Shown piece by piece: positions 1-64,000 of a stretch of 64,000 bases of DNA (positions are counted from its first letter, which is position 1; every line of letters starts with the position of its first letter). Location of the stretch: assembly GCA_964612945.1 (NCBI GenBank), contig CAZTFR010000001.1, positions 24,418-88,417 on the forward strand, given 5' to 3'. The DNA is from an uncultured Thermoplasmatales archaeon. Lineage in GTDB: Archaea > Thermoplasmatota > E2 > DHVEG-1. The notes under the pieces are model-generated. The model had not been told where the DNA came from. It did no database searches and saw only the letters and a list, made by a program, of their open reading frames with translations. A program made the translations under genes and the position numbers.

Positions 1-115
1 AGAACGTAGATATATTTATATATCATGTTTTCAAATTAAAAAGTCCCTTTAAAAAAAAAGAATAAAAAAAGATTTAATAAAACAAGAAATCGACTGGTGT
101 TGCCAATTTTTTTTA

Positions 116-334
116 TTAAAATCTCTTTGGTCGATGATTCTGATAACACTCTCGACAATACACTGGGCGGGTGCCATCAGGTTTGAAAGGAACTTCTGTT
201 TCCTTTCCACAATCTGCACAGGTTACTTTGTGCATTTCCCGCGGAGACCGATCAGATCTTCCGCCTCTTCGTTCTTGATACATACCGTTTGTTTTCCTTT
301 TTTTTCTATGAAAATTACCAAACAACGTTGGCAA
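116..334 (-). CDS. small zinc-ribbon protein (CxxC...CxxC)
   Basis: 72-aa ORF with CADCGK...x17...CRECY, two CxxC pairs. Basic N-terminus. Flanked on both sides by the 14-mer ATATATTTATATAT. Confidence 0.4.
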   Translation of the reverse strand: MPTLFGNFHRKKRKTNGMYQERRGGRSDRSPREMHKVTCADCGKETEVPFKPDGTRPVYCRECYQNHRPKRF

Positions 335-483
335 TCTTTTTTTCCAGCTATCGATAGCTTCTATTTAAGCATTGTGTATTATTTCCTTGGAAATGCATAG
401 AGATCAATGATATAGATTTCCATATATTTATATATGGTGCCTACTTTATTCAAGTAACTAAGAAACTATAGAGGTAGTATTGT

Positions 484-984
484 ATGATGAAAAAAATGGT
501 CCTATCCCTTGCAATAGGTGTTCTTTTGATACTTCCAGCCACCACGATGGCATTACAGATGCCCGTGTTTAACAAAACCACCCGACACCACAGCCCGCTT
601 GTTGCGATCACGCCGTCGTCACACACAGCTGATCATCCCCCAAGCTGGGCAAACGGCAATTTCACTGGGGAATGGGGTATTGACATCTGGGGTCAGGTGC
701 AAATCCCAATTGGCTGGCTATTTGGGTACTATAAACGCAAACCTGATTTTGGATATTTCTACGCCGCGTTTAACACATGGAACGGTGAGGACAATGAAAC
801 CAGTTTTCTTCAAGGATTTTTCTTTGGACCATATATGCTTGGAACTCTTGGTCAGAATGAATCTGCAAACGAAACTGCTTTTGTGGGACTTGGAGGGTAC
901 AATAATACCAATTTCAGCTGGCGTGTGATGGGACTAGAAGGACCTACTTTTTTTATGAGCGGAGAATACACAAAATTTAGCTAA
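484..984 (+). CDS. secreted protein with signal peptide, N-x-S/T sequon-rich
   Basis: N-terminal MMKKMVLSLAIGVLLILPATTMA hydrophobic signal. Multiple N-x-S/T sequons (NKTT, NFTG, NETS, NESANETA, NNTNFS). T-run after the stop. Confidence 0.45.
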   Translation: MMKKMVLSLAIGVLLILPATTMALQMPVFNKTTRHHSPLVAITPSSHTADHPPSWANGNFTGEWGIDIWGQVQIPIGWLFGYYKRKPDFGYFYAAFNTWNGEDNETSFLQGFFFGPYMLGTLGQNESANETAFVGLGGYNNTNFSWRVMGLEGPTFFMSGEYTKFS

Positions 985-1075
985 CCCCATACAATCCTCT
1001 TTTTTTTTATGTACAGAACTATAAAACCTCGGGTTCTTATTACAAGTTTTACTATTTAGATATCGCTGTTATACT

Positions 1076-1819
1076 ATGAATCGAAAACGTGTGTTGAGAA
1101 TAGCTGTTACGGTTTTTGTTATTATCGCAGTTGGGATTGTCCTTTCTTTAGCGGTATCCAATGATTTGTTCTCCTCTGAATACTCCACCTATCCTGCAAA
1201 TGAACCATGGCCGCCGCACTCTCAGGATCTTATCGGGCTTACCAATGGAACCGCAGCTGCTCCCCATTACTGGCAAGGATGGAACCCAGGAGGCATCCAA
1301 ATCATAGGGCCACATACCAATGCCTACCAATTCACCTATACGCTCCCCCAGAAAACCCTCAAAAGGATCACCTCTTTTCATCTTCTCTGGTACAACACCT
1401 ACCAGCTATCACACACCCCTGAATGGATCAAAGAAAATACCTATTTGATTATCCAAAACATCACGTCTACCTATCAACCTACTACCGTGGAAAATATCAG
1501 AGAACTCCCTGGAGTCTACCCGTATAGAAACCAAGAGAGAGGTCAACATATCACCTGGGACAACCTCAACTACACCCTCACCAACGAAACAACACTCACC
1601 TTTACGATCTGGACCGATCCTGGCCCCTACCGCGGTCTCTGGACTCATTGTTTCACCCCCTATTTTCATAAAGATGTCCCTGATTTCAACGGTGACGGCA
1701 CCATAAAGGATATCATCGGATACACCGCAACGATCACTCCCTCAACCAATTTCTCTACTAAAGAAAACACCCCGGAAAACTATGAAGCAGTGCATTGGAT
1801 AACGTTTCAAAAAGGATGA
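1076..1819 (+). CDS. membrane-anchored extracellular protein, sequon-rich
   Basis: N-terminal TM helix (LRIAVTVFVIIAVGIVLSLAV). Several NxT/S sequons (NGTA, NITSTY, NYTLTNETT, NFST). Confidence 0.4.
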   Translation: MNRKRVLRIAVTVFVIIAVGIVLSLAVSNDLFSSEYSTYPANEPWPPHSQDLIGLTNGTAAAPHYWQGWNPGGIQIIGPHTNAYQFTYTLPQKTLKRITSFHLLWYNTYQLSHTPEWIKENTYLIIQNITSTYQPTTVENIRELPGVYPYRNQERGQHITWDNLNYTLTNETTLTFTIWTDPGPYRGLWTHCFTPYFHKDVPDFNGDGTIKDIIGYTATITPSTNFSTKENTPENYEAVHWITFQKG

Positions 1820-2018
1820 AAAACAGTTATAATCAATTTATAAAAGCAGAATCGAAATATATAAAAACAAAGGGGAAATATCCTACCATGCAAAAAGAAG
1901 TGAAAAAATAGTTTCCGGTATGTCTCGTTTTTTCGAACATTGTGAAACATCTTTTTCATTTATTTTTGTATTAATAAAAAGAACATAGACCTCTTAGTCT
2001 AAGGAGGAAGAAACTAGT

Positions 2019-2210
2019 ATGGAAGGAACCATCAAATGGTATAATGCACGAAAAGGCTTTGGTTTTATAGAACAAGAAGGCGGAAAGGACGTTTTTGTCC
2101 ATCGATCCGCAGTCCCTATGGGAACTTTTCTCAACGAAGGGGATAAAGTCTCTTATGAAGTTGAAGAGAGTGACAAAGGTCCAAAAGCAATCAATATAAA
2201 AAAATTATAA
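2019..2210 (+). CDS. csp: cold-shock protein (CspA family, S1-like CSD)
   Basis: 63 aa with the canonical RNP motifs [12 protein letters not shown] and [14 protein letters not shown] 8 nt upstream of the ATG. Confidence 0.85.
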
Positions 2211-2260
2211 CCAAGTAATTTCTACTTAGTACCTCGTACTTTGTCTATCACCAGATCGTA

Positions 2261-2935
2261 TCAGCTTGGCTGGGCGCTCTGGTCTATTATTCTTATTTTT
2301 TTTCGAATTAATACCAACAAAATAACTGCAAAGTTTACCCCTATGGCTACACCAAGAATTTGATGAATCGTTATTGCAGAATAGGCAAATAAGTTAAAAA
2401 GTGCATGGACTCCAATGGCAAGGGCAACATAGGGTAAAAAAGATGTCCACCCGGTTTTTTTCAAAAGCATTCTAGAATATCCATATCCCGTAAGTGCAGT
2501 TGCGGAGGCATGCAGAACCCCTGATCCGATGGTGCGAAGGTAAAACAAAGACACGAGAACAACCCATCCACCTCCCCAGAATTCAATTCCGTAGAGAAGA
2601 TTTTCTGTTGCAGCAAAACCAAATCCGATAACCGCCCCTAAGATGAATCCGTCTTCTATCTCATCAAGGTCAGAACGAATGAATCGTAATCCCCATGGTT
2701 TTACCACTTCCTCAACGACCGGTACAAGAAGAACAGAGAGGATAAAAAAATTAGACACATGAAATGATACAAGTCGTTCAATACCTAAGGAGACAAGAGC
2801 AGCAATACTTGCACCCCAGATAAACATGAGAAGAAGAGGTCGTATTTTTTCTCGATTAATTTTTTCCGCACGTTGCATCCATAGCATTAAAAAAATCATT
2901 GGAAGAAATGACATGGGTAACAACACTGCAAGCAT
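2261..2935 (-). CDS. PrsW-family intramembrane protease-like protein
   Basis: Polytopic membrane protein with EEVVK (EExxK), FAATEN (FxxxE) and HASATALTGYG (H-x7-G) motifs typical of PrsW/M82. Confidence 0.55.
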   Translation of the reverse strand: MLAVLLPMSFLPMIFLMLWMQRAEKINREKIRPLLLMFIWGASIAALVSLGIERLVSFHVSNFFILSVLLVPVVEEVVKPWGLRFIRSDLDEIEDGFILGAVIGFGFAATENLLYGIEFWGGGWVVLVSLFYLRTIGSGVLHASATALTGYGYSRMLLKKTGWTSFLPYVALAIGVHALFNLFAYSAITIHQILGVAIGVNFAVILLVLIRKKIRIIDQSAQPS

Positions 2936-2996
2936 ACAGAGTATGCTTTGGGTTACCGGCTATTTAAGTCGTGTGTAACAGCTCTTATCCAGAATA

Positions 2997-3560
2997 CTAC
3001 TCAGATCCATAATCTTCAATAATCCATTGAGCGGCATCGAGGAGATTTTTTGCAATATAGGTGGGTGTACTATTACTTGTTTCTAGCTCAGCTGCTCCCC
3101 GTTCGTTTTCCAATAAGATTGTTTTACATCCCACCGCTTCACCTGCTTGTACATCCATAATGCGATCACCAACCATATATGCTTTCTCTGCAGTAATATG
3201 ATGATCTGAGATGGCTTTTTTAAGAAGACCTGGTTGTGGTTTTCGACAACCACATCCCTCATCAGGATGGTGGGGGCAGAAATAGACTTGTTTCACCTTA
3301 CCTCCGGCTTCTTCCAGCTCGTGGATCATTTTTCGATGCATGTCCTCAAGCTCTTCAGGGGTGACCATTTTTCGGGCAATAACTGATTGATTCGTGATGA
3401 AAATAGTGGAAAAACCGTTTTTGGTAAGCAAACGGATTGCCTCTTTTGCATGTGGAAGAAAATGAAATTCTTCCCATGATTTAATATGATCTGGGCTGTC
3501 ACGGCTGACGGTTCCGTCACGGTCTAAAAAAACTACTTTTTCCATGGTTCTACTCTGCAT
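2997..3560 (-). CDS. gmhB: D,D-heptose 1,7-bisphosphate phosphatase (HAD-IIIA, GmhB-like)
   Basis: VFLDRDGTV HAD motif I. CPHHPDEGCGCRKPQPG zinc/His-phosphatase-like insert. GDRIMDVQAG motif. Confidence 0.7.
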   Translation of the reverse strand: MQSRTMEKVVFLDRDGTVSRDSPDHIKSWEEFHFLPHAKEAIRLLTKNGFSTIFITNQSVIARKMVTPEELEDMHRKMIHELEEAGGKVKQVYFCPHHPDEGCGCRKPQPGLLKKAISDHHITAEKAYMVGDRIMDVQAGEAVGCKTILLENERGAAELETSNSTPTYIAKNLLDAAQWIIEDYGSE

Positions 3561-4221
3561 CAGTCATTAAAAAGGCTACCATATGACCAAGAAGTGTATG
3601 CATGTCTTCACTGTGTTGCATGTTATCTATTTCAACAGTGATGCATTCATCGGCAACCTGTTTTAGTGCTCCCCCGTCAAATCCAGCAAAACCAATGGTG
3701 TAACACCCCAGCTCTTTTGCCTGTTGCATACCTTCGATAATGTTTTTTGAGTTTCCGCTTCCACTGATACCAAGAACGACATCGTTTTTGTCTGCAAGAA
3801 TGTAGAGTTGCTCTTTAAAGATCACACTGTAGTCGTCATCGTTACTATATGCAGTGATTGAGGCGATACTATCAGTGAGGGCGATGGCTTTCAGTTTTCT
3901 GAATTTTGAAAAATCGCAGATCAGATGGGAGGCAAGCGAACCGCTTCCACCATTTCCCATAAGAAATACTTTTTTTCCTTCTCTACGTGTTTTTTCAAGA
4001 ATCTGCAAGACACGTTGTATTTGATCCGTTTTCTTTTTCAGCTGTTCAATACATTGAATGGATTCATCAAGATACTGCTGAATCTGATTCGTCCTATCTG
4101 TATAGGTTGGACTAGTATCTGTTGATTTTTGTGTTGGTTGTTTTTTCTCCTCACTCTTTTGTATTATACCTTGTCTCATCCTTACCACCTTCTCATTTTT
4201 TTGTATGAGACTCGGTTCCAA
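3550..4221 (-). CDS. gmhA: phosphoheptose isomerase (SIS domain, GmhA-like)
   Basis: KVFLMGNGGSGSLASHL and LGISGSGNSKNII SIS motifs. The low-complexity N-terminal about 40 aa suggests the true start may be an internal Met. Overlaps the gmhB start (operonic). Confidence 0.7.
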   Translation of the reverse strand: MEPSLIQKNEKVVRMRQGIIQKSEEKKQPTQKSTDTSPTYTDRTNQIQQYLDESIQCIEQLKKKTDQIQRVLQILEKTRREGKKVFLMGNGGSGSLASHLICDFSKFRKLKAIALTDSIASITAYSNDDDYSVIFKEQLYILADKNDVVLGISGSGNSKNIIEGMQQAKELGCYTIGFAGFDGGALKQVADECITVEIDNMQHSEDMHTLLGHMVAFLMTDAE

Positions 4222-4346
4222 CAGGGGGAACCGATGAGGAAACTACTAGCAAGCCTACTTTTTTTTCAGCTCGTAATTTATTTTAAAGTTTATAGTTTGA
4301 TTGATTTATATATTTTTCCAAATTTCAATCTTTTTTTGATATGAAC

Positions 4347-5315
4347 TTATTCTTCCACATAAATGATACGACTGCCCTGAGGTTCAAGTCTAAAGGAGGT
4401 TTCTGTTAGATCATTGAGTGCCTTTCGAACCGGTTCTTGTTTTTGTTTTTCGATGTAGAGCAGTAAGAATCCGCCGCCACCAGCGCCTAATATTTTTCCA
4501 CCAAGCGCTCCTGCTTTTCGAGCTTTTTTATAGATAGTATCTATAGTTTTATTGGTAACCTTTCCTGTTTTCTTTTTGTATTCCCATGCAGTATGTAAAA
4601 GTTCTCCAAAACTGGAAAGATCATTGTTCCTGAGTGCTTCAGCCATCTCATGAGAGAGTTCTTTGAGTTTGTCGACTTGCCTGTATAGCACTTTCATGTT
4701 TTGTTTGCTTTCAGACAGAATCGTGCTTGCTTTACGGTTGACTCCTGTGTAGACGAGCAGGAGATTTGCGTTAAGTTGTTCGATGGTTTGTGTGTGGGCG
4801 ATGATGGGGTTGACAAAGACGGTTTCATCTGAGTTGAAACGGATAGTGTTGAGCCCCCCGTAGGCGCAGGCGTATTGATCTTGTTTACCGATGGGTTCGT
4901 GAAGGCGGCGTATTTCGATCTCGCAGGCTTCCTGGGCAAGTTTTTCTGCCCCCGCGTGTTCTCCTTTGTATGCGTGAAGCGCATTGAGAAGTCCGACGGT
5001 AAACGCGCTAGAGGATCCAAGACCGGTTCCAGAGGGAATATCGGCAATGGTGGTAATTTCTAGGCCACCATCAAGGTCGAGGAGCTGCAGTGCCTCGCGG
5101 ACGATAGGATGTTGAATTTCACCAACTTTTTCGACGATTTCAGTTTTTGAGTAGCTCACACGGATGTGGTTGTCGAATTTTTTGTTGACGGTGACATAAA
5201 TATATTTGTCAATGGAAGTGCTAATCACTGATCCGTAGGAGTGTTGATAGTAGTCTTGCAGATCAGAGACGCCTCCTGCAAAACTAATGCGAAAGGGTGT
5301 TTTTGAGATAATCAT
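4347..5315 (-). CDS. hddA: GHMP kinase, D-glycero-D-manno-heptose 7-phosphate kinase-like (HddA)
   Basis: MIISKTPFRISFAGGVSDL N-terminus. GHMP ATP-binding loop PSGTGLGSSSA. Confidence 0.7.
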   Translation of the reverse strand: MIISKTPFRISFAGGVSDLQDYYQHSYGSVISTSIDKYIYVTVNKKFDNHIRVSYSKTEIVEKVGEIQHPIVREALQLLDLDGGLEITTIADIPSGTGLGSSSAFTVGLLNALHAYKGEHAGAEKLAQEACEIEIRRLHEPIGKQDQYACAYGGLNTIRFNSDETVFVNPIIAHTQTIEQLNANLLLVYTGVNRKASTILSESKQNMKVLYRQVDKLKELSHEMAEALRNNDLSSFGELLHTAWEYKKKTGKVTNKTIDTIYKKARKAGALGGKILGAGGGGFLLLYIEKQKQEPVRKALNDLTETSFRLEPQGSRIIYVEE

Positions 5316-6250
5316 TGCTCATCCAACAAATAGCGGACGGTTCGTCGCACCGCATCTTCTAGTTTTACAGTGGTACGCCATCCCTGTTTTTTTGCTTTTT
5401 TATAGGAAAGAACCGTGATGGGAACGTCGCCTACCCAGCCGCGATCCCCCCCGGTAAATGTGTACTTCACATCAGATAGACCCATCTCATCGACAATAAT
5501 AGGGGCCAGATCTTTGACTTTAATTGATTCATCATTGGCAAGATTGTATGCTTCGACGACCACATTAAAATCCTGTTTTGGTATATTGATCAGCCCGGCA
5601 ACACAGTCGCTGACATCAAAATAGGATTTCGTCTGATTTCCATCTCCCAAAATTTCTAGCTCTCGTGGATTTTTTTGCAGTTTAGCGACAAAATCGGGAA
5701 TCACCCCATGAGTGCTCCGTCTACCAACAACATTTGCAAACCGAAACATCCAGGACTGAATACCATAGGTGTAACAATAGGAGCTGATAAATTTCTCAGC
5801 AGCAATCTTACTTGCCCCATAAAAGGAAATCGGGCGAATATCTGGGAGATCCTCTGGTGTGGGTATCACTTCAGTTTCTCCATAGAGTGCGGAACTGGAG
5901 GCAAACACCAATTTTTTTATATCATGAAGACGCATGAATTCAAGGACGGTATGCGTGCCAATCACGTTTTCTTCAAGATCCACACGGGTGTTATGGACAC
6001 CACTGCGAATGTCTGCGTTTGCGGCGAGATGAAATACCCAGTCAAATGATTCATCAGTAAAACTGGATAACTCTTTAATGTCTTTTTTTCGAAACTCAAA
6101 GTTGTCTTTTCCCTCATGGTGTTTAAGAAACTCGCTTTTACCCGTTCTAAGATTATCTATTGCGACAAGTTTCTCAGGATTTTCAGCCATCAATGTATCA
6201 ACCAGGTTACTTCCGATGAACCCGGCGCCACCGGTTATAAGATATTTCAT
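5312..6250 (-). CDS. NAD-dependent epimerase/dehydratase (extended SDR, GalE/WbpP-like)
   Basis: ITGGAGFIGSNLV Rossmann motif and YGASK catalytic YxxxK. Confidence 0.75.
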   Translation of the reverse strand: MKYLITGGAGFIGSNLVDTLMAENPEKLVAIDNLRTGKSEFLKHHEGKDNFEFRKKDIKELSSFTDESFDWVFHLAANADIRSGVHNTRVDLEENVIGTHTVLEFMRLHDIKKLVFASSSALYGETEVIPTPEDLPDIRPISFYGASKIAAEKFISSYCYTYGIQSWMFRFANVVGRRSTHGVIPDFVAKLQKNPRELEILGDGNQTKSYFDVSDCVAGLINIPKQDFNVVVEAYNLANDESIKVKDLAPIIVDEMGLSDVKYTFTGGDRGWVGDVPITVLSYKKAKKQGWRTTVKLEDAVRRTVRYLLDEQ

Positions 6251-6417
6251 CTATCATTCACCTTTTTTTCTAAACATACTTTTCTATGAGGCATACTATC
6301 TGCGTCTCAGAAGAAAACCCTCAGAAAAGACAGAGGTAGTGCCTCGAATGACCTGTCTTGCAGTGATAAAAAAGGATAACTTAAATCTTTCTACAGAAGA
6401 CACCATCTTTTAATGCT

Positions 6418-7245
6418 TTATCGTTCACTTGCTTGTGATTTTCGAAGTCGTTCTTTTGTCATGGTTTTTTTCCCAATAAGTTTACAGAAAAAATACCCAA
6501 AACTTGCAAAAAACAGACGGATCAACTTCCAGGCAGATTCTCCTCGTTTAACCTTTACCATGTCAATAGGATCATACGCGGACCAGAGTGTGCCATGTTT
6601 TAAAGTCAGCTCTTTTCGTCCGAATCCATACCAAAAGGATTGCTTGAAAAACCCCATAAGTGATTCACGAGCCCGATGATACACAATAGCTCGTTTGTTA
6701 TACACTAACCTGAACCCTTGATCGACAGCACGAAAGTTCAGATCAACCTCTTCGGCTTCCTTAAACCAGGGATCAAATCCTTCAAGTTGATCAAACACCT
6801 CCTTTTTATAGGCAAGATTTACACTGGGATAGGTTACATCCACCCCCTTATGAATGATGCCTACTCTACCGAGTGAGCCGAATCCTTTGAAGCCCAGACG
6901 GACCTCCCGACCTGCTACCACATCTGCGTTCCTCAAAGATTTTTGTATTTCTTCAATCCAAAATGCATTGGCAATAGCATCAGCATCAATAAAGGCGACC
7001 ACATCACCCGTGGCCTTTTTTGCACCAAAATTTCTCCCTGCCGCACGAGAACCAGGATCAGAGTAAAAGGAAATAAAATCATACAGCTTCTCATATTTTT
7101 TTACCAGTTCTGGTGTCTCATCGGTGCTCTCTGCATCCGTCACAATCACCTCATAGGGCTGCACGGTCTGCACAATCAGACTATCCAGCAAATCACAAAT
7201 ATAAAATGCTGAATTCCGTGTAATCACAATCACACTTGTTTTCAT
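6418..7245 (-). CDS. glycosyltransferase family 2
   Basis: SVIVITRNSA...VIVTDAESTDET...FIDAD (DxD) GT-A signature. Confidence 0.7.
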   Translation of the reverse strand: MKTSVIVITRNSAFYICDLLDSLIVQTVQPYEVIVTDAESTDETPELVKKYEKLYDFISFYSDPGSRAAGRNFGAKKATGDVVAFIDADAIANAFWIEEIQKSLRNADVVAGREVRLGFKGFGSLGRVGIIHKGVDVTYPSVNLAYKKEVFDQLEGFDPWFKEAEEVDLNFRAVDQGFRLVYNKRAIVYHRARESLMGFFKQSFWYGFGRKELTLKHGTLWSAYDPIDMVKVKRGESAWKLIRLFFASFGYFFCKLIGKKTMTKERLRKSQASER

Positions 7246-7410
7246 CTGTACCAGGCGACATACAATTCATCAATTATAACAATTTGCAGAAACAACCGCG
7301 TTTTCTTTTCCTCTTTTCATTTGAACAACATTTATAAAAAATTCCTTGTTACATTCCCCACCAGACGTCTTGTAAAACAAAATAAAACGGATGACTGAGG
7401 GATAAAAGGC

Positions 7411-8295
7411 ATGCGTGTTCTCATTATCGGTATCGACGCTCTCGAACATTTCCTCGTCGAAGAATGGAACCTCAAACATCTCAAACAAAAAGAATATGGC
7501 ACCGTGCGCGTACCACTAGCCAGAGGACTTTCGGAGCCATCGACAGAAATTGTGTGGCCCTGCTTTATCACCGGACAACCACCACGACAAATGGGATATG
7601 ATTCACCAATTCTCTACCGCCAACCCTACAAATGGCTTTTCGAACACTTCTACGCACCCTTTACCTCCTCTCACTCGGATATACACCCCGAAGACATCAT
7701 CGAAGAACGATCAACCACACGACGAATCCTTGATCAGTTTAGCAGCAGCATGATGAAAGCCGGTCTCTTTTATCATCCCACCAAAAAAGACATCACCGCA
7801 CCCACTCTATTTGACAACAACGCCATCAAATCAGCACACTTCCACATCCCTGTCTACGACAACGATGCCTTTCCCTTCGACCGCAAACTCATCTTTGACG
7901 TCCTCAACAAAACCTATCCTGCCTCACCGTTTCTCAAAACCTGCAAACAGGCCATACAGACCCGCTGTCAAGAACTAAACACCTATCTTACCAACAATAC
8001 CGATTGGCAACTGGTGATGATGTATTTTTTCACCCTCGACGCCGTCCAACATGCCTTCTACAACAAAAAACTCACCATCATGGACTTCTACCTCCTCTTC
8101 AATAACTACATCGGAACCCTCAAAAAAACACTACCCAAAAACACCCTACTCCTCATTATCTCTGATCATGGACAAAAAAAAGGCATTCACACCCTCCATG
8201 GATTCTACAGCAGCAACAAAAAACTAAAACTACACAACCCTGATATCACCACCTTCAAACCCCTCATCGAAAACCTTCTCGAGAAAAAACCATGA
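7411..8295 (+). CDS. alkaline-phosphatase-superfamily protein (type I phosphodiesterase/nucleotide pyrophosphatase-like)
   Basis: VLIIGIDAL N-terminus and C-terminal LLLIISDHGQKKG metal-site motif. Coding strand strikingly G-poor and C-rich. Confidence 0.4.
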   Translation: MRVLIIGIDALEHFLVEEWNLKHLKQKEYGTVRVPLARGLSEPSTEIVWPCFITGQPPRQMGYDSPILYRQPYKWLFEHFYAPFTSSHSDIHPEDIIEERSTTRRILDQFSSSMMKAGLFYHPTKKDITAPTLFDNNAIKSAHFHIPVYDNDAFPFDRKLIFDVLNKTYPASPFLKTCKQAIQTRCQELNTYLTNNTDWQLVMMYFFTLDAVQHAFYNKKLTIMDFYLLFNNYIGTLKKTLPKNTLLLIISDHGQKKGIHTLHGFYSSNKKLKLHNPDITTFKPLIENLLEKKP

Positions 8296-9455
8296 AACAC
8301 ATCGGCATCCTTGAATACACATATCATTCCATCTACTTTGCCACACTTGCAAAAATCACCAACACCCCTACAACCAAAGTCACCTTATGTACCACTGAAG
8401 AAATCTATCACCGTATCCTCCCGCATCTCCCTAATATCAACGACTACCACTGCATACTTAAAAACAAAACAGAAAGCATCAACAGCTTTCTCAAACGAGT
8501 GGAAACATACTGTAACAAACATATCGATCTTCTTTTTGTCAACACTATCCAGGAATCACTCAAAGATCTCCCCCATCATCTTGCCTTCAATCCTAACTGT
8601 AAAAAAATTCTTACTATCCACGATGTCAACACCTGGCTGAAACCCAAACCACAGTTTGATCTCATACGTCCCCTACGTACCTTAGACACCCTCATGAGTA
8701 CGCTACTCATTCAACACAACATCCTTCCAAAATACACAGCAATTAACGTCGTCTACCCTCCCCTAAAAGACTATGTAGAATGTAATACCACCTACGACAA
8801 ACCAATTTTCACCCTACCATTCATGCTGTATAATCCCGATAAAAAAACAAAACAAACAAAGCAAACCAAACAAATCCATTTTGTTGTCCCTGGAGAAATC
8901 ATCAACACGCGACGAGATCATCAAACCATTCTCACCGTCTTCACATCCCTCTTCAAAAAATATAAACAACGCATAAACCTCACCCTGCTTGGAAGACCAC
9001 GAGGAAACTATGGAGCAACAATACTCAATCACGCTGAAACCCTTAAAAAACAAGGATACAACATCACCTATTACAAAGAATTTGTCCCAGAAACCCTCTA
9101 CGACGAAACCCTCCAAAACGCAGATGTCATCATAGCACCTGTCAAACTACAAACCACAAGTTTGGGCACCATCAAAGAAATCTTCGGACAGACCAAAGCA
9201 TCAGGAGCACCGTACGAAGCAATTCAATACGCAAAACCACTTATTATCCCCAACGGATTCAACATGGTAAAAGAACTTACAAACTCAATCCTCCCCTATG
9301 CATCAGAAGAAGATTTACAACAACACCTCACCAAGCTTATCACAAATCCAAAAAAACTTGCGACCATTAAAAAAAACGCTCAAAAAAATGCAGCCATATT
9401 TTCCCTAAAAACTCAACAGAAATACTTCCAAGAACATATTTTAAATAAGATTTAA
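8292..9455 (+). CDS. GT-B fold glycosyltransferase-like (GT4-like C-terminal domain)
   Basis: C-terminal half has the E...ADVIIAPV...[10 protein letters not shown] pattern of GT1/GT4. Contains a [11 protein letters not shown] low-complexity repeat. G-poor coding strand. Confidence 0.4.
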
Positions 9456-9502
9456 CAATAACCAATATACTTCCCAAGAAAAAAGGTACTGGAGGAGGTA
9501 TC

Positions 9503-10543
9503 ATAAAAAAAGCATTAATCACCGGCATCACTGGTCAAGACGGCTCCTATCTTGCAGAATATCTGCTGCAAAAAGGATATGAAGTCCACGGCATCAAACG
9601 AAGGAGCAGCATCATAAAAACAGATCGCATCGACCATATCTATCAAGACCTTCACGAAGACGACCTTCGATTTATCCTTCACTATGGCGACATGACAGAT
9701 TCCAGTAATCTCAACCGAATCGTCGAACAAATAGACCCTGATGAAATCTACAATCTCGCCGCACAAAGCCATGTGAAAGTATCCTTTGATGTCCCCGAAT
9801 ACTCCGCAGAAGTAGATGCCATCGGCACCTTACGTCTTCTCGACGCAATAAAAGAGGGCGGCGTGAAATGCAGATTTTACCAAGCCTCCAGCAGCGAAAT
9901 GTACGGAAAAACCACCGAGTTTCCACAAAACGAACACACTCGATTCAACCCACAAAGCCCGTATGCCGCAGCAAAAGTGTTTGCCTATTGGGTAACCAAA
10001 AACTACCGTGAAGCATACCATATGTATACTGCAAACGGCATTCTTTTCAATCATGAATCACCACGACGAGGAGAAACCTTTGTAACCCGAAAAATAACCA
10101 GGGCCATCGCAAACATTTACCATAAAAAACAAAAACAACTATTTCTCGGCAATATTCATTCCAAACGAGATTGGGGGTATGCCCCGGAATATGTCGAAGC
10201 AATGTGGATGATGCTGCAACATCACACACCTGACGATTTTGTAATTGCGACAAACGAAGAACACAGCGTCAAAGAATTCTGTGAACATGCCTTCGATGAA
10301 ATCGGGATCACCATCGAATGGAAGGGAACTGGCGTAAAAGAAAAAGGAATCGACAAACGAACCAAAAAAACTCTTATCAAAATCGACCCATATTACTTCA
10401 GACCTACTGACGTTGAACGACTTCAAGGTGATTACTCCAAAGCAAAAAAACAACTTGGCTGGAAACCAAAAACCACCTTTAAACAACTCGTAAAACTGAT
10501 GGTACAAGCAGATTTGGAGCGTGTAGAACATGCAAACATTTGA
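9503..10543 (+). CDS. gmd: GDP-mannose 4,6-dehydratase; frame lacks ATG/GTG/TTG, probable ATA start
   Basis: N-terminus (I)[36 protein letters not shown] aligns with the Gmd N-terminus. Open frame 9449..10543 has no ATG/GTG/TTG before the Rossmann motif. GGAGGAGGT sits 7 nt upstream of ATA at 9503. Confidence 0.8.
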
Positions 10544-11501
10544 CATAAAAAACGATACCATACTTCTCACCGGTGGTAACGGCTTTCTGGGAAGTCACAC
10601 CGTCGAACGATTCCACCAAGACGGAGCAAAAAATATCGTCACTTTTTCAAGTAAAGACTATGATCTCCGAAAAGAAGAGCAGGTCAAACAGCTCTTCGAT
10701 GATCATCCAAAAATTGATATCGTAATCCACATAGCAGCAGATGTAGGAGGTATCAAATACAGTAGCACCTATCCCGGTCAACAATACTACAATAATATCA
10801 TGATGAACACCCTCATCCTTCATTATTCCTACCTCAACAAAGTAAAAAAAGTTGTAGGCATAGGAAGCGTCTGCGAATACCCAGAAATAACACCAGTACC
10901 CTTCAAAGAAGACGATGTGTGGAATGGCTACCCGGTACCCACCAATGATGCCTATGGACTTTCAAAACGCTCCCTTCTTGCTCAAAGCATTGCATATAAC
11001 AAACAATATGGATTCAACGCGATTCATCTCCTCCCAATCAATCTCTATGGTCCCCGGGATGATTTCAGCCTTGAAAACTCACATGTCATTCCTGCCCTTA
11101 TCATAAAGTTTGATGAAGCAACAAGAATGGGAAAACAATCCGTTGACGTATGGGGGAGCGGAGAAGCAAGCAGGGAATTTGTATATGCTGAGGATGCTGC
11201 TGATGCTATTGTTCTTGCCACTAAAAATTATAACAAAATAGATCCTGTAAATATTGGGACGGGCACAGAAATAAAGATTCAACACTTAGCAACTACCATT
11301 GCAAATCTGATGGGCTATAAAGGAGACATCGTCTTTGATAAAACACAACCCGAAGGACAACTTCGCCGCCAGTTAGATATCTCCAAAGCAAAAAAAGAAT
11401 TTGGGTTTACCGCCCAGACTTCACTTGAAAAAGGATTACAAAAAACAATTGAATGGTACCGTAAGAAACGATCTCAATTTGTTAACCAAATTCGTACTTA
11501 G
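10530..11501 (+). CDS. fcl: GDP-L-fucose synthase-like (GDP-4-keto-6-deoxy-mannose 3,5-epimerase/4-reductase)
   Basis: [13 protein letters not shown], YxxxK and the overall GMER-like pattern. Overlaps the gmd stop by 14 nt. Confidence 0.7.
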
Positions 11502-11583
11502 TGATTGTAACATATACCATATTTTATAAATTGTTTTGAAATAATTATTATACGGGAAATACCATGGGAGGCAGTGATTCAAA

Positions 11584-13248
11584 ATGAAATTAACAGAAAT
11601 GCATCACAGAACTCTTCTTTCAATTGGTAGAAAGATCCTTGACGGACTTCATATAAAAATACTTCTGTATAATTCATTGATTGCTATTGCTCAAGAACGA
11701 GCCCTATACAAAGTAGAAAAAATCAAATCAAATTCTTCCTCCCCCCGTCTCAATCCTGAGGGGAAAAAAATTATCGTCAATAGTGTCCATGGGACCTATC
11801 TCGAAGCTATTTATAAAGAGAGTGGAATGGCAAAAGCATTACAACTTCGAGGAAACAACGTAAAAATGCTTCTCTGCGGTCAAACATTGCAGGCATGTAC
11901 TGGTCTTTTTAATGAAACAGTGCCACCAAATAAAGGAATGTGTAGAAATTGTGTGTATTTCTCAAAAAAATTTTACACCATCGCCGAGTTACCCTTTGCA
12001 TATTATTCAGAATATATATCTACCGAGACTCTTCAAAAAATAAACGATATAGTAACCAATCTCACTGAAGAAGAAAGTCTTACGTATATCTATAAAGGAG
12101 TTCGTGTTGGCTTTCATACGCATAATTCACTATTGCGATTTTACAAAGGCAATGATCCCCAAGAAAGTAAATATGATTATACTTCTTTACTTCTAAAGCG
12201 TCTTACCAATGCAATGATTGCCACTGAAGTTGCTGCAAAAGTTGTTGAAAAGGAAAAACCAGATATTCTTCTCACATCCCATGGCTGTTATAGTTCCTGG
12301 GGGAGCTTTGCTGAATATTTTATGAATAAAGGAATTCGTACACGGGTATGGTATACAGGAATTAAGAAAAACTCGTTAATTTTTGATGTCAGTAGTCTCT
12401 CCGATCATTTTAAAATGTACTATGACCAACGCAAGAGAAAATCATTGTCAAAAAAAGAAGAAAAAGAACTGCAAACATTTCTTAAAAAAAGGAAAACAGG
12501 TGAACGAGGCGGAGGAGATACCTACTTCTTCGGATTTGAACAACCAAGCAGCAATCTTCAGCAACAATTTCACTTTAAAAAATATAATACGACCTACATG
12601 ATGTTTCCCAATATACCATGGGATGCTTCATTAGTAAATGCGAATCGAGCGTTTCAAGGAGTCTATGAATGGATTTCAGAGACCATCCAGCTGTTTATGA
12701 AGAAATCAGACCTGCAATTAATCATCAAAATACATCCTGCTGAGACAAAATATCATGATTCAAAGAAGACCGTTCTGGATTTTATACAAACGACATGCCC
12801 GCATCTTCCCCCTAATATTTCAATCATACCTCCACATACAAATCTTTCTGCCTACTCGCTTTTCCCCTATATCGATGTTGGATTGGTCTATAATGGGACT
12901 ATCGGCCTGGAATTATTGCTGCATGACATTCCGGTTATACTTGCAGGAAAGATACACTATTCAGACAGAGGACTCACCTATGATGTGACAAACAAAAAAG
13001 ACTATGCCACTTTTCTTTTCGATAAAAAGCTCTCAAGCTTATCAAAACAGAAAAAACAACTTCTTCATATCTATGCATATTTTCATTTTATCAAAAATTA
13101 CATACCCTACCCTATTCTTTACTTCAACAGTTTTCTCGATCATGGATGGAACATTACATCATTTGATGATCTTGCAAAAGGTAAAAATACATATATTGAT
13201 AAAATATGTGAATACATCTTGGAAAAAAATATTTATCAAGACTGGTAG
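11584..13248 (+). CDS. TagF/KpsC-like (Glyphos_transf/Capsule_synth-like) putative glycosyl- or nonulosonate transferase
   Basis: 554 aa with LIIKIHPAETKYHD (K-x-HP catalytic-His motif shared by TagF and KpsC/KpsS). Shares this motif with 21016.. and 29907.. paralogs. Confidence 0.4.
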   Translation: MKLTEMHHRTLLSIGRKILDGLHIKILLYNSLIAIAQERALYKVEKIKSNSSSPRLNPEGKKIIVNSVHGTYLEAIYKESGMAKALQLRGNNVKMLLCGQTLQACTGLFNETVPPNKGMCRNCVYFSKKFYTIAELPFAYYSEYISTETLQKINDIVTNLTEEESLTYIYKGVRVGFHTHNSLLRFYKGNDPQESKYDYTSLLLKRLTNAMIATEVAAKVVEKEKPDILLTSHGCYSSWGSFAEYFMNKGIRTRVWYTGIKKNSLIFDVSSLSDHFKMYYDQRKRKSLSKKEEKELQTFLKKRKTGERGGGDTYFFGFEQPSSNLQQQFHFKKYNTTYMMFPNIPWDASLVNANRAFQGVYEWISETIQLFMKKSDLQLIIKIHPAETKYHDSKKTVLDFIQTTCPHLPPNISIIPPHTNLSAYSLFPYIDVGLVYNGTIGLELLLHDIPVILAGKIHYSDRGLTYDVTNKKDYATFLFDKKLSSLSKQKKQLLHIYAYFHFIKNYIPYPILYFNSFLDHGWNITSFDDLAKGKNTYIDKICEYILEKNIYQDW

Positions 13249-13256
13249 CGTTAGAT

Positions 13257-14225
13257 ATGATGCAAACAAAGCCCCTGAATCTTCTTTTTTTTGGACTTGG
13301 CTCAATTGGGTTACGACATGCACAATTAATTCAAAATCATTTCAATCATCATCTCTTTGCATACCGAACTGGGAAAGGTGAAGAAAAAAAGCAGTTATCC
13401 CTCTCTGAGTTCACCGATCCGCAGGAAGCTTTTTCTGTTCATCCGGATATCGCCTTTATAACAAACCCAACCTATCTTCACGTGGATACGGCGATTTCCT
13501 GTGCAGAACATGATGTCTCTCTTTTTTTTGAAAAACCACTTTCCCACACTTTAGATAATCTTAATCTGCTGAAGACTCTTGTGAAAAACAAAAAGTTGTT
13601 TACCTATGTCGCCTATAATTTACGATTTCACCCTATTCTAATGAAACTAAGAGATCTTCTACAAGAAAAAGAGGTAGAATATTTTCGCGTATCATGTTGC
13701 TCGTATCTGCCGCATTGGCGCCCAAATCAAGACTATACAAAATCCTATAGCGCACAGAGTCTACTTGGAGGGGGAGCAATACTCGAACTCTCTCATGAAT
13801 TTGATTATATCTCTTGGATTTTTGGAAAAATCACCTCCCTTTCGGGATTCTGCGGCAAACAAAGTACGTTGAGTATTGATTGTGAGGATGTGGTTGACGC
13901 TCATATAACCTGTGAAAAAAATAGAGAGGGAAGTCTATATCTTAATCTATTCAGTTTTACAAATGAAAGGATGATACAAGTGTTTTGTTCTGATGTACAG
14001 TATGAAGCTGATTTAATAAAAAATACATTGACAACGGTATCCAATAAGGGAAAAAAACGGACCACAACCTTCAAGATAACTAGAAACGAACTGTATTTAA
14101 GACAGCTTCACTATGTTTTTAATCAATTTTTACAAAAGAGAAACGACACTATGAATGATATTGATGAGGCGAGTGCTCTTTTAAAAACTATCATAAAATT
14201 TAAGACAGAACAGTGTATCAAATAA
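13257..14225 (+). CDS. Gfo/Idh/MocA-family oxidoreductase
   Basis: LNLLFFGLGSIGLRH N-terminal Rossmann fold and the EKP motif (FFEKPLS). Confidence 0.6.
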   Translation: MMQTKPLNLLFFGLGSIGLRHAQLIQNHFNHHLFAYRTGKGEEKKQLSLSEFTDPQEAFSVHPDIAFITNPTYLHVDTAISCAEHDVSLFFEKPLSHTLDNLNLLKTLVKNKKLFTYVAYNLRFHPILMKLRDLLQEKEVEYFRVSCCSYLPHWRPNQDYTKSYSAQSLLGGGAILELSHEFDYISWIFGKITSLSGFCGKQSTLSIDCEDVVDAHITCEKNREGSLYLNLFSFTNERMIQVFCSDVQYEADLIKNTLTTVSNKGKKRTTTFKITRNELYLRQLHYVFNQFLQKRNDTMNDIDEASALLKTIIKFKTEQCIK

Positions 14226-14241
14226 AAAAAGGGGTTTTTCT

Positions 14242-14943
14242 ATGAATATACTGGGCACAATATGTGCACGGGGGGGTTCTAAAGGAGTCAAAAATAAAAA
14301 TATCCGTCTACTTAAGGGCAAACCACTGCTATCCTATACAATAGAGTATCTTAAGAAATGGGGAAAGGCATCGCATATAGTGTGTTCCACAGATTCACCA
14401 CAAATTGCAGAGATTGCGAAGGAATATGGTGCTGAAATACCCTGTTTACGACCACCGGAGCTGGCAACTGATACCGTCTCAAAACTTCTTGTCTTGCAGC
14501 ATTTAATTACCATTGCTCAAGAGCAAAAAAACATAACATATGATGTCGTCGTTGATATAGATCCAACGGCGCCGTTAAGAAAACAACACCACCTTGAGGA
14601 AGCGTTTCGTAAATTTCGAACAAGTGATGCTAATAATTTATATAGTGTATGCAAAGCTCGAAAAAACCCGTATTTCAACATGGTAGAAGTAGATACCAAA
14701 GGATACGCACATTTATCAAAAGAGAGCACAGTTGTCCGACGGCAGGATGCTCCCACGGTCTATGAGATGAATGCATCGATCTATATCTATGATGCTCGTT
14801 TCTTACTCTCTACTACAGCCCTTCATTCCGATAAAACAATCATTTATGAAATGCCTGCTATTTCATCCATAGATATTGATACAGAGCTGGATTTTTTCTT
14901 TATTGAATATTTATTAGAAAAAGAGGTGTTTACGTTTGACTAA
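14242..14943 (+). CDS. neuA: acylneuraminate cytidylyltransferase-like (CMP-nonulosonate synthetase)
   Basis: ILGTICARGGSKGVKNKNIRLLKGKPLLSYTI is the canonical CMP-NeuAc synthetase N-terminus. Confidence 0.75.
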   Translation: MNILGTICARGGSKGVKNKNIRLLKGKPLLSYTIEYLKKWGKASHIVCSTDSPQIAEIAKEYGAEIPCLRPPELATDTVSKLLVLQHLITIAQEQKNITYDVVVDIDPTAPLRKQHHLEEAFRKFRTSDANNLYSVCKARKNPYFNMVEVDTKGYAHLSKESTVVRRQDAPTVYEMNASIYIYDARFLLSTTALHSDKTIIYEMPAISSIDIDTELDFFFIEYLLEKEVFTFD

Positions 14944-15733
14944 GAAAATATTTCCCAACCGCTTTTTGTTAACTGATAAAATTGCACTAATCACTGGAGG
15001 TGCTGGACTTCTTGGCTCTGCTGCAGTTCAAGGCCTTGCAGAAGCACAGGCAACAGTGTACATTTTAGATACCGATAAGCATGCCAGTACGACAATTGTT
15101 GAAAAAGCTACAAACCAGGGACTCAACGTCAACTGGATGCCTTTTGATATCACCAGTACTGAATCGATCAAAAAGGGATTTAAGAAGATGTATGAAAAAG
15201 AAGATTCCATTGATATATTGGTGAATACTGCATACCCTCGAACTAAGGATTGGGGTGCTGCCTTTGAAGATATACGATATGATTCTTGGCGAAAAAATGT
15301 GGATATGCATATGAATGGATATGCTTTTTGTTGTCTTGAAGTTGCAAAATATATGAAACAACAAAAAACGGGCTGTCTCATCAATTTTGGATCTACCTAT
15401 GGGCTTGTTGGTCCTGATTTTTCGATTTATGAGGGAACGCAGATGACCATGCCGGCGGCATATGCTGCAATTAAAGGCGGTATTATAAATTTCACAAGAT
15501 ATCTTGCAACATATTTAGGGTCGGATGGCATTCGGGCTAATGTTATCTGTCCGGGTGGCATACGTGATAAACAACCTGCCGGTTTTATCAAAAAATATGA
15601 AGCGAAAACACCCCTTGGACGGATGGGTTCACCAGAGGATATTGCCGCCCCCGTTGTGTTTTTAGCATCAGATGCCGCATCGTATATTTCCGGTCATGTA
15701 TTAATGGTTGATGGCGGATGGACAGCATGGTAG
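14936..15733 (+). CDS. short-chain dehydrogenase/reductase (TTG start)
   Basis: IALITGGAGLLGSAA TGxxxGxG and YxxxK (YAAIKGG). Frame begins with TTG overlapping the upstream stop. Confidence 0.65.
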   Translation: MTKKIFPNRFLLTDKIALITGGAGLLGSAAVQGLAEAQATVYILDTDKHASTTIVEKATNQGLNVNWMPFDITSTESIKKGFKKMYEKEDSIDILVNTAYPRTKDWGAAFEDIRYDSWRKNVDMHMNGYAFCCLEVAKYMKQQKTGCLINFGSTYGLVGPDFSIYEGTQMTMPAAYAAIKGGIINFTRYLATYLGSDGIRANVICPGGIRDKQPAGFIKKYEAKTPLGRMGSPEDIAAPVVFLASDAASYISGHVLMVDGGWTAW

Positions 15734-16794
15734 AATCCTGTATTGATCCTATTACAATTGCAGATAAAAAGATTGGAACTAATCATCCTACTTTTATCAT
15801 AGCTGAGGCAGGAATTAATCATAATGGTGATATCACTCTTGCAAAGCAATTAATTGATGCTGCAGTAAAGATAAAAGCAGATGCAATTAAGTTTCAAACG
15901 TATCGGTCCAATGAGATTACCATTCCTTCTACGGAGGTTCCCGCATATATTAAAAATCAAAAAAGTGCCTCTCTAAAACAAATTGATCTGCTAAAAAAAT
16001 TTGAACTGAGTTATGAGGATTTTATCACCTTAAAAAGCTATTGTGACAAAAAGGATATTATTTTTTTATCAACTCCTCATGTGATGGATGCTGTTGATTT
16101 CCTCGATAGCATGATTTCTGCCTATAAGTTTGGCTCTGGTGATCTTACCAACCATCCCATGTTGGTCCATGCTGCTCGAAAACAAAAGCCTCTAATTCTT
16201 TCGACGGGTATGGCTACGCTTTCTGAGATTCAGGCGGCACTTTCCTCGATTCGTGTAACAGGTAATAATCAAATTGTACTTCTCCATTGTACCACACAAT
16301 ATCCCTGTCCACCGCAAGAGGTAAATCTTAAAGCTCTCCGTACTCTGCAAAAGCATGGGAACTGCTTAGTGGGATACTCAGATCATAGTCTGCATAGAAT
16401 GGTGCCTGTCGTTGCGGTGTCACTTGGTGCTGTCCTTATTGAAAAACATTTTACGCTTGATAGAACGTTTTTAGGTCCTGATCATCAAGCATCCTTTGAA
16501 CCTGCTGAATTTCAGCAAATGATACAAGATATCCGTGCTGTGGAGACCATTCTTGGTACGGATAGGAAAGAACCGACTTCTTCTGAAAAAAAAATTATGG
16601 CAGTTGTCCGAAAAAGTATTGTTGCAAAAAAAAACATAAGAAAAGGAACCATTCTTACAGAGGATGAATTGACCTTTAAACGACCCGGGATAGGAATCTC
16701 ACCAGCACAGATCTCTTCATTTATTGGAAAACGGGCAAAACAAGACATCCGTAAGAATGAGCTACTACAGTCTCATATGGTTGAAGAAGAATGA
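15718..16794 (+). CDS. neuB: N-acetylneuraminate synthase family (NeuB/LegI-like) with C-terminal SAF domain
   Basis: IIAEAGINHNGDITLAKQLIDAA and FQTY motifs. About 60 aa C-terminal SAF/antifreeze-like extension. Confidence 0.85.
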   Translation: MDSMVESCIDPITIADKKIGTNHPTFIIAEAGINHNGDITLAKQLIDAAVKIKADAIKFQTYRSNEITIPSTEVPAYIKNQKSASLKQIDLLKKFELSYEDFITLKSYCDKKDIIFLSTPHVMDAVDFLDSMISAYKFGSGDLTNHPMLVHAARKQKPLILSTGMATLSEIQAALSSIRVTGNNQIVLLHCTTQYPCPPQEVNLKALRTLQKHGNCLVGYSDHSLHRMVPVVAVSLGAVLIEKHFTLDRTFLGPDHQASFEPAEFQQMIQDIRAVETILGTDRKEPTSSEKKIMAVVRKSIVAKKNIRKGTILTEDELTFKRPGIGISPAQISSFIGKRAKQDIRKNELLQSHMVEEE

Positions 16795-17936
16795 GAACAA
16801 TAGCCGTAGTTACGGGAAGCCGATCAGAATATGGATATTTACGTCCTTTAATGAAAACAATAGAACAAGACTCTCAACTGACGCTACATCCCATCATAAC
16901 AGGAATGCATTTTCTTCCACCATTTCACAAAACACAAAAAGCAATCAAAAATGATTTTCCAGAGGCTATATCTATTCCTATGCCTTTGCAAGGTGATAAT
17001 CTATATGATATGGCACAATACCTTTCACAAGGAATTGATAATTTTGCAGCGTATCTCCATCAGTCTCCCCCTGACATTCTTGTCGTTTTAGGTGACCGCT
17101 TAGAGGCACTTGCTGCAGTGCTACCTGCCGCCCTTCTCAATATTCCCATCGCCCATATTAATGGAGGAGATGTTTCTGGAACTACTATTGATGAATCCAT
17201 TCGTCATGCCCTCACTAAATTTGCTCATATACATTTTGCTCATACGAAACAGAATGCAAAGAGAATCGAAAAGATGGGTGAAGAAAAAAACCGGATATTT
17301 GTCACCGGAGCACTCACCATTGATAACATACGACAAACAACCTTTCAGTCAAAAAAAACATTATTCAAACGATTTCATCTCGATCCCCAAAAAACAACTC
17401 TTTTAGTTGTTCATCACCCAATCACCACACTTGAAGATAAAGGCTACCAACAACTGACAGAGCTCATGGAGGTTATCACCACTCTAAAATATCAAACCAT
17501 ACTGCTCTATCCAAACTGCGATGCAGGGGGACAAAAATTCGTCAAACTTATTGATACCCTCAGCAGTCATCCCTTCATTTATTCATTAAATGCACTGCCC
17601 AATAACGAGTATCTAAATCTTTTAAAACATGTAGATATCATGCTAGGTAATTCAAGTAGCGGAATTATTGAGGCCCCCTATTTTCAAACCCCTGTTATAA
17701 ATATTGGATCACGACAACAAGGAAGAGCACGATCAGTAAATATTGTTGATGTCAAACCAGAAAAAGAAGAAATTCTCAAAGCAGTTCACTATGTCTTAAC
17801 AGATAAGGCCTTTCAAAAAAAGCTGAAGAGCTGTGAAAACATATTCGGAGATGGGCATGCCGCTCAAAAAATAGTAACTGTTTTAAAAACAATCAAACTC
17901 ACCCCGTCACTTATTCAAAAACAAATAACATACTAA
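16791..17936 (+). CDS. neuC: UDP-N-acetylglucosamine 2-epimerase (hydrolysing), NeuC/LegG-like
   Basis: IAVVTGSRSEYGYLRPLM N-terminus and HINGGDVSGT motif. ATGA overlap with neuB. Confidence 0.8.
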   Translation: MRTIAVVTGSRSEYGYLRPLMKTIEQDSQLTLHPIITGMHFLPPFHKTQKAIKNDFPEAISIPMPLQGDNLYDMAQYLSQGIDNFAAYLHQSPPDILVVLGDRLEALAAVLPAALLNIPIAHINGGDVSGTTIDESIRHALTKFAHIHFAHTKQNAKRIEKMGEEKNRIFVTGALTIDNIRQTTFQSKKTLFKRFHLDPQKTTLLVVHHPITTLEDKGYQQLTELMEVITTLKYQTILLYPNCDAGGQKFVKLIDTLSSHPFIYSLNALPNNEYLNLLKHVDIMLGNSSSGIIEAPYFQTPVINIGSRQQGRARSVNIVDVKPEKEEILKAVHYVLTDKAFQKKLKSCENIFGDGHAAQKIVTVLKTIKLTPSLIQKQITY

Positions 17937-17949
17937 GAGGGACAAAACT

Positions 17950-18357
17950 ATGAAGGAAAAACGATTTCATCACTGGCAAATGCCTGAAATTACAGAAAGG
18001 ACACTTCACCCGAAATACCATTTCCTCGTCCATCATGTACACAAGTTATCACTTGGTGAACAAACAGACATTGGAGCATTTACCTATATGAATGCAAAAT
18101 ATGGTATAAGCATTGAAAAAAATGTGCAAATCGGATCTCACTGTTCTTTATATTCAATTTCCACTATTGACAATAAAAAGGGCCCAATCACTATAAGAGA
18201 AAATGCCCGAATTGGAACGCATTCTACGATAATGCCGGGTGTTACAATTGGGAAAAACGCGATCGTTGGCGCCTACAGTTTTGTGACACAAGATATTCCT
18301 GACAATGTTGTTGCTCATGGAATACCTACAAAAATCATTAGGAGGAGAAAAGAATGA
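17950..18357 (+). CDS. left-handed beta-helix (hexapeptide) acetyltransferase, LegH/PglD-like
   Basis: Hexapeptide repeats (IGSHCSLYSIS, IGTHSTIMPGVTIGKNAIVGAYSFV). Confidence 0.7.
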   Translation: MKEKRFHHWQMPEITERTLHPKYHFLVHHVHKLSLGEQTDIGAFTYMNAKYGISIEKNVQIGSHCSLYSISTIDNKKGPITIRENARIGTHSTIMPGVTIGKNAIVGAYSFVTQDIPDNVVAHGIPTKIIRRRKE

Positions 18358-19511
18358 AATGGAAAATACCCCTTTTCAAATCCTATTGGGAAGAAGATGA
18401 CATCGAAGCTGTTGCAGCCGTGATTCGACGGGGCACCTATTGGGCAACAGGACCTGAGATAGAACAATTTGAAAAAGAAATCGCTGAATACATAGGAAGA
18501 GATTATTGTGTTAGCTTTAACTCAGGCACATCGGCACTGCATGCGATGCTTCTTGCATATGGCATAACATCGCGTGAAGTCATCGTTCCAACATTCACTT
18601 TTATTGCTACAGCAAATACCGTTCTTCTCGCTGGTGGACGACCCGTGTTTGCTGAATCAGAACCCCACTCTTTTGGTCTGGATGCCAACGATGTGAAAAA
18701 CAAGATTACAAAAAAAACAAAAGCTATAATGCCCATGTCTTTTGGAGGGCTTGTCTGCAAGGATATGAAAGCATTACAAGATCTTTGTGAAGATCATCAT
18801 CTTCTGCTTTTAGAGGATTCTGCACAATCTCTTGGATCATCACTAGAAAATCAACTTCTTGGTACCTTTGGAGAGGCCGCGATGTTTAGTTTCTGTCAAA
18901 ACAAAGTGATTACCACTGGGGAGGGGGGAGTGATTGTCACAGATTCTCAAAAAATTGCCGAAAAATTAAAACTCATCCGTTCCCATGGGCGGGTAGAAAC
19001 AACCCTTCAGGATTATTTTTCAACCACTAAAGATATGGATTATATACAACTTGGATATAACTATCGTATGCCCTCGATGATTGCGGCACTCGGATGCTCT
19101 CAGTTACAAAAAATTGAAAAAACAATTGCTATGAGACAGCAAAATGCATACTATTACACAAAAAATCTATCAGGACTTCCTAAGGTTATGCCACCATCTC
19201 CTCATACGAATCAGCGCCATGTCTATCAGATGTATACAATAAAATTTGATGATACACGATCACGCAATGCAGTACAAAATTCCCTTACCAAACACGGCAT
19301 TATGAGCAAAGTATATTTTGAACCCATTCATCTGAAAACGTACTATCGTAAAACATTTGGATACAAATCTGGTGATCTCCCACAGACTGAAGATTTGTCA
19401 AAACATGTTTTAACCCTGCCCATGTATCCAAATCTTAAAAAAGAAGAAATAGATAAAATAGTTCACTGCATACAGGTACCTCTTGGGGAGAATGCGAATG
19501 GAAATTCATGA
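18354..19511 (+). CDS. DegT/DnrJ/EryC1/StrS-family sugar aminotransferase (LegC/PglE-like)
   Basis: WATGPEIEQFEKE and the PLP-Lys region FSFCQNKVITTGEGG. Confidence 0.8.
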   Translation: MKWKIPLFKSYWEEDDIEAVAAVIRRGTYWATGPEIEQFEKEIAEYIGRDYCVSFNSGTSALHAMLLAYGITSREVIVPTFTFIATANTVLLAGGRPVFAESEPHSFGLDANDVKNKITKKTKAIMPMSFGGLVCKDMKALQDLCEDHHLLLLEDSAQSLGSSLENQLLGTFGEAAMFSFCQNKVITTGEGGVIVTDSQKIAEKLKLIRSHGRVETTLQDYFSTTKDMDYIQLGYNYRMPSMIAALGCSQLQKIEKTIAMRQQNAYYYTKNLSGLPKVMPPSPHTNQRHVYQMYTIKFDDTRSRNAVQNSLTKHGIMSKVYFEPIHLKTYYRKTFGYKSGDLPQTEDLSKHVLTLPMYPNLKKEEIDKIVHCIQVPLGENANGNS

Positions 19512-20943
19512 TATTCTTGTCAAAGAAAATAAAACACTTAAAGAAGCGATGAAAACCATCGATAAATATGGGTTGCGTATTGCCTTTGTTGTTGATTCTC
19601 ATACCAATCAGTTTTTGGGGACGATTACAGATGGTGATATCCGTCGAGCTATCCTCAAAGGTGCAAATCTACAGGATCAAACTAGAAAATATATGAACCC
19701 TGATCCACTCACCGTTCGTCAAGATTGGAATGAAAATAATATTCAATCACTTCTTCAAAGTAAACAGTATAAAAAACGTATACCTGAACATGGGATGCTC
19801 TGCATACCTGTTCTTGATGAGAAAGAACGTGTTGCAGACGTAATTTTTGCTTCTGAGGATACCTTTGAAAGTGATCTTCACCCACGTATTGAGCTGAAAA
19901 ATAATATCAAAAAAGTAAAACCCGTCAATAAAGTTCTAGTTGTAGGTGGGGCAGGCTTTCTTGGATCTGTCCTAAGTAAAAAACTTCTCGAACGTGGTTA
20001 TGCAGTGCGGGTCCTTGATAACCTAACCTATGGTATCCATGGGCTGCGTTATATTTCAAATCACCCAAAATTTGAATTTATTAAAGGTGATGTTCGGGAT
20101 ATTCAAACCGTTGTTGAAGCGGTTAAAGGTGTTGATGCCGTCATTCATCTTGCCGCTATCGTGGGAGATCCTGCATCTGCGCTGGATCCGGAGGAAACCA
20201 TTGAAATTGATTATATGGCAACACGGATGCTTGCAGATATCTGTCGGTATAGCCAGATTAATAGGTTTCTATTTGCTTCCACCTGTAGCGTGTATGGGGC
20301 AAGTGTTAATCCGGAGACACAAATCGATGAGGAATCAACATTGAATCCGGTTTCATTATATGCAGAAATGAAACTACGTTCAGAGCAAGGAATTCTTGAA
20401 CTCATGGATGAAAACTTTTCACCGACTATCCTTCGAATGGCAACGTTGCACGGTCTTTCCCCCCGAATGCGATTCGACTTAGTCGTAAACACATTATCGA
20501 TCAAAGCGTTAAAAGAGCAGTGCTTTACTATTTTTGGTGGCAATCAATGGCGACCTAATCTTCACGTAAAGGATGCCGCTGAAGCATACATTTGCTGTCT
20601 GGAGGCACCATTAAACGAAATACGGGGAGAAATATTCAATATCGGGTCAAATGATGAAAATTATCGTATCATCGAACTTGGTGAACGGATCAACCAGTTA
20701 ATTCCCACAGCAAAAATGGACGTAAATAAAAAAAAGGTGGATCCAAGAAATTATAACGTGCTTTTTGATAAAATAAAGACCATTGGCTTTCACCCTCAAT
20801 ATACCATTGACGATGGCATCCAAGAGATCATTGACTCATCAAAACAAGGAGAATTTGATGATTATACGCATCCAAAATACAGCAACTATGAGTTTCTTCA
20901 ACGAGTAACAAGTGGCGAGCATCCATTATTAATCGAAATGTAA
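19483..20943 (+). CDS. CBS-pair domain fused to NAD-dependent sugar 4,6-dehydratase/epimerase (LegB/PglF-like)
   Basis: About 130 aa N-terminal CBS pair (ILVKENKTLKEAMKTIDKYGLRIAFVVD...GTITDGDIRRAIL). Then VLVVGGAGFLGS Rossmann fold and YAEMK (YxxxK). Confidence 0.7.
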   Translation: MGRMRMEIHDILVKENKTLKEAMKTIDKYGLRIAFVVDSHTNQFLGTITDGDIRRAILKGANLQDQTRKYMNPDPLTVRQDWNENNIQSLLQSKQYKKRIPEHGMLCIPVLDEKERVADVIFASEDTFESDLHPRIELKNNIKKVKPVNKVLVVGGAGFLGSVLSKKLLERGYAVRVLDNLTYGIHGLRYISNHPKFEFIKGDVRDIQTVVEAVKGVDAVIHLAAIVGDPASALDPEETIEIDYMATRMLADICRYSQINRFLFASTCSVYGASVNPETQIDEESTLNPVSLYAEMKLRSEQGILELMDENFSPTILRMATLHGLSPRMRFDLVVNTLSIKALKEQCFTIFGGNQWRPNLHVKDAAEAYICCLEAPLNEIRGEIFNIGSNDENYRIIELGERINQLIPTAKMDVNKKKVDPRNYNVLFDKIKTIGFHPQYTIDDGIQEIIDSSKQGEFDDYTHPKYSNYEFLQRVTSGEHPLLIEM

Positions 20944-21015
20944 CCGGCAAAGCCTCTTCTCTTATCTTTCAAACTTACTATTTCATAAATTTATTTTCAT
21001 AAGCATTATATAAGA

Positions 21016-22506
21016 ATGATTGATTACCAGATAGCAACCTTTATCTGTTCTTGGGGAGACATAATGACGGATGAGAAACATATATTATTTATCACTCATT
21101 CAAACAATGATTTAGATCATTTTCTCCCTCTCTTTGTTGCATTTAAAAAAGATCCCACTCTGCACGTTACTGCCCTTGCTTTTTACAACAAAGAAGAATT
21201 ATTGAAAAATAAACTTCATAACTACATTATCAAAGAAAATAAGATACTACTTGATTCCTACACAGATTTATTTCACTTTAAATTTCTTTCAGATTTTTTC
21301 AATAAAGTCTATAATTGTACATCAAGAAAAGCGAAAATGATTCAGTACACAGGTAATCTGCATCAGATAACAAAAAAACGTATCAGACTTTTTTTTAAAA
21401 GTCCACGAGAATCTTTTATGCGCATGCTTCACTATCTATCAAAAAAATATATCGTTTTTTACACTCTTTTTTTTATGAACAATACGAGAATCGCGAAGTA
21501 TTTTAGAGATAAGAACTTTGATCTTGCAATTATCGACTTGCGGACTGCAGATGTTGAAGATCTGAATCTTGAACCACTTGTTAAAATGAAAAAGATTATG
21601 CAAGCGAAGACGAAAACTGATGATGATGTGATGTTTCGTTTTCTCTCTGTTGCTCGGGACCAGCAGATTCCAATTCTTGCGATACCCCATGGCCCAAATT
21701 ATGCAATCGAAGATCCTATACAACTTGTTGCCACAGGCTTTAAAAACCCCTTTCGGGCAGAGTATACGATTCATTGTAATCCTACGGGTGTACAAAAAGA
21801 TACGCTTATTTTGGGTTTAAAAAAGGATTTTCTTTTTGGAGATCCACGGTATGATCCTGAGTGGGTTGAGTACATTGAATCAGTGGCACTCAAGATTTAT
21901 GGAAAAGAGGTAAAAAAACCAAAGAATAAAACAATTGTTCTCTACATTGGAGCCTATATTTCACGGCATTCCTTTCGTATTTCACCTGAGTTTCATCTGC
22001 AACTGCATAAGGATATCCTCTCTTTGGTGAATTATTTCCCCGATATTGAGATTTGGATGAAGCCGCATCCCCGTCTTGTCTTTAAAGTGCCTATCGAGGA
22101 GTATGTTGACAAAGACCGGCAACAAAATATTCGATTCTTTGGCAATGAGACAGATACCACGATTTTGATGGCTCAGGCAGATATTGTGATATCACCAGAA
22201 TCATCGACTCTTACTATCCCTATTCTTCAAAAAAAACCAGTAATCTATTATCATCGGTGGAAAGAGAAAACAGGAAAAGCCAGTATTACTACCATCTTTG
22301 ATCAATGCCCTTTTCTTCTAAAGGCAGCTACTCATGAGGAGCTAAAACAACGGCTTACAGTAGCATTGACGGAAGGTAAATACAAAATACAAGATGACGA
22401 TATTACCTTATTTTACAATAAAATGTTTTCCACGACATCTCCTTATGAAAATATGACAAATAAATATATAAAAGTAATAAATACCATACTCAACGAAGAG
22501 ACGTAA
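21016..22506 (+). CDS. TagF/KpsC-like putative transferase (paralog 2)
   Basis: IEIWMKPHPRLVF (K-x-HP-R) motif and ADIVISPESSTL. Confidence 0.4.
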   Translation: MIDYQIATFICSWGDIMTDEKHILFITHSNNDLDHFLPLFVAFKKDPTLHVTALAFYNKEELLKNKLHNYIIKENKILLDSYTDLFHFKFLSDFFNKVYNCTSRKAKMIQYTGNLHQITKKRIRLFFKSPRESFMRMLHYLSKKYIVFYTLFFMNNTRIAKYFRDKNFDLAIIDLRTADVEDLNLEPLVKMKKIMQAKTKTDDDVMFRFLSVARDQQIPILAIPHGPNYAIEDPIQLVATGFKNPFRAEYTIHCNPTGVQKDTLILGLKKDFLFGDPRYDPEWVEYIESVALKIYGKEVKKPKNKTIVLYIGAYISRHSFRISPEFHLQLHKDILSLVNYFPDIEIWMKPHPRLVFKVPIEEYVDKDRQQNIRFFGNETDTTILMAQADIVISPESSTLTIPILQKKPVIYYHRWKEKTGKASITTIFDQCPFLLKAATHEELKQRLTVALTEGKYKIQDDDITLFYNKMFSTTSPYENMTNKYIKVINTILNEET

Positions 22507-22514
22507 GTGGCACT

Positions 22515-23552
22515 ATGGCTGAAGAAATTAAAGTGGGAATTATCGGTTTTGGAAAAATGGGGAAGATTAGAAAAGATCTTATCGATAATTCTTCCTCGTT
22601 ACAACTTCAGGCGGTCTGTGATCCTCATCCGGAAACTAACGAGAATTCTCTTGACTGTCCTTTTTTTTCAGACTATCATGAGCTTTTAGAAAGAGATATT
22701 GATGCTGTGTTTATTGCCACACCAAACAAGTATACTCCCAACATTGTGATTGATTCTTTAAAGAAAAAGAAACATGTCTTTTGTGAGAAACCACCGGGTA
22801 GATCCATTGATGATGTAAAACGAATTATTGCGGTAGAACAAAGCGTTCCTGACAGGAAATTAAAGTTTGGGTTTAATCATCGATATCATGATAGTATTAT
22901 GGAAGCAGATGCGATAGTGAGAAGCGGACGATTGGGAAAGATACTATGGATTCGTGGTATCTATGGTAAGAGTGGGGGTGTTGGATTTGAACAACAATGG
23001 CGGAGTAATCCCACGATTGCAGGGGGCGGTATTCTCTTAGATCAAGGTATTCATATGATTGATCTTTGCCGCATGTTTTGTGGAGATTTTGATGAGGTAA
23101 AAAGTCTTGTTACGAATTCTCATTGGAATCTTGATGTAGAAAACGATGCTTTTGCCCTTCTGCGAAATAAAAAGAACCAGATTGCTATGATTCATTCATC
23201 TTCAACCCAATGGAAACATAAGTTTTCCCTTGAGATATCTCTTGATGAGGGCTACATTAACCTCTATGGTATTCTTTCCTCTACTCGTAGCTATGGGCAA
23301 GGTGAACAGCTGGTGTATGCCAAAAAACAATTTGAAGATGAGAGTTTTGCTATTGGTAACCCTCAGGAAAATGTCACCTATTTCAGCCATGATCGTTCAT
23401 GGGAGCGAGAAGTTGAGGATTTTGTCCGATGTATAAAAGAAGACCGTGCCGTTCAGACGGGCTCCTCACATGATGCACTCAAGGCGATGGAGCTTGTAAA
23501 TCAGATCTATAATGCTGATCAAAAGTGGAAAAAAGTGAAGGCTATATCATGA
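22515..23552 (+). CDS. Gfo/Idh/MocA-family oxidoreductase
   Basis: IKVGIIGFGKMGKIR Rossmann fold and the FCEKPPG motif. Confidence 0.7.
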   Translation: MAEEIKVGIIGFGKMGKIRKDLIDNSSSLQLQAVCDPHPETNENSLDCPFFSDYHELLERDIDAVFIATPNKYTPNIVIDSLKKKKHVFCEKPPGRSIDDVKRIIAVEQSVPDRKLKFGFNHRYHDSIMEADAIVRSGRLGKILWIRGIYGKSGGVGFEQQWRSNPTIAGGGILLDQGIHMIDLCRMFCGDFDEVKSLVTNSHWNLDVENDAFALLRNKKNQIAMIHSSSTQWKHKFSLEISLDEGYINLYGILSSTRSYGQGEQLVYAKKQFEDESFAIGNPQENVTYFSHDRSWEREVEDFVRCIKEDRAVQTGSSHDALKAMELVNQIYNADQKWKKVKAIS

Positions 23553-24580
23553 AACATGTTGTTGTGGTAAATAACATAAAACAGGCAGATATTAAACCCT
23601 ATAAATTATTCAATGATTTTCTTGCTGTTACAGAAAAGGAAGTCAAGCGAATTCTCATAGATAATCAACATCTCGTCGATGTAGTATGTCCTGCATGTCA
23701 GAGTGAGAAACGTGGTTTTGCGTTTGAAAAATTTGGGTTAACCTATCATGAATGTAGGCATTGTGGGACCTTGTACGTCTCACCGCGCCCTCCTGAAAAG
23801 GTAATCAATACGTTTTTCAAAGAATCACGCTCCATGGATTTCTGGAATGATACTATTGTAAAAAAAACAATACATGCGCGGGTTACCCATCTTGTACGAC
23901 CAGAGGTCTTATGGGTTGCCAATACAACTGAAAAATTTTTTACAAAACCAGCGACCTTTGTGGATATCAAGACAAGACATGCTGAGTTTCTTGAAGAAAT
24001 CCGGTCACTGAACCTCTTTGATCGTTATGTTGTAATAGATCCAGATAGAACAGTTCACCAGACGATTAACCAGAATACAGATTTTAATGTACTACCTGAC
24101 TCATTTTGGGAGATTCCTCCAAATACCGTTAAAGCACAAGCTATCACGAGTTTCTATGTGCTTGATCGCCTTTTTCAGCCAGAGCAGTTTCTAAAAAAGA
24201 TACAACCGATGCTTGCCGATAAGGGCTTGTTGTTCCTTGTTAGTTCTTCAAGTAGTGGTTTAGATCTTCGAGAGCTCTGGGATCGGGCGAAAACCATATT
24301 TCCACCAGAAAATATGAACATTTTTTCTGTGGAGGGAATAAAGACATTATTGGAAAACAATGGGTTTGAACTTCTTGAGTTAAGCACACCGGGTCAGTTG
24401 GATGTGGAATATATTAAGACCGCAATGAAAAACGAGTCAGATCTTCCCATCTCCCGGTTTATAGCTTATATGATCAAAAATCGTGATGAAGCCACTTTTC
24501 GCGCATTCCAAAATTTCCTACAGGAATATCAATTAAGTTCACATCTCCGCATTGTTGCGAGGAAGAAAAAGAATGAGTAA
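23525..24580 (+). CDS. NDP-sugar C-methyltransferase-like (zinc-ribbon N-domain plus class I SAM methyltransferase)
   Basis: CPACQS...x14...CRHCGTLYVSPRP zinc-binding N-domain. Architecture matches TylCIII/NovU-type sugar C-methyltransferases. Confidence 0.45.
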   Translation: MEKSEGYIMKHVVVVNNIKQADIKPYKLFNDFLAVTEKEVKRILIDNQHLVDVVCPACQSEKRGFAFEKFGLTYHECRHCGTLYVSPRPPEKVINTFFKESRSMDFWNDTIVKKTIHARVTHLVRPEVLWVANTTEKFFTKPATFVDIKTRHAEFLEEIRSLNLFDRYVVIDPDRTVHQTINQNTDFNVLPDSFWEIPPNTVKAQAITSFYVLDRLFQPEQFLKKIQPMLADKGLLFLVSSSSSGLDLRELWDRAKTIFPPENMNIFSVEGIKTLLENNGFELLELSTPGQLDVEYIKTAMKNESDLPISRFIAYMIKNRDEATFRAFQNFLQEYQLSSHLRIVARKKKNE

Positions 24581-25520
24581 AAAAATCCTAATATCTCCCA
24601 GTTCTTTTGGTACTTGTGGAAGTCAACCACTTGATCAGTTGAAAACCGCGGGATATCAAGCTCTTTTGAATACATTCAAAAGACGACTAACCGCTGATGA
24701 AGTACTTGAGTTGGGAGCCGGGTGTATCGGCATCATTGCAGGTGTAGAACCATTAAATGAAACCGTTATTGAAGGTCTTCCTCAGTTACAATGCATCAGT
24801 CGGTGTGGTGTAGGGATGGATAATATCGATCTTGAGAAGGCCCATGAGCATGGTGTTGTAGTCTGCAATACACCATATGGTCCTACCCGGGCGGTTGCTG
24901 AATTAACAGTCGGCCTCATTTTTGATGTGTTGCGTGGAATTTCCCGTAGAGACAGAAAAATTCGGCAGGGCCAATGGGATAAAAAGATGGGTTTTCTTCT
25001 TCAGGGAAAACAGGTAGGAATTATAGGGCTGGGGCGCATCGGAAGACTCGTGGGAGAGTTACTCTTGTGCCTCGGAGCTTGTGTTTATGGCTATGACATC
25101 AACCCTGATACTAGTTGGTTAAAAAAGCATAAAGTCCCTCTTATTCCCATGGAACAGCTTTTAAGAGAAAGCGATATCATCTGTGTACATACTTTCTATA
25201 CAAAAGGATCAGAATATTTACTTGGAAAAAAACAGCTTTCTATGATGAAAAAAGAGGCGATCCTTATCAATATGTCGCGCGGTGGTGTCGTCGATGAACA
25301 GGCATTATTTCAAAGATTACAATCCAATAAACTTTCAGGTGCGGCACTTGATGTCTTCGAACAAGAACCCTACAATGGTCCCCTAACAACACTTGATTCT
25401 GTTGTGATAACACCGCACATTGGATCCTATGCACGTGAGGCTCGGCTTCAAATGGAGCTTCAAGCCGTTCAGAATCTCGTGCATACACTTGAGAAAAAAT
25501 CCTCAGAAAATAAAAGATAA
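24552..25520 (+). CDS. D-isomer-specific 2-hydroxyacid dehydrogenase (SerA/PGDH-like)
   Basis: VGIIGLGRIGRLVGELL NAD-binding motif and the catalytic R/E/H region (ITPHIGSYAREAR). Confidence 0.7.
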   Translation: MLRGRKRMSKKILISPSSFGTCGSQPLDQLKTAGYQALLNTFKRRLTADEVLELGAGCIGIIAGVEPLNETVIEGLPQLQCISRCGVGMDNIDLEKAHEHGVVVCNTPYGPTRAVAELTVGLIFDVLRGISRRDRKIRQGQWDKKMGFLLQGKQVGIIGLGRIGRLVGELLLCLGACVYGYDINPDTSWLKKHKVPLIPMEQLLRESDIICVHTFYTKGSEYLLGKKQLSMMKKEAILINMSRGGVVDEQALFQRLQSNKLSGAALDVFEQEPYNGPLTTLDSVVITPHIGSYAREARLQMELQAVQNLVHTLEKKSSENKR

Positions 25521-25605
25521 AAATAAATGAATAATAGTATTATACATGAGTTGAATACGGAGTATTGCTCTATCAGTAGTGAGTAGAGGCGGAGGCAACA
25601 CTGGA

Positions 25606-26352
25606 ATGAATTTGGATTTTCATAAGAAAATTGTTTTGATCACAGGTGCCACACGAGGAATTGGAAAACAACTCGCACATGATTTTGAATCATCAGGAGC
25701 TCAGCTTATTCTAACTGGGACAAACAAAAAACAAATTCAAAAACTCAACACTAAACATAAGAATGATTCGAATAGAAGCTATGTGTGTGTTGATTTTCTT
25801 GACAGCGATTCTCGAGATACGTTCTTATCCTATATTAAAGCACAAAAAAAAATCGATGTCTGTGTAAACAATGCAGGAATCAACAGAGTAAATCCTATTT
25901 GGAATGCCAAAGCGAAAGATTGGGATGATATTGTTCAAGTAAATCTAACCATGCCCTATTTGATTTCTCGTGAGGTATCAATACTTATGAAGAAACAGAG
26001 ATATGGTCGCATAGTAAATATTGCTTCAATTTTTGGGGTGATAAGCCGGCAGCAGCGTTCGGTGTATACCTCTACGAAATCAGGATTACTTGGTATGACG
26101 ATGTCTATGGCACTTGATCTTGCCCCCTATAATGTTTTGGTGAATGCGGTTTCCCCCGGGTTTGTGCTAACGGATTTAACAAAAAAGATCCTTTCTAAGG
26201 CTGAAATGAGAGAGTTAGAAGATGAAATTCCTATGAGACGGATGGCTCAACCCCGTGATATTTCATCTGCTGTACTTTTCCTTGCAAGCGAGGTAAATTC
26301 GTATATTACCGGTAAAAATCTCATAGTTGACGGAGGATATGTTGATGTCTGA
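25606..26352 (+). CDS. short-chain dehydrogenase/reductase
   Basis: KIVLITGATRGIGKQLA and YTSTK (YxxxK). GGAGG about 10 nt upstream of the ATG at 25606. The ORF track starts earlier at 25579. Confidence 0.7.
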   Translation: MNLDFHKKIVLITGATRGIGKQLAHDFESSGAQLILTGTNKKQIQKLNTKHKNDSNRSYVCVDFLDSDSRDTFLSYIKAQKKIDVCVNNAGINRVNPIWNAKAKDWDDIVQVNLTMPYLISREVSILMKKQRYGRIVNIASIFGVISRQQRSVYTSTKSGLLGMTMSMALDLAPYNVLVNAVSPGFVLTDLTKKILSKAEMRELEDEIPMRRMAQPRDISSAVLFLASEVNSYITGKNLIVDGGYVDV

Positions 26353-27418
26353 AACGCTTTCGGTGAAATCAAATATTCGTGATTATTCGGTGTATTTTTC
26401 CACGAATTTCTCAGAAATCTTTTCTTCACTATCATTGCAGAAATCATTTTTTATTATCGATAAAAATGTGTTTTCTTTATATCGCAATCAACTTTCAGAA
26501 GTGATAGACACCGGGCGATTTGTTGCTGTTGAAGCTGTTGAACAGAACAAATCCCTTGAATATGTGAAACAATTAACTCGGCAGTTGTTGAGCAAAAATA
26601 TCAGAAAAAATCATACTTTAGTTGCCATTGGTGGTGGGATCATTCAGGATATCACTGGTTTTCTGGCAACTGTTTTGTTTCGTGGTGTTGAATGGGTTTT
26701 TTATCCCACCACATTACTTGCACAAAGTGATAGCTGTATTGGTAGTAAAACATCAATTAATGTTGATGAGTTCAAAAATCAGCTGGGCACGTTTTATCCA
26801 CCGGTGCGTATCATCCTGGATGTCGGTTTTTTACAAACCTTAAAACCTGCTGATATTACCTCAGGGCTTGGGGAGATTATTAAGGTTCATTTATTGGATG
26901 GCCCGCAGAGTCTTGCGTATATTTCTTCTCATTATTCACGTAAGGTTACAGATGTGTCGTTGTTTATGGATTTTATTCGACGGAGTCTTGCCATCAAAAA
27001 GAAGATTATTGAGCAAGATGAATATGATAGAGATTATCGAAATATTTTAAATTATGGTCATACATTTGGTCATGCAATCGAGTCAGTAACAGACTATGGA
27101 ATCTGTCATGGTCAGGCAGTAACCGTGGGGATGGATATGGCAAACTTTATTTCGATGGAGCAAGGATTTCTTGATGAATCGTGGTATACAAAGATGAAAG
27201 TCCCTCTTGTAAAGAATTATCCCGTGTATGATCTGACAGTAGAACAGCAACATCAGTTGATTTCAGCGTTGAAACGTGATAAAAAAAATATTGATGGTCA
27301 ACTTGTTGCCATTCTCACCGAAGGTCCGGGTAAGATGAAAAAAATTAAGATACCTTTTGATCAAACATTACGCGAGGTTCTTACCAAGTTTCAATCTCGT
27401 GTTGTGATGAATGTGTAA
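26327..27418 (+). CDS. 3-dehydroquinate synthase-like sugar-phosphate cyclase family protein
   Basis: LVAIGGGIIQDITGFLATVLFRGVEWVFYPTTLLAQSDSCIGSKTSIN matches the DHQS nucleotide/metal-binding core. YGHTFGHAIE His pair. Confidence 0.65.
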   Translation: MTEDMLMSETLSVKSNIRDYSVYFSTNFSEIFSSLSLQKSFFIIDKNVFSLYRNQLSEVIDTGRFVAVEAVEQNKSLEYVKQLTRQLLSKNIRKNHTLVAIGGGIIQDITGFLATVLFRGVEWVFYPTTLLAQSDSCIGSKTSINVDEFKNQLGTFYPPVRIILDVGFLQTLKPADITSGLGEIIKVHLLDGPQSLAYISSHYSRKVTDVSLFMDFIRRSLAIKKKIIEQDEYDRDYRNILNYGHTFGHAIESVTDYGICHGQAVTVGMDMANFISMEQGFLDESWYTKMKVPLVKNYPVYDLTVEQQHQLISALKRDKKNIDGQLVAILTEGPGKMKKIKIPFDQTLREVLTKFQSRVVMNV

Positions 27419-27438
27419 ACTTGTGAACAAAGGAAGGA

Positions 27439-28611
27439 TTGAGATCTATGGTACGTATCGTTGCGATGATTCCTGCCCGCTTGGAGAGTAAACGAATAAA
27501 AAATAAAAATTTACGTCTCCTCGATGGAAAGCCGTTGGTATGTCATGTCGCAGAAAAATGTAAGCAGGCTAAGGTGTTTGATGAGATTTATATCAACTCT
27601 GAGGCAGATGTGATTCAGAGCATTGCTGATGAGTATGGTGTAAAATTTTACAAGCGAGCGATGCATCTTGCTAGTGATGATGCCACAAATGACATGTTTG
27701 CCTTTGATTTTATAAAACATGTTGGATGTGACATTTTAATTCAGGTCAATCCGACGTCACCATTGATTTCTGTGGATGATATTCGACATTTTGTGACTAT
27801 GATGGTTGATGGAAACTATGATACATTGCATTCTGTAAAGGAAGAACAAATTGAAGCGGTGTATAATGGCACTCCGTTAAATTTTGATCCTAAAAAACCC
27901 ATGCCCCGATCTCAAGATCTGAAATCAGTGTTAGTGTTTTCCTCAGGTATCATGGGCTGGAAGGCAGACAATTATTATCATAACATGGACAAATATAACT
28001 GTGCTACCTATGGCGGTGATGGAAACATCGGATACTTTATTCTCAAAGGATTTTCCACTATTGATATCGATAATGAGGAGGATTTTCTGCTCGCTGAGGT
28101 AGTGGTGCAGTTTCAGAAAAAAGGGCGTCATCAGAAGGTAGCGTATTATAATCCAGATGATAGACAGAGGGTTCATGTTGAATCTGATGTTCCCAGCATT
28201 TTGAAAAAAGATGGTGTGAATACAAATGATTTATTTGATGCAAACCAGGAAATCGTCAATATCCCTGAAATTATACGGACCTTTCAGCAGAATCAATCGT
28301 GGAGTAAACGAATCATCAATACGGAAAATAATAGTGCAACCTTGATTTCTCAGATGCCTGGAGAAGGAAATAGACGACATTATCATGCAGATTGGAATGA
28401 ATGGTGGTATATTATTGATGGAACCTGGGAATGGGAAATTGAAGGAAAAATAAGACGTGTATCAAAAGGAGATGTTGTCTTTATTAAGAAGGGAAAAACA
28501 CATAAAGTAACTGCGGTAGGGGATGGTCCTGCGGTTCGGTTAGCAATAAGTAGAGAGGATGTTGATCATATCTATCCAGAAGAAAAAATAAATAAGACCC
28601 TACTCAAATAA
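27439..28611 (+). CDS. cytidylyltransferase (CMP-NeuAc synthetase-like N-domain) fused to C-terminal cupin
   Basis: N-terminus IVAMIPARLESKRIKNKNLRLLDGKPLV. C-terminal RRHYHADWNEWWYIIDGTWEWEI...GDVVFIKKGKTHKV cupin barrel. Confidence 0.65.
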   Translation: MRSMVRIVAMIPARLESKRIKNKNLRLLDGKPLVCHVAEKCKQAKVFDEIYINSEADVIQSIADEYGVKFYKRAMHLASDDATNDMFAFDFIKHVGCDILIQVNPTSPLISVDDIRHFVTMMVDGNYDTLHSVKEEQIEAVYNGTPLNFDPKKPMPRSQDLKSVLVFSSGIMGWKADNYYHNMDKYNCATYGGDGNIGYFILKGFSTIDIDNEEDFLLAEVVVQFQKKGRHQKVAYYNPDDRQRVHVESDVPSILKKDGVNTNDLFDANQEIVNIPEIIRTFQQNQSWSKRIINTENNSATLISQMPGEGNRRHYHADWNEWWYIIDGTWEWEIEGKIRRVSKGDVVFIKKGKTHKVTAVGDGPAVRLAISREDVDHIYPEEKINKTLLK

Positions 28612-28631
28612 CGGATACTTGTGTGTAATCA

Positions 28632-29894
28632 TTGGAGGAGTATATTTTGCATCGAAGTAGTATCTTTAATATTAGAATAGATTTCGAAAAAAGCCATGAT
28701 TCTTATCTGTATGATAAAAATCGGAAGAGATATTTCCTTGATTTCTTTGGACAATACTCTGCGCTTCCGTTAGGCTATAATCATAGAATATTTCAGGAAG
28801 AACACTTTCAAAAAACAATACAAAAAATCATTGGTGTAAAGGTAACCAATTGTGAAATCATCTCTGATGAGGCACGTGAGCTACTACAAAAATTTTCGAA
28901 TCATAAGGATATGAAAAACTATGAATATTTTCATTTTTCATGTACGGGTGCGCTTGCTGTTGAAGCAGCTTTAAAAACTGCTATGGATCAAAAGCATTCT
29001 TCTGATCCAAAAGTGATTAGTCTACGTGAGAGTTTTCATGGCATTAATGGCTATGGAGGTTTTGTGACCGATCGGTTCTACCCGGTGAGCAAACGGCTTG
29101 ACGGATTTCCAACGCTGAAATGGTATCAGATTCATAATCCTAAAGTACTGTACTCAAACAATACAATTGATACCGCTGCAACAGAGAAAGGTTTTTCAAC
29201 ATTCAAAAGAGAGCTTGACGAGGTCATAAAAAAGGAGGGAGGCGAAAAAATAGCAGCATTACTAATTGAACCAATACAGGCGACCTATGGCGATAATTAT
29301 TTCCCTGAGGACTTCTTTGTTTATGTCCGAGAGTTCTGTGATGAGCATCACATTGCATTAGTATTTGATGAAATTCAAACGGGGTTTGGTACAACTGGGA
29401 AAATGTGGTATTTTCAACATCTACCGGTAGAGCCTGATATTGTTGCCTTTGGTAAAAAAGCGCAAGTATCAGGTATTATGGCAAAAAAAGAGTTCGATAC
29501 GATTTTTGAACGCCCTATACGTCTCGAAGTCACATTTGATGGGGATCTCATCGACATGGTGCGTTGTACTACCATTCTTGACGCCTATAAGAAATTTCAT
29601 CTATTAGAAAACGCTCAACAGCGGGGACAGCAGCTTCTGAAAAGATTACAAGCAATTGACAGTATACAAAACGTTCGCGGGCTTGGTCATCTTCTCTGCT
29701 TTGATTTCTCTTCATCAAAAGAGCAGGATGCATTTGCACAGACGGCCTTTCACAATGGCTTGCTTTTCAACAAAACACGGGATGTCTCAATTCGTTTACG
29801 ACCAAATCTGAATCTCTCTTCAGAAGAAGTAGATGAAGGACTTCAAATTATTACCCGCTCATGTGCAAAACCACTTGTAACCTCTACTTCATAA
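28632..29894 (+). CDS. class-III PLP aminotransferase
   Basis: FDEIQTGFGTTGKMW and AFGKK (Schiff-base Lys). The frame begins with TTG. GGAGGAG plus an 8-nt spacer precedes a second in-frame TTG at 28650. Confidence 0.7.
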   Translation: MEEYILHRSSIFNIRIDFEKSHDSYLYDKNRKRYFLDFFGQYSALPLGYNHRIFQEEHFQKTIQKIIGVKVTNCEIISDEARELLQKFSNHKDMKNYEYFHFSCTGALAVEAALKTAMDQKHSSDPKVISLRESFHGINGYGGFVTDRFYPVSKRLDGFPTLKWYQIHNPKVLYSNNTIDTAATEKGFSTFKRELDEVIKKEGGEKIAALLIEPIQATYGDNYFPEDFFVYVREFCDEHHIALVFDEIQTGFGTTGKMWYFQHLPVEPDIVAFGKKAQVSGIMAKKEFDTIFERPIRLEVTFDGDLIDMVRCTTILDAYKKFHLLENAQQRGQQLLKRLQAIDSIQNVRGLGHLLCFDFSSSKEQDAFAQTAFHNGLLFNKTRDVSIRLRPNLNLSSEEVDEGLQIITRSCAKPLVTSTS

Positions 29895-29906
29895 GACAGG
29901 ATTCTC

Positions 29907-30998
29907 ATGATGCAGCAATCAAAAAAATATGTCTTTTTTGTCATCACTTTCGGCAGTATTTATGATCGGGTGCTTCCCTTAATTGAGGAAAAAAAAGAGA
30001 AGGGGGAAATTATTGTTGTTGCAACGACTGATCAGATTGAAGCGTTCTTTCGAAAATATACTGATTTTACAGTCATTCGAACCAAAGTTCATCCGGATCT
30101 TATCACGAGAAATACGAAATATCTCCTTCTTATTAATAGTATTAAAAGTAAAATTGAATACCGCCGTCTTTTCAAACATATTCAGGGTGCTGATGTCTAT
30201 TTTTGTAATGTTGGGTATGCCATGGTTATTTATAGTTACATAAAGAAATTGGGAAAAAACAATAGAGTTTTTTACTATGGAGATACACCTATTTCGCAAG
30301 ATCCCGCAATTAATAAATCTCTTCTTCAGTACACTGTAGAAAAAAGTGTCCGCACATTTCTTATGAGACAAGCTACAAAATGGCTTCTGGGGATACCAAC
30401 AATTGTGCGAACGAACATGAATATTCCCTTTTGGGTGTTGGACGAATCTTTTTTTGATACGGTTTTTGTAATTGATAAGTATGTTGGTGATAAATCATCA
30501 TTAAATAAATACGTTGGTAAAATTAAGGAACTTCAGGGGAAAAAGATTTTAGTGGCAACGGAGGATGCAGTCGCCTGTGGCAACATTGATGAGCCGAATT
30601 TTACAGAGTATATGAATCGTTTAAAGGATATACTTGATATGATTGCTCCGGGGCAGTATGCCCTTAAGCCGCATCCTCGTTTGGATAAATTATTTGGCGA
30701 TATGAAAAAAGTGGATGCGGTAATTCCACCTTATATTCCCTTTGAATTTGTCTTGAATCATAAATGGGAGAGTATTATTGGAATTAATTCATTAGCGCTT
30801 ATTCATTCTTCTTTGATGACTGATGCTCCTGTGTTTTCGATTATTGATGCAGTTAATTTCAAAGATAAAAAGGTTCAACAAATGTTTCGATCCTGGCTTT
30901 CGAAGGAATCAAAAGATGCCATTCGTTTTCCGTCTAGTCTTGATGAGTTAAAAGAGTCGTTACTTGAAATTTCGAAGAAAAAGGAGCAAGTACTATGA
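29907..30998 (+). CDS. TagF/KpsC-like putative transferase (paralog 3)
   Basis: ALKPHPRLDKLF (K-PHP-R) motif and the C-terminal GT-B-like half. Confidence 0.4.
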   Translation: MMQQSKKYVFFVITFGSIYDRVLPLIEEKKEKGEIIVVATTDQIEAFFRKYTDFTVIRTKVHPDLITRNTKYLLLINSIKSKIEYRRLFKHIQGADVYFCNVGYAMVIYSYIKKLGKNNRVFYYGDTPISQDPAINKSLLQYTVEKSVRTFLMRQATKWLLGIPTIVRTNMNIPFWVLDESFFDTVFVIDKYVGDKSSLNKYVGKIKELQGKKILVATEDAVACGNIDEPNFTEYMNRLKDILDMIAPGQYALKPHPRLDKLFGDMKKVDAVIPPYIPFEFVLNHKWESIIGINSLALIHSSLMTDAPVFSIIDAVNFKDKKVQQMFRSWLSKESKDAIRFPSSLDELKESLLEISKKKEQVL

Positions 30999-31035
30999 AG
31001 AAACGGTATTGTTTATCAGTTGAGGATGTACGCAT

Positions 31036-32487
31036 ATGAGCAAAATGGGAAAAGTGCTATTTATTGTGCATGATGTCTATCAGGATGATAACGAGTTTCC
31101 CTTGGGTGTTGGGTATCTTGCAGCAGTGCTTCGTCAACAGGGTGCTGATGTGACGGTCTGTTGCCAGGACATCTACCATTATCGCAATGAAGAATTAGCT
31201 GAAAAATATCTAAAAAATCAGACGTGGGATGTAATTGGAATTGGGTTTCTTGCCGCTCGTTTTAAGGAAACGATTATTGATCTTTGTAAGACGGTTAATC
31301 AGCATAAAAAGAATGCAAAATTAGTATTGGGCGGTCATGGCCCATCTCCGATCCCTGAGTTTGTGCTACAGACGACACAGGCAGATGTTGTAATACTTGG
31401 TGAGGCTGAGGAGACCATTGGAGATCTTCTTCAAGCCGTGGTGAACGGTGAATCCTATCAAGATATCAAGGGTATTGCGTATCGGGATGGTGATCAGATC
31501 GTTGTGAATGATCGCAGAAAGCCTGTTCGTCATCTCGATGAGCTTCCTTTTCCTGCATGGGATCTTTTTCCCATGGATATTTACACATCAAACATGCAAT
31601 ATATGGGGCAGGATCCTAATGAAAAAGCTATTCAATTAATTACGAGTCGTGGATGTGTGAATAAATGCACCTTTTGCTATCGGTTAGAACCCGGTATTCG
31701 CTTTCGTAGTTTGGATAATGTTGTACAGGAAATGAAAGCCCTGTATGATACCTATGGTGTCACCTATTTTGTCATTCAAGATGAACTCTTTGTTGCATCA
31801 GTGAAACGCTTTGAGAAATTCATTGATACTCTCGAAAACTATGGGCTGCTTCATAAGATTAAATACAATATTAGCGTGGGAATTCGTGCAGATGTTGCAA
31901 CAGAGGAGATGGCTGAGCTTTTAAAAGAAACCGGGTGTGTCTATGTCAATATTGGGTTTGAATCGGTCTCCCAACAATGTCTTGATGACTATCGAAAAAA
32001 TACAACCGTCGAACAAAACTATGCAACTGCTGAGTTGATGAGAAAATATGAGATCTCCATGGGGATCAATTTCATCTGGGGAATCTGGAGTGACAGCGAG
32101 CAAACACTGAAAGATAATGTCGCTTTTATTAAAAAATATAACCGCTACGATGAATTACGAACGATTCGACCGGTCACTCCATATCCTGGTAGTGAACTCT
32201 ATTATCAAGCAATTGATCATGGTCTCCTAAAGGGTCCTTCAGATTTTTTTAACAAGTTTCGTAATTCTGACTTGCTCACGGTAAATTTCACGAAGTATTC
32301 TGAAAAAGAGTTTTACACCCTATTGTTTCAGGCTAACAAGGAGCTTATCTTAGATCATTATCGGCACACCGGCGATAGAAAGGCCGCAGAAAAAATGATA
32401 GCTGATTTCCGCAATCTCTATTTCAAAGGCTATGTTCAATTCCGGGGCGCCCGACATTTCGAGAAAAACCCTATAAGCAGTCACTAG
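31036..32487 (+). CDS. B12-binding-domain radical SAM enzyme (class B radical SAM methyltransferase-like)
   Basis: N-terminal cobalamin-binding-like domain (VLFIVHDVY...GVGYLAAVLRQQG). CxxxCxxC-type cluster region SRGCVNKCTFCYR. Confidence 0.7.
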   Translation: MSKMGKVLFIVHDVYQDDNEFPLGVGYLAAVLRQQGADVTVCCQDIYHYRNEELAEKYLKNQTWDVIGIGFLAARFKETIIDLCKTVNQHKKNAKLVLGGHGPSPIPEFVLQTTQADVVILGEAEETIGDLLQAVVNGESYQDIKGIAYRDGDQIVVNDRRKPVRHLDELPFPAWDLFPMDIYTSNMQYMGQDPNEKAIQLITSRGCVNKCTFCYRLEPGIRFRSLDNVVQEMKALYDTYGVTYFVIQDELFVASVKRFEKFIDTLENYGLLHKIKYNISVGIRADVATEEMAELLKETGCVYVNIGFESVSQQCLDDYRKNTTVEQNYATAELMRKYEISMGINFIWGIWSDSEQTLKDNVAFIKKYNRYDELRTIRPVTPYPGSELYYQAIDHGLLKGPSDFFNKFRNSDLLTVNFTKYSEKEFYTLLFQANKELILDHYRHTGDRKAAEKMIADFRNLYFKGYVQFRGARHFEKNPISSH

Positions 32488-32657
32488 ATACATATCGGTA
32501 CACTCGTAAAAATCGATCTGAAAGATATCCTTCTTTAGCAGTGGTTGATATAATAATGAAAAGATTAAAAAGAGGATTCTTTATTTTCTGAATACCCGTG
32601 TTCTCCAAATTGAGAGGGGGAGTTGGGAAAAAAAAGAAAATATGAGGGAAGAAAAAA

Positions 32658-33524
32658 ATGTATGATTCAACCTACACAGATGTACCATTTATTATTGCAG
32701 AAATTGGCATTAATCATAATGGATCACTTGAGATTGCAAAGCAACTGATAGACATGGCAGCAGACTGCGGATGTAATGCGGTGAAGTTCCAAAAACGAGC
32801 CATAGATGTCGTCTACACAGAAGATTATTTGGCATCACCGCGAAAGAGTCCGTGGGGGGCTACACAACGAGAACAAAAAAAAGGTCTTGAGTTTGAACAA
32901 CAAGAATACAATAAAATCGAACGTTATTGTCGACAGAAAAATATCGAATGGTTTGCCTCGGCATGGGATGAACAAAGTCAACAGTTTCTGCGGCAGTATA
33001 AACTCAACTACAATAAAATTGCATCAACCATGCTTACCAACATTCCCTTTCTGGAATTGGTTGCACAAGAAAAGAAACACACCTTCATCTCAACTGGTAT
33101 GAGTACCTATAAAGAAATTGACAAGGCTGTTCAGATTTTCAACGATTACGATTGTCCCTTTACTCTGATGCATTGTGTTTCCACCTATCCCAGTGAAGAT
33201 GAGGAATGCAATATCTTAATGGTACAAACATTACAAGAGCGATACAATTGCGATGTTGGATACAGTGGTCATGAGCGGGGAGTTACTCCCTCTATTCTTG
33301 CGGTAGCATTTGGTGCCCGCGTTATCGAACGACATATCACTCTTGATCGAACAATGTATGGAAGTGATCAAGCAGCCTCCCTTGAAAAACGAGGGCTTGA
33401 AATACTGGTGCGAGACTCCCGATCCGTGCAGGAAATACTCGGTGATGGAGAAAAATATTTTACGGATAAAGAAAAACCGATTGCCAAAAAACTCCGGTAT
33501 TTTGAGGTCAACCATTATGAATGA
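32658..33524 (+). CDS. NeuB-family synthase (SpsE-like, no SAF domain)
   Basis: FIIAEIGINHNGSLEIAKQLIDMAA and FQKR motifs. 288 aa without the C-terminal SAF domain. Confidence 0.7.
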   Translation: MYDSTYTDVPFIIAEIGINHNGSLEIAKQLIDMAADCGCNAVKFQKRAIDVVYTEDYLASPRKSPWGATQREQKKGLEFEQQEYNKIERYCRQKNIEWFASAWDEQSQQFLRQYKLNYNKIASTMLTNIPFLELVAQEKKHTFISTGMSTYKEIDKAVQIFNDYDCPFTLMHCVSTYPSEDEECNILMVQTLQERYNCDVGYSGHERGVTPSILAVAFGARVIERHITLDRTMYGSDQAASLEKRGLEILVRDSRSVQEILGDGEKYFTDKEKPIAKKLRYFEVNHYE

Positions 33525-34764
33525 ACCTATGTTGCAGCATCCTTCGCAGAATCCGTATGGGAAATGGATCGGAAATGAGCTTCGGTATGTCACTGAGGTT
33601 CTTGACTCTGAAAATAAGGAAAATAAAAAAAATCCATGGGTAAATCGTTTTGAAACAGCCTTTGCCAAACGCTTTGGTATGAACTACGGTATAGCCCATA
33701 ATTCAGGGACATCAACGCTTCATTCTTGTCTTGCGGCAGCAGGTGTTCACGCCGGTGATGAAGTGATTTGCCCTGCGTATACTGTGATTATGAATGCGTT
33801 TGCTATCCTTCATCAGAACGCAGTCCCCGTGTTTGCCGACTCTGATCCTGAGACATTTAACATTGATCCCAGTGATGTAAAACGGAAAATTACCGATAAA
33901 ACCAAAGCCATAATTGCGGTCCATATGCATGGTCTTCCTGCAGATATGGGTCCTCTCATGAAACTTGCACGACAGCATAATCTTGTCGTCATTGAGGATA
34001 GCGCGCAATGTGTGCTTGGATGGTACAAAAATCGTCTGGCAGGAACCATTGGTGATATGGCAAGTTTTAGTTTTGAAACGAAAAAACATCTCTCCACCTT
34101 TGAAGGTGGGATGGTGCTGACAAATAATAAGACCTATGCAGAAACAATCAGAAAAGTCGGTGGATTGGGATATAAAACACTCTCTGCTGATCAGGCACTA
34201 CGAACCGTGTTACCAACTGATTTTCAAGACCCCCATTATAAACGTCATGATATCCTTGGCTGGAATTATCGAATGACAGAGCTTACCGCAGCGGTAGGGC
34301 TTGCTCAACTTGAACGAGTTGATGAAATTGTGGAAAGACGGCAGCAGGTTGCCGCACTTTTTGATCAGGCAGTGGAGGATTGTGAGTGGATGATCCCGCA
34401 AAAAATACCTTCTCATATGACACATACGTATTGGACGTATGCAGTGCGCTATCTGGGTGATCAGTACACGAATGTGTCCTGGAAAGAGTTTTACCATCGG
34501 TATCTTAAAAATGGAGGGGATGGCTTTTATGGGGCTCTGTCGCTTCAGTATCAGGAACCGGTGATGAAAGAGAAACAATGGCTGGGAACCTACCTTCCTG
34601 ATTGTGATGTCTATACTGGTCAATTTGAGTATCATGATGGCCTATGTCCTGTCGCTGAAGAGATCCAACCCACAGTTATGCAGTTTAAGACAAACTATCG
34701 TAACCTAAATATTGCACGGAAAAAAACTGACATCCTGCGACAGACGATTAAAGAAATGAGTTAA
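33517..34764 (+). CDS. DegT-family sugar aminotransferase (SpsC-like)
   Basis: Start taken at ATG 33517 in an ATGAATGA overlap with the upstream stop. The ORF-track start 33310 would overlap the preceding gene by 200 nt. PLP region FSFETKKHLSTFEGG. Confidence 0.75.
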   Translation: MNEPMLQHPSQNPYGKWIGNELRYVTEVLDSENKENKKNPWVNRFETAFAKRFGMNYGIAHNSGTSTLHSCLAAAGVHAGDEVICPAYTVIMNAFAILHQNAVPVFADSDPETFNIDPSDVKRKITDKTKAIIAVHMHGLPADMGPLMKLARQHNLVVIEDSAQCVLGWYKNRLAGTIGDMASFSFETKKHLSTFEGGMVLTNNKTYAETIRKVGGLGYKTLSADQALRTVLPTDFQDPHYKRHDILGWNYRMTELTAAVGLAQLERVDEIVERRQQVAALFDQAVEDCEWMIPQKIPSHMTHTYWTYAVRYLGDQYTNVSWKEFYHRYLKNGGDGFYGALSLQYQEPVMKEKQWLGTYLPDCDVYTGQFEYHDGLCPVAEEIQPTVMQFKTNYRNLNIARKKTDILRQTIKEMS

Positions 34765-34781
34765 CAAAGGAGAGTTTAGCT

Positions 34782-35507
34782 TTGGATGAATATGGATTTA
34801 TTACGGTACGAACCACGTCTTCTCGTTTAAAAGAAAAATGTCTGCTTCCCTTTGGAGAACAAACGGTGATTGAACATGTTATTGATCGTGCGCTGCATTT
34901 CAATTTTATCCCAGTGATCTGCACGACGACGAACGCTACTGATAACATACTGGAAACCATCGCAAACAAACATAATGTTTGTTGTTTTCGTGGAAGTGAA
35001 AAAGACAAACTGAAGCGTTGGCTTGATTGCTGCAACCATTTTTCTATTGACTCATTTGTTAGTATTGATGCCGATGATCCCTTCTTTGATGAGGAGTCTG
35101 ATCATCACTGTATGAAACTGCTTCATGAGCAGCAATTGGATGCGGTTTATCCTCCAGAAAATATCTATGTTGGAAGCGTTGGATATGCACTTACACGAGA
35201 TATCATCAACCGAGCATGCAAACTAAAATCAAGTGATGATACAGAGATGATGTGGTATTATTTAGAAAAAGTCCCCGATCTTAAAAAAACTGTGCTGCCC
35301 GTTTTTGACGTTGAAGAAACAAAAATCAGATTGACACTTGACTATGAGGAAGATTATTGGATGCTAGTCAGCGTTCTTCGAATGCTCGATTCCTATCCAA
35401 CACGTCGCGACATTGAACAATTATTTATCAGAAATCCTGACCTGCATAAAATCAACTGGTTCCGAAACCAGCAATGGAAACAAGGCCAACTTGAGAAAAA
35501 AATTTAA
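34782..35507 (+). CDS. CTP-transferase-3 family cytidylyltransferase (SpsF-like)
   Basis: FITVRTTSSRLKEKCLLPFGEQTVIEHVI N-terminus typical of the acylneuraminate cytidylyltransferase superfamily. Confidence 0.6.
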   Translation: MDEYGFITVRTTSSRLKEKCLLPFGEQTVIEHVIDRALHFNFIPVICTTTNATDNILETIANKHNVCCFRGSEKDKLKRWLDCCNHFSIDSFVSIDADDPFFDEESDHHCMKLLHEQQLDAVYPPENIYVGSVGYALTRDIINRACKLKSSDDTEMMWYYLEKVPDLKKTVLPVFDVEETKIRLTLDYEEDYWMLVSVLRMLDSYPTRRDIEQLFIRNPDLHKINWFRNQQWKQGQLEKKI

Positions 35508-35526
35508 CCCTGAGGTAGGCAGAGAC

Positions 35527-36363
35527 ATGGAAAAAAAAACGATATCTCGGCTTTTTGGTCTTGACGGCAAGGTTGCTGTGATCACTGGTGGTGCAGGCAT
35601 GCTTGGGGAGATGCATGCGGAAATTATTGCAGAAGCCGGCGGTATACCGGTGTTGGTAGACATTCAAATAGAGCAAGCAGAACAAAAAGCAAAGCGGATA
35701 CAAAAAAAGTTTGCTGTTCCCACGTTAGCGGTGAAAACTGATATCACGAAGCAAGAGGAGGTAAGACGTCTTCTGAAAACAGTGCTGCAGCGATATGGTC
35801 GCGTTGATATTCTTATCAATAATGCGGCACGTAATCCAAGAGTTGGTCAGTCAGAAGGCGTTGAGTTATCACGATTGGAACATTTTTCCCTGCAACAGTG
35901 GCATGCGGATCTGGCTGTGGGACTGACCGGTGCTTTTCTCTGTAGTAAGGTGATTGGTGAGGAGATGGCAAAGCGCCATGCAGGTGTTATAATCAATATT
36001 TCCTCAGATTTGGGAGTGATCGCCCCAGATCAGCGTTTGTATAAAAAACCTAATTGTTCTGAGGAGAAACAACCGGTAAAACCGGTGACGTATTCGGTGG
36101 TGAAATCTGGATTACATGGGTTAACCAGGTATCTGTCCACCTATTGGGCTGAAAAAAATATTCGAGTCAATTCACTCTCTCCAGGAGGAGTATATGAAAA
36201 TCAACCAGATAGTTTTGTACAAAAAGTATCTCATTTGATTCCTCTGGGGAGAATGGCAAAAAAAGATGAATATAAAGGTGCTATTTTGTTTCTTTGCTCT
36301 GATGCGTCTTCCTATATGACTGGCGCAAATCTTATTGTCGATGGAGGAAGAACTGTCTGGTAG
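35527..36363 (+). CDS. short-chain dehydrogenase/reductase
   Basis: KVAVITGGAGMLGEMHA and YSVVKSG (YxxxK). Start taken at Met 35527 to avoid overlapping the upstream gene. Confidence 0.7.
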   Translation: MEKKTISRLFGLDGKVAVITGGAGMLGEMHAEIIAEAGGIPVLVDIQIEQAEQKAKRIQKKFAVPTLAVKTDITKQEEVRRLLKTVLQRYGRVDILINNAARNPRVGQSEGVELSRLEHFSLQQWHADLAVGLTGAFLCSKVIGEEMAKRHAGVIINISSDLGVIAPDQRLYKKPNCSEEKQPVKPVTYSVVKSGLHGLTRYLSTYWAEKNIRVNSLSPGGVYENQPDSFVQKVSHLIPLGRMAKKDEYKGAILFLCSDASSYMTGANLIVDGGRTVW

Positions 36364-36380
36364 TTTTGTGAGGTGTAACG

Positions 36381-36677
36381 ATGAGTGTGTATTGTTTTGA
36401 TATTGATGGAACAATTTGTTCAAAAGAATCTCCGGAAAATTATGGGAAAGCAAAGCCGTTTAAGCAAATCATAAACCGAATTAATAAATTGTATGTGGAA
36501 GGCCATACTATTTATTTTTTTACCTCTCGGCATATGCTGAAAGAACCGGTTACAAAGGAATGGTTTGCTCGGCATGACGTGCGCTATCATCAGATCTTTT
36601 TTGGAAAACCTTTGGCTCAGGTATATGTTGATGATTTAGCGCTTAATCCTGATGAGTTTTTGAAAAATGAAAAATAA
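36381..36677 (+). CDS. small HAD-superfamily phosphatase-like protein
   Basis: CFDIDGTIC (DxDGT motif I) in a 98-aa protein. Confidence 0.4.
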   Translation: MSVYCFDIDGTICSKESPENYGKAKPFKQIINRINKLYVEGHTIYFFTSRHMLKEPVTKEWFARHDVRYHQIFFGKPLAQVYVDDLALNPDEFLKNEK

Positions 36678-36683
36678 TTTTTT

Positions 36684-38207
36684 TTATTTTTGTTTTATTT
36701 CCCCTGAAATATAGTGATACATTTTTTTGATATTGAAGGTATCAAGTAAGAAGAGTATATCTTTTTTGGTGAATTCTCTACAAATGAAGAGTATTCCAAG
36801 ATATATGCCAAGGCCAAGGAGGCTGATAGCAAGGAGGCTATACCAGCGGTTGATGACTAGTATTCCTGATTCGAAACTGATCCAGTAGAGAATGATGCTC
36901 ATTATGCTGCTTGCGAATAGGTGAAGGATGAGGCGGTAGTTGAATCGTACTTGTAATATCTTATATACGGTGTATCTGCAGTAGAGATATCCAAGGGTGT
37001 ACGAAATCACGGTTGCTATCGCGGCGCCGGTCGGGCCGAGGCCAAAGAGGGTAAGTCCGAGGCTTTGTATGTCTTTTGGGATGAGAAGAATATTTAATAA
37101 TACATTTGTTGTGACCATGAGAAGTATTCTGTTTCTTTCAAGTTTTGGTTTATCCATTCCTAAGAGTTGCGAGTGATAGGGTATGGAGAGTGCGTAGAGG
37201 AGTGCATATATGGGGAGGATGCGGAAGATGGGAATGGCGGGGATGAATTCTTTGGAAAGGAGGATGGTGATTGCTGGTGATGCAAGGACGATTATCCCTG
37301 CAACCATGGGGAAGGTGAGCATGCTGACGTATCGTTCGGATTGATGAAGGATTTGTTTGATTGCTTTTTTGTCGTTTTTTTTGTGCAGTGCAGAAATGGT
37401 TGGGAAGAGTAATCCTCCGATGCTGCTTCCCGCCATGACGATGAATCCGGTGATGCGAAATGTTGCAAAGTAATAACCTACATCGTTTGCGTTGTAGAAC
37501 ATCTGAATAAGGACTTTGTCGATATGTGTCATGATGAGGGCGGAGCTGCTGACAATGAGGAGGGGCCATGCGAAGGTGAGATATTTTTTGAAGCTTTCTT
37601 TTGTTGGTTTTTTGAGAGGGTATCCTTTGAAAAATACAAGACTGCTGAGAAAGAGGAAGAAATGACCAAAGACGTATGCGAAAGCAAGTTCGATGGCGCC
37701 AAATCCTGAGATCGCCACGTAGATGATTGCACCGGTCCGGGCGATGGTTCCAATGAGTCGGGGGAGGTATGTTTTTGCAATTTTTGTTTGTGCGGTAAAG
37801 GTTATTTGAAAGATGGTCGCTGTTTTTTCTAATATAAAATAAAGCAGGATAATGTAGATTGCGGCTTCATGTATTGGTGTTTCAAATCCTCTTCCGATGA
37901 TGAATAGCCAGAAGAAGACGGTACCAATAGTCAGAGCGGTCATTATTGAAAGAAGTATTAGCTTTACCGAAAGAAAGGTTCCAATGCAGGTTCCAAGATC
38001 TTCTCCTCCAGAAACTCGTTTTATGTGTGCTTCGTTGAACCCGAGGCTTGAAACCATGGTGAATAAACCGACATATCCGATGGCAAACCCGATTATCCCA
38101 TAGTCGTATGGTCCGAGATATCGCGCGATGAAAAATAATGAGACATAGGCTAATATGGCATCGAGAATATCGGTTGTCATGATAAGAAGTGTTTTTCTTG
38201 CGATCAT
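36684..38207 (-). CDS. wzx: Wzx-like polysaccharide flippase (MOP superfamily)
   Basis: 507 aa with about 12-14 predicted TM helices and a polysaccharide-biosynthesis-protein topology. Convergent with the cluster end. Confidence 0.65.
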   Translation of the reverse strand: MIARKTLLIMTTDILDAILAYVSLFFIARYLGPYDYGIIGFAIGYVGLFTMVSSLGFNEAHIKRVSGGEDLGTCIGTFLSVKLILLSIMTALTIGTVFFWLFIIGRGFETPIHEAAIYIILLYFILEKTATIFQITFTAQTKIAKTYLPRLIGTIARTGAIIYVAISGFGAIELAFAYVFGHFFLFLSSLVFFKGYPLKKPTKESFKKYLTFAWPLLIVSSSALIMTHIDKVLIQMFYNANDVGYYFATFRITGFIVMAGSSIGGLLFPTISALHKKNDKKAIKQILHQSERYVSMLTFPMVAGIIVLASPAITILLSKEFIPAIPIFRILPIYALLYALSIPYHSQLLGMDKPKLERNRILLMVTTNVLLNILLIPKDIQSLGLTLFGLGPTGAAIATVISYTLGYLYCRYTVYKILQVRFNYRLILHLFASSIMSIILYWISFESGILVINRWYSLLAISLLGLGIYLGILFICREFTKKDILFLLDTFNIKKMYHYISGEIKQK

Positions 38208-38294
38208 CGATGTTTTCGTCTGGCGAATCGATGCTGAGATATATTAACTCGATGGAAAAAATTGGAGAGGTAGAATCTGTTGTATACCTTTTTT

Positions 38295-38702
38295 TCAACC
38301 GATGACTTGTACGACTTGTTTGTTGACGATTAGAAATTCTACAAGTTCCTCGGTATTTTGTAATTCTTTCAGGAGATTATACTCGATGATGTGTTCATAT
38401 TTTGTGAGCACGCGGCTGCCGCTTGGTGACCAGCTACCGATTTCGATGTGATGAGCGTCAAAGCTTTTGACGCCTCCAAGTATGGTGTAGGATTCTGTGA
38501 TAATGCGGAAGTTGCATTGGGAGCATTCGATAACAGTTTTGTAGGGTGTATATGGTGAGTCTTTATCGGTGATGGGTTCGATTTGGACCATAGCGAGAGG
38601 TGCGTGGCATTGTGGGCATACCATGTTTTTTGAGGCAGATTGTGACCAGATACTTTCTAGTATTTTCATGTTTTTTTGAAAATTTGTCTCACCAGGATTC
38701 AT
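38295..38702 (-). CDS. zinc-ribbon protein (CPQC...CSQC)
   Basis: 135 aa with CPQCHAP...x25...CSQCNF. Confidence 0.35.
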   Translation of the reverse strand: MNPGETNFQKNMKILESIWSQSASKNMVCPQCHAPLAMVQIEPITDKDSPYTPYKTVIECSQCNFRIITESYTILGGVKSFDAHHIEIGSWSPSGSRVLTKYEHIIEYNLLKELQNTEELVEFLIVNKQVVQVIG

Positions 38703-38819
38703 TCCTATACTTATCGTTGCTTCTTATTTATATAGTTTTGTATGACTTGCGGTGTTTTTTTTTTTTTTATTTTCCGCATCTCTTATTAGTGTGTTTTTTT
38801 ATTTTGATGTTGGGTTGTT

Positions 38820-39608
38820 ATGAAGAAGATTGTAACGTTTTTATCGGATTTTGGTTCGTCTGGTGGATATGTTTCGCAGATGAAGGCAGTGGTGCTGAGT
38901 TTGTGTGATGCCTGTCTGGTGGATGTGTCGCATGATATTGCTCCGCAGAATGTGCGTGAGTGTGCGTTTGTGTTGCGGAGTGTGGTTCCGTTTTTTCCGG
39001 TTGGTTCGGTGCATGTATGTGTGGTTGATCCTGGCGTGGGGACCGATCGTCGTGGGATTTTGGTTGCATCAAAAAAGCATGTTTTTGTTGGTCCGGATAA
39101 TGGGTTGTTGATTCCGGCGGCTCGTTTGTTTGGTGATTTTAAGGTTTTTTTGATCGAAAATGAGGAGTTTATGGTTCGGCCTGTTTCTGATACGTTTCAT
39201 GGTCGTGATGTGTTTGCATCGGTTGCAGGTCATGTGGTTAATGGGGTGTCTTTTGAGCGTTTTGGTCGTCGTGTTTCTGATTTTGTGGATATGGATTTTG
39301 GTCCTTCTGATTTGATTGAGGGGGGTGTTGTTGGTGAGGTGTTGTTTGGTGACCGATTTGGAAATGTGGTGACTAATATTTCTAGTTCTATGTTTTTTGA
39401 GCGTTTTTCTTTTGGTGAGAATTGTACTTTGAGAATTGGGAAAAAGAGACGTAAGGTAGTGTGCGCGCGTTCGTTTGGTCATGTTTCTTCTGGTGAGTTG
39501 TTGGTGTATGTGGGGAGTAGTGATTTTGTTGAGGTTGGTGTTAATAGAGGGAGTGCGTTTGAGGTGTTGGGTGTGTCTGTGGGTGATGTAGTGTCGTTGG
39601 TGGGTTAA
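38820..39608 (+). CDS. SAM hydroxide adenosyltransferase (DUF62, fluorinase/chlorinase-like SAM hydrolase family)
   Basis: FLSDFGSSGGYVSQMKAVV, DVSHDIAPQNV and VDPGVGTDRRGI hallmark motifs. Coding strand is extremely G+T-rich (73% in a counted 60-nt sample). Confidence 0.8.
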   Translation: MKKIVTFLSDFGSSGGYVSQMKAVVLSLCDACLVDVSHDIAPQNVRECAFVLRSVVPFFPVGSVHVCVVDPGVGTDRRGILVASKKHVFVGPDNGLLIPAARLFGDFKVFLIENEEFMVRPVSDTFHGRDVFASVAGHVVNGVSFERFGRRVSDFVDMDFGPSDLIEGGVVGEVLFGDRFGNVVTNISSSMFFERFSFGENCTLRIGKKRRKVVCARSFGHVSSGELLVYVGSSDFVEVGVNRGSAFEVLGVSVGDVVSLVG

Positions 39609-39826
39609 AATTTTATGAGTGCGTCAAGGAGTCCGTGTGCGTAGTTGATGCATCCGAAGGCGGTGTAGTGGTCTTTTTTTTGCAGGTAATATTGTGCGTC
39701 TTGGTAGTATTGGGTGGCTAGTTGTATGATGTTTTGTTGTTGGGTTGTGTAGGTGTGTTCTTTTGTTGTTTTTAGGTTTTCTTCGAACATTTCTATGTCT
39801 TTTTGGGTGCGTGTTTTTTGGTCCAT
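39605..39826 (-). CDS. hypothetical small helical protein
   Basis: 73-aa ORF (…QYYQDAQYYLQKKDHYTAFGCINYAHGLLDALIKF). Lies in an A/C-rich antisense strand where stop codons are depleted, so it may be spurious. Confidence 0.2.
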   Translation of the reverse strand: MDQKTRTQKDIEMFEENLKTTKEHTYTTQQQNIIQLATQYYQDAQYYLQKKDHYTAFGCINYAHGLLDALIKF

Positions 39827-39995
39827 ACTGGTTGTTCTCGGGTGTGTTTACCGTTTGTGTTTTGATAAGGTTTTTGTTTTTTTTTTGTCGTTTCTGAGGC
39901 GATGTAATGTTTTGTCGTTTTGGTGGCGACATAATGGAAAAGTATTTATAGTTTTTAAATTAACTTTTTTATATATAATATAGCGTTATATATGT

Positions 39996-40391
39996 TTGAT
40001 GGGTATGCGCCGCTTCCGAATTGATAAAGGCACTGAGCATGCGATTTATGATATGTTTAAGTCGCGAGCGGAAGCGCGGATTTATTTGTTTTTGTTACGG
40101 AAGAATGGCGCGCGTAGTGATCAAATAGTAAAGGGCACCCATCTGCATCCGAGTACGGTGCGTGAGTTGTTGGTACGTATGTATCAGCGGCGGGTGATTT
40201 CTCGCAAAAAGCTTCGCAATGATTCTATTGGGAAGAATCCGTATGTGTATCATGTAATCTCTCCCGTAGTATTGCTGCAGAAGTATGCAAGGGAGTTGGA
40301 GGCCCGTTTGAATAAGCTTGCGAATTTATCAGGTGGAGAGAGCAAACATGTGGTGAAAATCAAGATCAGCGGGGGTGATGATAACGCATGA
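39996..40391 (+). CDS. winged-helix transcriptional regulator (TrmB/MarR-like)
   Basis: 131 aa with ARIYLFLLRKNGARSDQIVKGTHLHPSTVRELLVRMYQRRVI wHTH. ATGA overlap with the downstream exporter. Confidence 0.5.
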   Translation: MMGMRRFRIDKGTEHAIYDMFKSRAEARIYLFLLRKNGARSDQIVKGTHLHPSTVRELLVRMYQRRVISRKKLRNDSIGKNPYVYHVISPVVLLQKYARELEARLNKLANLSGGESKHVVKIKISGGDDNA

Positions 40392-42625
40392 TGAGTAAAA
40401 AAATTGCCACGGTGTTGGTGCGTCATCCCAAAATGGTATTGATTGTGTTTACGTTGCTGACGTTGCTGGTTGGTTCTCAGGCTCTGAATGTGTATATGAT
40501 TTCAGATTTATCTGGGTATCTACCAGCGGATCATCCCTCGCTTCAGTTGTGGGATCAGATCAATGAAGAGTTTCAGATTGGGTCAACGATTATGATTTTT
40601 GTTGAGGCAGATGATATTCGTGATCCCTACGTGCTTATTGAGATGGATCGGGTCAGCTCAAAGGTGAATCAGTATGATTTGGATCATGGTGATCTTGATG
40701 GTGTTGTGTCGATTCGAAGTATTGCCAATCTAATAAAAAAGGAAAATGCAAAACCAAAGCTTCCCGGTGGTCTGGGTGGCTCTGGTAAATTTGAGATGCC
40801 AACAGATTCTAGCTTGATTTCTACGTATATGGCTCGCTCGCTAGTCCAGCAAACAGAGGGGTTATTGTTTATCGACAATTTTGAGGTTGCCGTTGTTATC
40901 ATTCAGTTGTCTGATGATGCTGATTATTCAGAGGTATTAAGCCGGGTCGAAGCAGCAATTGATCGCGAGGCTCGATATTCTGATATGATGGTGACAGGTC
41001 TTGCGGCGATGCAGCGTGCGATTCAAGAAGAGAGCATGCAGAGTTTGTTGATTGTCTTTCCGATTGCGATTGCGTTGATTTCTGGGGTGATTTTTTTCTT
41101 CCAACGTACGTTAAAAGGAATTATCATTGTGTTTTTACCGCTGACGTATGCGCTGACGTTGACCTTTGGGGTGATCGCGGTGGTGAATCCAGCGTTGACG
41201 TTGCTTTCAATTGCAGTTGTTGCATTATTGATTGGGCTAGGGGTGGATTATTCGATTCATATTTTGAACCGGTTTGCAGAGGAGAGTACGGTTGATGATA
41301 AGGTTAACCGGGTTTCAAAAACGTTAAAATTGACCGGGAAAGCTGTGTTGCTTTCCTCAATTACTACTATTATTGGTTTTGGTTCGTTGTTGGTCTCAAG
41401 TATGCCACCGATCATTACGTTTGGGTTTGCCTGCGTGATTGGTATCATGTTTTGTTTTATCTCTGCAACAATTGTGGTGCCTTGTTTAGCATTGGTGTTA
41501 AAGTATGAAAAGAATGGTCATACCTATGAGTGGAAACGGGTGTCAAGAATTTCGATTACAAATAAGAAACGATTTGCGTTGCTTGCAGTGTTTTTAGCTG
41601 TGATGTCGCTTGTAGTGCTCCCCCAGATCAAGACTGATGTCAGTTATCTTGAGTTGGCACCGGAGGGTATTCCTGAGGTAGAAAAATATGTGGAGTATGC
41701 TGAGATTTTTGGCGGTGGAACCAATGTCAATTTGATGTTGGTGGAAACTAATTATCAAGGTTTAACCTATCCAGAAACCATTGAAGCAATATATAAGATG
41801 GAAGCGCGGATGCGTGCCGCAGGTGCTACTGTTACCTCTGTTGCAGATGCCCTGTATGATGTCAATGAGGTTTTGAATCGAAATCAGATTATTGAAAAGA
41901 TTGCTGATATTGGTGATGCCGAAGAAATAATTTTCAATTCCATTGCTCGTGAGGGATTGGTAAATGAGGACTATTCGAAAACGGTGTTAATCATCACCTT
42001 TCCGGTAGGTTTGAGTGCAGCCCAGTTAGGGGTCCTTGTCGATGAGATGAATACGATTGCATCAGAAACCTATATTCCACATGGAGGACGAATTTCTCGA
42101 TTGACAGGGCAGGACGCAATCAACGTGGAGATTAATCAATTGTTAACGGATGAGCAGACCCGTTCGATGATTATCGCGTTGCTTTTGGTGTTGTCTATTT
42201 TAATTCTCATTTTTAATTCCAGTCTGTGGGGCTTTCTCACTATGATTCCAGTGATCTTTGTGTTAATTTGGGAGCCTGGATTTCTCGTCATCACCGATAT
42301 ACCTCTGTCTGTTCTCACCATATCTATTGCATCAATTATGATTGGTATTGGTATTGATTATGGTATTCATATCACTCAGCGTGTTCGTGAGGAAATGGAG
42401 TTAGGGCTCTCGAAGATGAAGGCAACAGAGCGGGCAATCGAAAAAACAGGATTTTCACTGGTGGAGGCTTCTGCAACAACCATTGCAGGGCTCTGTTCTG
42501 TATATTTTGTTGATATTCCGGCCTTGCAACAGTTTGGTACCATTGTAATTATTATGACCGCATCATCGCTTGCAGCTGCGATATTTGTGCTGCCTATCTT
42601 TTATAGTCCGCGGTTTGTCAAATAA
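40388..42625 (+). CDS. MMPL/RND-superfamily membrane exporter
   Basis: 745 aa with two 6-TM bundles each followed by a large loop. GLGVDYSIH and GIGIDYGIH duplicated MMPL motifs. Confidence 0.75.
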   Translation: MMSKKIATVLVRHPKMVLIVFTLLTLLVGSQALNVYMISDLSGYLPADHPSLQLWDQINEEFQIGSTIMIFVEADDIRDPYVLIEMDRVSSKVNQYDLDHGDLDGVVSIRSIANLIKKENAKPKLPGGLGGSGKFEMPTDSSLISTYMARSLVQQTEGLLFIDNFEVAVVIIQLSDDADYSEVLSRVEAAIDREARYSDMMVTGLAAMQRAIQEESMQSLLIVFPIAIALISGVIFFFQRTLKGIIIVFLPLTYALTLTFGVIAVVNPALTLLSIAVVALLIGLGVDYSIHILNRFAEESTVDDKVNRVSKTLKLTGKAVLLSSITTIIGFGSLLVSSMPPIITFGFACVIGIMFCFISATIVVPCLALVLKYEKNGHTYEWKRVSRISITNKKRFALLAVFLAVMSLVVLPQIKTDVSYLELAPEGIPEVEKYVEYAEIFGGGTNVNLMLVETNYQGLTYPETIEAIYKMEARMRAAGATVTSVADALYDVNEVLNRNQIIEKIADIGDAEEIIFNSIAREGLVNEDYSKTVLIITFPVGLSAAQLGVLVDEMNTIASETYIPHGGRISRLTGQDAINVEINQLLTDEQTRSMIIALLLVLSILILIFNSSLWGFLTMIPVIFVLIWEPGFLVITDIPLSVLTISIASIMIGIGIDYGIHITQRVREEMELGLSKMKATERAIEKTGFSLVEASATTIAGLCSVYFVDIPALQQFGTIVIIMTASSLAAAIFVLPIFYSPRFVK

Positions 42626-42891
42626 GATGCTTCATGTTTTTCTCGTAGGAAATAGAATCTTGTGGAAAAAGGGAACATCAAAGCAAATATTCCCAAAAAT
42701 AATGATAATACCAAGCAGTAACTCAAAGGTATAGGATGCATTGTTGTATAAGTAGCCCGAGATATACCAGTTACTGATAAAAAAAACCCCTGATACCACT
42801 GGAAGACTAATGAGTAGGGGCGTTATGAGCAGTTCGATGCGTATTCTTTTTTTTGTTTGTGTGGAGGTCATCGTATCGTCTTCCTCTTGTT

Positions 42892-43554
42892 TTAGAGTGG
42901 TTGGATGAGGGGAGATGGAAGAATGTTTACCCCGGTGAGTAATACTGCTTGCCAGAAGAGAACGAGCAGTATTGCAGGGAAGAGTTGAATGAGCATATCA
43001 TCATCAATGAAGCGAAATTTTTTCACTTCGCCAAGCAGAGCACCTGTTGCCCCAAGCAGAGTAATGGTTGCAAGAATCAGTGGTGGTTCGGTGCTCCAGG
43101 TGATAGCAAAAAAGAAGCAGCAGAGAAGAAAACCCATCAGTAGGGCAAGAAACTGCGTGGTATGCTGTCTGAGTTCTCCCATAAGCGGATCGGCAAAGCA
43201 AGCGCAGAGAATGCATGGTATAGCAATAGGTTGGGGAAAGAAGAACAACAGTATGATCATTCCTGTACCAAAGTAGATGTAGCTTGCAGGCTGCCGGTGT
43301 TCATAGCATCTCAGACCGAAGAAATGGATGCTGTCTATTTTTTTGGTAATGCGAAGATATTCAAGGAGAAGCACGAGCAGAAAGAAAGCGGCGGGAATAC
43401 TAATTCGAAGAGTGGCATCCGGCAGTTTATAATAAATGAGAAACGAGGCAGCAAAACTATGAAAGATACGTCGAAACCAGACTGCATCGATAGTAAGATG
43501 CTGAGATGGTGCAAATGCAGTGATCATAGTAGTATAAGCAAACAGAGTAACCAT
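42892..43554 (-). CDS. polytopic membrane protein, possibly CTP-dependent polyprenol/dolichol kinase-like (weak)
   Basis: 220 aa with 6-7 TM helices. CFADPLMGELRQ loosely resembles the CdsA/dolichol-kinase GDxxAxxxG region. Confidence 0.25.
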   Translation of the reverse strand: MVTLFAYTTMITAFAPSQHLTIDAVWFRRIFHSFAASFLIYYKLPDATLRISIPAAFFLLVLLLEYLRITKKIDSIHFFGLRCYEHRQPASYIYFGTGMIILLFFFPQPIAIPCILCACFADPLMGELRQHTTQFLALLMGFLLCCFFFAITWSTEPPLILATITLLGATGALLGEVKKFRFIDDDMLIQLFPAILLVLFWQAVLLTGVNILPSPLIQPL

Positions 43555-43614
43555 GTTTAAAAGATTTGCATATTTTTCAGGCTGGTTAAACTCTTGTAGT
43601 AGAGGTATGATGTC

Positions 43615-44055
43615 GTGTTTGTGCCCGATGAGGATCTTGCCGAGCAGGTAAAGGAGTTAAACAGCCGTATTATGGAGTTGGAACGGATGCTTTCGGCAAT
43701 GATAGGTCCGTTTCAAAAGGTGCAGAATGTAACAGGAAATTATTTCCGATTAATTCAGCTGTTACTGGAGCATGGCGGCCTTACCCCTGATGTGCTAACA
43801 CCTGATGTAAAAGATCCTATTGCACGAGATATCGTCCGGGTACTGATGGATCGCACTGATCAAAACATTTCAGAAATCACCGAGTTGGTGCGGAGTCGTC
43901 GGGGAACAGCGTCTCGTCGGATTATCCGAAAAAAGCTTGGTACGTTGGAAGAAAAAAAATTAGTTGAAAAAAAACAAAAAGCATCACGGTATGTATATCG
44001 ATTATCTGAAGAAATGTTAAAGAAATGGTCCAAATTACTTGGGTTGAAGATATAA
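43615..44055 (+). CDS. winged-helix transcriptional regulator-like protein
   Basis: IARDIVRVLMDRTDQNISEITELVRSRRGTASRRIIRKKLGTLEEKKLVEKK helix-turn-helix-wing pattern. Confidence 0.45.
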   Translation: MFVPDEDLAEQVKELNSRIMELERMLSAMIGPFQKVQNVTGNYFRLIQLLLEHGGLTPDVLTPDVKDPIARDIVRVLMDRTDQNISEITELVRSRRGTASRRIIRKKLGTLEEKKLVEKKQKASRYVYRLSEEMLKKWSKLLGLKI

Positions 44056-44088
44056 AGATGATAAAAAAAAGCTGGAGGTTGAAATAAG

Positions 44089-44361
44089 ATGAATAAACAT
44101 GAAGAAATGCCCGATCCGGAGAAAATTAAGGAGATCTTAAATGTGGTATCTGAAAAAATACCGGGGTTGTTAAAACAACTTAGTGAAGTCATTTATGGTG
44201 CGGAGCAATCCAAACAGTATGGACTTGCGGTGGCCACGTTTTACAAAGAGCTGAAGGCTGCAGGGATGACAGATGCACAGGCCTTTGAGTTAACCCGGCA
44301 GTATCTATCTACGTTAAATGTCGGACAGATGGTGAAAGGATTTCGGCATGAGAAAGAGTAA
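44089..44361 (+). CDS. small helical protein, paralog A of a tandem pair
   Basis: 90 aa. Shares the pattern IPGLL..LS.......K........F...L.A.G..D..A.ELT..YL with the next ORF. Confidence 0.4.
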   Translation: MNKHEEMPDPEKIKEILNVVSEKIPGLLKQLSEVIYGAEQSKQYGLAVATFYKELKAAGMTDAQAFELTRQYLSTLNVGQMVKGFRHEKE

Positions 44362-44375
44362 GCTGGGGCTGATGT

Positions 44376-44633
44376 GTGGTGAGTGTCTCCTCTGATTCCG
44401 ATTCCTCCTCGCAGGGTTTTCAAATGATGAAGGTGCTCCTGCCTCATCTTCCTGGTCTTTTACTTCGGATGAGTGGAACCTTGTTACGGTTTAAGCGAGA
44501 TGCAAAAAAGGCAGGGCGTCTTTTTCAGCAAACATTGAGAGCGGAAGGTTTGGATGAAAAAACTGCAGAGGAGTTAACTTCGGTGTATCTTGAAAATAGC
44601 AATATTTTTCGATTTTTTGAATTTTTCAAATAA
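44376..44633 (+). CDS. small helical protein, paralog B of a tandem pair
   Basis: 85 aa. LPGLLLRMS...AEGLDEKTAEELTSVYL aligns with paralog A. Confidence 0.4.
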   Translation: MVSVSSDSDSSSQGFQMMKVLLPHLPGLLLRMSGTLLRFKRDAKKAGRLFQQTLRAEGLDEKTAEELTSVYLENSNIFRFFEFFK

Positions 44634-44649
44634 AAAAATGGTAGGCGTG

Positions 44650-45351
44650 TTAGATTACTTTCTCCTGGAGGGTAACAATTCCCTGTTTACTTCCAACAAT
44701 GACTTCATCAACAAGATCGATAAAGAGTCCGTTTTCTACAACGCCCGGGATGAGGTTGAGTGTTTGTTCGAGGATGTCAGGTTCTTTGATTTTTCCAAAG
44801 TCACAGTCGAGTATGTAGTTTGCATTATCGGTAATGTAGACTTCTCCTACGATTTTTCGCAGTTCAGCAGTGCACCCGAGTTCTTCAATTGATTTTTTTG
44901 TGGCCGGCCAGGCATATTTGACGACTTCTACAGGTATTGGTGTATCAATGCCGAGTGCTTTTACTACTTTGGATTCATCGGCGATGATGATTACTTTTTC
45001 AGAGTGATACGCAACGATTTTTTCTCGTGTCAGTGCACCTCCTCCCCCTTTAATGACATTAAGATAGGAGTCCACTTCATCAGCGCCGTCGATTGTGACA
45101 TCAATTTCGGTGAACTCATTGAACTCGGTGAGTGGTATATTGTATTTTTTGGCTACTTTTTTTGTTTTCACTGAGGTAGGCACTCCTTCGATTTTCAGCC
45201 CGTCTTTGACCAGTTCTCCGAGTTTTTTGAGCATAAATTGAGCAGTTGATCCGGTACCAAGACCGATGGTCATATTGTCTTCAATAAATTCTAGTGCTTT
45301 TTCTGCGGCTTGTTTTTTCATATCATCTTGATCCACGAGGTCACCGTACAC
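44650..45351 (-). CDS. rpiA: ribose-5-phosphate isomerase A
   Basis: IGLGTGSTAQF, DGADEVD, KGGGGALTREK and PGVVENGLF motifs. Confidence 0.85.
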   Translation of the reverse strand: MYGDLVDQDDMKKQAAEKALEFIEDNMTIGLGTGSTAQFMLKKLGELVKDGLKIEGVPTSVKTKKVAKKYNIPLTEFNEFTEIDVTIDGADEVDSYLNVIKGGGGALTREKIVAYHSEKVIIIADESKVVKALGIDTPIPVEVVKYAWPATKKSIEELGCTAELRKIVGEVYITDNANYILDCDFGKIKEPDILEQTLNLIPGVVENGLFIDLVDEVIVGSKQGIVTLQEKVI

Positions 45352-45416
45352 AGGTATACAAAATCCTATACAAAAACCTTATACTTGGGAGGGACTTTAC
45401 AGGGGGCTTGAGAGTT

Positions 45417-46082
45417 ATGCTTGCCGAATGCAATGAACATGGATATTTCAGAGGTGATGTCTGTCCTATTTGTGGGCAGAAAGGAAAATTCTTGATGAAT
45501 GATCGAGAGCTTGACTCGCTTGGTCGTATTATGGCGGGTGTGCTGCGGCATTTCCCAGAAAAATTGGGTGTCATGATTGATGGTCATGGCTGGGTAGATA
45601 TCTCTGAGTTTGTGGAAAAAATCGGGGGGAGTCGATCTGGTTTTAATTGGCTGCGTGATCATCACGTTGAGGCTATTGCGCTGTCTGATCCAAAGGGGCG
45701 ATATCAGATTGATGGGGGTATGATTCGGGCGACCTATGGTCATACCATTGATATTAATCTTGATGACTTGCCGGACGCAGAGCTTGATGAATATTTTTAT
45801 CCGGTGACTGAGGAAGAAATTGATATTATTTTAGAAAATGGGTTGAATCCGATTGATCGGAAGCATGTGCATTTGAGTGGTAATATTGAAAAAGCCTTGG
45901 AGGCAGGTCATGTCCGCACCGAGGATCCGTTGATTCTGCGTATTGATGGTAAAAAAGCAATACAGGATGGTGTGCAGATATATGAAGCGGGTAGAGCGGT
46001 GTATATCACAGACCGTGTGGATGCGAAGTATCTTTCCAAAGTTGATGAAAAAGAGGTAAAAAAGGCCTTGGAAAAAGATTAA
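45417..46082 (+). CDS. kptA: RNA 2'-phosphotransferase (KptA/Tpt1) with N-terminal CxxC zinc-ribbon
   Basis: LSDPKGRYQIDGGMIRATYGHTIDI and RKHVHLSGN catalytic R/H motifs. N-terminal CNEHG...CPICG. Start taken at Met 45417 to avoid overlap with rpiA. Confidence 0.75.
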   Translation: MLAECNEHGYFRGDVCPICGQKGKFLMNDRELDSLGRIMAGVLRHFPEKLGVMIDGHGWVDISEFVEKIGGSRSGFNWLRDHHVEAIALSDPKGRYQIDGGMIRATYGHTIDINLDDLPDAELDEYFYPVTEEEIDIILENGLNPIDRKHVHLSGNIEKALEAGHVRTEDPLILRIDGKKAIQDGVQIYEAGRAVYITDRVDAKYLSKVDEKEVKKALEKD

Positions 46083-46137
46083 TACTCTCTTTTTTTTCCC
46101 ATTGCTCACAGTGCATTTGAGAGGTTGTCTTTTTATG

Positions 46138-46211
46138 GGCTTGTAGCTCAGCTAGGTAGAGCAATCGGCTCTTAACCGATTGGCCTGGGGTTCGAATCCC
46201 CACAAGCCCGC
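46138..46211 (+). tRNA. tRNA-Lys (anticodon CUU)
   Basis: Hand-folded cloverleaf. Acceptor GGGCTTG/CAAGCCC. D-arm GCTC-AGCTAGGTA-GAGC. Anticodon stem ATCGG/CCGAT with loop CTCTTAA. T-arm TGGGG-TTCGAAT-CCCCA. Discriminator G. No encoded CCA. Confidence 0.85.
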
Positions 46212-46256
46212 TGTATTTATTCAAGGATTTTTAAACTCTCATAAAAAATTATGGAT

Positions 46257-46982
46257 TTATTGGTTTTTCAATTCTCTTGTTTTTTGTGCTGAATATACCA
46301 AAATGAATAATAAAAACATATCTGCAACTAACAAAAAAATGTAGAAGGGGATACTAACAAAGTACCAAACTACCATAGATCCGAAGATAATGATAAATCC
46401 ACCAATTCCAGCTATTAATATAGTTGAAAGCCAGAGATATTGTATTTTTTCTTGGGTACTTATCATGTCCATATTATCCTGAAGTTTTTTGCGCATAGTT
46501 AAGAAATCTAAAATAGGAAACCAAATTAATCCCAAATAATAGATGCCGAAAGTATTTATTACTACTAGAAATAATAGGAAAAGAAAGAAAAGCAGATCTG
46601 TAATAGTTATTTTTTCATACGTTAAATACGAGATAATAAAAAAAGATAAAAAGACAGAGCAAATTATAATAAAAACTCCGGTATGGACTTTTTTCCATTT
46701 CAATGATCTTCGTTTTCTCTTTTGAGTTTCTCCTTTGTCTATGTAGGAGATAGCTTCATGCCATGCTTCATCTTCTGTTTTCTCAGGTAGTTTTCTTTTA
46801 TTTTTCAATTCTTTGTAAAATTGGTCGTATGCCAATTCAGAATCAAATTCAAGTGGTGTACCCTTCCAACCGCAGTTTTTGCAGGTCATTTTGAAAGATT
46901 CAACCGGAGGTAAGCTTTCTCGTATGTAACTTTGTTCAATTTCAGTACCTCCACACACAGGACATGCTTTTATTACAATCAT
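46257..46982 (-). CDS. membrane protein with N-terminal zinc-ribbon
   Basis: CPVCGG...CKNCGW zinc-ribbon followed by 4-5 TM helices. Confidence 0.4.
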   Translation of the reverse strand: MIVIKACPVCGGTEIEQSYIRESLPPVESFKMTCKNCGWKGTPLEFDSELAYDQFYKELKNKRKLPEKTEDEAWHEAISYIDKGETQKRKRRSLKWKKVHTGVFIIICSVFLSFFIISYLTYEKITITDLLFFLFLLFLVVINTFGIYYLGLIWFPILDFLTMRKKLQDNMDMISTQEKIQYLWLSTILIAGIGGFIIIFGSMVVWYFVSIPFYIFLLVADMFLLFILVYSAQKTRELKNQ

Positions 46983-47099
46983 TTTGCGTCCCGTTGATGA
47001 GATATTATGTAAGTTATTAATATCTATCGAAAAACCTCTTGGTGAGTAGCCTTTTTATAAGTATTAAGTGATTTCAATTATTGTACCATAGCACAGACT

Positions 47100-47444
47100 T
47101 TGTGTTTTTTGGTGGTGAACGTTATTCGCAAGAAATGCCCCGAATGTGGTGGTAAAGCAGTGCGCTTGTATCAAAATAAGACAGTGGATGGCAAACGTAA
47201 ATGGGTGCCAATTGCGTGGACGTGTACTAAGTGTAGCTATACGTATACTGTTGCCGGTGATACCCTGTTATATCCCGTAGGTGGTGAGCAATATAAAGAG
47301 GAATACGGTGGTCACTGTCCGAAATGTGATCTTAGACTTATCAGAGTGTTTCGTCATAAAAACCCGGTGCATGGCAAGCAGGAATGGATTTCATCTGCGT
47401 ATTATTGTAGTCGCTGTAAGTATGTGTGGTTGGATAAAAAGTAG
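47100..47444 (+). CDS. tandem double zinc-ribbon protein
   Basis: Two internally repeated modules. CPECGGKAVRLYQNKTVDGKRKWVPIAWTCTKCSYTY and CPKCDLRLIRVFRHKNPVHGKQEWISSAYYCSRCKYVW. Confidence 0.4.
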   Translation: MCFLVVNVIRKKCPECGGKAVRLYQNKTVDGKRKWVPIAWTCTKCSYTYTVAGDTLLYPVGGEQYKEEYGGHCPKCDLRLIRVFRHKNPVHGKQEWISSAYYCSRCKYVWLDKK

Positions 47445-47468
47445 TTTGATCTTTTGTTCTTGTTGATA

Positions 47469-47504
47469 CCCTAAAACATTTAAATAGAACTATCTGTTTT
47501 AGGG
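47469..47504. promoter_or_regulatory. perfect 10-bp inverted repeat enclosing a TATA-like element upstream of L41e
   Basis: CCCTAAAACA-TTTAAATAGAACTATC-TGTTTTAGGG. The loop contains TTTAAATA about 45 nt upstream of the L41e ATG. GAGG lies 8 nt before the ATG. Confidence 0.35.
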
Positions 47505-47528
47505 CACGATATATTCAGAGGATACTAG

Positions 47529-47627
47529 AATGAAACGTAGTTCACGAGTATGGAAAAAACGCGGCCGTATGCGCTGGAAATGGCGAAAGAAACGAATGCG
47601 ACGAGAAAAACGCAGTCGGCGGAAGTA
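47529..47627 (+). CDS. rpl41e: ribosomal protein L41e (32 aa, highly basic), absent from the ORF track
   Basis: Translates to MKRSSRVWKKRGRMRWKWRKKRMRREKRSRRK. Matches the L41e K/R-rich consensus (…KWRKKRMRRLKRKRR…). Archaea/eukaryote-specific protein. Confidence 0.75.
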
Positions 47628-47653
47628 AGTAATCTGAGTATATCTTTGATACT

Positions 47654-47793
47654 CTGGGAGCATGGTGTAACCCGGCATCATTGTGGGCTCCAGTTAGGAA
47701 TGATTACAACAGGGTCATCTGATTTGGTGATGAGTAACTGGAGCGATGACCTAAGAAGAGACCCGCCGATCTGGGTTCAAATCCCAGTGCTCC
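47654..47793 (+). tRNA. intron-containing tRNA, most consistent with tRNA-Gln (CUG) carrying two introns
   Basis: Canonical acceptor GGGAGCA/TGCTCCC plus A. T-arm CTGGG-TTCAAAT-CCCAG. Candidate anticodon stem GGGTC/GACCC with loop AT-CUG-A interrupted by a 36-nt insert at 37/38. A second insert of about 31 nt lies between the D-arm and the anticodon stem. Exons total 73 nt. Confidence 0.55.
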
Positions 47794-47824
47794 CATACCG
47801 AATTGATTAAATACTACCTTTGAG

Positions 47825-48061
47825 GTGCATGAACATATGGCGATGGAAAATCCCTTTCAAACAGCAACGCTTTCCTGGAAACTCATCTTATCTGTTATTG
47901 TCATTATTATTGGTGTTGGTTATTGGCTCTATTGGGGGCTTACCTACAACGTATGGATGGATATCGGCATCTACTCTGTTACTATCTTTTTTGTCCTTTC
48001 TGGTATTTGCGGTCTCCTTCTGTTTTTATTAGGATCAAACACGCAATCACAAGACATATAA
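47825..48061 (+). CDS. small 2-TM membrane protein
   Basis: 78 aa with two hydrophobic helices. An overlapping alternative frame 47820..48032 makes the exact frame uncertain. Confidence 0.25.
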   Translation: MHEHMAMENPFQTATLSWKLILSVIVIIIGVGYWLYWGLTYNVWMDIGIYSVTIFFVLSGICGLLLFLLGSNTQSQDI

Positions 48062-48102
48062 CATCTCCCCCTAAAAACAACCAAAAGATTTAAATAGTAT
48101 AT

Positions 48103-48312
48103 ATGATAATGGTGAAGCGGATGGAACAAGACGACCTGTTAAAAAAATATTCTGGTGAATGGATCGTACTCTTTAATGACGAAATCGTAGATCACAGTTA
48201 CAATCTTGAGGATATGCTTAAAGTAGTTGATGAAAAATATTCTTCGGATAAGCGACCGGAAGACCAGATAAAAATATCAAAAGTCTTATCTGGGAACATT
48301 CATTTACACTGA
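48103..48312 (+). CDS. small protein (DUF5678-like) coupled to the retropepsin gene
   Basis: 69 aa (GEWIVLFNDEIVDHSYNLEDMLKVVDEKY). Its stop abuts the GTG start of the next gene. Confidence 0.4.
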   Translation: MIMVKRMEQDDLLKKYSGEWIVLFNDEIVDHSYNLEDMLKVVDEKYSSDKRPEDQIKISKVLSGNIHLH

Positions 48313-48711
48313 GTGCAGATGACAAAACAATCCTATACTTTCGAATATAATGATTATCCGTTAATCCCCATCAAGTTCACTTTTAATGGTCGAGAGACAC
48401 CAATGATTGATGCCTTACTTGACAGCGGTGGCGATTTTATTGTGATCCCTCAAGCAATCGCCGTCTATCTGGGATTAAAACTCGAACAAGCAGGTTGCGT
48501 AGATACTGCGGCAGGGGAAACAAATCTCTGCAGGGCACTTGTTGATCTCACCTTTTATGATAAACATCAAAAGTTCACCTATTCTAATCTTGAAATCCAT
48601 GTCTCTGATAGAAATGATATCCCTGTGCTTCTGGGGAGAAAACCAATTTTTGAGGATTATGAGATAACCTTTAAAAAACATAGCAATCAGCTTATTCTAA
48701 CCCCTGTGTAA
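48313..48711 (+). CDS. retropepsin-like aspartic peptidase (clan AA)
   Basis: ALLDSGGDFIVIP carries the D-S/T-G-A active-site signature. 132 aa, consistent with a homodimeric single-lobe pepsin. Frame starts at GTG immediately after the upstream TGA. Confidence 0.6.
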   Translation: MQMTKQSYTFEYNDYPLIPIKFTFNGRETPMIDALLDSGGDFIVIPQAIAVYLGLKLEQAGCVDTAAGETNLCRALVDLTFYDKHQKFTYSNLEIHVSDRNDIPVLLGRKPIFEDYEITFKKHSNQLILTPV

Positions 48712-48814
48712 ATGACTTTTTTCCACCGCTTCTGTTTCTTGGGGAGTTATAGGGAGAAAATTAGGAGAAGGTTTAAATGTCGGAATATCTATTCCCCTCT
48801 GGAGGTGTGAGATT

Positions 48815-49000
48815 TTGGCCTACACACATGATGGATGGACCCTGTATAAGAGAGATGTAACTTTGAAAGGCGGGCGCCAGCAGACGATTTATTTCTTTAG
48901 TAAGCGAACTCCTAAGAGTGGTACTCCTACCGATATGCCACCAGGATATGCCGTCGGAGTTAACAAACGAACGGGTCTACCGTATCTGAAGAAAAAATAA
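48815..49000 (+). CDS. small conserved-looking hypothetical protein (TTG start)
   Basis: 61 aa. GGAGGTG 7 nt upstream of the TTG start. Basic C-terminus. Confidence 0.3.
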   Translation: MAYTHDGWTLYKRDVTLKGGRQQTIYFFSKRTPKSGTPTDMPPGYAVGVNKRTGLPYLKKK

Positions 49001-49071
49001 GATAAAGCTTATTTTTCTCTTCTTTTTTTCGTATTACGTTGAGAAACAAACATAAGCTTTTTAATAGCTGG

Positions 49072-50250
49072 TTAGGTGATTTTTTTTTGAAAGATTCGAT
49101 AGGTATTTTTGTGTTTTGCTCCTGTTTTTTCAATCATGCGCAGTGATGCACTATTTTTTTCATCAATAGGTCCACAGATTACTGCGGTATACTTTCGTTT
49201 TTTCATTTCTTGTATGATATGATAGGTTAGACGACTCCCAAGTCCTTGTGATCGCGCGTCTTTTTTGATGCCTGCGTAATTCATTCTACCTTTTGTTATG
49301 GCCCGTTGGTTGAGAAAGAAGTGTAGGATTTGCCGGGGTCCAATTTTTCCTTTCATTTGTTGAAAGAGTTGGTTATATTCTGGTGTTGACCAATGAAATG
49401 CTATAGGGTTTCCTTTTTTTTCTGCGACAAGAAACAGATCGGTGTCGATAAACCAGCGTGCTTGTTTTATACCAAAGCGATTTCGTACTTCTTCATCTGA
49501 TGCGGGGACGTATCCCCAATGGGGTGAGAATATTTCTTTTAGTAAGGGTATCCACCATGAGAGTTCTTTATTGGTGTGCCATCGGTTGAATGGTCGAATG
49601 GCTATATTGTTCTGTATTTTGGTGTCTTCTTCTTTTTGTATATCCTTTGGCAGGGGCGATGTTAGATCGAGGTGATACAGATAGAAATCACGGATTTTTT
49701 TCATGCCGTAGTGTTCTGCGAAGAGTGGATAGTATGGCGGGTTATGCAGGCAGAGTAATGGTTGGAGGTTGTCAAATCCTTTGATGAGAAATCCAATACC
49801 ATTGTCGAATCGACCATTTATGGGTCCGATCATCAGGGTGCATTGTTGTTGTTTGAGCCAGTTTTCGGCGGTGTGAAAGAGGGCGGTGGCAACTTCTGGG
49901 TCGTTGATACTTTCAAAGAATCCAAAAAATCCTGTCCGATCTGCTTCTGGGATGGTAAATACATCGTCAACGATTGCGGCGATACGGCCTACGATTGTGT
50001 TGTTTTTCTGTGCAAGATAGAGACGAGCTGAAGCATGTTGCCAGAAGGGGTTTTTGCTTTGAAAAAAAGATTTGTATTCCATCCAGAAGGGAGTTACAAA
50101 GTTTCTATCTTTTTTATAGATTTGTTGTGTGCCGTAGTAAAATGATTTGAACTGAGAATGGGTGTGTACGGGGATGATATTCGTTCCGTTGATGTGGTAT
50201 GTTTGTTCCCAGGGTTTTTTTTGGAAGATGTATCGTGGTTTGAGTGGCAT
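49072..50250 (-). CDS. GNAT-fold acyltransferase-like protein
   Basis: C-terminal RMNYAGIKKDARSQGLGSRLTYHIIQ resembles the GNAT motif A (Q/R-x-x-G-x-G/A). 392 aa, larger than a simple GNAT, possibly a duplicated FemAB-like fold. Confidence 0.4.
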   Translation of the reverse strand: MPLKPRYIFQKKPWEQTYHINGTNIIPVHTHSQFKSFYYGTQQIYKKDRNFVTPFWMEYKSFFQSKNPFWQHASARLYLAQKNNTIVGRIAAIVDDVFTIPEADRTGFFGFFESINDPEVATALFHTAENWLKQQQCTLMIGPINGRFDNGIGFLIKGFDNLQPLLCLHNPPYYPLFAEHYGMKKIRDFYLYHLDLTSPLPKDIQKEEDTKIQNNIAIRPFNRWHTNKELSWWIPLLKEIFSPHWGYVPASDEEVRNRFGIKQARWFIDTDLFLVAEKKGNPIAFHWSTPEYNQLFQQMKGKIGPRQILHFFLNQRAITKGRMNYAGIKKDARSQGLGSRLTYHIIQEMKKRKYTAVICGPIDEKNSASLRMIEKTGAKHKNTYRIFQKKIT

Positions 50251-50434
50251 GTTTGTTCGTTGGAGGATGAAAACTGATGGGTGCTCTTAAGCATCACCTC
50301 CAAGATGCGAGTGCGAATGTTTATATAACAATTGTTTCTTATTATATTGTACTCTAGTTTGTGGGGGCTTTCAGGTAATTTATACTATTTGGATTCACCA
50401 ACGCCATATTGCACTGCTGTTCGTTCTGCTTTTT

Positions 50435-52279
50435 TTGCTACCCTCTGGTTTTTTTCCCATCGGTAGTTCCGTGCCAGATAAGAGTGAACCATGTTATGGG
50501 TTTGTAATTCCTCTTCCTGCAGGGGAGTTTATCGCCGACGAAACGTTAAGGAATAGTCGGATGCGTGAATTAGTAAATGATCTTCTTCGGGATAATGTGT
50601 CTGTCTTTTGGCTTGATCAGAATCTCTCTGTTCTGACCCAGGGGTTATATGATGCTTCTTTGCCGTGTACGCGGAGGTTTAAGCGCGGTGCAGTTGTAGT
50701 TCCATTTTCAGGGGAGAATCTGTCTGATTCGATGGTTATTTCGGTAGTCTATGATTATAATATGACCTCTGAGATATCGGATTCTTCGTATCAGGTGCCA
50801 GTATTTTGTTTACGCGAGCCGGTATGCATGAAGGCGATGAAGCTTGTTGAACCTCGTATAGCTCAGTATTTTGGTGCTTCAACCCGGTATGGACTTCCCG
50901 TGTATCTCTGGGTTGCAGAAGCTGGTGGTTTTTTTAGTTTTGAGTTTCTCCTTGATCACGAGACACCGTCGGACCTTGATATTGAGTCATATAACGTGTT
51001 TATGTGGCCGTATCGTCCGCATCTTAGCTCTAATGTTGAAACTGTTCGCAGTCTTACAAATACACGAATCTGTAATGCGGTTCGGTCTTTTGTGTCCTCA
51101 GGTGGCGGATATATTGGATCATGTTATGGTGCTGCTGCTGCTTCTGCAGGTTTTCTCCGTCCGGTTCCTATATTTTCTCTTCGACATTTCTATCTTCCAC
51201 GTCTTTATCGCCGTCATCCCTTTGTAAGTTTTTCTCTGAGTGATACCGTGATGAGTCAGTCGTATCTTGTTTTACAAAATGCCTATGTGTCTCATTCAGA
51301 AGTTGCGGAGAGCGCTCATCCTCTTGTTGCAGGTATTAATAGAACGGTCACAGAGTTTTTTACCGGTCCCTGGTTTGTCTGGCTGGGCGATGCTACTCAG
51401 ACGCATGCGGTGTTTTCTGAATTTGAGTTCAATCAGTCCATTAGTCCACCGCTTGCCGCCTTTCGGAAAATACAGGGGACTCCTTCGTGGGTGTCCTCAC
51501 AGTTTGGTGATGGTCGGGTGGTCTTATTCAGTAGTCATCCAGAGTTTGTAAATAATATCAGTTTTCTGTTAGAGAGATATAACTGGCAGGGTGATCCTTT
51601 TAGTGGTCGGCGGGTTGTGCATAATGCGTTATGGTATGTTACTGGGCAGCAGGCAGCAGATTGTAAGGCAGTTATCAGCCAGCCTATTGCCTTTGTTTCC
51701 TCTGTTTGTATGAAAACAAGAAACCTTGATATTTCTTACTCACAGGATGATATTTTTGAAAAGATTCATCGTCAAATCATCGAGATGAATCACAATATTT
51801 CACAGATGTATAATCAATCCCGCCGGTTGCTACAACTCTATATTACAAGATTTGACAATACTGTTTTTGCATCAAAAGCAGGTATTCATTCGTACATTGG
51901 AAACCTCTGTAAAGATTATGTTCGCTGGAATAATAAAACGCAGCAGACCTTACAAGTGCTTAACAGTATCTTGCAGAACACTGATGGCTATGAGAATCGG
52001 ATGGGAGAACTTGATACCTTACTTCATGATTTACAGACATATATTTTCGACGCGGGGTGTGTTATTCAAGACGTTTTTGAGAGAGGTAATAGACTTGAGA
52101 AGAGATTTGGTAGTAGTCAGTTTCTATTCTCATCGCTGTATCTGTTTTCACAATCTCGGACTCTGTTACGGACTTTTCACATTGTTTTAAAATATCTTCC
52201 GCAGATGTACTTTTCATCAGAAAAATTCATGCGAACCATTTGGCATTCGTATGAAGCATCTATGGGAATAGCATCGTAA
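50435..52279 (+). CDS. hypothetical protein with class-I glutamine-amidotransferase-like (BPL_N-like) N-domain
   Basis: SGGGYIGSCYGAAAASAGF and VVLFSSHPE resemble the BPL_N/GATase1-like fold. C-terminal about 200 aa helical. Frame begins with TTG, so the true start is uncertain. Pyrimidine (T)-rich coding strand. Confidence 0.35.
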   Translation: MLPSGFFPIGSSVPDKSEPCYGFVIPLPAGEFIADETLRNSRMRELVNDLLRDNVSVFWLDQNLSVLTQGLYDASLPCTRRFKRGAVVVPFSGENLSDSMVISVVYDYNMTSEISDSSYQVPVFCLREPVCMKAMKLVEPRIAQYFGASTRYGLPVYLWVAEAGGFFSFEFLLDHETPSDLDIESYNVFMWPYRPHLSSNVETVRSLTNTRICNAVRSFVSSGGGYIGSCYGAAAASAGFLRPVPIFSLRHFYLPRLYRRHPFVSFSLSDTVMSQSYLVLQNAYVSHSEVAESAHPLVAGINRTVTEFFTGPWFVWLGDATQTHAVFSEFEFNQSISPPLAAFRKIQGTPSWVSSQFGDGRVVLFSSHPEFVNNISFLLERYNWQGDPFSGRRVVHNALWYVTGQQAADCKAVISQPIAFVSSVCMKTRNLDISYSQDDIFEKIHRQIIEMNHNISQMYNQSRRLLQLYITRFDNTVFASKAGIHSYIGNLCKDYVRWNNKTQQTLQVLNSILQNTDGYENRMGELDTLLHDLQTYIFDAGCVIQDVFERGNRLEKRFGSSQFLFSSLYLFSQSRTLLRTFHIVLKYLPQMYFSSEKFMRTIWHSYEASMGIAS

Positions 52280-53222
52280 CGATGTTTGCTGTCCAATTGT
52301 CCTTTCTCTCTTTGCAGGGGGAAGAAGTGATTCTTTTACCATGGTGTATAATCAATATAACTGTCCCCGCATTTGGTACAGACCATGCGGATATATTGAC
52401 CATCGAATCCCACTACAACATAGAGATGGTTACACGGTGGTTGCATCTCCATGGATTCACCCAAAGTATTTTATCACTCATTATTTATATATGTTTCCCC
52501 CATAGTAACGAATAAGAACACGCGTAACATATCAGTGAATTCAGAGTGTCAAATCGCTCTCTAAAAGAAATATCTTCCCGGAGGATGCTGACTGTTAGAA
52601 AAGACAACAGAGCGTCTCTTTGTTCACTATCTGTCTAGATTTTTTTTTTCCCAGGGGGAGGGCTGGTAAAATCTCATGTGTTTTAGGTTAATCCACGTAC
52701 TGAAAAAATTGGACGTGATTTTTCAGCGGCATCATATTCATCTGTTGCCTTTTCTTCACACTTCGGATCAGCTTTTTCCACAAGTTGTGGATGCTCATAC
52801 TTTTGAGTTAATGTTCTCATTCGATGACTAATATAGGAGATATTCAGGATGAACTGAATGTCTTCTATCTCGTCCATATCCGCAGATACACCACCTATAA
52901 CTATTTGATCTTTCATCATACTTAACATGTGTTAACCGATATTTATATTAGTTTCGTTTGTACCAAAAAATAATCCGCACAGACGGAAACTATATTAAGG
53001 GGTTTATACAATTGGGATTTTGTGGGGTCTAGGTAAAAACATACGTTTTTCACTATACTAATTTCATTTCAATCTTTCCTCCCGAAATGAACGCTAGGCC
53101 CCATTCCTTCTGACCCATTGTTTTTTTGTCTACACAATTCTTAAAAAAGTATAGCAACATAACCCCTGTGAAATTTTTTTCAAAAGCCGTTCAGGGGACA
53201 CGGTATCGCAGGACAAAGGACA

Positions 53223-53987
53223 ATGAAAACAAAAATTGCTGAGACTCCAACAGCCGTCAAATCACTCAATTTTATTCAGACCTTTCATCAGAAAAAACCA
53301 GAGAAAACCTCACTTATCGTCATTGGAGATTGCATGGTTGATTATCGGGGGCGAGCACAATCGTTTCTTGATTGGGGGGAACGTATATTGCTTATCAAAC
53401 AAGATGAAACCGTTCTTGTTCACCGACCAACTATGCGTGAACCGGTCAACTGGCAGCCCGCAGGATCGACAACCTCGTGGAAGGTTGAAAACAACCGTTT
53501 GGTCCTTCGCTGTCGCCATTCCCAGCCACCGGAAAAAATGAAAGTCGTTTTCCGATCGCAAATCGCATTGCTGGTCACGTCTCTTTGTGATCAAGCACAG
53601 CTTGCAATCGCAGGCATGGAAGTTGATGTGGTCAATCAGATTATTTGTGATCCAAAGGTTATCGAGGAGGGCCTACGGATTAACAAACGGGAAAAACAGG
53701 TAAAATCAGGTATGATCGATCTGTATGGATATGACAAAAATCATACCCCTGTGGTCATAGAGGTAAAACGCAGCCTTGCCACCATTAGTGCGGTACATCA
53801 ACTTCGCATGTATGTCAATGACATCAAAAACGATGTCAAAGAAGCAGAAGTGCGAGGGATTCTTTGTGCACCCAAAGTTCCAGATATGGTCAAACATTTA
53901 CTTTCCGACTATGGTCTTGAATGGCAAGAAGTTGAACGACAGGTTATTCTCCCGGATGATTTTCAAAAAACCCTACAAGATTTTTAA
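53223..53987 (+). CDS. nucS: endonuclease NucS/EndoMS (mismatch-specific RecB-like nuclease)
   Basis: VDYRGRAQS and REPVNWQPAGS N-domain. C-terminal IDLYGYDKNHTPVVIEVKR PD-(D/E)xK core. Confidence 0.85.
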   Translation: MKTKIAETPTAVKSLNFIQTFHQKKPEKTSLIVIGDCMVDYRGRAQSFLDWGERILLIKQDETVLVHRPTMREPVNWQPAGSTTSWKVENNRLVLRCRHSQPPEKMKVVFRSQIALLVTSLCDQAQLAIAGMEVDVVNQIICDPKVIEEGLRINKREKQVKSGMIDLYGYDKNHTPVVIEVKRSLATISAVHQLRMYVNDIKNDVKEAEVRGILCAPKVPDMVKHLLSDYGLEWQEVERQVILPDDFQKTLQDF

Positions 53988-55526
53988 CCGTGCTTCAATA
54001 AATGAGAAGAGTTGTTGGAGAACGTGAAAGATGCGACTGTGTTGCTGTGGTATCACTGAGTGATGCGGCATGCTTACCGAACGAGTACTCCATTCACTTT
54101 CAAATTGAGAGCTGTCTCTTGCTTTCACCCGTATAGTAAAGGATCCTTCTTCATCCCAGGTATGGGTAAAGAGTACTTCTTCTCCTGAATCATATTCTCC
54201 CTGCCAGTCCAAAAAGGTATTGTCCCCCCAATCAATATAATAGGAGAGCTGATCCTCATCGGGATCTATTGATGATATCGTAAACTGATAGGGTGTATTA
54301 ACCTCTCCTTCAACCGGTCCTTTTATTTGTGGAGAACTCGGAGCAGCTCCTTGATTGAACTGGTCGATGACAACCTTGGTAGGGCCATATCCTACAGGGT
54401 ATTCTCGTCTATCTTCAAATTCGGCTTTATCTGTTGCATAGAGAACAGATACGGATTTATTCACCCCAAAATTTGCCACTACTAAATCTGCAAATTTATC
54501 ACCATTCAAATACTCTGTAGTAACCCCCCAAGGATTGTTGCCTACAGGGTATGATAGATGATTCTTAAAGCTTCCATCTCCAACTCCTTTATAAATACAA
54601 ATTTTGTTGTGGTAGCTATCGGTAAACGCAATATCTCGAATTGTATCCTGATCAAAGTCTTCTACACAAAAACACTTCGGAACTCCCGTTAGGTCTGTAA
54701 TAATAGGGTCAGAAAATACAAACTGTCCATCTCCCAGATACACGGTTAGGGGTCCATCAAAATATTTATTGAGTACAGCAATATCTTGATACTCATCATT
54801 ATTGTAATCCTGTATTTCGATGTGTTCTGGATATAATCCCTCACTCGGTAACTGAGCGACTTGTGTAAAATTCCCTGTTCCATCTCCTTTAAAAACGATA
54901 ATTTCTGCCACATCATAATCAGTTACTACAAGATCGAGACAGTCGTCATTATTTAGATCACCACTTGTAAGTGCATAAGGACAATCCCCTGCTGAAATAT
55001 TATAATAGTAAGAAAATGTACCGGTTCCATCTCCTAAAAAGATACGGATCTGTTCCTCATAACAAAGGGTGGTAAGTAAATCAAGGTATCCATCTTGGTT
55101 GACATCAAAAGTTATTATTTCTTGGGGATAACGTCCGCCAGTAAATGTTTGATGTTTGGTAAATGCACCCTGACCATCACCAAGAAGAATTGTGATCAAA
55201 CCATCTACAATATCACAAACAGCAATATCGTTTTTTAAATCTGCATTGAAATCACCAGCGCAGATACCCAGTGCTAAACCTTCTGTGGTATAATTCACAA
55301 CTCTATGAAATCCATCATTTTGATCATTCAGAAGGATTCCCACACTTTCCCAGTTCGTGTTGAGAACAGCAATATCAACATAATTATCTTTTGGAAGATG
55401 TGTTGAAGAAGGTAATTGGTAGTCCTGTTGATCTGTGTCTGAAAATGCACATTGTGACAGACCCTGCACGCTCAAGCTTATCGTTAATAAGAATATGATA
55501 CAGAGAGGATAGGTTTGTTTATTCAT
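53973..55526 (-). CDS. secreted FG-GAP/VCBS-repeat beta-propeller protein
   Basis: Signal peptide MNKQTYPLCIIFLLTISLSVQG. Repeated DxNxDGxxD-type motifs (DFNADLKNDIAV, DVNQDGYLDLL, DLNNDDCLDLVV, DYNNDEYQDIAV). Start taken at internal Met 55526. Confidence 0.6.
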   Translation of the reverse strand: MNKQTYPLCIIFLLTISLSVQGLSQCAFSDTDQQDYQLPSSTHLPKDNYVDIAVLNTNWESVGILLNDQNDGFHRVVNYTTEGLALGICAGDFNADLKNDIAVCDIVDGLITILLGDGQGAFTKHQTFTGGRYPQEIITFDVNQDGYLDLLTTLCYEEQIRIFLGDGTGTFSYYYNISAGDCPYALTSGDLNNDDCLDLVVTDYDVAEIIVFKGDGTGNFTQVAQLPSEGLYPEHIEIQDYNNDEYQDIAVLNKYFDGPLTVYLGDGQFVFSDPIITDLTGVPKCFCVEDFDQDTIRDIAFTDSYHNKICIYKGVGDGSFKNHLSYPVGNNPWGVTTEYLNGDKFADLVVANFGVNKSVSVLYATDKAEFEDRREYPVGYGPTKVVIDQFNQGAAPSSPQIKGPVEGEVNTPYQFTISSIDPDEDQLSYYIDWGDNTFLDWQGEYDSGEEVLFTHTWDEEGSFTIRVKARDSSQFESEWSTRSVSMPHHSVIPQQHSRIFHVLQQLFSFIEARLKIL

Positions 55527-55625
55527 TCTCGTATGCCCCTGTCTATTAATAGTATCTATTCTAATATATAAACATTTACGTAAAAATATATAAAAATCAA
55601 ATACTATGTATAGCACTACATCATT

Positions 55626-56716
55626 TTACGATACCGCTGCAAGATCAATCGCATTATACGCACAGACCTCATGACAACAATAACACCTGATACATTTCGA
55701 ATAATCAACTGTTGAAATATCCTTCAGTTCAATTGCATCACATGGACAAATCTTCACACATTCTCCGCATCGCACGCATTTCTCCGTTGGCAGAGGACTT
55801 CGACTCGTTTGTTTTTTTCCAGTTAATAAATATCCTGCTGTAGAAGGTAACTTGAAACCCTCAAAGCTGACTTCTTGCGGAAAAAGTAAGGGATACTCAA
55901 TTTGTTGGGGCCAGAGTTTTCGAAGCTTAGCCTGTTTGAGCGTGGGTACGCCCATCGGCTCAATTCCAAGTATCTGACATACCGCGCGATAAAGGGCGAC
56001 GGGATTTTCGGATGCCAACAACACACCGATATCGGCGGGATCACTCCCCTGATGGTCCATTTCCCGGCATACCAACAATACCATCCATAATCACCAGATC
56101 AGGAAGTATTATCTCAAGGATATCCAAGAGCATATCTGCAAACGCACTCCGGCGGATATAAGTGGAGTGATACCAAACCTTGGTAAGACCAGAGACACCA
56201 CCATACATAATCTTTGTGGCAAGCGTCATCATCAGTGAATGCGTCTTCAGCTTTGGAAGTGCAATAATGACATCTGCATCTAAGATAAAGCGACCAATCG
56301 GTGCTTTTTTTAGCTTTTTTCCCTCTGGGAGCGGCATGGTTTTTGAGCGCGTATCATAATTCAGCTTAATACCCAACTCATCTGAAAGCGTTTTCAAACC
56401 AGATTTTTTATACGTTTTCTGCAGACGACGTTTCGTAAACGGACCTGATGGGGAATCACCGATCACCGGTACAACCACCCACCTGGAGAACCGATTTGGC
56501 AACAGCACCCGCCACTGCAGGATGCGTTACCATCTGTTTCTCCGGCTCTATGGCATTTAACAAATTCGTTTTTAATACAACATGATCGCCAGACTTAACA
56601 AAATGATCCATTCCTTCTAATAGATCTAAAAGTGAGGTGAGAGCAATATCTTCATATGATGATCTTTGGATACAAACCGTTGCGGTTGATGAAAAATCTG
56701 CTGAAGGCATATACAA
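55626..56716 (-). pseudogene. DUF362 domain protein fused to 2x[4Fe-4S] ferredoxin, interrupted by two frameshifts
   Basis: Three successive overlapping minus-strand ORFs (56456..56716, 56041..56508, 55626..56084) read as N-terminal, middle and C-terminal parts of one DUF362+ferredoxin protein (VVLKTNLL...THPAVAGAV / VIGDSPSGP...DGIVGMPGNGPSG / DPADIGVLLASENPVAL...CVRCGECVKICPCDAIE). Confidence 0.55.
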
Positions 56717-56783
56717 AAAGGGATTCCAACGTCCTTAATAAATGGGAAGGATCCAATATTATTATAGTAGAAAGATGGTATAT

Positions 56784-57479
56784 TTATTCTGTTATGTGAT
56801 ACCTCGATTTTAGTTTTCGTGCCCAGTATATGAATGGTGTATCAAACCCAGCTACAATCACCTTAAGGAGAAGTGAAGTGAGAAAAATCTGCAAGATGAT
56901 TCCCCAAGAAAAAACACCAACAAAAGCAATAAGGGTAAAAATTGTGTTATCTATCAATTGACTGGAGAGGGTAGAAAGATTATTTCTCACCCACAGATTT
57001 TGAGATTTTTGTTTTTCCTTCAGTTTTGAAAAGATCCATACATCATGATGTTGTGAAATCAAGTACGCAATCAAACTTGCAACCGTAATACGTGGGAGAA
57101 ACTCAAAAATCGCAGCAAGATGAGAACTCAAAAAATCAGATTCATCTGGGACAAACTGAAGTGTTATCTGCATCACAACCGTAGTTGCAATAAGAACAAA
57201 AAACCCAATCCATACTGCATTTTGCGCATCCTTTTTTGAATGATTTTCATTCAGGATATCTGTCACTAGAAAAAGCGAGGAATAAATCACATTTCCAAGT
57301 GCAGTAACAAGTCCAAATATCTCAATGGTTTTCATCACTTGTATGTTTGCAAGGATCACCGCGGTGGCAGTCCAAATATACAGGCCGGTTTTTCCAAAGA
57401 GACGATAGGCGATAATCACAATTAGAAAGCCACTGATAAGCAGACCAAACCATAAGAGTTCATTGATCATTTCCGCCAC
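56784..57479 (-). CDS. yhhQ: queuosine-precursor transporter (YhhQ/DUF165 family)
   Basis: 231 aa, 6 TM helices. LFLVTDILNE and VRNNLSTLSSQLIDNTIFTLIAF match YhhQ family signatures. Confidence 0.65.
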   Translation of the reverse strand: MAEMINELLWFGLLISGFLIVIIAYRLFGKTGLYIWTATAVILANIQVMKTIEIFGLVTALGNVIYSSLFLVTDILNENHSKKDAQNAVWIGFFVLIATTVVMQITLQFVPDESDFLSSHLAAIFEFLPRITVASLIAYLISQHHDVWIFSKLKEKQKSQNLWVRNNLSTLSSQLIDNTIFTLIAFVGVFSWGIILQIFLTSLLLKVIVAGFDTPFIYWARKLKSRYHITE

Positions 57480-57517
57480 GAAAATATTTAACTCACTATT
57501 ATTGTTTCGATTCCTGT

Positions 57518-58705
57518 ATGGGATATCTTGATTTCCAAATTACCACGCACGATGGCACCGCGCGAACTGGCCTTCTCACTGTGAAACATGGACAGATTCA
57601 TACTCCCGAACTGATGCCTGTTGCAACCAAAGCAACGGTCAAGGCACTTACTCCTGATGAGCTTCACCAGCTGGGCACCCAAGTACTTATCTGTAACACG
57701 TATCATCTCATGCTGCAGCCCTCTGCAGACATCATCGAGCAATGCGGCGGGCTTCATACCTTTATGAATTGGAACAAACCCCTTATTACTGATAGCGGTG
57801 GATTTCAAGCATTTTCCCTGGGTCTCGGAAAAGAACATGCTGTAGGAAAGCTTTTTTTTCCTGGGGAAAAACACTCGAGTGGAAAACCAAAAGGAAAATC
57901 AATTGCAAAGGTAACTGATAAAGGGATTTCTTTTCGATCAATATATGATAACTCTACTCAATTCTTAACTCCGGAGAAATCTATTAGGATTCAGGAACAG
58001 TTGGGCGCAGATATCATCCTTGCTTTAGATGAATGTACTTCGCCACTCTCTGGGAAAGTATATACTGCAGAAAGTATGAGGCGAACGCATCGATGGGCCG
58101 AGCAATGTAAAAAGATTCATACGACTAATCAGGCACTGGTGGGTATTGTTCAGGGTGGTCACTGGCAGGATCTTCGGATAAAAAGCGCCCGTTTTCTTGC
58201 ATCACTTGATTTTGATGGATATGCAATTGGTGGATCACTAGGAAAATCAAAACAAGATATGCACCATGTGCTGGAATGGGTCATCCCACATCTCCCCTCT
58301 CAAAAACCACGTCATCTACTTGGAATTGGGGTGGTTGAGGATATCTTTGAATCTGTCGAGAGAGGTATCGATTTATTTGATTGTGTTGCTCCAACACGAA
58401 TGGCTCGGAGCGGTTTTTGCTATCTTCGACCCCCTATTGGCACAAAGAAAAACAAATACCGATATAAACTGAAGAACGCTCGATTTAAAACAGATTCGCA
58501 GCCGATTGATCCTCATTGCAACTGCAGTGTCTGCAAAAACTATTCTCGGTCCTATCTCTATCACCTTTTAAAAACAGAGGAACTTATTGTATACACGCTA
58601 CTTAGTTATCATAATCTTTTTTTTATGCTTGAACTGATGAGAGAGATACGAAACGCTATTGCATCTGAACGTTTTCAAGAATTAAAAAGTGAGTGGATAG
58701 GTTGA
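57518..58705 (+). CDS. tgt: tRNA-guanine transglycosylase, bacterial/eukaryotic QTGT-type (queuine tRNA-ribosyltransferase)
   Basis: DGTARTG...HGQIHTPELMPVATKATVK and LICNTYHLMLQP N-terminus. Zinc site CNCSVC...H in DPHCNCSVCKNYSRSYLYHL. 395 aa with no PUA domain. Confidence 0.8.
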   Translation: MGYLDFQITTHDGTARTGLLTVKHGQIHTPELMPVATKATVKALTPDELHQLGTQVLICNTYHLMLQPSADIIEQCGGLHTFMNWNKPLITDSGGFQAFSLGLGKEHAVGKLFFPGEKHSSGKPKGKSIAKVTDKGISFRSIYDNSTQFLTPEKSIRIQEQLGADIILALDECTSPLSGKVYTAESMRRTHRWAEQCKKIHTTNQALVGIVQGGHWQDLRIKSARFLASLDFDGYAIGGSLGKSKQDMHHVLEWVIPHLPSQKPRHLLGIGVVEDIFESVERGIDLFDCVAPTRMARSGFCYLRPPIGTKKNKYRYKLKNARFKTDSQPIDPHCNCSVCKNYSRSYLYHLLKTEELIVYTLLSYHNLFFMLELMREIRNAIASERFQELKSEWIG

Positions 58706-58713
58706 ATTTTTTA

Positions 58714-59079
58714 TTATTGTTTTTTCAGATTCATCTGTGACAGCTTTGAGACAAACTCTATTGAGGTATCAAAAATTTCTTGATCGTTTTGATAGTCCTC
58801 TGAGTTTCCTCTGTTAATTTGAATCCATTCTCTCATCTTTCTTCTCCCCAGTGGTTGAAAATGAACAATGTCCTTTCGTTTGAGAAGTTTATTTGCTACT
58901 GATTCAGGTACTTTCACTCCAACTGCATCTTCAAAGACACAGGCAAATAGTTTTCCTCCTACATAATAGGCGGGATATCCAAACATTTTCCCAGGGTTTA
59001 CTACCGGTATTTTTAAAAGAAGCGTGTCAAGAACCTGTTTATGATGTTCATTGTATTTTGTTTTGCCTATAAAAATCAC
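58714..59079 (-). CDS. TfoX-N/MmcQ-YjbR-like small protein
   Basis: MFGYPAYYVGGKLFACVFEDAVGVKV resembles the TfoX N-terminal / YjbR family core. Confidence 0.3.
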   Translation of the reverse strand: MIFIGKTKYNEHHKQVLDTLLLKIPVVNPGKMFGYPAYYVGGKLFACVFEDAVGVKVPESVANKLLKRKDIVHFQPLGRRKMREWIQINRGNSEDYQNDQEIFDTSIEFVSKLSQMNLKKQ

Positions 59080-59302
59080 CTTGAGTAAATCGAATTGTAA
59101 GGGAATAGATAATTTTTTGTAGGTGAGCCATTCTGAATTATCGTTGAGTGAGTGTTTCTTAAGCTTTTTTTCTCACTAGTTGTTTGAATGTCTTTGTTAT
59201 TTTTCTCTTTGAATAAATTCTATATTATGTGTGATATAAAATTTTATATACTATACCTCTGTTAATACGATCAAGGGGATACAAAGAGGAGGATGATAAA
59301 AT

Positions 59303-60103
59303 ATGAATAAAAATATAAAAATTACAATAGGCATTATATTTACCGTCTTATTACTACTGTCCCCCTGCCTGCTTGCTTCTTCAAAACCTGCTGGGCAACA
59401 TCCATTTGATGTTCAACTGCAAACACAAACTAATTCTATAAAACAAAACCATAGACGACAAATACAAAATACTTTTAGTTTTCCAAACAATCTTGAAAAA
59501 GGAGACCTTCTCTTCTATGATCTTCGCCCTTTTATTTCTCTTTTTGAACCGACCAATCCAGGATTCGCCGATGATCATGTTATTATGTATACCGGGAGAA
59601 ATAGCATAGGTAGACATATCTTCATTGAAGCAACTGATTATACTTCAATTGATTTAGACCTCGCTATTAATGGTGTTCAAAAAACACCTTGGATTATTAT
59701 CTATTGTATTGCTAATCCAAGAACCTTAACGATTGCAAAAGTGCATGCTGATCAAAATCAAAAACAGCAAGCCATTAACTTTACGTTAAGTAACTTAGGG
59801 GAACATTATCAGTGGGCTTGGCCAAATAATTGGCGCTACGAAAGCTGGCATGCCAACCCAGACATAACCAATACGAGTAATCCTTTTTACGATAAATACT
59901 ATTACCCAGATGACCCCTGTGTAGATCAATGGACCTGTTCAGAGCTTGTTTGGGCAGCATATCTACATCAAGGAATACAAATAGACAGTACACCCATTAC
60001 TGATCCTGATCCTGATTTTAACAACGAAAGCTTTTTCTATGTGGGAACAACAGATATTCTAAACTCTACAAATGTTACTACTTGCAAACCAGTATGGTAC
60101 TAG
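59303..60103 (+). CDS. secreted protein with permuted papain-like (His...Cys) features
   Basis: Signal peptide. GDLLFYD, HVIMYTG, then a C-terminal TCSELVWAAY candidate nucleophile Cys. The order suggests a YiiX/LRAT-type permuted NlpC/P60 fold. NxS/T sequons. Confidence 0.3.
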   Translation: MNKNIKITIGIIFTVLLLLSPCLLASSKPAGQHPFDVQLQTQTNSIKQNHRRQIQNTFSFPNNLEKGDLLFYDLRPFISLFEPTNPGFADDHVIMYTGRNSIGRHIFIEATDYTSIDLDLAINGVQKTPWIIIYCIANPRTLTIAKVHADQNQKQQAINFTLSNLGEHYQWAWPNNWRYESWHANPDITNTSNPFYDKYYYPDDPCVDQWTCSELVWAAYLHQGIQIDSTPITDPDPDFNNESFFYVGTTDILNSTNVTTCKPVWY

Positions 60104-60375
60104 TTTTTCAATCAGTTTTTTTAAACTAACAATTCAGTAGAAAGAAGAGAACCAATCTATGGATACGGTGAAGGCAGGTCTTCGTATTGTCAATGTGCAT
60201 TATCTTTTTTTTAGTACTTAACAGTACACTCTTCTTATTTCGATGATTGTATCTTGGAATATTTTTTCAAACTATGAAGATTCTTTTTGGATTTGGTATT
60301 TATAAAATATAAAGCTTTTTTTTTAGAAATATTTATATATTACAATATATAATAATATGCTGGGGTAATAAAAGT

Positions 60376-63300
60376 ATGACAACGAAAATGATTGAATTCT
60401 CTCTTTGTATGCTGTTGATTATCGGATCACTCAATCCTGTAATCGCAAATGAAGAAATAGAAGAATTAGAAGAAGATATCTATGTAGTTACGTCCACCTC
60501 GGCTTTTACACAACCAATAGTTAATGATATCCAATTGGATGGAAACAAGTATCATCAGATACAATTAAACGGCCTTTCCAATGGTGGAAGTCCAGGTGAA
60601 CCATTGTTGCCTATGAAAGCCGTAAGACTATTACTACCACCTAAAACTACAGTTGAAACTATTCAAATCCATTCTTCATCTCCTGAAATAATATCACTTG
60701 CTCATCAAATTGAACCGGCAGGAGAACCTGTCCCCTTATCACAAATGAAATCAGCAAGTCCTCCTCAACCTGATCCACTAGTGTATAATTCTTCAGATCC
60801 TTTCCCAGGTGAGCTCTTTAAGAAGGGTGGTACGTATTATTTTAGAGGATATTCTGTGTTAGTAATTACTCTTTTTCCGGTTCAGTTTCTCCCGACAAAA
60901 AATAAAATTCGATATTACAGTGAAATAACAGTTTCAGTAGACCTGCAGAGCAATGAAAAAAGAAAAAGTCCTCTTTATCGAGGATTAGAAACTGATAAAA
61001 CTGATATTTTAAATAAAATTGATAATCCCGAGGTTATTCACTCTTATGATTCAGAGAATAGTATCTCTATTGCCTCTTATGATCTACTGATTATTACTGA
61101 CGATCAATTCAAGGAGGCCTTTGCTCCTTTAAAACATGCCCATGAGTTTCTAGGGAATCCAACAATTATACAAACCCTTACAGACATTGGAAGTGATAAT
61201 CCAGAGGATATCAGAGATTTTATCCGAGATGCTTACTTGAACTGGGGGATTCAATATGTACTTATAGGCGGCGATAGTCATATTGTTCCCACGGCCAAAT
61301 TAACAAGTTATCAAACATTAATACCCTCTGATCTCTATTATGCCTGTCTTGATGGAACCTTCAATTATGATAACGATGAATACTGGGGAGAACCGACAGA
61401 TGGGGAGAGTGGTGGTGATGTTGACCTTATTGCAGAAGTCTATGTCGGCCGTGCCTGTGTTGATGATTGCGTAGATGTAAAGACCTTTGTTAACAAGACA
61501 ATAGCATATATGACAAAAAATTCCTCTCTAGAATATTATGATAACGTGTTATTAGTGGGAGAAAATCTTGGTTTTGGAGGAATAGCCGAATGGGGCGGCA
61601 ATTATATGGATGAGCTCATTGATGGATCAAAAACCCATGGATATGAAACCGTTGGAATACCCTCAGACAAGTACAATATTGATACATTATATGACAAGGA
61701 TTGGCCGACTCAAAATTGGCCACAAGAAGAAATCATCAAAAAGATAAATAGAGGAACACAATTGATCAATCATCTTGGTCATTCCGGTTATAATTATAAT
61801 ATGAACGTAGGAAATCGTGATGTTATTCTCTCCCTTACAAATAATGAAACCTGTTTTATTTACTCACAGGGATGTGAAGCGGGGGATTTTGATTACCCTT
61901 ATGCAGATTGTATAGCTGAATATTTCACTGTAAAAACTAAACATGGCGCATTTGCAGGAATTTGGAATTCAGAAGATGGGTTTGGCAAAAGTGGGAGCAC
62001 AGATGGTCCATCGCAACGGTTTCACAGAGAATTCTTAGATGCGATCTTTGGGGAAAACATCACAATACTGGGAAAAGCAAATCAAGATTCTAAAGAGGAC
62101 AATCTCTATCGAATCAACGAAACGGTCATGCGGTGGTGTTACTATGAGTTAAATTATTTTGGTGATCCCTTACTCCATTTTGATTTGCCAGATCATAATG
62201 TTGGTGTTGGGAGGATATTTGCTCCAACTCATTTACAATCTCCACGAACAATATCTCTCAATGCCGCTGTTTTCAACAAGGGAAGACATGATGAAGCCAA
62301 TATATCAGTAACTATCCAAATTAATGGAGTTGGCGTTCATTCAGAAATGATTCCGCATCTTCAACGCGCTAGCCAACAATATATCAATTATTCTTGGACG
62401 CCACAAGAAATAGGTTTGTATAATATAACCGTTCAGGTATCAATTCCAGGATATAAAGACGATATACCCTCTGATGATACAAGAACTATCACTATCGCAA
62501 TAGGTGTTCAGAATCTCAATACAACAGAGTGCTTTGCTACAATTCAAGAGGCAATTGATGATTCAGATACGTTAGATGGTCATTGTATCTTTGCTCCATC
62601 TGGCATTTATACGGAGAATATTGTAGTAACAAAAGGTATTTTCTTGCTAGGTGAAGATAAACAAACCACGATACTCCAGAGTACTACATATCATAATACT
62701 GTTGTATCAGTTGAACAAACTGTTGGATTTAGAATTTCAAACTTTCTCATACAAAACGGAAAAACTGGTATCTCTCTTAAGTTTTGTTTTAATAGTGTCG
62801 TCGATGGTAATCGTATTAAAAATAATTTTAAAACTGGCATTGTTTTTCGTTCGTCTGCGAATGGATTCATCAGAGAAAATGAAATCGCTGATAATAGTTT
62901 AGGAGTTCATCTAGCCGGCTGTTCAAATAATATCTCTATTCTTTTCAATTCCATTCATGACAATACTGAAATAAACATTGAAAATCTACCAAATCTCACT
63001 GAAGGATCGATCATCATAAAGACTCCAGAGGAAAAAGGTGGAATTTTTCTTGAAAACACTGACCAATCTGTACTAAAAAATAACACTATTTCTTATAATT
63101 TCATAGGGATTCGCATTCTTGGGGATAGTAAGGGAAATTGCATTATTCACAATATGTTCATAAATAATACAGAGAATTGTTATGATGAAGGACTGCATAA
63201 TCAATGGGATGATGGTTTTCCACTCGGTGGCAATTATTGGTCGATGTATACTGGAGATGATCACTATCGCGGACCAGATCAAGATCGAATTTATCCTGAT

Positions 63301-64000
63301 GGAATAGGTGATAAACCATACCTTATCCCTGGTGGTATGAGTGCCGATCGATATCCTAAACTCTATCCATTTAATGTATCCATCGTCAACACCGACACTG
63401 GCGAAGTTTTTCCGACTATTCAACAAGCGGTAGATAGTAGTAATACCATAGATGGACATCACATTCTTGTATTAAGTGATACATGGTATGAAAATATTGA
63501 AATCCAAAAAAGTATCATCCTTCTTGGTCTTGACCGAAATTATACAACTCTTCAAGATGGAAATGAAAAGAAGTATGATACGATACTCACCCTCCTTGCA
63601 GATAATGTAACTGTTCATGGTTTTACTTTTCAAATCAATAAGTTATACGATAATACGGGGATTAAGGTTTTTTCCTCGGGAAATAACATCTGGGGCAATA
63701 TTTTTTTGAATATAAATAGACCTATTATTCTAGAAAAATCGTCACATAATATGATTTATGATAACACATTTCAATCTGGATATATTAATCTACTTCTTAG
63801 TAATTTTAACACAATTAAGAACAATCGTCTGACAAGCACTGATAAATCCTTTACCGGAATTCGGATACACTCGTCTAATGAAAATACCTTTCTTTATAAC
63901 ACCATTGAAAATCGTAGTGCAGGTATTTTCATAGACTATTCTTACAATAATACAATTTGTTATAACCAAATAGAAAATAATGAATTTGGAATTTTTATAG
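60376..64000 (+). CDS. giant secreted adhesin-like protein: peptidase C25 (gingipain-like) domain plus parallel beta-helix repeats. 5' partial, continues beyond the window
   Basis: Signal peptide MTTKMIEFSLCMLLIIGSLNPVIA. C25-like catalytic region with NHLGHSGYNYN (His) and YSQGCEAGDF (Cys). Repeated PbH1-like units (NNTISYNFIGIRILGDS, NCIIHNMFINNTENC...). Frame open from 60376 to the window end. Many sequons. Confidence 0.7.
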   Translation, partial: MTTKMIEFSLCMLLIIGSLNPVIANEEIEELEEDIYVVTSTSAFTQPIVNDIQLDGNKYHQIQLNGLSNGGSPGEPLLPMKAVRLLLPPKTTVETIQIHSSSPEIISLAHQIEPAGEPVPLSQMKSASPPQPDPLVYNSSDPFPGELFKKGGTYYFRGYSVLVITLFPVQFLPTKNKIRYYSEITVSVDLQSNEKRKSPLYRGLETDKTDILNKIDNPEVIHSYDSENSISIASYDLLIITDDQFKEAFAPLKHAHEFLGNPTIIQTLTDIGSDNPEDIRDFIRDAYLNWGIQYVLIGGDSHIVPTAKLTSYQTLIPSDLYYACLDGTFNYDNDEYWGEPTDGESGGDVDLIAEVYVGRACVDDCVDVKTFVNKTIAYMTKNSSLEYYDNVLLVGENLGFGGIAEWGGNYMDELIDGSKTHGYETVGIPSDKYNIDTLYDKDWPTQNWPQEEIIKKINRGTQLINHLGHSGYNYNMNVGNRDVILSLTNNETCFIYSQGCEAGDFDYPYADCIAEYFTVKTKHGAFAGIWNSEDGFGKSGSTDGPSQRFHREFLDAIFGENITILGKANQDSKEDNLYRINETVMRWCYYELNYFGDPLLHFDLPDHNVGVGRIFAPTHLQSPRTISLNAAVFNKGRHDEANISVTIQINGVGVHSEMIPHLQRASQQYINYSWTPQEIGLYNITVQVSIPGYKDDIPSDDTRTITIAIGVQNLNTTECFATIQEAIDDSDTLDGHCIFAPSGIYTENIVVTKGIFLLGEDKQTTILQSTTYHNTVVSVEQTVGFRISNFLIQNGKTGISLKFCFNSVVDGNRIKNNFKTGIVFRSSANGFIRENEIADNSLGVHLAGCSNNISILFNSIHDNTEINIENLPNLTEGSIIIKTPEEKGGIFLENTDQSVLKNNTISYNFIGIRILGDSKGNCIIHNMFINNTENCYDEGLHNQWDDGFPLGGNYWSMYTGDDHYRGPDQDRIYPDGIGDKPYLIPGGMSADRYPKLYPFNVSIVNTDTGEVFPTIQQAVDSSNTIDGHHILVLSDTWYENIEIQKSIILLGLDRNYTTLQDGNEKKYDTILTLLADNVTVHGFTFQINKLYDNTGIKVFSSGNNIWGNIFLNINRPIILEKSSHNMIYDNTFQSGYINLLLSNFNTIKNNRLTSTDKSFTGIRIHSSNENTFLYNTIENRSAGIFIDYSYNNTICYNQIENNEFGIFI

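Follow-up and report, generated by a model that had tools for sequence, protein, structure and literature searches.

Queuosine (Q) at the wobble position of tRNAs is generally presented as a bacterial and eukaryotic trait that archaea lack, with archaeosine at G15 as its archaeal counterpart. Several described systems resemble the locus reported here. In Chlamydia trachomatis, a bTGT and a transporter of the QPTR (YhhQ) family carry out direct queuine salvage; these two protein families are the whole pathway, neither QueA nor QueG/H is needed, and the pocket is altered relative to that of preQ1 enzymes (Yuan et al. 2019, as summarized in PMC11570991 and PMC11130926). Bartonella henselae also possesses only bTGT and QPTR, but its enzyme has kept the canonical GGLAVGE loop and prefers preQ1 (PMC11570991). 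The published queuine-type pocket signature is GG[LS][AS]G, in which Val233 is replaced by Gly (PMC11570991), and the Val233Gly change is what lets queuine into the eukaryotic QTRT1 (PMC6165067). In bacteria such as Sphaerobacter thermophilus, queuine salvage involves Tgt and Qng1 (DUF2419), which frees queuine from Q-5'-monophosphate (PMC9881137). Among archaea, DPANN and Methanosarcinales were found to carry bacterial queuosine pathway genes, with QueA, QueH, and Tgt co-localized, corresponding to preQ1 maturation (Castelle et al. 2021, PMC8204110). As for the transporter, E. coli YhhQ carries preQ0 and preQ1 across the membrane, and archaeal COG1738 homologs were earlier predicted to salvage preQ0 for archaeosine (PMC5372724). 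However, the substrates of characterized QPTR proteins are not predictable from their sequences (PMC11130926, PMC11570991), and no substrate signature is available (PMC11130926).

In the window analyzed here, that is, the whole stretch of 64,000 nucleotides, a tgt and a yhhQ gene are arranged head-to-head (Table 1). Both ORFs listed in a preliminary description of this DNA, at 57518-58705 (+) and 56784-57479 (-), were found in that arrangement. Its main proposal, namely that a bacterial-type Q34 Tgt and YhhQ occur in an archaeon as a salvage system of bacterial origin, agrees with the archaeal host lineage and with the position of Tgt within a bacterial/DPANN subfamily in a neighbor-joining (NJ) tree. 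The explanation that we somewhat favor from these sequences is that the two genes form a functional, chromosomally fixed salvage module of a Thermoplasmatota archaeon that takes up queuine.

Table 1. Features of the tgt/yhhQ locus (positions refer to the window)
Feature	Position	Strand	Remarks
yhhQ/QPTR-family (COG1738, Vut_1) queuosine-precursor transporter	56784..57470	-	228 aa from conserved ATG
Divergent promoter spacer (predicted), 47 bp	57471..57517		44-48 bp in 16 aligned loci
Box 1, GAAAATATTTA, BRE-like GAAA + TATA-like, putative tgt promoter	57480..57490	+	At least 80% conserved, 16 loci
Box 2, plus strand ACTATTATTGTTTC, minus strand GAAACAATAATAGT, BRE-like GAAA + TATA-like, putative yhhQ promoter	57495..57508	-	ACTTwwAAnnTTTC, 16 loci
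tgt, bacterial-type tRNA-guanine(34) transglycosylase, 395 aa	57518..58705	+	Pfam TGT, TIGR00430
D92-S93-G94-G95-F96-Q97, equivalent to Z. mobilis Asp102-Gln107 (catalytic Asp, base-stacking aromatic)	57791..57808	+	Invariant, 21/21 clade members
Insertion of 25 residues (103-127), LGKEHAVGKLFFPGEKHSSGKPKGK, directly after substrate-stacking segment	57824..57898	+	Subfamily-specific
Pocket loop G238-G239-S240-L241-G242-K243	58229..58246	+	Replaces canonical G229-G230-L231-A232-V233-G234-E235
D288, equivalent to Z. mobilis Asp280 (catalytic nucleophile)	58379..58381	+	Invariant in clade
Zinc site C334-x-C336-x-x-C339 ... H365	58517..58612	+	Equivalent to Z. mobilis Cys318, Cys320, Cys323, His349; clade-invariant

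The host of the pair is an archaeon of the phylum Thermoplasmatota. All relatives at 70-78% identity were found in Thermoplasmatota MAGs, a GTDB scan placed every match at 70-75% identity in Thermoplasmatota or Thermoplasmatales MAGs, and the window itself encodes an archaeal-type NucS (244 bits, cut-off 216). On the contigs of relatives, uS13_arch, uS4_arch, arch_S11P, and RpoD are encoded 1-3 kb from the pair, and genes for the archaeal proteasome alpha subunit, Rrp41, Rrp4, SBDS, and archaellin, all scoring above the respective cut-offs, are found near it. The closest relatives outside the Thermoplasmatota are bacterial (Patescibacteria and others) or belong to the DPANN, and one close homolog, P0040, is labeled 'Atribacterota bacterium' by its source. 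Both observations would be expected if a bacterial contig had been mis-binned into archaeal MAGs or if the assembly were chimeric. Against this artefact stand the recurrence of the archaeal neighbors on numerous independent contigs (80-254 kb) that stem from different studies, the MMPL-RpiA-KptA-tRNA-Lys synteny common to the window and a related locus (L043), the conserved archaeal-style promoter boxes, and the host-like GC content of the pair. Its probability is negligible, and as far as assemblies can show it is already refuted. Neither a bacterial host nor a Tgt falling inside the arcTGT group, the two outcomes named in the preliminary description as contradicting it, was found.

The product of tgt matched the Pfam TGT family (PF01702; E = 9e-135, 449.7 bits) through a single domain spanning residues 13-394. 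A PUA domain is lacking, and the score against the bacterial Q34 equivalog TIGR00430 was 468.2 bits (cut-off 306.75), in line with the earlier assignment to the QTGT type. The protein is 40% identical to E. coli Tgt, has Z. mobilis TGT as its best PDB sequence match (E = 5e-95), and scores higher against bacterial TGT (322 bits) than against QTRT1 (259 bits). An AF2 model (pLDDT 82.6, pTM 0.85) was aligned by Foldseek to Z. mobilis TGT with a TM score of 0.86-0.92 and an rmsd of 1.9 A, and the TIM-barrel TGT fold is thus confirmed at the level of the predicted structure. The catalytic core is intact: all 21 clade members share D102, S103, D156, Q203, G229, G230, D280, R286, R289, and the CxCxxC...H motif (Z. 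mobilis numbering). The base-binding residues Asp156, Gln203, Gly229, and Gly230 correspond to D171, Q212, G238, and G239 of the window enzyme, and Arg286 and Arg289 to R294 and R297. The zinc site had been recognized in its CxCxxC part, whereas the histidine had been sought in the segment YSRSYLYHL; the histidine that aligns with the Z. mobilis ligand His349 is H365, in the segment SYHN. Phe at the position of Tyr106 was considered as a eukaryote-like marker and rejected, since E. coli Tgt also has Phe there.

The TGT fold is common to all members of this superfamily, and weak matches to the DpdA and arcTGT models were obtained, as might be expected of a DpdA-like, DNA-modifying transglycosylase or of a minimal arcTGT acting at G15. 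Yet the protein scored 29.4 bits against the DpdA model NF041059 (cut-off 200) and 153.7 bits against the arcTGT equivalog TIGR00432 (cut-off 350), values to be compared with its score against the Q34 equivalog. Furthermore, the C1 and C2 domains of arcTGT are missing along with PUA, no dpd genes were detected in the gene contexts examined around the pair, and Arg286, Arg289, and the remaining residues inspected for catalysis and substrate binding are clade-invariant. A DpdA-like or arcTGT-like function is therefore very improbable, and the minimal arcTGT-like enzyme that had been offered as an alternative in the preliminary description is not borne out by the model scores. With arcTGT (TgtA) the window enzyme shares the catalytic fold and, as predicted here, a 7-deazaguanine substrate, but its predicted target is G34 and not G15. 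No second TGT-family gene (arcTGT) was found in the window or in related loci by tblastn at E values up to 1.

The partner gene encodes a member of the YhhQ family, as proposed earlier: it matched PF02592 (Vut_1) with E = 2.7e-49 and 167.9 bits (cut-off 27.2) and the NCBIfam model TIGR00697 'queuosine precursor transporter' with 214.2 bits (cut-off 50.95). In contrast, it failed the E. coli-type equivalog NF008406 (50.9 bits, cut-off 252), and its identity to E. coli YhhQ is 28% over 145 aa. Judged from these scores, it belongs to the family but would not qualify as an ortholog of the E. coli preQ0/preQ1 transporter. The mechanically called ORF starts at a GTG at 57479 and comprises 231 aa. 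However, all 16 aligned Thermoplasmatota YhhQ proteins share the start M-x-N-E-x-L-W (M-I/L-N-E-x-L-W) at an ATG that lies four codons inside the GTG, and yhhQ is therefore 228 aa long and the spacer 47 bp. The gap of 38 bp given previously depended on the GTG start and has to be corrected.

The pair is highly conserved. In all 19 distinct related loci with upstream DNA, tgt and yhhQ are head-to-head with 44-48 bp between them, whereas the other neighbors vary; pairwise identities among the Thermoplasmatota loci are 69-89% for Tgt and 63-88% for YhhQ, and at protein identities of 70-75% synonymous sites are saturated. The spacer is conserved as well, with the core GAAAATATTTAnTTnACTTwwAAnnTTTC in an alignment of 16 loci. 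This core contains two boxes that resemble archaeal promoters, one for each gene. The TATA center of Box 1 lies about 31 nt 5' of the tgt ATG; if Box 1 is at -26/-27, as archaeal promoter geometry would suggest, the tgt leader would be about 5 nt long. For Box 2, the distance between the TATA center and the yhhQ ATG (57470) is about 29 nt, from which a near-leaderless yhhQ mRNA is predicted. The tightly packed and possibly leaderless divergent promoters envisaged in the preliminary description find support in the conservation of the two BRE/TATA-like boxes, which lie about 30 nt from each start. Neither a preQ1 riboswitch nor any other riboswitch or Rfam family was detected in the window at gathering scores, and an Rfam scan around the pair at E values up to 1 returned nothing relevant, apart from one weak snoR60 match taken as chance.

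Clear differences from canonical enzymes emerge in the substrate pocket. The preliminary description had pointed to the specificity residues, and their inspection gave a mixed outcome: Cys158 is conserved, whereas the loop Leu231-Glu235 is non-canonical. The window loop, GG-SLGK, is one residue shorter than GGLAVGE, and its Lys stands where canonical enzymes have Glu235; Tyr258, Met260, and Val262 are replaced by His, Leu, and Ile, so that the canonical preQ1 pocket (GGLAVGE with Tyr258 and Met260) is not matched. All 134 Thermoplasmatota-type proteins contain the motif IGGSLGK[ST], and roughly 100 of the 120 Patescibacteria-type proteins contain GG[SA]LGK[ST]; the signature is invariant in the Thermoplasmatota clade and is also present in DPANN and Patescibacteria enzymes. 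A second hallmark is the 25-residue insertion. E. coli and Z. mobilis Tgt lack it, but the enzymes of Thermoplasmatota, DPANN, and Patescibacteria and Qng1-linked bacterial enzymes carry it. Its residues K111, F114, and P115 do not vary in alignment A1, and its pLDDT in the model is below 50. In a bootstrapped NJ tree, the window Tgt nests in a bacterial/DPANN subfamily, and 93 of 100 bootstraps place a Micrarchaeota sequence as sister to the Thermoplasmatota clade. This clade is large, and its inheritance is apparently vertical.

With its shorter loop, the pocket would offer more room for the 7-substituent, a shift in the same direction as the Val233Gly change in QTRT1 (PMC6165067). Two features of the pocket count against a queuine substrate: the loop is no literal match to GG[LS][AS]G (PMC11570991), and Cys158 is kept, whereas QTRT1 has Val. 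If aligned without a gap, GGSLG does match the GGxxG spacing, with Leu at the fourth position, but the alignment places a one-residue deletion instead. The supplements of PMC11570991 contain neither GGSLG nor archaeal or Patescibacteria entries.

The gene neighborhoods provide further information on the function of this subfamily. Among its bacterial members, tgt was found directly behind a Qng1 gene in five of eight loci (L020, L046, L049, L050, and L051) and never beside QueA. For four of these (L020, L046, L049, and L051), the Qng1/Q_salvage neighbor matched PF10343 with 231-318 bits, and the Tgt is identical to the window enzyme at 26 of the 28 pocket positions inspected. In the sampled loci, which are not phylogenetically independent so that P values are only indicative, Qng1 was adjacent in 5 of 18 variant-pocket loci as compared to 0 of 65 canonical ones, whereas QueA was adjacent in 23 of 65 canonical loci, in 0 of 18 variant-pocket loci, and in 0 of 18 Thermoplasmatota loci. 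The metagenome scan provided a sample of other Tgt types, and no Thermoplasmatota-type loci were among the matches listed. The archaeal enzymes share with the Tgt of the bacterial Qng1-tgt operons the pocket, the insertion, and the tree subfamily, but the identity is 48-53% and the partner is a transporter instead of a hydrolase. None of the archaeal loci examined contained Qng1; its link to this pocket was seen in bacteria only, which counts against queuine as the substrate.

These data bear directly on whether preQ1 could be the salvaged base. In that case, YhhQ would import preQ1 or preQ0 and Tgt would insert preQ1 at G34, to be matured by QueA and QueH/QueG encoded elsewhere or to stay as preQ1. 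Such a pathway would be in keeping with preQ0 and preQ1 transport by E. coli YhhQ (PMC5372724), with the retained Cys158, with the use of preQ1 by B. henselae (PMC11570991), which resembles the local DNA of the window in having only Tgt and QPTR, and with the co-localized QueA, QueH, and Tgt of DPANN (PMC8204110), to which a Woesearchaeota locus (L038) with QueA beside tgt can be added. It is at odds, however, with the loss of the canonical loop, in particular of Leu231 and Glu235, with the lack of QueA adjacency, and with the pairing of the same-pocket bacterial Tgt with Qng1, the product of which is queuine and not preQ1. Moreover, the QueA-linked non-canonical Tgt in the sample have other loops, namely GGES[VI]GY and GGEFG. 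QueA, QueC, QueD, QueF, and QueG/H were all absent from the 64-kb window and from 266 kb of Thermoplasmatota-type DNA surrounding the pair, but QueA, QueH, or QueF may sit beyond this local DNA, as in DPANN (PMC8204110). Overall, preQ1 salvage appears fairly unlikely.

A role centered on preQ0 is less probable still. The transporter would then salvage preQ0, and Tgt would insert preQ0, either imported or made by QueE, which might be converted further. The earlier prediction for archaeal COG1738 homologs is in favor of it (PMC5372724). Another argument is that a QueE-like gene was found 0.2-1.4 kb from yhhQ in five loci (L001, L007, L012, L021, and L133); in two of them (L007 and L133) it abuts yhhQ, which could indicate a preQ0-related role. 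In Z. mobilis TGT, the Leu231/Ala232 peptide switch is controlled by Glu235, and if preQ0 is the substrate, Lys at this position would favor a nitrile acceptor. However, in L013 QueE still follows the proteasome gene although the pair is 8 kb away, so that the linkage looks like inherited synteny and not like an operon. The QueE-like gene suggests that preQ0 is made internally in this lineage, and a dedicated importer is then more likely for a base that the cell cannot make; a cell making preQ0 has less need of an importer co-regulated with Tgt. The association of the same-pocket Tgt of Patescibacteria with Qng1 and the lack of arcTGT C-terminal domains, together with the failed arcTGT model, also argue against preQ0. 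Slightly more doubtful again is that the GG-SLGK enzymes of Thermoplasmatota, DPANN, and Patescibacteria form a separate class whose substrate is neither preQ1 nor queuine; the inserted base may be preQ0 from the nearby QueE-like enzyme or an unknown 7-deazaguanine, perhaps converted further on the tRNA.

On balance, the sequence evidence inclines us to direct queuine salvage to Q34 by Tgt and YhhQ as the best reading. The YhhQ/QPTR membrane protein would import a 7-deazaguanine base made by environmental bacteria, and Tgt would place it in the anticodon of four tRNAs (G34, GUN anticodons), probably by covalent Asp chemistry with D288 as nucleophile, D92 as second catalytic aspartate, and a structural zinc. 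No GUN-anticodon tRNA genes were found in the window or in 18 related loci. The imported base would most likely be queuine, yielding Q34 in a single step, with no need for QueA or QueG/H, like in eukaryotes and Chlamydia. Both genes would be transcribed divergently from interleaved BRE/TATA promoters in the 47-bp spacer, giving near-leaderless mRNAs.

The resemblance to C. trachomatis consists in the same two protein families, a pathway that would need no further Que enzymes, and a pocket altered relative to preQ1 enzymes. The differences are the archaeal host, the divergent pairing of the genes behind predicted archaeal promoters, the GG-SLGK loop with its Lys instead of GG[LS][AS]G, and the insertion after the Tyr106 segment. 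B. henselae differs in its canonical pocket, which the window enzyme lacks. With the eukaryotic QTRT1/QTRT2 (PMC6165067), the system would share the one-step insertion of queuine at G34 proposed here and an enlarged 7-substituent pocket, but no QTRT2-like partner gene is present in the loci examined and Cys158 is not replaced by Val. As in DPANN and Methanosarcinales (PMC8204110), a bacterial-type Tgt is found in archaea, verified by archaeal neighbors, and lateral transfer is inferred; here, however, the phylum is a different one, the partner is a QPTR transporter, and QueA and QueH are missing from the 266 kb inspected.

The presence of bacterial Q genes in archaea has been known since 2021 (PMC8204110), and databases already name these proteins Tgt. 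All evidence presented here is computational, derived from sequences and a structural model, which limits its significance. No description of the GG-SLGK Tgt subfamily was found in the searchable literature, nor did the literature searched contain a relevant paper on queuosine with Thermoplasmatota, Thermoprofundales, or Patescibacteria. This work delimits a Tgt subfamily by GG-SLGK, His258, Leu260, and the 25-residue insertion that extends across Patescibacteria, DPANN, and Thermoplasmatota, and the gene neighbors of this subfamily predict queuine specificity in a testable form. Should the enzymes instead represent a separate class, the archaeal tRNAs of this lineage would bear an undescribed wobble-position modification. 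If direct queuine salvage is true, a major group of free-living archaea would need a bacterial micronutrient to decode NAU/NAC codons, as eukaryotes do.

The tgt and yhhQ genes are arranged head-to-head (see the table), and their open reading frames together with Pfam and NCBIfam matches confirm the bacterial-type Tgt beside a YhhQ-family transporter noted in the preliminary description. Tgt consists of a single TGT domain (PF01702, E = 9e-135, residues 13 to 394), and the Pfam scan found no PUA domain in it. It passes the bacterial Q34 equivalog TIGR00430 (468 bits; cutoff, 306.75) and is far under the archaeosine equivalog TIGR00432 (154 versus 350 bits), which argues against the minimal arcTGT that had been considered as an alternative; it is also under the DpdA cutoff (29 versus 200 bits). 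YhhQ is a Vut_1/COG1738 protein (PF02592, E = 2.7e-49) that scores above TIGR00697, "queuosine precursor transporter" (214 versus 51 bits), and below the E. coli-type YhhQ equivalog (51 versus 252 bits). At least one NCBI record (homologous protein P0095) is already named [quoted passage not shown]. Convergent with tgt and 8 bp from it, a 121-aa ORF resembles TfoX_N and YjbR weakly, with scores under the Pfam cutoffs, and is not kept beside the pair in the other loci compared.

Coordinates of the features discussed, in the window and in related loci
Feature	Sequence	Position	Strand	Remark
tgt	window	57518-58705	+	395-aa ORF
yhhQ	window	56784-57479	-	231 aa as mechanical ORF; conserved ATG at 57470
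121-aa ORF	window	58714-59079	-	
DUF362 gene, C-terminal 2x[4Fe-4S] domain	window	55626-56716	-	
DUF362 fragments	window	56456-56716, 56041-56508, 55626-56084	-	overlapping ORFs
tRNA-Lys(CTT)-to-yhhQ stretch	window	46137-56783		10.6 kb
tRNA-Lys(CTT)-to-yhhQ stretch	L043	6275-9244		2.9 kb
Run of ~25 co-directional genes	window	9692-36363	+	
MOP flippase gene	window	36684-38207	-	
Stop-free reading frame	window	~60313-64000	+	at least 1229 codons; open at window end
QueE-like gene	L001	7142-7771		
QueE-like gene	L133	8438-9067		
QueE-like gene	L007, L012, L013, L021			
Pseudouridine synthase gene	L041	3761-4501		
Pseudouridine synthase gene	L135	4980-5753		
tgt (GGALEKS) and Vut_1 gene	L121	5902-7859		tail-to-tail

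The host is archaeal. A GTDB scan with one genome per species found 40 loci, in which all matches of 70 to 75% identity are MAGs labelled Thermoplasmatales or Thermoplasmatota archaeon, and the next-best matches (45 to 54%) are DPANN archaea and assorted bacteria. The window encodes an archaeal-type NucS above its cutoff, and its gene order (MMPL transporter, RpiA, KptA, tRNA-Lys(CTT), yhhQ, tgt) is common to the 254-kb contig L043. On other long contigs, the pair is located at a distance of 1 to 3 kb from genes scoring above the cutoffs of the archaeal uS13, uS4, uS11, and RNA polymerase subunit D models and standing in the archaeal order S13-S4-S11-D. The pair also adjoins genes for archaeal proteasome alpha, Rrp41, Rrp4, SBDS, and an archaellin, and in locus L133 it is flanked by both core clusters (ribosomal/RpoD and proteasome/exosome). 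Given these neighbours, the synteny, and the taxonomy of the relatives, mis-binning or chimerism was set aside. The bacterial-type queuosine salvage in an archaeon that was initially put forward is supported. The host, judged by the archaeal genes around the pair and by the Thermoplasmatota MAGs that carry its close relatives, is not bacterial, nor is the enzyme an arcTGT. In two loci, a gene for a bacterial-type pseudouridine synthase of the RsuA/RluB/RluF family is directly upstream of the S13-S4-S11-RpoD operon.

The pair is conserved. More than 120 protein clusters share 70 to 78% identity with the window Tgt; nearly all have lengths of 393 to 409 aa, and most are exactly 395 aa. A divergent Vut_1 gene is located 44 to 48 bp from tgt in all 19 distinct Thermoplasmatota-type loci with upstream DNA, and the other neighbours vary from genome to genome; pairwise identities are 69 to 89% for Tgt and 63 to 88% for YhhQ. 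With GC contents of 0.43 and 0.37, the two genes lie on either side of the window mean (0.40). In the Thermoplasmatota lineage the module is old; it has been retained as a whole, and nothing points to a recent transfer.

The stretch from tRNA-Lys(CTT) to yhhQ is a variable region beside a tRNA gene and is much longer in the window than in L043, which is syntenic in other respects. The additional window DNA encodes a zinc-ribbon protein, a GNAT protein, a 614-aa protein, NucS, an FG-GAP/PKD protein, and a DUF362 protein, whose gene is broken into three ORFs and represents either a frameshifted pseudogene or assembly errors. Elsewhere in the window, the N-termini encoded by a run of about 25 genes resemble, by eye, sugar-nucleotide/nonulosonic-acid biosynthesis enzymes and glycosyltransferases; this run is followed on the opposite strand by a MOP flippase gene identified in the family-library scan. 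The frame reaching the window end (29 to 39% GC) presumably encodes a giant surface protein.

All relatives start yhhQ at the ATG matching window position 57470, and the spacer is therefore 47 bp rather than the 38 bp given previously. An alignment of 16 spacers revealed the conserved core GAAAATATTTAnTTnACTTwwAAnnTTTC. Its left half carries, on the plus strand, a purine-rich BRE-like GAAA followed by the TATA-like AATATTTA, centred about 31 nt from the start codon (ATG) of tgt; its right half carries, on the minus strand, GAAAn followed by an A/T-rich box centred about 29 nt from the yhhQ ATG. The archaeal TATA box is usually found at -26/-27, and on this basis both mRNAs would start 2 to 5 nt before their start codons; from these near-start ends and the box positions, we infer that the two promoters would be interleaved, each TATA box lying inside the other promoter. 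The core might alternatively be a palindromic regulator site. Bacterial yhhQ genes often have a preQ1 riboswitch; no riboswitch was found in or near the pair's spacer.

The window Tgt and its clade were aligned to the Z. mobilis TGT, whose numbering is used here, and to E. coli Tgt. The catalytic and base-binding residues (Asp102, Ser103, Asp156, Gln203, Gly229, Gly230, Asp280, Arg286, and Arg289) and the zinc ligands (Cys318, Cys320, Cys323, and His349) are invariant in 21 of 21 clade members. The CxCxxC motif described earlier is present, but the ligand histidine of the window protein is H365 and not that of YSRSYLYHL. An AlphaFold model (pLDDT 82.6) superposes on the Z. mobilis TGT with a TM of 0.86 to 0.92. 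The pocket for the 7-substituent departs from the canonical form: GG-SLGK replaces GGLAVGE, with one residue less and Lys at Glu235; Tyr258, Met260, and Val262 are replaced by His, Leu, and Ile; and Pro160-Tyr161 is Ser-Pro in the window Tgt. Cys158 is kept in the window Tgt and the clade. Directly behind the base-stacking segment there is an insertion of 25 residues, in which a Lys, a Phe, and a Pro are invariant. The variant pocket features and this insertion are invariant across the clade, and IGGSLGK[ST] occurs in 134 of 134 Thermoplasmatota-type proteins. The Phe at the Tyr106 position is also present in E. coli Tgt and is uninformative about specificity.

A Nanoarchaeia sequence (L014) has the variant signature too, as does L020, labelled "uncultured bacterium". 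The relatives of L020 bear the names Parcubacteria, Nealsonbacteria, Portnoybacteria, Harrisonbacteria, and Patescibacteria, and GG[SA]LGK[ST] is present in about 100 of 120 of them. In a distance-based neighbour-joining tree of 129 sequences, built without arcTGT and QTRT1 outgroups and bootstrapped 100 times on 67 of the sequences, the Thermoplasmatota clade was monophyletic in every replicate, with a Micrarchaeota sequence as its sister in 93 of 100. The smallest clade joining Thermoplasmatota, Patescibacteria, and L049 was free of canonical sequences in 34 of the 100 replicates; in a further 60, L032 was the only one that it contained. The tree supports a window Tgt that would be nested in a bacterial/DPANN subfamily, and singles out no donor. 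A third pocket type, GGES[VI]GY, occurs in three loci (L017, L019, and L024) from MAGs labelled Gammaproteobacteria or uncultured bacterium, one a 1.23-Mb chromosome, with QueA adjacent or within 2.7 kb. On a high-GC metagenomic contig (L121), a Tgt with a GGALEKS pocket is encoded tail-to-tail with a Vut_1 transporter; eight loci related to it have GGSFxK[DE]D pockets, and QueA is adjacent in none of them.

Gene neighbours are the best clue to what the subfamily may do. In L020, 7 bp separate the end of a PF10343 Q_salvage (Qng1/DUF2419) gene from the tgt that follows it. Another Patescibacteria contig (L046) is arranged alike, as are L049, L050, and L051, the last an ordinary bacterium with FtsH, FolP, and CoaX as neighbours. 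Qng1 is a hydrolase that frees queuine from queuosine-5'-monophosphate, characterised in a bacterium without de novo Q genes (PMC9881137). Qng1 is adjacent in 5 of 18 variant-pocket loci outside Thermoplasmatota and in none of 65 canonical-pocket loci; QueA is adjacent in 0 and 23, respectively, and the 18 loci of the Thermoplasmatota clade have neither. The Fisher P values among sampled loci (3e-4 for Qng1 and 2e-3 for QueA) serve as an indication only, given the relatedness of the loci. Of the 28 pocket positions inspected, 26 have the same residue in the window Tgt as in the Qng1-linked enzymes, and the QueA-adjacent noncanonical Tgts carry other loops (GGES[VI]GY and GGEFG). Queuine-using TGTs have been described with GG[LS][AS]G and preQ1-using ones with GGLAVG (PMC11570991), neither of which GG-SLGK matches exactly. 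In human QTRT1, Gly replacing Val233 makes room for the cyclopentenediol ring (PMC6165067), and the shorter GG-SLGK loop would also widen the pocket.

E. coli QueA, QueC, QueD, QueE, QueF, and QueG were compared by tblastn with 266 kb of Thermoplasmatota-type DNA, in which only QueE-like genes matched and the other five were not found. The products are radical SAM proteins of 209 aa. QueE models take all of their five best NCBIfam matches, with a best score of 229 bits, under the cutoff of 300. The gene follows that of proteasome alpha in the exosome/proteasome superoperon (L001, L012, L013, L021, and L133) and directly abuts yhhQ in L007 and L133; this linkage is read as inherited synteny, since in L013 the QueE-like gene stays with the proteasome gene and the pair is 8 kb away. 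Its presence suggests that the lineage may make its own preQ0, presumably for archaeosine. This is the main support for preQ0 or a derivative as the salvaged base, and archaeal COG1738 homologues were assigned to preQ0 salvage for archaeosine in 2017 (PMC5372724); however, a lineage producing preQ0 has less need of a dedicated importer, which makes import of queuine or preQ1 more plausible, and we regard preQ0 as improbable. Salvage of preQ1 is somewhat less doubtful, yet still unlikely, and queuine is the base we favour, with modest confidence.

The pair very likely works as a module by which this archaeon salvages a base of the queuosine family; any other role, or an artefact, has at most a minimal probability. 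In the proposed mechanism, YhhQ/QPTR would bring in queuine and Tgt would exchange it for G34 in tRNA-Asp, -Asn, -His, and -Tyr, so that Q34 would be formed without further enzymes. The closest working analogue is the bTGT and QPTR queuine salvage pair of Chlamydia trachomatis; the Qng1-linked bacterial Tgts are closest in sequence and pocket. Bacterial QueA, QueH, and Tgt have been reported by Castelle et al. in 34 archaeal genomes of DPANN and Methanosarcinales (PMC8204110); our literature search retrieved no paper connecting queuosine with Thermoplasmatota and none on the GG-SLGK pocket. We rate the pair as a version of bacterial Q34 modification that relies on salvage only, is coupled to a transporter, uses a variant pocket, and has become fixed in a large clade of archaea; this contradicts the textbook generalisation on archaeal queuosine, already dented in 2021.
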